This document shows, piece after piece, positions 1-24,000 of a stretch of 24,000 nucleotides of DNA (its first letter is position 1; each line of letters starts with the position of its first letter). Origin of the DNA: Rhizobium dioscoreae. GTDB taxonomy: Bacteria > Pseudomonadota > Alphaproteobacteria > Rhizobiales > Rhizobiaceae. A program made the position numbers and the translations under genes. The notes beneath the pieces were generated by a model, which saw only the letters and a list, made by a program, of their open reading frames with translations, made no database searches and had not been told where the DNA came from. The stretch spans positions 8,564 through 32,563 of the forward strand of contig NZ_BLAJ01000014.1 in assembly GCF_009176305.1 (NCBI RefSeq), in the 5' to 3' direction.

Positions 1-603
1 AGGATCGACAAGATCGATGCAGCCACTAAGACGATGGCCGAAATAAGAAGGATCATTTCAATCTATCCTTGTTGTTTAATGGGCGCTTCCCGCGGCGACT
101 GCGTTTCGAAATGCGCCTATATAAGGGCGATTGCAGACCATTTTGTAGTTCAAGTTAGTTGCGAGAGCAACTTCAACCGAAACTCACAAAAGATTTGATT
201 AACGGTCGACAGTCACCTCTATGCCACCTGGTGACCTCCAAGGGCTCGGCGCGGACGACCATCATCAACAAGGTCGGCCAAAGATTGCGCCCGGCAACTA
301 TAGAATTACTCAAAGCTGCAACCCATCCATCCCAATTTGGCAGACTGATCCTTTTTGGAGATCAGAGCCAGAATACAGCGACAATCAGGACTATACACGT
401 AAGCACCACAGCGACGACTGCCAAGGCGCTTTTCCATTCCTGTTCGATATATGGAAGATCCTCGTCCATGGCGTCCATCTACACCTGAGCGCTGATAGGC
501 AGTATGCCCGCAAATTCGCGCGAGTCGAGTAAATAATTCGCCTAAAACAGCCGGAAGAATAGAGAATAAGCTAGCTGCAACTTCGCTCGGTCAGGCAGAG
601 CAT

Positions 604-968
604 TTAAAACGCCACTCCATATTTCGGCTTGGGATAGTCATCCCATCCATGTTCATAGCTGTGGCAAGGCGTTTCGCCCACGCCGATATCGTATCCGAAG
701 CAACCCCACATCTCTTTCAGCCTGGATGCTCGAACCAGTGATCGATGTGGACGGTATCCATCGGATGTATAAGCTCTTCGGGCACCAAGTTCAGATCCCT
801 TCCTGTGGCACCATCAAGTGAGGCCGCCATATTCTCCGTGAAGTTCCGCAATGTCTTCGTAGCGTAGATAAAGCGCGTCGCTCGCGGCGCACCGGCTGCT
901 TCAATCACAGCCTGGAGATCGAACGCGATACTGCCCAGCAAGTTTCGGGTGAAACCTCCATGTTGCAC
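604..968 (-). pseudogene. Possible frameshifted gene remnant of unknown family
   Basis: The 83-aa ORF at 717..968 ends ...HIDHWFEHPG-stop. The +1 frame then continues without stops as LKEMWGCFGYDIGVGETPCHSYEHGWDDYPKPKYGVAF-stop (TAA at 604..606). That tail has a natural protein-like composition. The remnant lies on the 3' side of the tRNA-Gln. I recognise no family. Confidence 0.25.
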
Positions 969-1188
969 GTTCTTGATGCTAGGTTACCGAGCAAATGGAA
1001 TACCGTCAGGTCGTGTGTCACGCAGCGACCATCTAGCTCGGCTACTCGCTTTCTAAGCGTTGTTTGATACAACCGCTAGCTCTGATGTTGGCGCGGGAGC
1101 CGATCGCTATCACAGGCATAAGGCAATCATTGATGCCAATCTCCGAGACGAATGGCGAATCACTAAATTAAGGAGATTTAGAGAAATT

Positions 1189-1262
1189 TGGCTGGGAAAC
1201 CTGGATTCGAACCAAGATTAACGGAGTCAGAGTCCGCTGTTCTACCATTGAACTATTTCCCA
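1189..1262 (-). tRNA. tRNA-Gln (anticodon CUG)
   Basis: The reverse complement folds as a 74-nt cloverleaf. Acceptor stem TGGGAAA/TTTCCCA, D stem GTTC/GAAC, anticodon stem GCGGA/TCCGT with loop CTCTGAC (anticodon CTG). Variable loop TAAT, T stem CTTGG/CCAGG with loop TTCGAAT, discriminator G, and an encoded CCA. Confidence 0.9.
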
Positions 1263-1305
1263 ACAGCCGCCGGGCCGAAAGTGCCCCTACGGGGAAAGCA
1301 GGGCC

Positions 1306-1333
1306 TCTATAATCGAATTTGCCACGGATGCAA
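1306..1333 (-). promoter_or_regulatory. Candidate sigma70-type promoter for tRNA-Gln
   Basis: The minus strand reads TTGCAT (1333..1328), a 16-nt spacer, then TATAGA (1311..1306). This sits about 45 nt upstream of the tRNA 5' end. Pattern match only. Confidence 0.3.
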
Positions 1334-1503
1334 ACACTTTAACGCGGGGAAAATGCGATTTTTTGAAAGTCACTTTCATTCAGACATAATAGGTCAGGAA
1401 CCCGCCTGCCGCCACAAGGTTTTCCGCGCAATACTGCATCATTGGCCGAAACGCATCCTTTAGAAGCGATTTCGCTGGTTTAGGCGTCACGCCTTCTATC
1501 GCC

Positions 1504-2139
1504 TCACCAGCGCAACAGGCGCTTGCCAAGGACATATCCGACAGCGGTCACTATCGCGATCGCAATAGGATACCAGAGCAGGACGAAAAGCGGGCTGTCA
1601 TCCGTGCAATTGGAGGCATAGAAGGTCGCGGCGATGCCGCTGGCGGCAAGGCCAGCAACGGCGCCGGCCGCCCCCGGCTTTTCCGGCGCACCATAGCGCA
1701 GCGCGTAAAGGAAGCAGGCAAGTGGCCCGATCGAAAGCAGCGGGATGAGTGTCAGGCAGAAACGGGCATTATGTCCGATCATCCGCGCGCTCCAACTGTC
1801 AGCCGGCATGACGGCCATTTCGACGGCTGCGGCGGCAAGCAGCAGGACAGGCGCCAAGAGCAGCGTCCAGCCCCACAGGCGCAGCGAAGCGCCCGGCCGC
1901 CCGATGCGGAAGACGACGGCGCAGGCTGTTGCGGCAAGCGCGATGGTCACGACGAACTTGAACAGGAAACGGACGGTCTCCATCGCTGTATCGATATCGG
2001 CCCGAAAGCCAATCATGGCGAAGAAGATACCGCCGCTGATCAGGATGCCCGCGACGACCGCCAGGGTCAGGACTTTGCCGATCCGCATCCGGACCGGCGC
2101 GTCCTGCGCCAGAAGATTGATGAGGTCATCGGTTTTCAC
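1504..2139 (-). CDS. nrsF: NrsF-family (DUF1109) anti-sigma-F membrane protein
   Basis: A multi-pass membrane protein whose family-typical N-terminus (V/M)KTDDLINLLAQDAP begins at GTG 2139. It overlaps the upstream sigma-factor stop (2126..2128) by 14 nt, consistent with translational coupling. The ORF track start at 2166 is a TTG and less likely. Six hydrophobic segments; cysteines present in the loops and TM segments. Confidence 0.85.
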   Translation of the reverse strand: MKTDDLINLLAQDAPVRMRIGKVLTLAVVAGILISGGIFFAMIGFRADIDTAMETVRFLFKFVVTIALAATACAVVFRIGRPGASLRLWGWTLLLAPVLLLAAAAVEMAVMPADSWSARMIGHNARFCLTLIPLLSIGPLACFLYALRYGAPEKPGAAGAVAGLAASGIAATFYASNCTDDSPLFVLLWYPIAIAIVTAVGYVLGKRLLRW

Positions 2140-2692
2140 TGGTCTCACTCCGATACAAAGCCGCAAGCATCTTCAACGCGCGGTGCAGCGCCACGCGCAC
2201 CGCCCCTTCCGTCATCTTCAGCCGGTCCGCCGTTTCCCGGACACTGCTTCCCTCGACGGAAATCGAGCGCACGATCGTCTTCTGCGGGTCTTTCAGCAGC
2301 TCCAGCATACGATCGACATCGAACCGGTCCAAGGCGTCGGTATGCTCTTCCGCCTCCAGGAAATCGATCACATCGTCGATCGGTACGCTCATATGCCGCC
2401 CGCGCCGTCTCAGGCTGTCGATCAGCTTGTTGCGCACGATCGTCGACAGCCAGGGTCCGATCGGGCGGGATGAATCCCACGTGCCGCGCTTCAGATGGAT
2501 GGCGAGCAGCACTTCCTGTACTACATCTTCGGCCTCGCTTACCGGCGCACCCAGCTGATCGCAGCGCCGGCGCGCCATGGCGCGCAGATGCGGCGCGACC
2601 GCGGTGAGGAAACGGTGATAGGCCTGCGCATCGCCGCCGATCGCCGCGCGCATCCAGACTGCCCATTCCTCTTCGCGCGCCGAATGATTCAT
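2126..2692 (-). CDS. sigF: ECF (sigma-70 family group IV) RNA polymerase sigma factor, SigF-like
   Basis: 188 aa. Region 2 reads ...AEDVVQEVLLAIHLKRGTWD...PWLSTIVRNKLIDSLRR. The region 4 helix-turn-helix reads ...SVRETADRLKMTEGAVRVALHRALKML. It sits immediately upstream of, and overlapping, an NrsF-type gene. M14 (2653) is an alternative start. Confidence 0.9.
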   Translation of the reverse strand: MNHSAREEEWAVWMRAAIGGDAQAYHRFLTAVAPHLRAMARRRCDQLGAPVSEAEDVVQEVLLAIHLKRGTWDSSRPIGPWLSTIVRNKLIDSLRRRGRHMSVPIDDVIDFLEAEEHTDALDRFDVDRMLELLKDPQKTIVRSISVEGSSVRETADRLKMTEGAVRVALHRALKMLAALYRSETSENR

Positions 2693-2703
2693 CCGACATC
2701 TCC

Positions 2704-2731
2704 TCTACGCGGGACCGCAGGCCTTCGTTAC
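2704..2731 (-). promoter_or_regulatory. Candidate ECF-type promoter upstream of sigF: GTAACG-N16-CGTAGA
   Basis: The minus strand reads GTAACG (2731..2726), 16 nt, then CGTAGA (2709..2704). This is the same architecture and the same -10 hexamer as the element facing the precursor genes. It ends only 11 nt before ATG 2692, which implies a near-leaderless mRNA or use of the downstream start M14. Confidence 0.45.
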
Positions 2732-2908
2732 CGGCAACGGCAACTATTTTTCAAGCCCTTTCGCCTCCGTGGCGGATTCTCCGCAAAATGCATCTGCTAC
2801 CCATGCGCATGCCAGCCTCACCACCATACCTGCTAGGTTATCGCCCGGCGCAGCAGATAGCCGGCGCACTATAAGTGACGCCATCTTGAAAAAAATTCCG
2901 ACGCGGCT

Positions 2909-2936
2909 GTAACATCCGCTCGAGACGCTCCGTAGA
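2909..2936 (+). promoter_or_regulatory. Candidate ECF (SigF-type) promoter of the precursor operon: GTAACA-N16-CGTAGA
   Basis: GTAACA (2909..2914), a 16-nt spacer, then CGTAGA (2931..2936). It lies about 50 nt upstream of the first precursor ATG (2985). A GTAAC-type -35 paired with a CG(T/A)A-type -10 is the usual ECF promoter layout. Confidence 0.55.
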
Positions 2937-2984
2937 TCTCGATGCAAGCCAATGACGGCTCGCATCCATCTAGGAGACAGATCC

Positions 2985-3251
2985 ATGAAGAACAGCATCC
3001 TCACCCTGGCCATTGCTGGCTCGATCGCATCGGCACTTGCATCCGTCGCCGTCCCGGCTTCGGCGGCCGATTCCAAGGAAAAATGCTATGGTGTCGCCCT
3101 CAAGGGTCAGAACGATTGCGCCGCCGGCAAGCATGACTGCGCCGGCAAGTCGACCATGAGCTACGACAAGATGTCCTTCAAGCTCGTTCCCACCGGGACC
3201 TGCACCTCGATGAAGACCCCGAAGGGCCACGGCTCGTTGACCCCGGCCTGA
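2985..3251 (+). CDS. bufA: DUF2282-family (bufferin-type) RiPP precursor, paralog 1, with Sec signal peptide
   Basis: AGGAG RBS at 2971..2975, then ATG 2985. The translation is MKNSILTLAIAGSIASALASVAVPASA|[29 protein letters not shown]...TGTCTSMKTPKGHGSLTPA. It has an A-x-A signal-peptidase site and four conserved Cys, including the family signature [15 protein letters not shown]. The ORF track start at 2952 would add 11 non-signal residues. Confidence 0.85.
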   Translation: MKNSILTLAIAGSIASALASVAVPASAADSKEKCYGVALKGQNDCAAGKHDCAGKSTMSYDKMSFKLVPTGTCTSMKTPKGHGSLTPA

Positions 3252-3298
3252 TCCGAAAACCGGATTGATCGTCAATCATCTCTCGTAAGGAGTTTGTC

Positions 3299-3583
3299 AT
3301 GAGCAAGATGTCCGCACTCGCCCTGGCCGCATCGGTCGCAACGGCGGTGACGCTGGTTGCCGGCGCAACGACAGCATCGGCCGCCGATGCCAAGGAAAAA
3401 TGCTACGGCGTTGCCCTCAAGGGTCAGAACGATTGCGCCGCCGGCCCCGGCACGACCTGCGCCGGCACGTCGAAAGTCGACTATCAGCGCAACTCGTGGA
3501 AGCTGGTTCCCGCCGGGACCTGCGAGACGATCAAGACGCCGAACGGCCACGGCACCCTGATGCAGGGTCCGGCCCCGGTTTGA
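3299..3583 (+). CDS. bufA: DUF2282-family (bufferin-type) RiPP precursor, paralog 2, with Sec signal peptide
   Basis: AAGGAG RBS, then ATG 3299. The translation is [28 protein letters not shown]|[30 protein letters not shown]...[23 protein letters not shown]. It has the same four-Cys scaffold as paralog 1. Confidence 0.85.
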
Positions 3584-3613
3584 CCCTGGTCTGACTGGGC
3601 AGCGCAAACGCGT

Positions 3614-3643
3614 GGGCGACGCAGCCTTTTACAGGCGTCGCCC
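3614..3643 (+). terminator. Stem-loop between the precursor genes and the enzyme genes (possible attenuator or mRNA-stabilising hairpin)
   Basis: GGGCGACGC (3614..3622), a 12-nt loop, then GCGTCGCCC (3635..3643), giving a perfect 9-bp GC-rich stem. There is no U tract after it, so it is not a canonical intrinsic terminator. Confidence 0.4.
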
Positions 3644-3704
3644 GCCTTCCGAACATAAACCGCTTCGTAACTTTGCTGGAATTGCCCCAACCCGGAGGCC
3701 CGCA

Positions 3705-4559
3705 ATGAAACCGTCAGAACTCCCCCGTCGCGCCGGCGTCGGCTTCAAGCCGGAGCATTTTGCCGCGATCAATGGCGCCTCGCAGCCAATCGGCTTCTTC
3801 GAAGTCCATGCGGAAAACTATATGGGCGCTGGTGGTCCGCCACATGCCCAGCTTGGCAGACTGCGCCAGGATTATGCCGTGTCCATCCACGGCGTCGGCC
3901 TCTCCATCGGCTCGATGCAGCCTTTGGACAGCGAACATCTCGCTCGCCTGAAGATCGTCTGCGATCGCTACGAGCCGGAGAGCTTTTCGGAACATCTCGC
4001 CTGGTCGACCCACGACACGACCTTTCTCAACGATCTTCTGCCCCTGCCCTATACCGAAGCGACACTGGCGCAGATCTGCACCCATATCGATCAGGTGCAG
4101 ACATTGCTCGGCCGTCAGATGCTGCTCGAGAATCCGGCTACCTACCTTCTGTTCGAAGAGAGCACAATCGAGGAAACGGAATTTCTGGCCGAGGTCGCCA
4201 GACGTACCGGCTGCGGCTTGCTGCTCGACGTCAACAATGTCTTCGTCGCCGCCATCAATCACCACATGGACGCGCGCGCCTATCTCAAGCGCTTCCCGGT
4301 GCAATGGGTGCGCGAGATCCATCTGAGCGGCCATTCGGAAACCGTCGACGATGCCGGTGCCCCGCTTTTGATCGACAGCCACGATACACCCGTGAAAGAT
4401 CCCGTCTGGGCGCTCTATGAAGAGCTCATCGGCCGGATCGGTCCAGTAGCCAGCCTGGTCGAATGGGATAATGACGTGCCGGAATGGCCGGTTCTAAGGG
4501 CTGAGGCCGAAGCGGCCGATGCCATCCTGAAGCGTGCCGCGGCACGCAGAGCAGCCTGA
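3705..4559 (+). CDS. bufB: DUF692 / MNIO (multinuclear non-heme iron oxidase, MbnB-like) RiPP-modifying enzyme
   Basis: GGAGG RBS at 3694..3698, then ATG 3705. TIM-barrel DUF692 motifs are present: [56 protein letters not shown] and LVEWD. The track start at GTG 3612 adds an Arg/Pro-rich extension and is unlikely. Confidence 0.9.
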
Positions 4560-4569
4560 GGAGGGACCG

Positions 4570-5325
4570 ATGTCTCTCGTCACGCAAAGCGAATTCGCCG
4601 CAGCACTCATCGATCCCGCTCTCGCGGTGCCCGATGGATTGACGGCCTGGAATGGCCCACAGCCGGCACGGCGTTTCGGTGTCTATCGCAATAATGTCGC
4701 CATCGGCCTGATCGGCGCGCTCGCCTCGCGCTTTCCGGCTGCGGAAAGGATCGTCGGCGAGGAATTCTTCGCCGCCATGGCGCATGAGTTCATCCGGCTG
4801 CATCCGCCGCGCTCGCCGCTGTTGCTTGCCTATGGCGATGACTTCCCCGATTTCGCCGGGAGTTTCGAACCGGCGCAGGAAATCCCCTATCTGCCCGATG
4901 TCATGCGACTGGAGGCGCTCCGGGGGCGGGCTTATCATGCGACGGACGCCGTGCCGCTCGATGCGGCGCTCGTGGCGACCATCGAGCCGGCCGGTCTGGC
5001 GGAACTGGCTTTCGTGCCGCATCCTTCCGCCTCGGTCACACGTTCCGCCTATCCAGCCGTCACCATCTGGGCGATGAACACCGGCGAGATCGAACTCGAA
5101 GATATTAGCGATTGGACGGGCGAGCATGCCCTCGTCATTCGCCCGCAGATGATCGTCGAGGTGCATCGCCTGCCGCCGGGTGGCGCAACCTTTCTGGAAG
5201 TGTTGTTTTCGGGCGCCTCCCTTGGTCAGGCCTATGAGACGGCTCTCGCCGAAGCCGCCAATTTCGATCTTTCCGCCAACCTCGCCGGTGCGTTCACGGC
5301 AGGCGCTTTTATGGCCATTCGCTGA
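4570..5325 (+). CDS. bufC: DUF2063 protein (partner subunit of the DUF692 enzyme, MbnC-like role)
   Basis: GAGGAGGG RBS at 4558..4565, then ATG 4570, starting 11 nt after the bufB stop. The N-terminus MSLVTQSEFAAALIDP...RFGVYRNNV is typical of the DUF2063 N-terminal domain. Its position directly after a DUF692 gene is the canonical pairing. Confidence 0.8.
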   Translation: MSLVTQSEFAAALIDPALAVPDGLTAWNGPQPARRFGVYRNNVAIGLIGALASRFPAAERIVGEEFFAAMAHEFIRLHPPRSPLLLAYGDDFPDFAGSFEPAQEIPYLPDVMRLEALRGRAYHATDAVPLDAALVATIEPAGLAELAFVPHPSASVTRSAYPAVTIWAMNTGEIELEDISDWTGEHALVIRPQMIVEVHRLPPGGATFLEVLFSGASLGQAYETALAEAANFDLSANLAGAFTAGAFMAIR

Positions 5326-5343
5326 ACGCCAAGAGGAACGAAG

Positions 5344-5823
5344 ATGCAGAACCAGATGATGACGGCCGCTACGGCCGAACGCGAAACCTTGCCCCAAAGG
5401 TTCTATAGCGGCCTGAAGCTTCTCGACCGCATTCCGCATGACCTGATTGCTCTGATAGCGCGATTGTCGATCGCCGCCGTCTTCTGGCAATCCGGCCAAA
5501 CCAAGGTGGATGGCTGGCACGTGACCGACAATGCCGTCTATCTCTTCCAGACGGAATACAAGCTACCGCTGGTCGATCCCTGGATCGCCGCCCATATCGC
5601 CGCCTTCAGCGAGCACTTCTTTCCTTTTCTGCTGGCCATCGGATTGGCGAGCCGCCTCTCGGCGCTGGCGCTGCTCGGCATGACTCTGGTCATCGAGATC
5701 TTCGTCTACCCCGATGCCTGGCCGACGCATGGCACATGGGCAACCTGCTTTCTGGTGATCATCGCAGGCGGGCCTGGGCGTATCGCGCTCGACCACCTGA
5801 TTGCCAGGCGGTTCACGCACTGA
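5344..5823 (+). CDS. bufD: DoxX-family integral membrane protein
   Basis: 159 aa with four hydrophobic segments and DoxX-like segments RLSIAAVFWQSGQTK and EHFFPFLLAIGLASRLSAL. It is the last gene of the operon, 18 nt after bufC. Confidence 0.8.
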   Translation: MQNQMMTAATAERETLPQRFYSGLKLLDRIPHDLIALIARLSIAAVFWQSGQTKVDGWHVTDNAVYLFQTEYKLPLVDPWIAAHIAAFSEHFFPFLLAIGLASRLSALALLGMTLVIEIFVYPDAWPTHGTWATCFLVIIAGGPGRIALDHLIARRFTH

Positions 5824-5841
5824 GCCTGAGATCGGTAGACG

Positions 5842-5866
5842 GGAGCGCCAATACGAGCGGCGCTCC
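5842..5866. terminator. Hairpin in the convergent intergenic region
   Basis: GGAGCGCC (5842..5849), a 9-nt loop, then GGCGCTCC (5859..5866), an 8-bp perfect stem located 19 nt after the doxX stop. No clear U tract follows. Confidence 0.3.
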
Positions 5867-5880
5867 ATGATGCCGGCTAA

Positions 5881-5903
5881 ATGCGCATTTTCATTCTGCG
5901 CAT
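5881..5903. terminator. Second hairpin in the convergent intergenic region
   Basis: ATGCGCA (5881..5887), the T-rich 9-nt loop TTTTCATTC, then TGCGCAT (5897..5903). It lies between the 3' ends of doxX and the dioxygenase gene. Confidence 0.3.
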
Positions 5904-5945
5904 GTCGTCGTCTGAAAACCACGGCGTACTTCTGCGCGAGATGCC

Positions 5946-6902
5946 TTAACGCAGGACGGGTTCTCCGTGGAAGCGGCGGCGCGACGGCTTCGAGACCCCG
6001 AAACCCACCTCCATCATCAGCCGCGGCTTCTGCGTCGGCACGGTGCCCATATGGAAACCGAAGGGATCCTCGACGAAGCCCGACCCGGCTTTGCCGGTCA
6101 GTGTCAGTGCATTCGCCTCGCCATAATAATCGAGCACTTCGTTTGCCGGATGGCCGACCAGCAAGGTCAGCTGATGACGGACCCGGCGGCGTTTGTGACT
6201 TCCCTTGACGAAGACATGCGGACCAGTGCCCTCATCCACATCGACAAGATTGAAGAAGAATTTCAGCATCCGCCAATCGTCGAGATCGAAGTGGTATTTG
6301 TCGAGCGAAGCGAGGCTGCGGTCGGCTTCGGAAGCCTGGGTCGGGAAGCTCCACCAGATGCGGGTGGTGATCACCTTGGCCTGACCGCCGAGATATTGGC
6401 GGGCGACGTCGATCAGCAGCGGATCGCGCTGGACCGCCATGACCGCTTCGCAATCGAGCGAGCGCTCGAAGAAGTGTCCGCTCAGAATCGGCCGCCCAAA
6501 ACGAGCCTCCGCTTCCTTATGTTCGCCTGCGACGAATTCGAGCTTCCTGTCGAAATTGCCGAAGCAGGCGGTGTTGGCGGCGAATTCTGCGATTTCTCGA
6601 TGAATATGATCCTGCAGCATCAGGCTCGGATAGATGCCATCGGTCCGCAGAGCGTTGACGACGGCGCTGCGCTCGGTGCCGGCAAACATCGAAGCGCCGG
6701 AAACGGGAAGCCTGACGGGCTGCTTGGTGGCCAGCCAATGCATCCGTCGAAACGGTAAGGTTCTGGCCAGCAGGAACATCGGCAGCCATGCCGGGTTTTC
6801 CTTAAGATCGGTCAGGTAGGTGGGTATCCTGACAGCCATTCGCTTGAATCGGCCGCCCCGTCGGGCGATAGACTCCAAGTCTTCTGCCGGGGGATTGTGC
6901 AT
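5946..6902 (-). CDS. PhyH-like Fe(II)/2-oxoglutarate dioxygenase superfamily protein, unknown substrate
   Basis: A protein-like ORF with a facial-triad-like pattern: H-x-D in KYHFDLDD and a distal His in DPFGFHMG, plus GPHVFVKGSH. I prefer ATG 6902 (MHNPPAEDL) over the TTG at 6950. The family assignment rests on motif resemblance only. Confidence 0.6.
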   Translation of the reverse strand: MHNPPAEDLESIARRGGRFKRMAVRIPTYLTDLKENPAWLPMFLLARTLPFRRMHWLATKQPVRLPVSGASMFAGTERSAVVNALRTDGIYPSLMLQDHIHREIAEFAANTACFGNFDRKLEFVAGEHKEAEARFGRPILSGHFFERSLDCEAVMAVQRDPLLIDVARQYLGGQAKVITTRIWWSFPTQASEADRSLASLDKYHFDLDDWRMLKFFFNLVDVDEGTGPHVFVKGSHKRRRVRHQLTLLVGHPANEVLDYYGEANALTLTGKAGSGFVEDPFGFHMGTVPTQKPRLMMEVGFGVSKPSRRRFHGEPVLR

Positions 6903-7372
6903 AGCGATCCTTTCCACGCATTTAAAAGATCCGTGACAGCAGGCCCCCAACCCGCTGACGATAATTCATTGAAACTTTAACATTTATTCGCTCGCGCGAA
7001 TGTCTGCTGCACCGCGGCAAATAGAAATCGGCCGGCCTTGGTCAAGGGGTGAAAAATCAAAACCTGATCGAATGGGTAGAAATTTCTGCAGAAACACGCA
7101 ACGCTTTCGAAACTGTTGACGAATTCGCCCGGAAGGGTTGCTTTTCCGGGGTGGCGGGCGAGACAGACGCAAGGGATTGCGGGAACGGCGTATCGCGTTT
7201 GCCGTTGCTTAGGATAATGGCGCTAAAAATTTGATAGGAGCAAATACCAGAGAAGTTGCGGATAGGCGGCTGCGGTCCATGTCGGCGACAATTTCCATTG
7301 TCTTCTAACAGTCATATTCCTGTTCGCATTATTGGCTAAATGAGCGAGAAAACGTCAAAGAAGGCCCCTTAG

Positions 7373-8290
7373 ATGACAGAAACGAAGACCTTTGAGCCGG
7401 CGGAAGGCATCGTCGATTTCGACGCGGGTGAGGGCGAAAGCCCAACCGTGGTGGAGATGGACGATTATACCAAAAGCCTTGCCCAGGCGAAGGCCAAGTC
7501 CGTCAAGCTGGTCGACGCCATCACCGGTCAGGTGCTCAAGAAAAAAGATGCCGTGCATGTCGATGACCTCCGCCCGTCGCTCGCGGATTTCATGCGGCTG
7601 AAGCATCCGGAGCTTCGTGCCGACGATTATATCAGCCGCAAGGTCATGGACGATTATCGCGCTCAATATATCGCCGAGCTGCTGACGGTGGAGCGCGGCG
7701 AGCTTTCCAACCTCGAGGACGAGGTCGTCGAAAGCCTGAAGACACATGACACGCTGGCGGAAAACATCGAAGAGGACTATGAGGACCACCGCTCGATCGG
7801 CGACCGCATGGCCGATGGCGTCGCGTCCTTCGGCGGCAGTTGGACCTTCATCATCTCCTTCTGTCTGTTTCTCGCCGTCTGGATGGGGATCAATCTTGCC
7901 ATGGGCGAAAAGCAGGCCTTCGATGCCTATCCGTTTATCCTGCTGAACCTCGTTCTATCGACCATCGCAGCACTCCAGGCGCCGATCATCATGATGAGCC
8001 AGCGCCGCCAGGAAGAAAAGGACCGCCTGCGTGCCCTCAACGACTACAAGGTCAACCTAAAAGCCGAACTGGAAATCCGTCACCTGCATGAAAAGGTCGA
8101 CCACCTCCTCAATCGTCAGTGGGAGCGCCTGACCGAAATCCAGCAGATCCAGATCGAGATGATGCTGGAACAGGCCAAGGCGGCGACGCGGGCGATCAAG
8201 GCCAATAAGGCAGCGAAGGCAAAGACCAGTGCGCTGAAGAGCCTCTTTACCAAGGTCAAGGATTCCGATCCGGACGATTCCGTTAACTGA
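7373..8290 (+). CDS. DUF1003 domain-containing membrane protein
   Basis: 305 aa. A soluble N-terminal part is followed by two TM helices with the DUF1003-typical core FGGSWTFIISF...FDAYPFILLNLVLSTIAALQAPIIMMSQRRQ..D. The C-terminal tail is coiled-coil and Lys-rich. Confidence 0.8.
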   Translation: MTETKTFEPAEGIVDFDAGEGESPTVVEMDDYTKSLAQAKAKSVKLVDAITGQVLKKKDAVHVDDLRPSLADFMRLKHPELRADDYISRKVMDDYRAQYIAELLTVERGELSNLEDEVVESLKTHDTLAENIEEDYEDHRSIGDRMADGVASFGGSWTFIISFCLFLAVWMGINLAMGEKQAFDAYPFILLNLVLSTIAALQAPIIMMSQRRQEEKDRLRALNDYKVNLKAELEIRHLHEKVDHLLNRQWERLTEIQQIQIEMMLEQAKAATRAIKANKAAKAKTSALKSLFTKVKDSDPDDSVN

Positions 8291-8389
8291 CGTGGGCAAG
8301 CGGCTGCCATTACCGGCGTGCCTGCATAGACACGCCTGCATAGACAGGATTGTTCGCTTGCCAATTCACTTAGCTCGCTAGGGTGCCGC

Positions 8390-9607
8390 TCACCGCGGCT
8401 CCCCTTGCCGGTGCCGCGCTCCGTCCTTCTGTCGATCTGCCCGCTGGCGGTTTGCGAAGAGAACCGGCACGCATAGGAGATAAAGCGAAGCACCAAGTAC
8501 CCAGACCAGTCCAGGAAAGACATGCCTCGAGGCGAAGTAGATCTCGCTGATCGCCAGAGGCGCGATCATCGATGCGAGGCTCGTCAGGCTGGTCAGCACA
8601 CCTTGCAAACGCCCTTGTTCGTCCGGACCCACGCGCTTGGTCATCAAGGACAGCAGCGCCGGCTGGCCGACCCCGCCGAGGCAGAAGAGTGGAAACAGAA
8701 AAAAGACGAGAAATCCCCGTGTGACGAAAGCGATGGCGACATAAGCCGCGCCGTCGCAGACAATCGCGACCATCAGCGCGCAGCGTTCGCCCCAGCGCTC
8801 ACTCAAGGGACCGGCGACAAAAGCCTGGGCGAGCGCATGGAACAAGCTGAAACCAGCGAGAGACAGGCCGACGGTCGCCGTATCCCAGCCGAACTTGTCC
8901 TGACCATAGAGCACCCAGACGGTGCCGCCGACCTCGCCGACAATGGCAAGGAGGAGGGACATGAAGAGCAGCGGCACCAGCGCTGGAAACGCACCGATCC
9001 AGCGCAGCGCCGCCAGCGGATGAAAGGCCGCCGGATCGATCTGCTCGGGCTTCACCGTTCTTGTCTCGGGCAGCGCGACAAGCGCAACGACGAAATTCAT
9101 CATCACCAGAATCGCGGCCGCGACGAAAGGAGCACGTAGCGAAATCGTCCCGAGTAATCCTCCGATGACAGGCCCCAGGATGAAGCCGATGCCGAAACAG
9201 GCACTGAGAAGCCCGAAAGCGCGCGTCCGGCGCTGCTCCGGCGTGATGTCGGCGAGGCAGGCACTCGCAACCGCGGCATTCGCTGCGGTCAGGCCGGCGA
9301 TGGCACGGCCAAGGAACAGCCACCAGAAGCCTGGCGCCCATGCCATGAAGGCGTAGTCGATCATGCCACCCGCCAACGAAGCGAGTAGCACGGGTCGACG
9401 GCCGTAACGATCGCTCAGCGTCCCGAGAATCGGAGAGGCGAGGAACTGCAATGCCGCATAGAGCGACAGGAAAGCGCCGTAGCGCCAACCGAGTTCGGGC
9501 GAATGCGCCACGCTCAGCAGAAGCTCCGGCAGGATTGGCATAACAAGGCCGGTGCCGGCGGCATCGAGAACGACGACCGCCAAGATAGTCAAAAGCATCT
9601 TGTTCAT
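8390..9607 (-). CDS. tetA: MFS tetracycline/H+ antiporter-type efflux pump (TetA family)
   Basis: 405 aa, 12-TM MFS protein. The N-terminus LDAAGTGLVMPILPELL and motif A GTLSDRYGRRPVLL closely resemble class A/C TetA. It is divergent from a TetR gene. Confidence 0.88.
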   Translation of the reverse strand: MNKMLLTILAVVVLDAAGTGLVMPILPELLLSVAHSPELGWRYGAFLSLYAALQFLASPILGTLSDRYGRRPVLLASLAGGMIDYAFMAWAPGFWWLFLGRAIAGLTAANAAVASACLADITPEQRRTRAFGLLSACFGIGFILGPVIGGLLGTISLRAPFVAAAILVMMNFVVALVALPETRTVKPEQIDPAAFHPLAALRWIGAFPALVPLLFMSLLLAIVGEVGGTVWVLYGQDKFGWDTATVGLSLAGFSLFHALAQAFVAGPLSERWGERCALMVAIVCDGAAYVAIAFVTRGFLVFFLFPLFCLGGVGQPALLSLMTKRVGPDEQGRLQGVLTSLTSLASMIAPLAISEIYFASRHVFPGLVWVLGASLYLLCVPVLFANRQRADRQKDGARHRQGEPR

Positions 9608-9615
9608 AGCGAAAA

Positions 9616-9630
9616 CTTATCATTGATAAG
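9616..9630. promoter_or_regulatory. tetO-like operator 1 (perfect 7-1-7 palindrome)
   Basis: CTTATCA-T-TGATAAG, which resembles the canonical tetO half-sites CTATCA/TGATAG. It lies in the 74-bp tetA-tetR divergent intergenic region. Confidence 0.7.
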
Positions 9631-9634
9631 GGAC

Positions 9635-9649
9635 TTTATCGCCGATAAA
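9635..9649. promoter_or_regulatory. tetO-like operator 2 (perfect 7-1-7 palindrome)
   Basis: TTTATCG-C-CGATAAA, starting 5 bp after operator 1. Tandem operators are the classical tet regulatory layout. Confidence 0.6.
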
Positions 9650-9681
9650 TTATACGAGAGAGACTGTCAATCGGAGAGACG

Positions 9682-10287
9682 ATGAAAATCGATCGAAGCC
9701 AGATCGTCGATGCGGCGCTGACCATTCTGAACGAAGTCGGCATCGACGGCCTGTCGACGCGGCTGATCGCCCAGCGCCTCGGCGTGCAGCAGCCTGCGCT
9801 CTATTGGCATTTCAAGGGCAAGCAGGCCCTTCTTGCGGCTATGAATGCCGAGATGCTGAGGCGAAATCACTCCCGAAACATGCCCCTTGCCGGAGAGACC
9901 TGGCAGGAATTCCTGCGCGCCAATGCCCGCAGCTTTCGCTCGGCCCTGCTGGCTTGGCGCGACGGCGCTCGCGTTCATGCGGGAACCGAGATCGATGCTC
10001 CGCACCTCGATGCAATCGAAGCGCAGCTCGAATGCCTGCATGCCGCCGGTTTTGATCCCGAGAAGGCTCTGGGGCTACAGATCGCGATCAGTCGCTACGT
10101 GGTGGGGTGCGTGCTTGAGGAGCAGGCGGACGAAGCCACCTCCAGGGATGGGTCGGCAATTGATGCCGTCGCCGAAAGCCATCCGAACCTTGCCAAAGCT
10201 TTGGCGGTCTATCGCGCCAAAGGCCATGAAGCCTTGTTCGAAACCGGTCTCGACCTGCTGATCGGCGGGGCCGATGCCGGCAAATAG
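9682..10287 (+). CDS. tetR: Tetracycline repressor TetR
   Basis: 201 aa. The N-terminal helix-turn-helix ALTILNEVGIDGLSTRLIAQRLGVQQPALYWHFKGKQALL closely resembles the TetR class A-D DNA-binding domain. Confidence 0.92.
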   Translation: MKIDRSQIVDAALTILNEVGIDGLSTRLIAQRLGVQQPALYWHFKGKQALLAAMNAEMLRRNHSRNMPLAGETWQEFLRANARSFRSALLAWRDGARVHAGTEIDAPHLDAIEAQLECLHAAGFDPEKALGLQIAISRYVVGCVLEEQADEATSRDGSAIDAVAESHPNLAKALAVYRAKGHEALFETGLDLLIGGADAGK

Positions 10288-10428
10288 ATACCCGCTCGCC
10301 CCGGGGCCGTTCCGGCCGAAAATGGGTCATCTCTCGGCCTGAAAGTGCAGCCGAGATCCGGCCCCATGCCGAAACACTGTCGAAACACGTAAAACAGCGG
10401 GTTTCATCTGCTGGTGTCGATATGATGG

Positions 10429-10683
10429 GTGCAGGCGAGACGATATGCGCGTTCGGCGGCCTTACCCGCTCTTGAATGGAGCCAACATCCAGTCAGCCGA
10501 AGCTACGTCACCTACCTTGCTACAAGTACTGAATTGTTTCAGGCATGCTTCGATGCGTGGGGGCAACGACCTGCGATCACGATCGATCGTCGCGATGTGC
10601 GAACCGGCCTTGCAGCAGTTCTTCGCAACATGCTGCTTGCCTTGAGGTCCGTTCTCGACAATGGTTCTTGCGGAAATGAGTAA
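10429..10683 (+). CDS. Hypothetical protein (weak)
   Basis: An 84-aa ORF with a GTG start and no recognisable family. The only support is a 9-bp hairpin that begins at its stop codon. Confidence 0.25.
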   Translation: MQARRYARSAALPALEWSQHPVSRSYVTYLATSTELFQACFDAWGQRPAITIDRRDVRTGLAAVLRNMLLALRSVLDNGSCGNE

Positions 10684-10705
10684 GGAACGCCACCAGGTTC
10701 CTTAC
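10680..10705. terminator. Perfect 9-bp hairpin
   Basis: GTAAGGAAC (10680..10688), an 8-nt loop, then GTTCCTTAC (10697..10705). It overlaps the TAA of ORF 10429..10683. No U tract follows. Confidence 0.3.
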
Positions 10706-10762
10706 TGGGGGCAGCTTGCGCATCGAGAAACATGAAGCTGACATTACGCGAAGTCAACAACG

Positions 10763-10969
10763 ATGGAATTAAGTTTTTCTCCGGCCTCTCAATCAGAAGA
10801 CGCTGACGATTTAGCCAGAGAATGCCAGCGTCGCTTGCAGCCCATCATCAGCGAAGTCGTTCGAACTGCGGTTACAGCTGGATGGAGCGAGAGCGCTGTT
10901 CTTCTGGCGACGGTTGACGTTGCCTGGGCCCTCTATGAAGGATGCCGAAGCGAATCCGATAGTCATTGA
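10763..10969 (+). CDS. Hypothetical small acidic protein
   Basis: A 68-aa ATG ORF ending in tandem stops (TGA TAG), with helical-looking composition. No family recognised. The overlapping antisense ORF 10811..11191 is equally unsupported. Confidence 0.3.
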   Translation: MELSFSPASQSEDADDLARECQRRLQPIISEVVRTAVTAGWSESAVLLATVDVAWALYEGCRSESDSH

Positions 10970-10981
10970 TAGCGGAGCAAA

Positions 10982-11128
10982 GTGCGCGACAGCGCTGCCG
11001 CCATCGCTGTGCCAACGGGTGCCGCGGAAGCTGTGGAAGAGAGGCCTGGCTACAAGGATGTTGATTTTTCCCATGTCTGGGAGGAATGGCAGGCCCTTCG
11101 CCGGCAGTTCGATCAATCTAAGCCGTGA
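10982..11128 (+). CDS. Hypothetical small protein (48 aa, below the ORF-track cutoff)
   Basis: GGAG at 10973..10976, then GTG 10982. The translation is VRDSAAAIAVPTGAAEAVEERPGYKDVDFSHVWEEWQALRRQFDQSKP-stop (TGA 11126..11128). It is in the same frame as the preceding ORF, 13 nt after that ORF's double stop. Confidence 0.2.
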   Translation: MRDSAAAIAVPTGAAEAVEERPGYKDVDFSHVWEEWQALRRQFDQSKP

Positions 11129-11363
11129 CGAGCCAAAGCGTACGATTTCGCCCCAGCCATCAATTGGAACACCAATCCCGATTTTTGGCACGCGCCCATA
11201 TCTACCGGCGATTCATCGGGATGATCCGTCTCAATTATCGTGACGGCAATGCCACCGGCACGATCATGACGCCGAAGACGGCGACATGATCGACCTCCCG
11301 AGGCGGCTGAGTAACGCCAGCTGTTGCAGGCCGCAGCTTCTCCCCACTGCGGCAGGGGCCTTC

Positions 11364-11420
11364 TGTGAACTTTAGTTCACATTTAGTTTGCCTTTCTTTG
11401 GCGCGTGAATTATAGTTCAC
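11364..11420. promoter_or_regulatory. Two palindromic operator-like sites upstream of the toxin-antitoxin operon
   Basis: TGTGAAC-TTTA-GTTCACA (11364..11381, perfect 7-4-7) and GTGAAT-TATA-GTTCAC (11405..11420, one mismatch). Both share the GTGAAC/GTTCAC half-site and lie directly before ATG 11423. Confidence 0.5.
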
Positions 11421-11422
11421 AG

Positions 11423-11713
11423 ATGATCGAAGTCCGCCAAACCACCGTTTTTTCAGAATGGCTCAAGGCTCTCCGAGACAGAAATGCCGCTTCGCGCATT
11501 GCCGTCAGAATCCGGCGTCTTGAGCTCGGCAATCCCGGCGATATCAAAGCCGTGGGTGATGGTGTGAGTGAAATGCGGATCGATTACGGACCAGGATATC
11601 GTTTGTATTTGACTTATACGGGCCGCACCTTGGTCATTCTTTTATGTGGCGGCGACAAGTCCTCGCAGACGCGCGATATTGCCCAGGCGAAGAAAATGGC
11701 GAAGGAGATCTGA
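11423..11713 (+). CDS. Type II toxin, RelE/ParE superfamily (addiction module killer protein, HigB-like)
   Basis: MIEVRQTTVFSEWLKALRDRNAASRIAVRIRRLELGNPGDIKAVGDGVSEMRIDYGPGYRLYLTYTGRTLVILLCGGDKSSQTRDIAQAKKMAKEI matches my recollection of the 'putative addiction module killer' family. I prefer ATG 11423 over GTG 11405, which lies inside the operator. Confidence 0.85.
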   Translation: MIEVRQTTVFSEWLKALRDRNAASRIAVRIRRLELGNPGDIKAVGDGVSEMRIDYGPGYRLYLTYTGRTLVILLCGGDKSSQTRDIAQAKKMAKEI

Positions 11714-11714
11714 C

Positions 11715-12026
11715 ATGGTGCTAGAAACGACCCGCTTTGATGTTCTGGATTACCTGAAAACGCCGGAGGAACGCTTCGCTTATATCGAAGCTGCTTTTGA
11801 GGATGGCGACCCCTCGCTGATTGCTCATGCGCTTGGCGATGTTGCTCGTTCCATCGGCATGAGTGCTGTTGCCAAGGAAGCAGGTGTAACGCGGGAAGCG
11901 CTCTATAAAGCCCTGAGTGAGCACGGCGATCCGAAGCTTTCGACGCTGATCGGTGTCGCCAGAGCGCTCGGCGTGAAACTCTCCGTGTCGCCCACCTCGT
12001 CGGACGAGCCCTCGAAGGCGGCTTGA
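11715..12026 (+). CDS. Type II antitoxin, addiction module antidote protein (HigA-like, XRE helix-turn-helix)
   Basis: ATG 11715 lies 1 nt after the toxin stop (TGA 11711..11713). The translation is MVLETTRFDVLDYLKTPEERFAYIEAAFEDGDPSLIAHALGDVARSIGMSAVAKEAGVTREALYKALSEHGDPKLSTLIGVARALG. It has the family-typical helix-turn-helix and the toxin-first gene order. Confidence 0.85.
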   Translation: MVLETTRFDVLDYLKTPEERFAYIEAAFEDGDPSLIAHALGDVARSIGMSAVAKEAGVTREALYKALSEHGDPKLSTLIGVARALGVKLSVSPTSSDEPSKAA

Positions 12027-12317
12027 TTACGAGGTGGCGTGAAGATTTCCTTCGTCGCTGTCTTATAGGGCTGAAGCCGCAGCCTATGCCGAGACTTGGG
12101 CCATCGGCGCGGCTTGGCTCCCCCTCCCTCATCCGCCCTGCCGTTTCCACGGCGGACGAGGGCAAGGGCCGTTTGCTGGCTGCCGAGGCAGATCAGGACA
12201 GCGACTGCCATGCAAGGAACATGATCAATGTCTCCGAGGCAGCTGAGTAATCAGCCGTCGACAGTCGTAGTTTCTCCCCGCTGCGGCCGCTTGCTTTCTT
12301 CGTATCTTGCCCGTTGT

Positions 12318-12662
12318 TCAGCCCGTGGAGCGCGGTCTCCTGATCGTTGCTGGGCGGATCTTCTTCCAATCCAAACCAGCCAGAAGTGCCATGAGCTGAG
12401 CATGGTTGAGGCGGATACGCCCCGCCGTCGCTGCCGGCCGGCAAAAGCCATTCTCCTCGAGAATTTTCGAATAAAGGCAGACCCCGCTGCCATCCCACCA
12501 AACGATCCGGACACGGTCCGCCCGTTTCGACCGGAAGACATAAAGCGCGCCGTTTAACGGGTCGAGGCCACCATCTCTGACCAGAGCCATCAATGATGCC
12601 GCACCTTTGCGGAAGTCGACAGGCTGGCACGACACATAAACAATAACACCAGACGCGATCAT
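12318..12662 (-). CDS. tnpB: IS66-family accessory protein TnpB (IS66 Orf2)
   Basis: 114 aa. The translation VYVSCQPVDFRKGAASLMALVRDGGLDPLNGALYVFRSKRADRVRIVWWDGSGVCLYSKILE is a near-textbook IS66 Orf2 sequence. Confidence 0.9.
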   Translation of the reverse strand: MIASGVIVYVSCQPVDFRKGAASLMALVRDGGLDPLNGALYVFRSKRADRVRIVWWDGSGVCLYSKILEENGFCRPAATAGRIRLNHAQLMALLAGLDWKKIRPATIRRPRSTG

Positions 12663-13066
12663 GCCTGACGAACCGCCCGCAGGATCTTCACCAGACGTTC
12701 AGTCGCAAGATCGCCGCCTACGCGCACTACAGCATCACCGATGACAATCTCAACCGCAGAACCGGCGACCGCCTCGACCTGTGCAAACCGAACCTGTGTA
12801 TCAACTGACTTCGAGAGAGGAGCAATCGATCCCGAGGCGATTGCTTTGCGACGCCAATCGTAAAGCTGAGAGGGATCCAGACCCGCTCCACGGGCAATCG
12901 CTGATACATTCGCCCCCGGCTCCAGAGTTGCGGCAACCAAACGGGCCTTCTCATCATGCGGCCAGTCTCTCGGCTTGCGGCGCGTCGCGATTGGTGTCGC
13001 CGTCAAAAGCTCGAAGGCTCGGGTCTGATTCACAGTATCACTCATAGGACTCTCCGCATGACTCAT
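12659..13066 (-). CDS. tnpA: IS66-family accessory protein TnpA (IS66 Orf1, helix-turn-helix)
   Basis: 135 aa. It reads RRKPRDWPHDEKARLVAATLEPGANVSAIARGAGLDPSQLYDWRRKA, then ...VRFAQVEV..., and ends with ...LVKILRAV. Its stop overlaps the tnpB ATG. M8 (13045) is an alternative start. Confidence 0.85.
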   Translation of the reverse strand: MSHAESPMSDTVNQTRAFELLTATPIATRRKPRDWPHDEKARLVAATLEPGANVSAIARGAGLDPSQLYDWRRKAIASGSIAPLSKSVDTQVRFAQVEAVAGSAVEIVIGDAVVRVGGDLATERLVKILRAVRQA

Positions 13067-13418
13067 GCAGAAAATGAGCGTTCTGTCCCTCCAGCGCTAC
13101 GTGGGATGGCCTACCCGCTTACGAACAATTGGTAATTGGCGCCACATCACTCAGGAAAGCTGGACACGTTGCGCCGAGATTCTGTTTACAGCCGCAGCTT
13201 ATTGGGCTGGATTTCGCCGTTCCCGATCACACGACCCTGAGCCGTCGGACGAGATTGAAAATCCGCCAAGTGTAGCAGGACAGGTCACGTCATATATGTC
13301 GGATTAGGATCAAGCTTTTCGAACGCGCCATTTCCGAGTGGCTGGGAGCCAGCCCTATCATTCGCCGGAAATCGCACCTCAAATGACAAGCGACGTATAC
13401 CTGTCCATAAAACGGATT

Positions 13419-16400
13419 TCAGAATCTCACCTTCAGATCGGCCCGCAATCCATGCTCTCGCGCGTTGCGAGCCAGTGAGCCGGAATATGAGAGCCCCAGC
13501 ATCGCCCCGTTAGTAAGATTGAGATCAAGACCGGTCTCGATGACGGCCACGTCCTCAGCAATCGGCACGCCAGCTACCGTGTATGGATTGCCGCCCGTAA
13601 ATGCGAGTGACGCGGTCGGCACTTTGTCGCCAAAGGTGTGACGCCAACCAACCATGGCGCGTGCCGTAGCCTCGGCATCCCCGAGCGCAAATCGGGTGTT
13701 CCCCCTGAGGCCTAGCGTCGAATAGGTGACGTCCTCTCCGCCGCGTGATCCGTTGAGAGCCGCATCTCCGCCCTTCTCTGTAAAGTTGTTGCTATTGTAA
13801 TTTACATGAGCGAGACCAGCAAACGGCTCCAACGAGAGCGCCTCCCCTTCGAGCCGATATCCAGCCTCGCCGAAAATCTGGGCGGTGGCTGCGTGATAGC
13901 GACCTCTTTCCGTTTCGGAAAAGCCCGGAAAAGCGACAGACCGGGTCGTATCGACATTGTGCCAGGAATAAGCGGTTCCGAAACGCAAACCCAAGCGGCC
14001 AATCTCGGACCCACCATAGGCACCGATATGGTATGTGTCGACGCCAGCGTTGGAGGCGCGGCTTGCGAGATCATTGGAGGCATGGTCATAGCCGGTGACA
14101 AAGCCGAAGCGCCAATCATCGTTAACGCTCACGTCAGCGCCCAACAGAAACCCACCAATCGAACGATCGAACGATTCTGCATTGCCATTACCGTCCCATC
14201 GCCCCCAGGAGCCGAAGCCACGCGCCCAGGCGGTAACGGCAGTTCCTCTAACCGGGGCCGTGTCCGGCCCGGATGGCCGCGCACCTGCCGAGTCGATGTC
14301 CAAAAAGGCAGCGCGCGATCGATCAATCGCCGCCTCGCGAATGAAGCGGCTGTCCTCCAATATCGCCCCCTGGAGCGAGGCATGAATTTCACCTGATAAC
14401 GCGTCCAGTGCCCGCTGTGCGTCGCTCGCGTCCGGAATCGCCGCCAAGGCCTGGTTGACCAAATTGCCTTGCCCGCTACTCTCTAATCCATTGGCCGCCA
14501 CGCACTGATTGGATGTGCGGGCGACATCACAGTACCTGACCGCGTTGCGCGTGACGTCGACAAAAACGTTTTCGGGATCGTAGGAGAGCGACAAATTCAC
14601 AAAAGGCATATTCTGCGTCAGCTGCTCAAAGGTGCCCGTCACCCCATCATCAGCCGAGAGGATGACCCAACGACTGCCCGGAGTGAAAGTACCGGCGGAC
14701 TTCACCACATCAACCGTTCCACCATGAATAGTTGCTGCACCCGTCGCTCCGATCAAGTCCCCGGCCAAGCTCGGGGTGATGTCTACAGCATAGGTCGAGC
14801 CTTCATCAAATGTGATATCGCCATTGACATGGAGGGTTCCCGGCGAATGACCGGGAGAGATGGTGCCGCCTTGAGCAATAGTCGTTGTTCCGATGGTGCC
14901 GGTGCCGCCAAGTTTGCCGCCGGAAGCGATGTTGAGCGTTCCGCCGAGCTTACCATCGACGAAGAGCGTGCCGCTGGAGATCGTTGTTGTACCGGTAAAG
15001 GCGCTCGAGTCGGCCGAAAGGTTGATGCTGCCAGAGCCAAGCTGCCGTATGTTGCCGCCGCCACTGATCCTACCGGCAAAGACAAGATCGTCGGAACGGT
15101 CGAAGGCGAGCGTTGCATTGTCAACGACGTCGCCCACAATTGAGCCTGATGCGCCGCCAACGCCGAGCTTCAAGGTTCCGTCGCTGATTATCGTATTGCC
15201 GGCATAGCTGTTGGTTCCCCTCAGCGTGAGCGTGCCGGCCCCCGCTTTGACGAGTTCCCCCACACCGGTGATAACTCCGTCCACCCGAAGATCCGCATCC
15301 GTCTGAAGCGTGCCGCCACCGGCATCCAAGCTAACTGTCCGCAGGGTTGCAATATCGGATGTATTTCTAAGGCTGCCGCCGTCGAGGGTTAGTCCACCGG
15401 CTTCGGTACCAAGATTAGAGTCCGAAGAAATCAGGAGTGTTCCGTCTCTGATCGTCGTGCCGCCGGCATAGGTGTTGGCGCCCGTCAGCGTCAGCGTGCC
15501 GCTGCCGGTCTTGACGAGCGCGCCACCGCCGCTGATGACACCGCTCGCCGTAAGGTCGGAGTCTGTTTGAAGCGTGCCGCCACCGCCATTGAGCGTCATG
15601 TTGCGGGCGGTGTCGAACGCTGCGGTTGTTTGAAGCACGCCTGCGTCAAACGTGAGCGCGCCCGCCGTCAGGCCCAGATTGGCGTCGGAGGAAACCCGCA
15701 CGACGCCGCCCAGAATGCTCGTTCCGCCGGCATAGGTGTTTACTCCTGATAAGATGAGTGTCCCCGCATCCGTCTTCACCAACCCGCCGCTTCCAGAAAT
15801 TTGGGCGTTTATAGTCGCCACCACGCCCGGGTCGGTCCTGATCGTGGTCGCCGCGTCGCTGGCGGTCAGGGTATCTCCGTCGATCACATAGCCATCGCTC
15901 ATGAACTGAATGCCCTTGAAACCAACGGCACCAGCGGAATTGTCAATGGTGACAGTACCGGCGCTACCCCCAAATACGGCGAAATCCTGCCGCCAAATGC
16001 CATTGATCGCGCCATTCGCATCGGTCCAATTGCGGCTTGAGGCGTCCCACCTTCCGCTGCCGCCGGTTATGGTGCCGTCATCGTGGCGAGCGACATCGCC
16101 ACCGTCCCAAAAGCCGAGTGTGGCGCCGACGCTGGAGATGAGATTTATCTGACCTGCAATATTGGTTTGGACATAGAGGTCGCTCGAACTGACGCCGCTG
16201 GGTAGAGCGCCCAGGGCCAGGCCGTTATCCGTCAGTCCCCCGCCATAGTTCATCAACCGATAGACACCAGCGCTGAAGCCGCCGACGTCGATGACGTTCA
16301 ACGTGCCATCCAGGGTAAGGTTGCCAGTGACCTCGATCAAATCATTGACACCGCCGCCGATTACGCCCGGGCGACCGAGCTGATAATTGAGAATGGAACC

Positions 16401-18173
16401 GCCATTAAATGAAAGCGAACCCACCGTCAGGGTGCCGGGGCTCGACCCCGGCGCGATTATGCCGCCATCCGCCACGGTGACGGATCCGGCAATCGAGCCT
16501 GAACCTCCGAGTGTGGCACCGCTAGCCACGGTCACAGCGGTATTGGCAAGGGAGCCTTCGACGCTAAGCATGCCATCCGCGACGGTCGTCGCGCCGATAT
16601 AGGTGCTAGAGCCCGACAATGTCAGTTTGCCGCCACCCGTTTTCGTGAGCGGCCCGGAACCGCTGATGACGCCGCTCAGTTCGAGATCGGCGTCGGTCTG
16701 AAGCGTTCCATTGTTGTCCAGGACAATATCGCGTGCGGTGGTAAAGGAACTTGTCGCCTGCAGCGTGCCCATGTCGAATGTCAAGGCACCTGAAAGCGCG
16801 CCGAGGTTGTTGTCAGACGAGACTGACAGGGTCCCACCGCTGATCGTCGTGCCGCCCAGATAGGTGTTCAACCCAGTAAGGGTCAATCGTCCATTGCGGG
16901 ATTTTATTACGCTACCGGCTCCCGAGATGGTGCTCGCGTCGACAAAATCAGCCCCGCTGGTGTCAAAGCCGATCGTCGACATACCGTCTTGCAGGTCAAT
17001 TGAATTGTTTAGAATTAGCCCGCTGCGCAGTGGCGAGATAACCGCACCCGCGCCTGGCGCGATTACGATATTCCCGATGAAATTCGAGCCGTCCAATAGC
17101 TGAAGGACGTTTCCGGTGCCATTGAACTGTATGGCCGCGGCGCGGGTCACACCGTCGCTATTGAGCCCGCCAGCGATGGTGCCACCATTAGTAATGAAAG
17201 TATGTCCCCAGCTGATAACGCCCGCGCCCGCGGCTGCGCCATTTCCCGCCCCGCCCGTGATTGTGCCAATGTTTTGCAGAAAGCTGCCGAAGCCGCCAAG
17301 ATTGACACCCGCGCCACTCGCCCCGGCGCTACCGGTTCCGCCCAGAGAAGCCGTTCCGGGGCTGCCTCCCATGCCGCCGGTGATGGAGCCGATGTTGGTA
17401 ACCTGCGTCGCGTCACCAAAGACGAGCAAGCCGTCACCGCCACCGCCGCCACCGGCGCCAAAGCCGCCGCTACCACCGTCTCCTCCATTCCCTCCGACGA
17501 TGGTGCCTTCATTGGAAACCGTGGCCCCGACAAAAGCCGATACTATACCTGCGCCACCACCACCACCGCCGGCGCCATTGCCCACGCCACTGCTTGCCGT
17601 GCCACCCCGACCACCCAAACCCCCAGACACGGTGACGCCGCTGACAATGAAGACGTCTGAACCGGAAAAAAGAGCGGCTCCGCCACCGCCTCCGCCGCTT
17701 GCAAAATTAAAACCATCCGGCGCAGCCGTCCCATTAACGCCGGCCAAGTCAGCGCCAATCACGACGGAAGCACCGAAGGCAAATGAGGCTCCTGTTGCGC
17801 CGCCCTGCCCTCCGGGAACATCGCCGACGGCCCCATTTCCACCCGCGCCGTTCGTGCTTGCGTTGCCGGAAATAACGTCAGTGTTGCCGGTGCTTGGGTT
17901 GAAGGCACTTGTACCACCGCCATCGCCGTTGCCGGCGCCGCCATTTCCCGTGCGGTTTGGAACGCCGGCACCACCTTCGGCGCTGCAAGGAGCTGTCGCG
18001 GCCGGGCCGCACGCAGCCCAGGCCGATGTAAGATAACCATCCGTCAGAGTAAAAAAGGCCGCCATCGCCAAAGCCGATGCGCTCATCAGTGGTGTCGGCC
18101 AGGCTCGAGGGGTTAGGAAAAGAAAGCAACGCCGTCGCTCAACGAAAGGCACAGCAATTTTTTTCGTTTCCAT
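13419..18173 (-). CDS. Autotransporter (type Va) with a Gly-rich N-terminal passenger, multiple autotransporter-associated beta-strand (PATR) repeats and a C-terminal beta-barrel
   Basis: The signal-like N-terminus is MSASALAMAAFFTLTDGYLTSAWA. The passenger contains long Gly/Ala/Asn-rich stretches. At least four repeats of the form G.LTL.G.NTY.GGT.I..GTL.VSSD.NLG...G.LT.D.G.LQ are present. The C-terminal ~280 aa barrel runs from WARGFGSWGRWDG... to the terminal ...LRADLKVRF. The start is ambiguous: ATG 18173, ATG 18086, or the track's 18227. Confidence 0.92.
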   Translation of the reverse strand: METKKIAVPFVERRRCFLFLTPRAWPTPLMSASALAMAAFFTLTDGYLTSAWAACGPAATAPCSAEGGAGVPNRTGNGGAGNGDGGGTSAFNPSTGNTDVISGNASTNGAGGNGAVGDVPGGQGGATGASFAFGASVVIGADLAGVNGTAAPDGFNFASGGGGGGAALFSGSDVFIVSGVTVSGGLGGRGGTASSGVGNGAGGGGGGAGIVSAFVGATVSNEGTIVGGNGGDGGSGGFGAGGGGGGDGLLVFGDATQVTNIGSITGGMGGSPGTASLGGTGSAGASGAGVNLGGFGSFLQNIGTITGGAGNGAAAGAGVISWGHTFITNGGTIAGGLNSDGVTRAAAIQFNGTGNVLQLLDGSNFIGNIVIAPGAGAVISPLRSGLILNNSIDLQDGMSTIGFDTSGADFVDASTISGAGSVIKSRNGRLTLTGLNTYLGGTTISGGTLSVSSDNNLGALSGALTFDMGTLQATSSFTTARDIVLDNNGTLQTDADLELSGVISGSGPLTKTGGGKLTLSGSSTYIGATTVADGMLSVEGSLANTAVTVASGATLGGSGSIAGSVTVADGGIIAPGSSPGTLTVGSLSFNGGSILNYQLGRPGVIGGGVNDLIEVTGNLTLDGTLNVIDVGGFSAGVYRLMNYGGGLTDNGLALGALPSGVSSSDLYVQTNIAGQINLISSVGATLGFWDGGDVARHDDGTITGGSGRWDASSRNWTDANGAINGIWRQDFAVFGGSAGTVTIDNSAGAVGFKGIQFMSDGYVIDGDTLTASDAATTIRTDPGVVATINAQISGSGGLVKTDAGTLILSGVNTYAGGTSILGGVVRVSSDANLGLTAGALTFDAGVLQTTAAFDTARNMTLNGGGGTLQTDSDLTASGVISGGGALVKTGSGTLTLTGANTYAGGTTIRDGTLLISSDSNLGTEAGGLTLDGGSLRNTSDIATLRTVSLDAGGGTLQTDADLRVDGVITGVGELVKAGAGTLTLRGTNSYAGNTIISDGTLKLGVGGASGSIVGDVVDNATLAFDRSDDLVFAGRISGGGNIRQLGSGSINLSADSSAFTGTTTISSGTLFVDGKLGGTLNIASGGKLGGTGTIGTTTIAQGGTISPGHSPGTLHVNGDITFDEGSTYAVDITPSLAGDLIGATGAATIHGGTVDVVKSAGTFTPGSRWVILSADDGVTGTFEQLTQNMPFVNLSLSYDPENVFVDVTRNAVRYCDVARTSNQCVAANGLESSGQGNLVNQALAAIPDASDAQRALDALSGEIHASLQGAILEDSRFIREAAIDRSRAAFLDIDSAGARPSGPDTAPVRGTAVTAWARGFGSWGRWDGNGNAESFDRSIGGFLLGADVSVNDDWRFGFVTGYDHASNDLASRASNAGVDTYHIGAYGGSEIGRLGLRFGTAYSWHNVDTTRSVAFPGFSETERGRYHAATAQIFGEAGYRLEGEALSLEPFAGLAHVNYNSNNFTEKGGDAALNGSRGGEDVTYSTLGLRGNTRFALGDAEATARAMVGWRHTFGDKVPTASLAFTGGNPYTVAGVPIAEDVAVIETGLDLNLTNGAMLGLSYSGSLARNAREHGLRADLKVRF

Positions 18174-18406
18174 CCCATCCCCAACACGTCTTCGCAGACT
18201 GACTGCCCCACGCCCCAATGTCAGCACCGTGCTTGCGCTTTCTCGTCAAACGCGGAAGTGCCTTTCAATTCCCTCTATCATGAGGAGCATTTTACAGCCA
18301 GAGAATAACATCAAAATTGCGCAACATGCATCTTCGGCGCGCATTCCGCGACTATGTTACGGCACCCAGCCGCTCGCGGTTGAGCAATTGCTACTCCAAA
18401 CATTCG

Positions 18407-18673
18407 TTATTGAGGCCGGACTTCACACGATAGGTAATTGGAAAAGTAAGCGGCCATGGCCATGTTCAAAGGCAATATTTTTGAACGACCCTTGGCAGGG
18501 GCCGCTAAACGCCGCCGAAGCACGCCGGTACCAATAGCGATATGAGGTTGCGCGATGCCGACGACATAGAGCAGGAGCGGCGTCGCCAGGATCGAGCCTC
18601 CGCCACCGAGCAGGCCAAACATGAAGCCAACGATTCCACCGGAGCCAACGGCCGGCAAAATGGAGAAGCTCAT
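18407..18673 (-). pseudogene. Truncated TauE/SafE-family (DUF81) anion permease gene
   Basis: The first ~50 aa, MSFSILPAVGSGGIVGFMFGLLGGGGSILATPLLLYVVGIAQPHIAIGT, form a typical TauE/SafE N-terminus. The sequence then becomes Arg-rich and non-membrane, and stops at 88 aa. The family is normally ~240-260 aa. The ATG is ATGA-coupled to the upstream gene. Confidence 0.55.
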
Positions 18674-19101
18674 GCCCTACTGCTCCAAACCCGGTCGTGG
18701 AATGTCATGCCGATCAGCATGGCAACCACGAATAGCACCGTCTGCGGGATACCAATCGACAGGGAGGCGACGGCAGGGCCGGGACAGAAGCCGCCAATCC
18801 CCCAGCCGAGGCCGAACAAGGCGGAACCGACGACGAGCGGCGAGTCAATCTTCCGGTTCCCAGGTACATGGAAGCTGTCGTCGAACGCGGGATGTCTTAG
18901 CCGCTTCATGACCTGCACGCCGATGAAGGCGACGATGACTGCGCCGCCGAGGACGAAGGCAAGACTTGGATCCCAGTTACCGAAGACGTCGAGAAAACCC
19001 TGGACGCGTATGGGGTTCAGCATGCCGGAAAGCGACAGGCCGAAGCCGAAGGCTATGCCGGACAAGAGCGCGGCGAGGAACTGGTAGATGTTTCTGTTCA
19101 T
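18670..19101 (-). CDS. YeeE/YedE-family (sulfur-transport-like) membrane protein, second half-size paralog
   Basis: ATG 19101 overlaps the upstream stop as ATGA. The translation is MNRNIYQFLAALLSGIAFGFGLSLSGMLNPIRVQGFLD...GLGWGIGGFCPGPA, including the conserved GFCPG motif. The track's longer start at 19308 adds an Arg-rich extension that overlaps the upstream gene. Confidence 0.8.
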   Translation of the reverse strand: MNRNIYQFLAALLSGIAFGFGLSLSGMLNPIRVQGFLDVFGNWDPSLAFVLGGAVIVAFIGVQVMKRLRHPAFDDSFHVPGNRKIDSPLVVGSALFGLGWGIGGFCPGPAVASLSIGIPQTVLFVVAMLIGMTFHDRVWSSRA

Positions 19102-19508
19102 AGTCCGAGCCCTCGAAGAACCGTGACCGCGATCACGCCGGTTGACAGGAAGGTGGCGACGGCCATCATCGATCGCGGCGACAAGCGCGCAAGCCCGACT
19201 ACACCATGGCCACTGGTGCATCCGGATCCCATGCGCGAGCCGAAGCCGACGAGGAGGCCGGCGACGATAGTCAGCGGCCAGTTCGCGGTAATCTCGACGG
19301 TTGGCCACCCGCCGAATGCCAGTAGGTAGCCCAACGGGCCAAGCAGCAGCCCGAGCACGAAGGCGAGATTTGTAGCCAGCCCGACGCCTTGGGCCAGACG
19401 TCCGATTATGCCGCTGATCCCCGCGACCCGGCCGTTTAGAAGAAGGAGCATGGCGGCTGAAGCGCCGATCAGCATGCCTCCAGCCAGAGATTGAGAATAG
19501 GCGCTCAT
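19098..19508 (-). CDS. YeeE/YedE-family (sulfur-transport-like) membrane protein, first half-size paralog
   Basis: 136 aa. It reads GMLIGASAAMLLLLNGRVAGISGI...GFGSRMGSGCTSGHG, including the conserved GCTSGHG motif. It is ATGA-coupled to bigR. Confidence 0.8.
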   Translation of the reverse strand: MSAYSQSLAGGMLIGASAAMLLLLNGRVAGISGIIGRLAQGVGLATNLAFVLGLLLGPLGYLLAFGGWPTVEITANWPLTIVAGLLVGFGSRMGSGCTSGHGVVGLARLSPRSMMAVATFLSTGVIAVTVLRGLGL

Positions 19509-19852
19509 GTGTCTTCTTTCACGCAGAAGATGTCATGGAGGGCGCAGACCAGTTGCGCGGCCTTCTCCTCGGTTAGGCGGTAGAATATCTGCTTTCCCTC
19601 CCGCCGTGTTTCGACAGTTCCCGAGCTGCGCAGTACGGTCAGATGCTGGGAAAGATGCGGCTGATGGATGTCGAGTTTTTCTTCGAGCTCGCTGACGGAG
19701 AACTCTCCCTCAACGAGCGAGCAGACAATCATCAGACGCGCCTGGTGCGACAAGGTCTTTAGGAGATCGGCGACCTCTCCGGCCCGGCCGGCCATCCCCG
19801 CGGGGGAGAGCCCCGCTTTCATCACCGCCTTCGATTCGGTCCTCATTCCCAT
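19505..19852 (-). CDS. bigR: ArsR/SmtB-family redox-switch repressor BigR
   Basis: The winged helix-turn-helix reads LLKTLSHQARLMIVCSLVEGEFSVSELEEKLDIHQPHLSQHLTVLRSSG. An N-terminal-region Cys (IVCSL) and a C-terminal Cys (LVCALHDIFC) match the BigR disulfide-switch layout. It lies immediately downstream of blh. The start is either ATG 19852 or ATG 19846; the latter overlaps the blh stop as ATGA. Confidence 0.88.
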   Translation of the reverse strand: MGMRTESKAVMKAGLSPAGMAGRAGEVADLLKTLSHQARLMIVCSLVEGEFSVSELEEKLDIHQPHLSQHLTVLRSSGTVETRREGKQIFYRLTEEKAAQLVCALHDIFCVKEDT

Positions 19853-21141
19853 GCGGCTCCCTGCAACGCATCGAGGGGAAATTTGAGGTAGCGCTTGCCA
19901 TTGGCCTCCGGCTTTGGAAGGCGCCCGCCGCGGATGTTAACCTGCAAGGCATGCAGGATGAGCTTCGGCATGGGCAGCGTCCTGTCCCGCTTGGTCCGGA
20001 GCGCCACGAACTGCTCTTCCGTCATACCGGCAAAATGCTGGTTGGTCTTCTTCTGCTCGGCCACCGTGCTTTCCCAGCGCGGGGCACGACCGTATGGCTG
20101 GTAGTCGTGTCCGGTAAAGATGCGTGTTTCTTCCGGAAGGGCGAGAATGCCCTGAATTGATTTCCAAAGGACGAGGGCGTCGCCTCCAGGGAAGTCCGCG
20201 CGCGCCGTGCCGCTGTCGGGCATGAACAGCGTGTCGTGAACAAACGCCGCATCGCCGATCACATAGGTGATTGAGGCAAGTGTATGGCCTGGCGAGAACA
20301 GAACCTTCCCATCGATGGAGCCTATCTTGAAGATCTCTGCGTTGGCGAACAGCCGGTCCCATTGCGAACCGTCGGTGGCCAGGTCCGGCCAATTGTAGAT
20401 GCCCTTCCACAACTTCTGAACATCGACGACGCGTTCACCGATCGCCGTCCGGGCGCCGGTCTTCTCCTTAAGATAATGGGCTGCGGAGAAATGGTCGGCA
20501 TGCGGATGAGTGTCGAGGATCCACTCGACGGTTAGACCGCTGTCGTGCACATAGTCGAGGATCGCATCAGCATTGATGGTTGCGGTGGCTCCGGACTTCT
20601 CATCGAAATCGAGCACTGGATCGATGATGGCGCACTTGGACGTCTCGGGATCGGACACGACATACTGCACGCTCCAGGTGCGCTTGTCGAAGAAACCCTT
20701 CACCTGCGGCCGACGCGCGGCGTTCTGCTTGAGCCAGGCGGCAGCGGCACTGGTGTCGAAGCCGCTGGCGCGTCCAAACTCGGCGACGTCTTCCGCGGCC
20801 ATTCGCCCGTCGAGGACCTCGCCGATCAGATAGAGGCTGAGTGACCTCGTGCCCGACTTGCAGTGCGCCAAGACCGGGCCTTCGGAGGCGTCGAGCGCCT
20901 TCTGGAATGCACGCACGTCGGCTTCGGTGATCGTAGCGAGGGTGATCGGGATGTACAGGTAGGACAGGCCGCATTGCTCGGCCTCCTGGCTTTCGACGTC
21001 CGTGCCGGGCTGGGCGGCGTCCTCGCCGTCCGGGCGGTTGTTGATCAGCGTCTTGAATCCCCGGCCACGCAGTGATCTGATATCATCGACAGTCGGCTGC
21101 GGCGAGACCGATAACCTCTCAGAAACCTTGATGACAGACAT
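19843..21141 (-). CDS. blh: Blh: DUF442 (phosphatase/sulfurtransferase-like) domain fused to a metallo-beta-lactamase-fold persulfide dioxygenase (ETHE1-like)
   Basis: GGAGCC RBS, then ATG 21141 (MSVIKVSERLSVSPQ). The N-terminal domain carries the HCKSGTRS active-site loop. The C-terminal MBL domain carries THPHADH (HxHxDH) plus later His and Asp ligands. The architecture and the neighbouring genes match the Xylella/Agrobacterium blh-bigR operon. Confidence 0.9.
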   Translation of the reverse strand: MSVIKVSERLSVSPQPTVDDIRSLRGRGFKTLINNRPDGEDAAQPGTDVESQEAEQCGLSYLYIPITLATITEADVRAFQKALDASEGPVLAHCKSGTRSLSLYLIGEVLDGRMAAEDVAEFGRASGFDTSAAAAWLKQNAARRPQVKGFFDKRTWSVQYVVSDPETSKCAIIDPVLDFDEKSGATATINADAILDYVHDSGLTVEWILDTHPHADHFSAAHYLKEKTGARTAIGERVVDVQKLWKGIYNWPDLATDGSQWDRLFANAEIFKIGSIDGKVLFSPGHTLASITYVIGDAAFVHDTLFMPDSGTARADFPGGDALVLWKSIQGILALPEETRIFTGHDYQPYGRAPRWESTVAEQKKTNQHFAGMTEEQFVALRTKRDRTLPMPKLILHALQVNIRGGRLPKPEANGKRYLKFPLDALQGAAWE

Positions 21142-21172
21142 GACTGGCTCCGTAGTCCATAACAATATACAT

Positions 21173-21186
21173 TATAATATATTATA
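21173..21186. promoter_or_regulatory. AT-only perfect 14-bp palindrome in the blh promoter (candidate BigR box / -10 region)
   Basis: TATAATATATTATA is its own reverse complement. It sits in a ~40-bp pure-AT tract starting 32 nt upstream of the blh ATG. BigR is reported to bind an AT-rich inverted repeat that overlaps the -10 of the blh promoter. Confidence 0.5.
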
Positions 21187-21229
21187 TAATATAATAATCT
21201 CAAGCCTCTTGAGGAGCTTTATTGTCGCG

Positions 21230-21427
21230 GCAGACTACAGACCGAAGAGGCGGCACGCAGACCTAGAAAAATGGCTTGCAGCGGCGCCTCTCCACAGTCG
21301 GCCGGCCGAAGCTGGCATCGCCGAAATGATGGCAGGCCTCTACCGCCGCCCGCTTGATCCTATAGCCGAGGCGCGGCTATTCGAATGGCACCGAATGATC
21401 ATGATGGCGCCTGGATATCGCAGTTAA
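21230..21427 (+). pseudogene. Remnant of a Fic/DOC-family (DUF4172-type) gene
   Basis: The tail of ORF 21002..21427 reads ...RPAEAGIAEMMAGLYRRPLDPIAEARLFEWHRMIMMAPGYRS-stop. It resembles the segment of Fic family proteins that precedes the Fic core (..GIAEMM..LY...PL....LF.WH.ML......G.YR). The Fic catalytic motif region is absent, and the upstream part of the ORF overlaps blh and the AT tract. Confidence 0.4.
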
Positions 21428-21490
21428 GGGCCCAGGTCAGGTCGGAGACATTCAACTGACTCAATATTTAACCCGTGGAAAAAATAACAT

Positions 21491-21985
21491 TCATAGCAGA
21501 TTGTTATAGTCATAATTGTATTCCAAAACCTCCTGATAGCTCCAAATTCTGCCATCAATTCTATCAATATAGATATGCTTCGATCCGACTCGTTCCTCGA
21601 CATCTGGATCAACAGCTCTCTTGCTGATCCGAAATGCCCAGAAAACAGGAGGACACAACTCCGTGGCCGCACTATGAGTGAGCTGTTCATCGCTATCCTT
21701 CAAGAAGTCAGCAGCAATCGCTCTTGCCTTCTCCTGTGGAATGTTCTCGCTATCTCGGTACTCAATAGGAACGCTGAAGGAAACGATATTACTTTGACGT
21801 AAACACGTGACGGTCGAAACAGCGTGCAATCGTTGCAGATCTACCCGCAGATATTCACGATAAACCTTCTGCCGGTCGATAAACCCAGCAATCGTAAACA
21901 AATTCAATCCTTGAAGACAGCCATGATCTCCGCCGACGGAAGACGCGAGATATATATCACATATTTGTTTCAATTTCAGCATCAT
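21491..21985 (-). CDS. Candidate immunity protein for the upstream toxin tip (CdiI-like by position), no recognised family
   Basis: A 164-aa ORF starting 34 nt after the cdiA stop, on the same strand, with an AAGG RBS about 8 nt upstream. It is markedly AT-rich, like the toxin tip. No signal peptide or TM segment is evident, consistent with a cytoplasmic protein. Confidence 0.6.
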   Translation of the reverse strand: MMLKLKQICDIYLASSVGGDHGCLQGLNLFTIAGFIDRQKVYREYLRVDLQRLHAVSTVTCLRQSNIVSFSVPIEYRDSENIPQEKARAIAADFLKDSDEQLTHSAATELCPPVFWAFRISKRAVDPDVEERVGSKHIYIDRIDGRIWSYQEVLEYNYDYNNLL

Positions 21986-22019
21986 GACTACGCCTTTGTT
22001 AGATTTTGCTTAATCCAAG

Positions 22020-24000
22020 TTAGTCGGCCGATTGTATAAAAACTGCTCTACCGGTCATTTCTTTCTCCAGCGCGCTTTTGGGTACAGAGTAACTAGAACC
22101 TGCGCCGAGAGGCCAAGGATCACGTATATAGGCGGTATTGTTCGAAATGGAATCAACAATTATTGCGTGTGGTTGAACGCTTCCAGGCACCTTTACGGTA
22201 ACTATTACTCCATTACCTTTGGCCAAGGCATCTGAGATAGCGTTGGCCGTCGTCTCGCTGGCAAAAGTCGCATTTCCTCGGAACCCAAGCTGTTCGAGCG
22301 CTTGAGGTACACTAGATAGGAAGGCACCGTCGCCAGAATCCCCAAGAGCTTGTCGAATGTATGCTTCCGGCAATTCGATGTTACTACCCATTCTAACGCA
22401 GGCAGAAACGCACGAAGACAACTGATTTTGGCCAACGGCAGGATTTTCGGGCACATACTCTCCACGTGCAATTCCGGGGAAAATTCCCTCACCAGATCCT
22501 GTTCGTTCCTCGTTACCTAGGTTTTTGAGCACATTGTTCGTCTTAAACTTTGACAAAAACGTCAACACTTGAACAAGTGCAAGCGGATCGCCGTTGCTGG
22601 CCTTTGCAATAAGCGATGGGATGGCGGTCACGCCAAATGGATCCCCGGTAAGCACCGTAATAAGCTTGACGGCGTCGCTCCTTTCTTGTGGGGAGAGTTT
22701 ATCAAATCCTTCTGGAGCCATGATCTTCAATATTTGCTCGAACCCGCCGCTCCTGTTGAGCTCATCGAGTTCTGAGCGGTATTCATCTGCGGATATAAAC
22801 CAAGATGATGCCGTACCACTGTAACTCGACAACGCAGCTACCACGCTAGCGAAAACTGCACCGCATCCTTCAGCCTGATAACCACTTGGTTTGCACGCAA
22901 TCATCGCGTCCTGCTGCTGCTTATCCTTGGCCTCCAGCCGTGCCTTCTCCTTGCAGGCTTCATCATCCCCGCCTTTGCACGCTGCCTTTGCCGCATTCAA
23001 CGCATCGTTGTCGGCATGGTCGAGATAATTATACTGATACTGCGCGACGCCATACGAGGCACCTTCACCACCACCGATTGCTCCCGCGAGACCACTAAGG
23101 CTAGAACCGATAGCTGCTGCAAGCGCCTGCTTGTCCTGATCGGACAAGGTGCTGTCCTTCAGCATGCCCTTGACCAGATCGGCAATGGCTGGTGTCAGCA
23201 GCGCTGAAGTTGCAGCACCGGCAGCCCCCTTGAGCGCACCCTCCCAGCCATTGACGCCGCCGAGAATGCCGGCGCCGATCGTGTGCAGCAGCACGCGGCC
23301 GGCTCCACCCTCCTTCCAATAGTCCATTCCAGCCTGGTCGCGGCCTTCCGCGGCCTGCCGGTAGAACTCACTGGCGATATCGCCCACCAGCCCCGCCATT
23401 GTCGCTTGCGCCGCCTGCAGATCGGCCTGCGTCTTATACTGCTGGCGCAGGATGTTCTGCAGGTCCGGCAGACCGGGCAGCGAGCTATTGGTGTTCTCGG
23501 TATCGCGGCGGATCGTGGAGATGTCCTGCACCTGATGCGCCGGATCGGTGATCGCGATGCCGATATTGCCGCCGATGGCCGAATAGGCCTTGCCGGTCTC
23601 CTTCTCGCCGGCCTTGACGGGCGGAGCGATGGTGAGCCCGCTGGTGCCGATCCCGCCGCCATAGGTTTCGGCCTTCCAGGTCGAATGCGTGTCGATATCG
23701 GCAACCGTCAGCGTGCCGGTGGAGAAGGAGTTCTTGTCCGCCGTCGCCTGGCTGGTAATCAGCCCGCCAACAAGCGACGTCTGGCCGCTGACATCGATGT
23801 TGAGACCGCCGGTGCCTGCATGAATGCCCGATTGTTCGGAGACGAGCACCGCATCGCCCTTGGCCTTCTGCACCGTGCCGGAGACGCCGGTGTTGCCAAA
23901 GCCGATCTGGCCGGAGACATTGAACTGATCGGCCTTGGCCTTCTGCGTATCAAGCTGGCTTTCGATCGTCAGCGAGCGGGCATCGATGCCGACCGAATTG
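22020..24000 (-). CDS. cdiA: 3' portion of a CdiA/filamentous-haemagglutinin-type two-partner-secretion exoprotein with a variable C-terminal toxin domain (5' end outside the window)
   Basis: The frame stays open from 23873 to the window edge. I translated 23999..23874 as NSVGIDARSLTIESQLDTQKAKADQFNVSGQIGFGNTGVSGT with no stop. FHA-type beta-helix repeat text is present (GLNIDVSGQTSLVGGLITS...). A Gly/Ala-rich pretoxin region leads to AQYQYN|YL (N codon at 23028..23030). A divergent tail of ~335 aa with lower GC follows. Confidence 0.88.
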   Translation of the reverse strand, partial: NSVGIDARSLTIESQLDTQKAKADQFNVSGQIGFGNTGVSGTVQKAKGDAVLVSEQSGIHAGTGGLNIDVSGQTSLVGGLITSQATADKNSFSTGTLTVADIDTHSTWKAETYGGGIGTSGLTIAPPVKAGEKETGKAYSAIGGNIGIAITDPAHQVQDISTIRRDTENTNSSLPGLPDLQNILRQQYKTQADLQAAQATMAGLVGDIASEFYRQAAEGRDQAGMDYWKEGGAGRVLLHTIGAGILGGVNGWEGALKGAAGAATSALLTPAIADLVKGMLKDSTLSDQDKQALAAAIGSSLSGLAGAIGGGEGASYGVAQYQYNYLDHADNDALNAAKAACKGGDDEACKEKARLEAKDKQQQDAMIACKPSGYQAEGCGAVFASVVAALSSYSGTASSWFISADEYRSELDELNRSGGFEQILKIMAPEGFDKLSPQERSDAVKLITVLTGDPFGVTAIPSLIAKASNGDPLALVQVLTFLSKFKTNNVLKNLGNEERTGSGEGIFPGIARGEYVPENPAVGQNQLSSCVSACVRMGSNIELPEAYIRQALGDSGDGAFLSSVPQALEQLGFRGNATFASETTANAISDALAKGNGVIVTVKVPGSVQPHAIIVDSISNNTAYIRDPWPLGAGSSYSVPKSALEKEMTGRAVFIQSAD

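Follow-up and report, generated by a model that had tools for sequence, protein, structure and literature searches.

The closest described relatives of the locus studied here are the buf1 operon of Caulobacter vibrioides and the RpoE7 regulon of Sinorhizobium meliloti. The buf operons of Caulobacter are induced by copper and protect the cells against it by tight 1:1 binding; in Buf1, Cu2+ is coordinated by N/S ligands close to the heterocycles, CC3254-57 form one transcription unit, the DoxX protein is dispensable, and SigF was first linked to oxidative stress. In S. meliloti, RpoE7 activates all four of its target genes, and neither H2O2 nor Cd nor chromate induced the corresponding promoters (PMC6180224, 2018). 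The main text of a 2025 survey of the MNIO landscape describes sigma/NrsF genes in Buf1 clusters and, in some clusters, precursor genes in tandem, which implies that a single MNIO has more than one substrate (PMC12452194).

We analysed a stretch of 24 kb from Rhizobium dioscoreae (the window), in which positions 1504-5823 carry an ECF16 sigma/NrsF pair divergent from two DUF2282 (BufA1-type) precursor genes and genes for an MNIO, a DUF2063 protein and a DoxX protein. Profile HMM searches with Pfam and NCBIfam, judged against curated cutoffs, recovered each of the families proposed in an earlier sequence-only reading above threshold and, together with the open reading frames, placed all seven genes where that reading had put them. 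The proteins match R. dioscoreae database entries exactly, and the seven-gene architecture was also found in 11 related loci and in Ancylobacter. The locus is very probably a Buf1-type bufferin operon, bufA_a-bufA_b-bufB-bufC-doxX, controlled by a divergent, self-activating ECF16 sigma/anti-sigma pair of the SigF/NrsF type. Since the layout matches the Caulobacter and S. meliloti loci, and the survey text notes both tandem precursors and sigma/NrsF linkage, it is a stress-switched operon, of an already described, standard type, for bufferins, small modified proteins that bind copper in the periplasm, and stands out only by carrying a second precursor gene that differs slightly from the other. 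The likeness to the SigF/NrsF-controlled bufferin operon of Caulobacter had been drawn accurately (PMC11626156, PMC3511200), but the novelty of the sigma/NrsF-linked cluster had been overrated, as Buf1 clusters of this kind are described in the survey text (PMC12452194), the RpoE7 equivalent was mapped in 2018 (PMC6180224), and the BufA1 label already stands in the public annotation of these proteins. The reported departure from a single-precursor model is real in that two precursors are present, but was less novel than supposed, tandem-precursor clusters having been described earlier in the same survey text (PMC12452194).

The ECF16 (SigF/RpoE7-like) sigma factor gene (2126..2692, minus strand) encodes a 188-aa protein found exactly in NCBI, matching Sigma70_r2, r4_2 and Sigma70_ECF and scoring 289 bits with the equivalog NF009165, against a cutoff of 198. 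The overlapping nrsF gene, encoding a membrane anti-sigma factor of the DUF1109/NrsF family (PF06532, 188.5 bits, E 1.7e-55), occupies 1504..2139 on the same strand, with the longest ORF extending to 2166. The family matches in the profile searches start at ORF residues 11-19, and the start codon is likely the GTG at 2139, which gives an overlap with the sigma gene of 14 nt (41 nt with the longest ORF). A hydropathy scan of NrsF showed five clear hydrophobic segments and one weaker one. Two cysteines lying 50 residues apart (C137/C187 of the ORF, C128/C178 counted from the GTG) were invariant in 35 of 35 relatives, and their spacing is the same as that of C131/C181 in Caulobacter.

Each of the divergent units is preceded by a putative ECF16 promoter, TGTAACA-N16-CGTA at 2909..2934 (plus strand), 50 nt 5' of the bufA_a ATG, and GTAACG-N16-CGTA at 2706..2731 (minus strand), with its 3' end 13 nt away from the ATG of the sigma gene. 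Both motifs match the published consensus, GTAACC-N16-CGAA or (T/C)GTAAC-N17-CGAA (PMC3511200, PMC8315932), with CGTA in place of the published CGAA as the -10 element. The search pattern, in which W was picked after the sequence had been viewed, gave only two matches in the 24-kb window, both inside the 292-bp divergent intergenic region, in the correct orientation and one per operon. The buf-side motif was present in 27 of 34 sigF-linked loci, as compared with 1 of 42 loci lacking sigF (Fisher p 4.6e-13), and the sigF-side motif, on the minus strand, in 26 of 34 related sigF-linked loci. Since the motif precedes both operons and tracks sigF across related loci, these comparisons support the earlier proposal that the adjacent sigma factor is needed for expression.

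The two precursor genes, bufA_a (2985..3251, plus strand; 88 aa) and bufA_b (3299..3583, plus strand; 94 aa), matched DUF2282 with 79.9 bits (cutoff 22.4) and 93.2 bits, respectively. The sequence-only reading had noticed two small secreted proteins, each with an A-x-A signal-peptidase site, four invariant Cys and a common 15-residue signature; the signature is present in both products, which have exactly four Cys each and a hydrophobic N-terminus with a putative cleavage site between A-S-A and A-D. The predicted signal peptides comprise residues 1-27 of bufA_a (ASA/AD) and 1-28 of bufA_b, leaving cores of 61 and 66 aa. An AGGAG lies 8 nt 5' of the bufA_a ATG; the long ORF starts of bufA_a (2952), bufB (3612) and bufC (4534) are upstream of ATGs preceded by Shine-Dalgarno sequences, and the public protein databases carry the sequences predicted from the ATG starts. 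The cysteines of bufA_b have the canonical 10/7/20 spacing seen in Caulobacter BufA1 (Cys12/23/31/52), with the loop C-AAGPGTT-C, whereas those of bufA_a are spaced 10/6/20, the loop C-AAGKHD-C between the cysteines to be modified being one residue shorter. The invariant His of the x6 paralog sits two residues before CysIII; the AlphaFold model was too poor for geometry. The x6 loop with His recurred in 119 of the best 120 bufA_a relatives, and the x6-His paralog always came first in 13 tandem loci. The upstream precursor bufA_a belongs to a conserved class of paralogs in which the CysII-CysIII loop is shorter and carries an invariant His. Both paralogs are under purifying selection, with dN/dS of 0-0.23 for bufA_a and 0.02-0.21 for bufA_b. 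NCBI names bufA_b a 'BufA1 family periplasmic bufferin-type metallophore' and the exact match of bufA_a, GES53144.1, only 'DUF2282 domain-containing'. A 17-residue segment with CysI and CysII is identical in the two precursors, which fits recognition of both by a single enzyme pair.

The maturase gene bufB (3705..4559, plus strand) passed the NCBIfam model MNIO_BufB (385.3 bits, cutoff 310) and matched PF05114 (DUF692, 350 bits). Its product could be aligned to 3BWW, TglH and MbnB, and the metal-ligand motifs IHG, SEH, LEN, DVNN, IHLSGH, DSH and EWD, with H62, H97, E142, D175, N178, H206, D224, H226 and E253, are conserved among them. The MbnB model gave bufB 50.6 bits, far below its cutoff of 325, and the HvfB, HvfC and HvfX NCBIfam models likewise fell below their cutoffs. 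The DUF2063 partner gene bufC (4570..5325, plus strand; PF09836, 92.2 bits) starts at the ATG at 4570, with a GGAGG directly 3' of the bufB stop, and bufD/doxX (5344..5823, plus strand; PF07681, 62.2 bits) encodes a DoxX-family membrane protein with four hydrophobic segments in a hydropathy scan; the exact proteins, of 251 aa and 159 aa, are in NCBI. Possible operon-end hairpins lie between convergent genes at 5829..5878 (plus strand), with a core of GGAGCGCC-9 nt-GGCGCUCC at 5842-5866 and z = -2.0 for the 151-nt region; the evidence for them is weak, because they have no T-run and the terminator scan gave no match there.

The genes of the operon had been described as tightly spaced on the same strand. 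The order is correct, but the gap between bufA_b and bufB, at 121 nt, is not tight and contains a GC-rich stem-loop with an 11-bp stem and a 12-nt loop (3612..3645, plus strand). A hairpin 3' of the last bufA gene was found in most of 79 loci, enriched as compared with dinucleotide shuffles and random segments of the same locus, and compensatory changes occurred in three of nine pairs among nine Rhizobiaceae. There was no hairpin between the two bufA genes. The stem-loop matched no Rfam family, has no U-tract and was not flagged by the terminator scan, and the 136-nt region taken as a whole did not fold exceptionally well (z = -1.2). Reasoning from the anatomy of the locus, we propose that the hairpin acts as a leaky terminator or as a stabiliser of transcript 3' ends, and that it probably sets the precursor-to-enzyme ratio.

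In the model that we prefer, envelope stress (copper, another thiol-reactive metal or an oxidant) would inactivate NrsF through its two conserved cysteines, a role assigned by homology to Caulobacter, and thereby free the sigma factor. The freed sigma would fire the two GTAAC-N17-CGTA promoters, amplifying the sigma/anti-sigma pair and transcribing the buf operon, and the strong hairpin 3' of both precursor genes would probably terminate or stabilise most transcripts, yielding more precursors than enzymes. BufB, an iron enzyme, may then act together with BufC to oxidise CysII and CysIII of each precursor to 5-thiooxazoles, the chemistry being that of the Caulobacter homologues and the action of a single pair on both precursors being suggested by the gene arrangement. 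CysI and CysIV would form a disulfide, the Sec signal peptide would be cleaved on export, and the mature proteins of about 61 and 66 residues may, as in Caulobacter, bind excess periplasmic copper.

The trigger in Rhizobium may not be copper, because the S. meliloti promoters were uninduced by H2O2, Cd or chromate and other ECF16 systems answer hypochlorite. It is nevertheless unlikely that the locus serves oxidative or chlorine-stress defence instead of copper handling, with an oxidant as the signal sensed by ECF16 and the thiol-rich products serving, along with DoxX, as periplasmic redox scavengers. The hypochlorite responses of the Azospira and Brucella ECF16 systems, the indifference of RpoE7 to Cd and chromate (PMC6180224), the ties of DoxX homologues to oxidative and sulphur stress and the early association of Caulobacter SigF with oxidative stress would all fit such a role. 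However, the hypochlorite-responsive regulons control MsrPQ and Met-rich peptides rather than buf genes, the S. meliloti promoters did not respond to H2O2 either (PMC6180224), and the Caulobacter operons are copper-induced and copper-protective. We also consider it improbable that the hairpin is a generic repeat element or terminates transcription fully, leaving bufBCD-doxX with its own promoter and the precursors and enzymes as separate units. The 121-nt gap, the very stable stem and the abundance of GC-rich palindromes in alphaproteobacterial intergenic DNA point that way, but positions 3646-3704 hold neither an ECF16 motif nor a convincing sigma-70 match, and some relatives, among them loci L002 and L016, have only a short spacer 3' of the hairpin or none at all. 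Moreover, the four S. meliloti genes rise together on RpoE7 over-expression, CC3254-57 of Caulobacter are a single unit, and the stem sequence differs among genomes, so that it is not a dispersed repeat.

As to the two precursors, a tentative possibility is a division of labour, in which the x6-His bufferin would coordinate differently (thiooxazole plus imidazole) and bind another metal or another copper oxidation state than the x7 paralog. Each paralog keeps its own loop signature across a range that runs from Rhizobium to Pseudoxanthobacter, Aestuariivirgaceae and Ancylobacter, the x6 spacing and His are kept as described above, the purifying selection on both copies disfavours simple redundancy, and the N/S ligands of Caulobacter Buf1 would be in keeping with such coordination. 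On the other hand, several lineages nested among the tandem ones (Shinella, Rhizobium sp. R634) retain the x7 type only, so that the x6 type is dispensable. It is rather doubtful that bufA_a is no substrate of BufB/BufC but an unmodified Cys/His metal or redox buffer of the periplasm, or a bufferin chaperone sharing the promoter, as its altered loop between the modified cysteines and its generic NCBI name might suggest. Against this stand the CysI-CysII segment shared with bufA_b, the invariance of all four Cys, the constant place of the gene, which within the operon always comes just before the canonical precursor and ahead of the hairpin, the BufA1 name given by NCBI/UniRef to close homologues, and locus L079, where the x6-His type is the sole precursor adjoining bufB.

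Compared with known systems, methanobactin (MbnA/MbnB/MbnC) shares with this locus the MNIO superfamily, the conserved iron-ligand motifs and the conversion of Cys to copper-binding heterocycles, but is a peptide secreted for copper acquisition, bears oxazolone-thioamide groups, and has a leader peptide instead of a Sec signal and MbnC instead of a DUF2063 partner. The HvfABC-type 'captophorins' (oxazolin, fontiphorin, gonophorin) likewise combine an MNIO with a DUF2063 partner, often with DoxX, and carry copper-binding 5-thiooxazole on Cys, but their precursors are EGKCG repeat peptides whereas those of Rhizobium are DUF2282 proteins. The gig operons of Cupriavidus metallidurans and Legionella pneumophila have the four genes DUF2282/DUF692/DUF2063/DoxX and are induced by transition metals; they differ in their regulators and in having one precursor per operon, and contribute little to metal resistance in Cupriavidus. 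A keyword search of the main text of the 2025 survey found no mention of the x6-His class, its fixed upstream position or a post-precursor hairpin (PMC12452194); these features, together with the purifying selection on both paralogs, the distribution of the ECF16 motif and the intact key residues of NrsF and BufB, are what the present analysis adds. The S. meliloti locus rpoE7-ecfR7 with SMb20530-SMb20527 (ECF16), from the same family, Rhizobiaceae, has the same divergent layout and an almost identical promoter (TGTAACATCGC...GCGAAT before SMb20530, TGTAACATCCGC...CGTAG in Rhizobium), but a single DUF2282 gene, and was published before bufferins were recognised. Caulobacter buf1 (bufA1B1C1D1, CCNA_03363-03366 or CC3254-3257) with sigF-nrsF has the same five families in the same order, SigF/NrsF adjacent, the same two NrsF cysteines and the promoter type GTAACC-N16-CGAA before both units. 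The Rhizobium system differs from it in its CGTA -10 element, as compared with CGAA, and in having two precursors instead of one, the first with 10/6/20 spacing and a loop His.

The ORF list and profile searches recovered all genes that the sequence-only reading had proposed for a bufferin-type operon between 1504 and 5823, at the same coordinates, and the DUF2282, MNIO, DUF2063, DoxX, NrsF and sigma-factor families were all matched. The two precursor genes, bufA_a (2985-3251, +) and bufA_b (3299-3583, +), scored 79.9 and 93.2 bits, respectively, on the DUF2282/BufA1 profile (PF10048; cutoff 22.4). They are followed by bufB (3705-4559, +), whose MNIO product reached 385.3 bits on the NF050167 MNIO_BufB equivalog (cutoff 310), by bufC (4570-5325, +; DUF2063, PF09836, 92.2 bits, cutoff 27.2) after a 10-nt gap, and by doxX (5344-5823, +; PF07681, 62.2 bits, cutoff 23.6) at the end of the operon, where a DoxX gene is frequent, but not obligatory, in Buf1 clusters. 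The divergent ECF sigma factor gene (2126-2692, -) encodes Sigma70_r2 and r4_2 domains and scored 289 bits on NCBIfam NF009165 (cutoff 198). The frame of the NrsF/DUF1109 anti-sigma gene (1504-2139/2166, -; PF06532, 188.5 bits) overlaps the end of the sigma gene, so that the proposed overlapping pair was borne out by both profiles and by the reading frames; the narrow NCBIfam NrsF equivalog was not reached (101.7 bits, cutoff 300). Start codons were chosen from Shine-Dalgarno sequences, and the resulting proteins were exact matches of Rhizobium dioscoreae entries GES53143-GES53148. Longer ORF starts at 2952 (bufA_a), 3612 (bufB) and 4534 (bufC) were dropped, since the Shine-Dalgarno-preceded ATGs match the database proteins.

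The scores also distinguished the locus from related cluster types. A Buf2 type was ruled out for the precursors, which showed weak BufA2 scores (26 and 22 bits, cutoff 60). The HvfABC/oxazolin models were likewise not reached (HvfB, 228.5 bits against 360; HvfC, 38.2 against 142; HvfX, 47.2 against 80), and neither precursor sequence contains EGKCG repeats. As for the methanobactin (MbnABC) type, the MbnB score was 50.6 bits as compared with a cutoff of 325, and no MbnC or MbnA appeared among the profile matches of the seven locus proteins. In the NCBIfam profile search, the MNIO enzyme remained below the HvfB, ApyH, MbnB and ChrH models. When BufB was aligned to the solved MNIO structures 3BWW, TglH (8HCI) and MbnB (7DZ9, 7TCR), the metal-binding motifs IHG, SEH, LEN, DVNN, IHLSGH, DSH and EWD were all found to be kept, with H62, H97, E142, D175, N178, H206, D224, H226 and E253 as the ligand residues by alignment. 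A PDB sequence search with BufC gave no match.

The description of two small secreted proteins held for both precursors, each of which has a hydrophobic N-terminus ending in ASA/AD, a shared Cys segment and exactly four Cys. By inspection and a hydropathy scan, both carry predicted Sec signal peptides, in which an N-region with Lys precedes a hydrophobic core (residues 5-20), and the predicted signal-peptidase I sites (ASA/AD) lie at residues 25-27 in bufA_a and 26-28 in bufA_b. The Cys spacing of bufA_b, 10/7/20, is the founding spacing of Caulobacter BufA1 (Cys12/23/31/52). In bufA_a all four Cys are present with a spacing of 10/6/20, and this spacing, together with a His in the CysII-CysIII loop, is kept by 119 of the 120 closest bufA_a relatives in the database. 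Among the tandem loci compared, the downstream copy has the loop signature C-AAG[PA]GT[TS]-C (x7), and the loop of the upstream copy, C-[AK]AG[KM]HD-C (x6-His), is one residue shorter and contains an invariant His two residues before CysIII. An AlphaFold2 model of bufA_a, built on a 20-sequence alignment, was too poor to use (mean pLDDT 46, pTM 0.25).

About two-thirds of the mature sequence is shared by the two copies (41 of 61 aligned positions identical), which are not recent duplicates. The CysI-CysII segment is identical between them, with the first 18 core codons encoding the same residues, which would fit recognition of both precursors by a single BufB/BufC pair. In Caulobacter, the signal peptide is not needed for precursor recognition (PMC11626156). 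Gene conversion between the paralogs could also produce such a shared segment. We set this explanation aside, as the same peptide segment is kept in single-copy loci of distant genera, so that purifying selection suffices to account for it. With dN/dS values of 0-0.23 against eleven orthologues each, both paralogs are under purifying selection.

The distribution of the two precursor types was examined in 80 loci of other species fetched with BufB as the query, plus one plasmid locus. Two adjacent DUF2282 genes were present in 12 of 82 loci, the window included, and an Ancylobacter contig showed the same seven-gene arrangement. Every one of these tandem loci (the 12 and Ancylobacter) has a divergent sigF-nrsF pair, and the x6-His copy is always the first in the operon. 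The x7 type was the sole precursor in 67 of the 68 single-precursor loci. When loci were ranked by BufB identity to the window, the x7-only lineages Shinella and Rhizobium sp. R634 were interspersed among the tandem loci, suggesting that the x6-His paralog is an accessory component that has probably been lost repeatedly. In the Zhengella locus L079 (5585+), the x6-His type (AAGAHS loop) is the only precursor adjoining bufB, and two further sigF-linked loci, L051 and L081, have no recognisable bufA before bufB within the fetched DNA. A megablast search of the locus against plasmids gave partial matches only (72-78%), on incompletely annotated replicons of Rhizobium, Shinella and Agrobacterium.

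For SigF/ECF16, the published promoter reads GTAACC-N16-CGAA or, in another notation, (T/C)GTAAC-N17-CGAA (PMC3511200, PMC8315932). A search of the 24-kb window for GTAAC-N15-18-CGWA gave two matches only, as compared with 0.36 expected by chance, a statistic that is soft because W was admitted at the third position of the -10 element after CGTA had been seen in the sequence. Both matches lie inside the 292-bp divergent intergenic region with equal spacing: a putative promoter facing bufA_a (TGTAAC-N17-CGTA, 2909-2934, +), which ends 50 nt before the ATG, and one facing the sigma gene (GGTAAC-N17-CGTA, 2731-2706, -), which ends 13 nt before the ATG. The comparison across loci carries more weight than this within-window statistic. 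Of 34 loci with a divergent sigF, 27 have the motif upstream of their first bufA, as compared with 1 of 42 loci without sigF (Fisher p = 4.6e-13), and the motif also faced sigF in 26 of the 34 sigF-linked loci. The -10 element CGTA, one base off the consensus, is common to the Rhizobium, Shinella and Ciceribacter loci, and more distant loci have CGAA.

The anti-sigma factor shows a similar conservation. C128 and C178 of NrsF (numbered from the GTG start), 50 residues apart, were invariant in 35 of 35 aligned relatives, and have the same spacing as Caulobacter C131/C181, which control SigF release (PMC3511200, PMC8315932). A hydropathy scan of NrsF gave five clear hydrophobic segments plus one weak segment, as compared with the six expected. 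The inducers in Caulobacter are copper, cadmium and chromate, and other ECF16 systems respond to hypochlorite (PMC8315932); the equivalent promoters of S. meliloti showed no induction by H2O2, Cd or chromate (PMC6180224). Scans of 1300-6100 for generic sigma-70 promoters and for terminators gave counts not above those of shuffled sequences; one weak sigma-70-like site in this range overlaps an ECF16 -35 element. A perfect 9-nt inverted repeat, TTTTTCAAG / CTTGAAAAA, at 2747-2755 and 2885-2893, brackets the spacer of 177 bp that separates the two ECF16 -35 elements, and its right arm is overlapped by a weak sigma-70-like site (TTGAAA-18-TAACAT). The longer spacer is common to the closest relatives, other Rhizobium loci having about 113 bp. 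A second regulator could bind at the repeat between the -35 elements.

Within the 121-nt gap between bufA_b and bufB, we found a GC-rich hairpin with an 11-bp stem and a 12-nt loop (3612-3645, +). For each of 79 loci, the best 44-nt hairpin within 90 nt after the last bufA stop was then taken. The mean was -22.9 kcal/mol, as compared with -16.6 kcal/mol for dinucleotide shuffles (Wilcoxon p ~2e-12) and -16.75 kcal/mol for random segments of the same loci (p ~5e-11), and a hairpin of -20 kcal/mol or lower was present in 59 of the 79 loci. The stem sequence varies between genera, and a consensus 9-bp stem showed compensatory changes at three pairs among nine Rhizobiaceae. Between the two bufA genes of tandem loci there was no comparable structure (-1.4 to -8.9 kcal/mol). 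The fold of the whole 136-nt bufA_b-bufB spacer was not better than that of shuffles (z = -1.2); the signal is thus a local hairpin and its recurrence across loci, not the overall fold of the spacer. An Rfam scan of the window returned tRNA only, with no family for the hairpin.

No internal ECF16 promoter was found before bufB, and a GTAACT at about position 3669 has no -10 partner and is absent in the related bufB-containing locus L002; neither the ECF16 motif search nor the sigma-70 scan gave a promoter motif downstream of the hairpin. Precursor-proximal hairpins are known in lantibiotic operons. By analogy with these, the hairpin at 3612-3645, which has no U-tract, probably acts as a leaky terminator or as a 3'-end stabiliser, either of which would yield more precursor mRNA than enzyme mRNA.

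A tRNA-Gln(CTG) gene (1189-1262, -) follows the 3' end of nrsF at a distance of about 240 nt, and the DNA beyond it (1-1000) has a G+C of 0.51, as compared with about 0.60; the sole ORF tested in this stretch (717-968) had no Pfam match. The tRNA gene and the low-G+C stretch may mark the edge of an integrated element. On the other side, a PhyH-like (phytanoyl-CoA dioxygenase family) gene (5946-6950, -; weak, 24 bits against a cutoff of 22) converges on doxX, and a profile-matched DUF1003 membrane protein, whose N-terminal region is long and acidic, is encoded at 7373-8290 (+); neither gene has a visible link to the buf operon. A divergent pair encoding a TetR-family repressor and an MFS efflux pump occupies 8390-9607 (-) and 9682-10287 (+). 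On the tetracycline-efflux model Tet(A)/(B)/(C), the pump fell just short of the cutoff (460.9 bits, cutoff 475); it appears to be a Tet-like pump carried on a rhizobial chromosome. Mobile-element debris at 11646-13066 comprises an addiction-module antidote-like HTH protein (11646-12026, +) and IS66-family orf1 (12659-13066, -) and orf2 (12318-12662, -), with no full transposase seen within it. A 1602-aa autotransporter (13419-18227, -), which has six PATR repeats and, at its C-terminus, a beta-barrel, is only distantly like the EprS-type serine-protease autotransporters (430 bits, cutoff 1700). The same window that holds the DoxX/thiol-chemistry operon also contains a sulfide-detoxification-type cluster (18670-21165, -), consisting of an ArsR-family HTH regulator (19505-19852, -), the bifunctional sulfur transferase/dioxygenase Blh (19843-21165, -; 776 bits, cutoff 625) and two YeeE/YedE-like half transporters (DUF6691, Sulf_transp; -). 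In a final low-G+C stretch (21000-23873; 0.49-0.50), the gene for a 617-aa protein, in which a DUF6862 domain and a weak C39-like peptidase domain were recognised, is followed by a 164-aa ORF with no family match; the two resemble a horizontally acquired toxin/immunity-like pair.

A broader hypothesis would be that the locus is a fixed two-bufferin system, in which the upstream paralog provides a second metal site and the hairpin is a general device for precursor-to-enzyme stoichiometry; we consider this rather unlikely. Under this hypothesis, the upstream paralog would be ancient, its contracted thiooxazole loop and invariant His would form a chemically distinct metal site, and this x6-His site would differ from canonical Buf1 in the metal, or the oxidation state, that it binds.

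The layout of the locus is the same as that of the Caulobacter sigF-nrsF/CC3254-3257 locus, whose products were identified in 2024 as bufferins, small Sec-exported proteins in which the MNIO BufB and the DUF2063 protein BufC turn the two central Cys into 5-thiooxazoles (PMC11626156). Copper is bound 1:1 by these bufferins, which give protection from copper stress, and DoxX is dispensable there (PMC11626156). The CysII/CysIII 5-thiooxazoles, the CysI-CysIV disulfide and 1:1 copper binding are known only for Caulobacter Buf1. In a closer relative, S. meliloti, the divergent genes SMb20530-SMb20527 were mapped in 2018 as targets activated by RpoE7-EcfR7 (group ECF16) (PMC6180224). A 2025 survey of MNIO clusters reports both sigma and NrsF genes in Buf1 clusters and clusters with tandem precursor genes (PMC12452194). 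NCBI names bufA_b "BufA1 family periplasmic bufferin-type metallophore", the same name is found on close bufA_a homologues, and current Pfam labels read BufA1 and HvfC_N. Since layout, literature and public annotation agree, the interpretation as a bufferin operon is supported, and the system is a member of a kind already described, catalogued with its sigma/NrsF linkage and named in public annotation. The two precursors that had been thought to set this locus apart from the single-precursor model are indeed present, but tandem genes are not new in themselves (PMC12452194). Recognised only recently, bufferins are a very widespread means by which bacteria respond to copper stress, and copper matters to soil- and plant-associated rhizobia through copper fungicides and host defences. 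The locus adds no new principle. Modestly new are the x6-His class of paralogs, fixed in its position, and the conserved post-precursor hairpin, neither of which is mentioned, by keyword, in the main text of the two key bufferin papers, and the comparative support for sigF-dependent promoters. The locus is a clean natural test case for two questions: can a single MNIO/DUF2063 pair process two different substrates, and does a loop variant that bears a His alter metal selectivity? The hairpin and the sigF-linked motif provide simple, testable handles on the regulation of these clusters.

What the first reader, a model, noticed from the sequence alone, without database searches (positions are those of the whole stretch)
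22020..23030. CdiA C-terminal toxin region with a predicted papain-fold Cys-His-Asp domain and a Burkholderia-like (Q)YN demarcation
**Seen.**
- The conserved Gly/Ala-rich pretoxin region ends at AQYQYN|YL (N codon 23028..23030).
- Downstream, the sequence changes character and GC content falls progressively, most clearly from about 22850 down to the end of the immunity gene.
- The tail begins with a Cys/Lys/Asp-rich linker (AACKGGDDEACKEKARLEAKDKQQQDAMIACKPSGYQAEGCG).
- A helical segment follows, containing LSPQERSDAVKLITVLTGDPFG, which is reminiscent of pre-toxin TG modules.
- The last ~155 aa carry a Gln six residues before a Cys (GQNQLSSCVSAC; Cys codon 22410..22412).
- They also carry a His in QPHAIIVDS (22167..22169) and an Asp in AYIRDPW (22119..22121).

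**Established knowledge.**
- A Q-x5-C ... H ... D/N order and these local contexts are typical of papain-like peptidases. The same fold is used by C39-like peptidases, glutamine deamidases and transglutaminase-type toxins in polymorphic toxin systems.
- (E/Q)LYN and VENN motifs mark the start of the swappable CdiA-CT.

**Inference.** This is a horizontally exchanged toxin cassette whose activity (protease versus deamidase) and cellular target are unknown. The variant YQYN motif in a Rhizobiaceae-like background is unusual.
Basis: partly seen in the sequence, partly recalled or inferred. Interest (0 to 1): 0.72.

Follow-up and report, generated by a model that had tools for sequence, protein, structure and literature searches.

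The report
Known-type cysteine-protease CDI toxin cassette

Summary
All motifs sit at the stated coordinates, and G+C falls from 0.63 to 0.51 to 0.44 across pretoxin region, CT and immunity gene.

The last ~160 aa are a C39 papain-fold peptidase:
- Pfam Peptidase_C39 scores 24.7 bits against a cutoff of 22.
- The AlphaFold model has pLDDT 94.9.
- The best Foldseek matches are Cpe1 (9L5U), PCAT1, StbD-CT (8SSK/8SSM) and ComA.
- Gln482, Cys488, His569 and Asp585 are 98-100% conserved in 122 relatives.

The domain is always C-terminal, on CdiA, Rhs/Tc, PAAR, WXG100 and MuF carriers. YQYN(YL) is a real boundary: three Rhizobium CdiA modules share it and diverge right after it.

It is not new. Song et al. 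2025 list the 98%-identical Rhizobium sp. ERR 1071 gene (FBZ99_10814/10815) as an "orphan CdiA" homologue of Cpe1. Cpe1 and StbD-CT cleave GyrB/ParE at HAGGK.

Still open:
- This gene is only 15.6% identical to Cpe1 and lies in an untested clade, so its substrate is unproven.
- Its entry domain (DUF6862 plus helices) has no known receptor.
- Its immunity protein matches no known family.
- In its closest relatives it is an orphan module, not the end of the full-length CdiA.

The pre-toxin-TG resemblance is not supported. "Burkholderia-like" rests on the shared YN only.

The parts
22020..24000 (-). 3' part (659 codons plus stop) of a cdiA-type gene. It runs off the window end. It is probably an orphan cdiA-CT module of about 733 codons.
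   Evidence: Open frame. 98.2% aa identity to the 733-aa orphan ORF of Rhizobium sp. ERR 1071-like loci L008-L010, which starts 221 nt beyond the window end equivalent.
23040..24000 (-). FHA-2 / Gly-Ala-rich pretoxin region, the conserved homology arm.
   Evidence: 85% nt identity to the second orphan of Rhizobium sp. BK312 and 82% nt identity to its main CdiA (70% aa identity over residues 1-394 of the fragment, which runs past the motif). DNA homology stops at 23001-23023.
23028..23039 (-). YQYN pretoxin motif. It is followed by YL, and the polymorphic CT starts after the Asn.
   Evidence: (A/N)QYQYNYL is shared by the window, the BK312 main CdiA (HINT tail) and BK312 orphan 2 (tRNase tail). 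P0029 has NYNYNYL. The sequences diverge immediately after the motif.
22818..23012 (-). DUF6862 four-Cys module (C-x7-C ... C-x10-C), the N-terminal part of the presumed cytoplasm-entry domain.
   Evidence: Pfam PF21726, E 1.2e-11 and 3.4e-12. The same domain follows the NNYL motif in the CdiA proteins P0014 and P0012.
22533..22817 (-). Helical second part of the presumed entry domain. It includes LSPQERSDAVKLITVLTGDPFG and ends near KFKTNN.
   Evidence: Together with DUF6862 it is 76-81% identical to P0159/P0160, where it is fused to a different, non-C39 C-terminal domain. The junction falls after KF(K/R)T(N/G)N.
22023..22505 (-). C39 (papain-fold) cysteine peptidase toxin domain, including a conserved N-terminal G-x-G-[FIAV]-F segment.
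   Evidence: Pfam Peptidase_C39 24.7 bits against cutoff 22. Profile against PDB: Cpe1 9L5U 1.2e-7, ComA 1.4e-7, StbD-CT 5.7e-5. AF2 pLDDT 94.9. Foldseek top hits are 9L5U, PCAT1, 8SSK/8SSM and ComA.
22428..22430 (-). Gln482, the oxyanion-hole Gln, six residues before the Cys.
   Evidence: 122/122 conserved. Same Q-x5-C spacing as StbD-CT Gln177/Cys183.
22410..22412 (-). Cys488, the predicted nucleophile. A second Cys (Cys492) lies four residues on, as in StbD-CT Cys183/Cys187.
   Evidence: 121/122 conserved. It aligns with the Cpe1 catalytic Cys362 in the HMM alignment.
22167..22169 (-). His569, the predicted general base.
   Evidence: 121/122 conserved. It aligns with the catalytic His of Cpe1 and ComA.
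22119..22121 (-). Asp585, the third triad residue, in the IRDPWP motif.
   Evidence: 120/122 Asp plus 2 Asn. It aligns with the D-P of Cpe1 and ComA.
21491..21985 (-). Candidate cognate immunity gene (164 aa). It starts 34 nt after the toxin stop codon.
   Evidence: 99% identical to FBZ99_10815, which Song et al. list as the immunity partner. It travels with the C39 domain in all three contexts. dN/dS is 0.12-0.15. No Pfam, NCBIfam or PDB match.

Best explanation
Window 21491-24000 holds a CDI toxin/immunity cassette of a known kind.

**The toxin tail.** The CT (336 aa after YQYN) has two parts:
- A C-terminal C39 papain-fold cysteine peptidase with Gln482/Cys488/His569/Asp585. It belongs to the Tox-PLC39 / Cpe1 / StbD-CT group of interbacterial protease toxins.

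**Proposed steps.**
1. The CT is carried on a CdiA filament and released after the Asn of YQYN once in the target periplasm. This is inferred from the CDI model.
2. The entry domain uses an unidentified inner-membrane protein to reach the cytoplasm. This is inferred. Its modularity is shown.
3. The peptidase cleaves an essential cytoplasmic protein. By homology this is most likely the HAGGK ATP-lid of GyrB and ParE, which would stop supercoiling and chromosome segregation. The fold and catalytic residues are shown. The substrate is inferred.
4. The 164-aa downstream protein binds and neutralises the peptidase in sibling cells. This is inferred from position and co-inheritance.

**Orphan status.** In the closest sequenced relatives the module is an orphan behind another CdiA/CdiI pair. 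In that state it would act mainly as a stored, recombinable warhead plus an active immunity gene.

**Confidence by step.** About 0.9 that it is a C39 protease toxin cassette. About 0.4-0.45 that GyrB/ParE is the substrate.
For: - **Sequence family.** Peptidase_C39 passes the Pfam cutoff on the isolated domain.
- **Profile against solved structures.** The best match is Cpe1 9L5U_A (1.2e-7), and the list also includes StbD-CT 8SSM/8SSK.
- **Fold.** The AF2 model has pLDDT 94.9 and pTM 0.90. Foldseek top hits are Cpe1, PCAT1, StbD-CT, ComA and LahT, all with probability 1.00.
- **Catalytic residues.** The Q/C/H/D tetrad is 98-100% conserved. The Q-x5-C and C-x3-C spacings are identical to StbD-CT.
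- **Toxin-type architecture.** The domain is always at the extreme C-terminus, on TPS/FHA, TcdB/Rhs, PAAR, WXG100 and Phage_Mu_F carriers.
- **Literature.**
  - Song et al. 2025 list TWB11634.1/FBZ99_10814 with immunity FBZ99_10815 as a Cpe1 homologue.
  - Cpe1 and StbD-CT cleave GyrB/ParE.
  - Zhang et al. 2012 defined Tox-PLC39.
- **Cassette behaviour.** The C39 domain plus immunity gene recur as an orphan in ERR 1071-like genomes, as a truncated orphan in BK312, and as a fragment next to an rve transposase gene.
- **Entry-domain modularity.** The same entry region is fused to another toxin in P0159/P0160.
- **Selection and composition.** dN/dS is 0.13 for the toxin and 0.12 for the immunity gene. 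There is a compositional break.
Against: - The protein is only 15.6% identical to Cpe1tox.
- In Song et al.'s tree it sits in a clade separate from Cpe1/StbD, with ComA/LahT branching between them on weak support.
- The family profile scores ComA as well as it scores Cpe1: 34.6 against 34.8 bits.
- By my residue mapping onto the alignment, only three of the six Cpe1 hydrophobic exosite residues are hydrophobic here. Those six residues are the ones listed in the text. This is an inference from a weak alignment.
- The entry region and the immunity protein show no sequence similarity to StbD-CT's YajC-dependent domain, StbI or Cpi1.
- The linker has GSGEG, not the Gly-Gly auto-processing site of StbD-CT.
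- Whether the toxin is made at all is uncertain, because it is an orphan in relatives.
- No coordinates were available to measure the Cys-His distance.
Confidence: 0.65

Rival explanations
1. It has the same fold and the same delivery route but a different substrate. This clade of C39 toxins would cleave an essential protein other than GyrB/ParE, or a broader set of Gly-Gly sites.
For: - It lies in a separate clade from Cpe1/StbD in the published tree.
- It is equidistant from ComA and Cpe1 by profile score.
- The exosite residues are only partly conserved (my mapping).
- The immunity protein is unrelated.
- No member of this clade has been tested.
Against: - Cpe1 and StbD, themselves divergent at GyrB-contact positions, share the same target.
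- Most StbD-GyrB contacts are main-chain.
- HAGGK is a near-universal motif (general knowledge).
Confidence: 0.3
2. It is a silent orphan. The toxin ORF is not translated or exported in this genome. Only the immunity gene works, protecting against neighbours that deploy this toxin, and the module is a recombination reservoir.
For: - In L008-L010 the ORF follows another CdiA plus immunity gene. It begins with a mechanical TTG and non-homologous residues, and lacks a TPS domain.
- Song et al. label it 'orphan CdiA'.
- In BK312 and L005-7 the toxin is truncated while the immunity gene stays intact.
- The 2022 CDI review describes exactly this pattern.
Against: - The 659-codon frame is intact, and dN/dS is low (0.2 overall against L009; 0.13 for C39 against BK312).
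- The start of the ORF is outside the window, so orphan status is not directly seen.
- This reading is compatible with the best explanation rather than exclusive of it.
Confidence: 0.4
3. The C39 domain is a releasing or auto-processing peptidase, not the toxic agent.
For: - Zhang et al. 2012 note that papain-like domains in polymorphic toxins can be releasing peptidases.
- StbD-CT does self-cleave.
- A Gly-rich motif sits 25 residues before Cys488, the same spacing as the StbD Gly158 site.
Against: - It is the last domain, so there is nothing downstream to release.
- It has a dedicated, co-inherited immunity-type gene.
- Its structural homologues Cpe1 and StbD-CT are toxic through their protease activity.
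Confidence: 0.04
4. It is a papain-fold glutamine deamidase or transglutaminase toxin rather than a protease.
Against: - All significant Pfam, PDB-profile and top Foldseek matches are C39 peptidases. No deamidase or transglutaminase family appears in the Pfam or PDB-profile lists or among the top Foldseek matches.
- The C39-specific Gln oxyanion residue is invariant.
Confidence: 0.03

Closest known systems
Cpe1/Cpi1 of E. coli ATCC 11775 (Song et al., PLoS Biol 2025, PMC12136450; PDB 9L5U)
   Same: - C39 papain-fold toxin domain at the C-terminus of a polymorphic toxin, with Q-x5-C, a second Cys at +4, and a His...Asp-Pro triad.
- It is the best sequence-profile and Foldseek match.
- The 98%-identical ERR 1071 gene is listed in that paper's S1 Table as a CDI-associated homologue.
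   Different: - 15.6% identity and a different clade.
- The carrier is CdiA/orphan rather than PAAR-like/T6SS.
- The immunity protein is unrelated (5.3% identity per the paper; no PDB hit).
- The hydrophobic exosite is only partly conserved.
- The substrate has not been tested.
StbD-CT/StbI of Citrobacter rodentium (Nhan et al., bioRxiv 2026, 10.64898/2026.05.07.723447; PDB 8SSK, 8SSM, 12AJ)
   Same: - A CdiA-CT built as entry domain + linker + C39 peptidase.
- Cys-containing helical entry domain.
- Identical Gln-to-Cys (6) and Cys-to-Cys (4) spacings.
- A Gly-containing motif 25 residues before the nucleophile.
- Foldseek E 5e-8.
   Different: - The pretoxin motif is VENN there and YQYN here.
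- The entry domain there is YajC-dependent and shows no sequence similarity to this one.
- The auto-processing site there is Gly-Gly, whereas here it is GSGEG, and processing is untested.
- The sequence-profile match is weaker (26 bits, C-terminal half only).
Tox-PLC39 of Zhang et al. 2012 (PMC3482391) and the C39 peptidase domains of ABC exporters (ComA 3K8U, LahT 6MPZ, PCAT1)
   Same: Same fold and catalytic residues. The Pfam model PF03412 matches.
   Different: The exporter domains are N-terminal housekeeping leader peptidases. Tox-PLC39 was originally reported from Bacteroidetes, Chloroflexi and Firmicutes with T2SS/T6SS/PVC carriers, not from alpha-proteobacterial CdiA.
Orphan cdiA-CT/cdiI modules (Poole et al. 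2011, as summarised in PMC9086364)
   Same: - A toxin 3' fragment plus immunity gene downstream of a complete cdiA/cdiI pair.
- It retains the pretoxin motif and an upstream homology arm.
- The immunity gene is conserved when the toxin decays.
   Different: - The arm is long, about 400 codons upstream of the motif.
- The arm matches a BK312-type CdiA (70-85%) rather than the resident ERR 1071-type CdiA (29% aa).
Burkholderia (E/Q)LYN pretoxin motif (Nikolakakis 2012 and Anderson 2012, via PMC9086364 and PMC3415462)
   Same: The motif ends in Tyr-Asn and marks the start of the variable CT.
   Different: - The sequence is YQYN followed by YL, which also resembles the VENN-type xxNNYL of other CdiA proteins carrying this toxin (P0012-P0014).
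- No cdiB lies downstream, as it would in Burkholderia gene order.
- YQYN is not among the motifs listed in the 2022 review.

Membership tests
C39 peptidase / papain-like fold (Pfam PF03412, MEROPS C39) | Sequence match to the family model above the curated cutoff | tested here: met
   The isolated 176-aa domain scores 24.7 bits against a cutoff of 22 (E 2.2e-5). Within the 659-aa fragment it scores 20.6 bits, just below cutoff. Relatives P0044, P0158, P0058 and P0035 score 30-40 bits.
C39 peptidase / papain-like fold (Pfam PF03412, MEROPS C39) | Alpha/beta papain-like fold | tested here: met
   The AF2 model has pLDDT 94.9. Foldseek against the PDB gives Cpe1, PCAT1, StbD-CT, ComA and LahT at probability 1.00 with target TM 0.75-0.81. 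Staphopains and cathepsins rank lower.
C39 peptidase / papain-like fold (Pfam PF03412, MEROPS C39) | Conserved Gln, Cys, His, Asp/Asn in that order | tested here: met
   Conserved 122/122, 121/122, 121/122 and 120/122 (plus 2 Asn). They align to the catalytic residues of Cpe1 and ComA.
C39 peptidase / papain-like fold (Pfam PF03412, MEROPS C39) | Cys and His side chains juxtaposed in three dimensions | not testable with these tools
   The model's coordinates are not returned. Juxtaposition is inferred only from the fold match with aligned catalytic positions.
Cpe1 / StbD-CT GyrB-ParE-cleaving toxins | Recognised homologue of Cpe1tox in a toxin-delivery context with an adjacent immunity gene | tested here: met
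   The ERR 1071 twin is listed in Song et al. S1 Table, with 15.6% identity. The window is 98.3% identical in nt to that locus. The top PDB profile and fold hit is 9L5U.
Cpe1 / StbD-CT GyrB-ParE-cleaving toxins | Membership of the experimentally characterised clade | tested here: not met
   The published tree puts ERR 1071 with Dyella, Xanthomonas and Limnobaculum, apart from the E. coli Cpe1 / C. rodentium clade. The ComA score equals the Cpe1 score.
Cpe1 / StbD-CT GyrB-ParE-cleaving toxins | Cleavage of GyrB/ParE within HAGGK | not testable with these tools
   This needs biochemistry. Only Cpe1 and StbD-CT have been tested.
Cpe1 / StbD-CT GyrB-ParE-cleaving toxins | Gly-Gly auto-processing site in the linker about 25 residues before the nucleophile | tested here: inconclusive
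   Gly463 lies exactly 25 residues before Cys488, but the motif is G-S-G-E-G|I-F, not G-G. Family columns are Gly 65/122, x, Gly 53 or Ser 29, [FAV], Phe 94/122.
Cpe1 / StbD-CT GyrB-ParE-cleaving toxins | YajC-type entry domain and Cpi1/StbI-type immunity protein | tested here: not met
   phmmer of the whole CT and of the immunity protein against all PDB chains (including 8SSK, 8SSM and 9L5U) gives no hit at E<=10.
CdiA-CT / CdiI module of contact-dependent inhibition | Conserved pretoxin motif followed by a variable tail | tested here: met
   YQYNYL is shared by three Rhizobium modules with C39, HINT and tRNase tails. DNA homology ends at 23001-23023.
CdiA-CT / CdiI module of contact-dependent inhibition | Attachment to a TPS-exported FHA-repeat protein with a CdiB partner | tested here: inconclusive
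   The upstream arm is 70% identical in aa to a 4505-aa TPS/Fil_haemagg_2 CdiA in BK312. In the 98% relatives, however, the ORF is a TPS-less orphan of 682-733 aa. The window ends first, and no cdiB was seen.
CdiA-CT / CdiI module of contact-dependent inhibition | Bipartite CT: modular entry domain plus toxin domain | tested here: met
   The entry region is 76-81% identical in P0159/P0160, where it is joined to a different C-terminal domain. It has a Cys-bearing N-terminal part, as described for entry domains.
CdiA-CT / CdiI module of contact-dependent inhibition | Cognate immunity gene immediately downstream that neutralises the toxin | tested here: inconclusive
   Position (34-nt gap), co-inheritance in three contexts and purifying selection are all met. 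Binding and neutralisation cannot be tested here.
Pre-toxin TG domain (PT-TG) | Match to the PT-TG family model | tested here: not met
   No PT-TG hit at E<=1 for the 659-aa fragment or for the 175-aa entry region.
Burkholderia-type CDI (bcpAIOB, (E/Q)LYN) | (E/Q)LYN motif and cdiB downstream of cdiA-cdiI | tested here: not met
   The motif is YQYN, sharing only YN. No ShlB/POTRA-type gene lies downstream in L001-L004 or L008-L010 or among the nine large window ORFs scanned.

The most novel reading that the evidence does not exclude
This C39 toxin belongs to a large, experimentally untouched clade found on CdiA, Rhs, PAAR, WXG100, MuF and Bacteroidota carriers. The clade is as far from Cpe1 as from the bacteriocin leader peptidases. 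It may recognise a substrate other than GyrB/ParE. It may also reach the cytoplasm through a new inner-membrane receptor via the DUF6862-plus-helix entry domain, and be neutralised by an immunity protein with no known relatives.
Probability: 0.3. Interest if true: 0.55.

Novelty: already known. Interest (0 to 1): 0.27.

Why it matters
The result confirms that sequence reading alone picked out a real protease toxin and its boundary. The biology, however, is already published: C39/papain-like CDI and T6SS toxins that cut GyrB/ParE. The near-identical Rhizobium gene is already catalogued.

What remains worthwhile:
- The substrate of this divergent clade.
- The receptor of its entry domain.
- The structure and mode of action of its unrelated immunity protein.
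- The YQYN pretoxin motif as a Rhizobium lineage variant.

If the substrate differs from GyrB/ParE, that would show how a simple Gly-Gly protease scaffold is retargeted among bacterial weapons.

Tried and rejected
- **Single-sequence searches were weak.**
  - phmmer of the CT and of the immunity protein against PDB gave nothing at E<=10.
  - NCBIfam gave nothing.
  - The word-indexed protein search found only 4 relatives of the toxin domain, 5 of the immunity protein and 2 of the entry region.
  - The exhaustive profile search was needed to find the toxin family.
- **First structure model.** The first AF2 run used a 3-sequence alignment and gave pLDDT 65.7, with the catalytic Cys region disordered. 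It was discarded in favour of the 46-sequence run.
- **Recombination breakpoint at YQYN.** I tested whether the window and ERR 1071 differ at a breakpoint exactly at YQYN. They do not. 34 of 41-42 differences lie at 23601-23991, so that breakpoint is near 23600. The YQYN boundary is instead shown by comparison with the BK312 modules.
- **Rejected readings.**
  - The PT-TG resemblance, because there is no family hit.
  - The deamidase/transglutaminase reading, because there are no such matches.
  - The releasing-peptidase reading, because the domain is terminal and has its own immunity gene.
- **No information found.** A literature search for DUF6862 found nothing. The ORF 21002-21427(+), which looked Fic-like by eye, has no Pfam hit.


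Full report
**1.

The minus-strand frame ending at 22020 is open for 659 codons and runs off the window at 24000.
- The Asn of YQYN is at 23028-23030.
- The Cys/Lys/Asp-rich stretch is at 22860-22985.
- The LSPQERSD... segment is at 22632-22697.
- Gln is at 22428-22430, Cys at 22410-22412, His at 22167-22169 and Asp at 22119-22121.

Composition steps down across the locus. The drop begins near 23100-23000.

| Region | G+C | GC3 |
|---|---|---|
| Upstream of the motif | 0.632 | 0.76 |
| Tail (CT) | 0.505 | 0.485 |
| Next ORF, 21491-21985 | 0.444 | 0.457 |
| Flanking genes | ~0.61 | – |

**2. The last ~160 residues are a C39 papain-fold peptidase.**

- Pfam Peptidase_C39 matches the isolated domain above its curated cutoff (24.7 against 22 bits). 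Weaker hits go to Peptidase_C39_2, DUF3335 and C70.
- The word-indexed search found only four relatives. A three-sequence profile run against 1.84 billion representatives then found 428 relatives at E<=1e-3 and 193 at E<=1e-10.
- In 122 full-length domain copies the following are conserved:
  - Gln482 in 122/122.
  - Cys488 and His569 in 121/122 each.
  - Asp585 in 120/122, the other two being Asn.
  - Also Glu503, Gly516, Arg584, Pro586, Pro588, Gly592 and Tyr595.
- A 46-sequence alignment gave an AlphaFold2 model with mean pLDDT 94.9 and pTM 0.90. An earlier three-sequence run was poor.
- Foldseek against the PDB ranks, all at probability 1.00:
  - Cpe1 (9L5U_A, E 4e-8, target TM 0.76).
  - PCAT1.
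  - StbD-CT (8SSK, 8SSM).
  - ComA (5XE8, 3K8U).
  - LahT (6MPZ).
  - Staphopains and cathepsins further down.
- A sequence profile of the family against all PDB chains gives Cpe1 at 1.2e-7, ComA at 1.4e-7 and StbD-CT at 5.7e-5. The catalytic Cys, His and Asp are aligned in these matches.

The Cys-His distance itself could not be measured, because coordinates are not returned.

**3. It is a toxin domain of polymorphic toxins.**

In almost all of the 150 best hits the domain ends at the protein's C-terminus. The N-terminal carriers include:
- TPS plus haemagglutinin repeats (P0014, P0012, P0021).
- TcdB/Rhs-type shells (P0046, P0158).
- PAAR (P0038).
- WXG100 (P0035, P0044).
- Phage Mu F (P0058).
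- Uncharacterised ~700-aa Bacteroidota proteins.

This is the distribution expected of an interbacterial warhead, not of a housekeeping leader peptidase.

**4. The cassette and its boundary.**

- *Immunity candidate.* The 164-aa ORF starts 34 nt after the toxin stop codon. It has no Pfam, NCBIfam or PDB match. It has five close relatives, two of which carry organism names, both Rhizobium strains.
- *The C39 domain and this ORF travel together in three settings:*
  - In ERR 1071-like genomes (L008-L010), which are 98.3% identical to window 21426-24000.
  - In Rhizobium sp. BK312 (L001-L004). There a truncated C39 fragment (94% aa identity) and an intact immunity gene (89%) sit in an orphan array behind a 4505-aa CdiA.
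  - In soil metagenome contigs (L005-L007), as a shorter fragment plus an intact immunity gene beside an rve transposase gene.
- *Selection.* dN/dS against BK312 is 0.13 for the toxin fragment and 0.12 for the immunity gene.
- *Boundary.*
  - (A/N)QYQYNYL is shared by the window, the BK312 main CdiA (HINT-containing tail) and a second BK312 orphan (CdiA_C_tRNase tail). P0029 has NYNYNYL.
  - All of these diverge immediately after the motif.
  - DNA homology to both BK312 copies stops at window 23001-23023.
  - YQYN(YL) is therefore a genuine pretoxin motif for this Rhizobium CdiA lineage.
- *How the motif compares with known ones.*
  - It shares Tyr-Asn with Burkholderia (E/Q)LYN.
  - It equally resembles the xxNNYL of other CdiA proteins carrying this toxin.
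  - It is not among the motifs listed in the 2022 CDI review.
  - No cdiB follows the locus in relatives, so the Burkholderia gene order does not apply.

**5. The tail is bipartite.**

- Residues just after the motif are Pfam DUF6862 (E 1e-11), a four-Cys module. The same module follows the motif in other CdiA proteins.
- This module and the following helical segment, up to KFKTNN, are 76-81% identical to P0159/P0160. There they are joined to a different C-terminal domain that has no Pfam or PDB match.
- This swap is the signature of a CdiA-CT cytoplasm-entry domain. Cys-bearing helical entry domains are described in the literature.
- The suggested pre-toxin-TG resemblance has no support.

**6. 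It is probably an orphan module.**

- In L008-L010 a 4232-aa CdiA is followed by a DUF7674 immunity-type gene. About 25 nt later comes a 733-aa ORF (682 aa in L010) that is 98.2% identical to the window's 659 residues.
- That ORF begins with a mechanical TTG and non-homologous residues, and it has no TPS domain.
- Its pretoxin arm is only 29% identical to the resident CdiA but 70-85% identical to BK312-type CdiA. This suggests a displaced or imported 3' end.
- The window stops 221 nt short of that start and differs downstream (see section 10). Orphan status is therefore likely but not shown for this genome.

**7. Comparison with what is known.**

- *Tox-PLC39.* Zhang et al. 2012 defined Tox-PLC39 as a C39-like toxin domain of polymorphic toxins.
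- *Cpe1.* Song et al. 2025 showed three things:
  - Cpe1 of E. coli cleaves GyrB and ParE at a double-glycine consensus.
  - They solved the Cpe1-Cpi1 complex.
  - They catalogued 155 homologues.
- *This gene in that catalogue.* Their S1 Table lists TWB11634.1 of Rhizobium sp. ERR 1071.
  - Its locus tag is FBZ99_10814 and it is labelled "orphan CdiA", with 15.6% identity to Cpe1tox.
  - Its listed immunity partner is FBZ99_10815. That protein is P0005, 99% identical to the window's immunity ORF.
- *StbD-CT.* Nhan et al. 2026 showed the following:
  - The CdiA-type StbD-CT is a YajC-dependent entry domain plus a C39 peptidase.
  - It cuts GyrB between Gly101 and Gly102 of HAGGK.
  - It must self-cleave after a Gly-Gly 25 residues before Cys183.
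- *Shared with StbD-CT.* The window's domain has the same Gln-x5-Cys and Cys-x3-Cys spacings. It also has a Gly (Gly463, in GSGEG|IF) exactly 25 residues before Cys488.
- *Differences from the tested toxins.*
  - The motif is not Gly-Gly.
  - The entry domain and immunity protein are unrelated in sequence.
  - The protein lies in a different clade of the published tree, with ComA/LahT between on weak support.
  - The profile scores ComA as high as Cpe1.
  - Mapping the six Cpe1 exosite residues through the HMM alignment gives three hydrophobic equivalents (Leu510, Leu519, Phe537) and three that are not (Thr559, Lys561, Gln567). This is my inference and is sensitive to alignment.
- No member of this clade has been tested.

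**8. Mechanism and confidence.**

- *Shown:* C39 fold, conserved catalytic tetrad, terminal position on many carriers, a real pretoxin boundary, a modular entry region, and a co-inherited downstream gene under purifying selection.
- *Inferred from the CDI model and from Cpe1/StbD-CT:* release after the Asn, import through an unknown inner-membrane protein, proteolysis of GyrB/ParE, and neutralisation by the 164-aa protein.
- I put about 0.9 on "C39 protease toxin/immunity cassette", about 0.4-0.45 on GyrB/ParE as substrate, and about 0.7 on orphan status in this genome.

**9. Verdict.**

The feature is already in the literature, both as a kind and as this specific gene, so interest is low.

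The residual open questions are:
- The substrate of this clade.
- The receptor of the entry domain.
- The immunity mechanism.
- Whether auto-processing occurs.

**10. Noticed along the way.**

- ERR 1071-like genomes carry 9.45 kb between the immunity gene and blh that the window lacks. The segment holds a DUF772 transposase gene, HTH and ArfC genes, and a gene for a 1694-aa TIG/Big_9 protein. The breakpoint is at window 21426.
- 34 of the 41-42 differences from those genomes fall in 23601-23991, indicating a mosaic 5' arm.
- The window also encodes a 1602-aa autotransporter at 13419-18227.

Noticed in passing
window 21426 (compare L008-L010 10559-20010): Relative to the 98%-identical Rhizobium sp. 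ERR 1071-like loci, the window lacks 9.45 kb between the immunity gene and blh. The missing segment carries a DUF772 transposase gene, an HTH gene, an ArfC-like gene and a gene for a 1694-aa TIG/Big_9 surface protein. Homology resumes at 93.6% on the blh side.
   Followed up: partly
window 23601-23991: 34 of the 41-42 nucleotide differences from L008-L010 cluster here (about 8.5% divergence). Only 1 falls in 23031-23600 and 6-7 in 21491-23030. This points to a recombination breakpoint near 23600 inside the FHA-2/pretoxin arm, not at YQYN.
   Followed up: partly
P0159 and P0160 (metagenome proteins; no window coordinates): The same entry region (YQYNYL...KFRTGN, 76-81% identity) is fused to a different C-terminal domain (…NDWRPINGAGAQVNTPAGFTSYITPDGDIVHV…HVLAHTQPD…). 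That domain has no Pfam or PDB match and is a candidate uncharacterised toxin domain.
   Followed up: partly
L001-L004 (Rhizobium sp. BK312 and matching contigs) 1-16400: A 4505-aa CdiA with a PT-HINT-containing tail and a DUF596 immunity-type gene is followed by an orphan array. The array holds the truncated C39 fragment plus immunity gene, a 678-aa orphan with CdiA_C_tRNase plus a 107-aa gene, and a further pretoxin fragment at 14187-14396.
   Followed up: partly
L008-L010 1-7739: The resident 4232-aa CdiA of ERR 1071-like genomes has a pretoxin region only 29% identical to the orphan's and lacks YQYN. Its downstream 115-aa gene hits DUF7674 weakly.
   Followed up: no
window 13419-18227 (-): A 1602-aa classical autotransporter (Autotransporter beta-domain, E 3e-65; six PATR repeats). 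It is unrelated to the CDI module.
   Followed up: no
window 19843-21165 (-) and 21166-21214: A blh-type gene (BLH_phosphatase plus metallo-beta-lactamase fold) lies directly downstream of the cassette. It is preceded by a very AT-rich stretch with promoter-like and hairpin matches on both strands.
   Followed up: no
window 4849-8330 and 10478-10978: These stretches are 84-89% identical to the region just beyond the CDI orphan array in BK312 (DUF1003, DoxX and HvfC_N genes). The CDI locus therefore occupies a comparable chromosomal neighbourhood in both lineages, with variable content in between.
   Followed up: no
window 22440-22505 (residues 457-478 of the 617 numbering): A semi-conserved G-x-G/S-[FAV]-F ... 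Y-x-P segment precedes the catalytic Gln and is modelled with high confidence (pLDDT about 96 from residue 11 of the model). Its Gly463 has the same 25-residue spacing to the nucleophile as the StbD-CT auto-cleavage site.
   Followed up: partly
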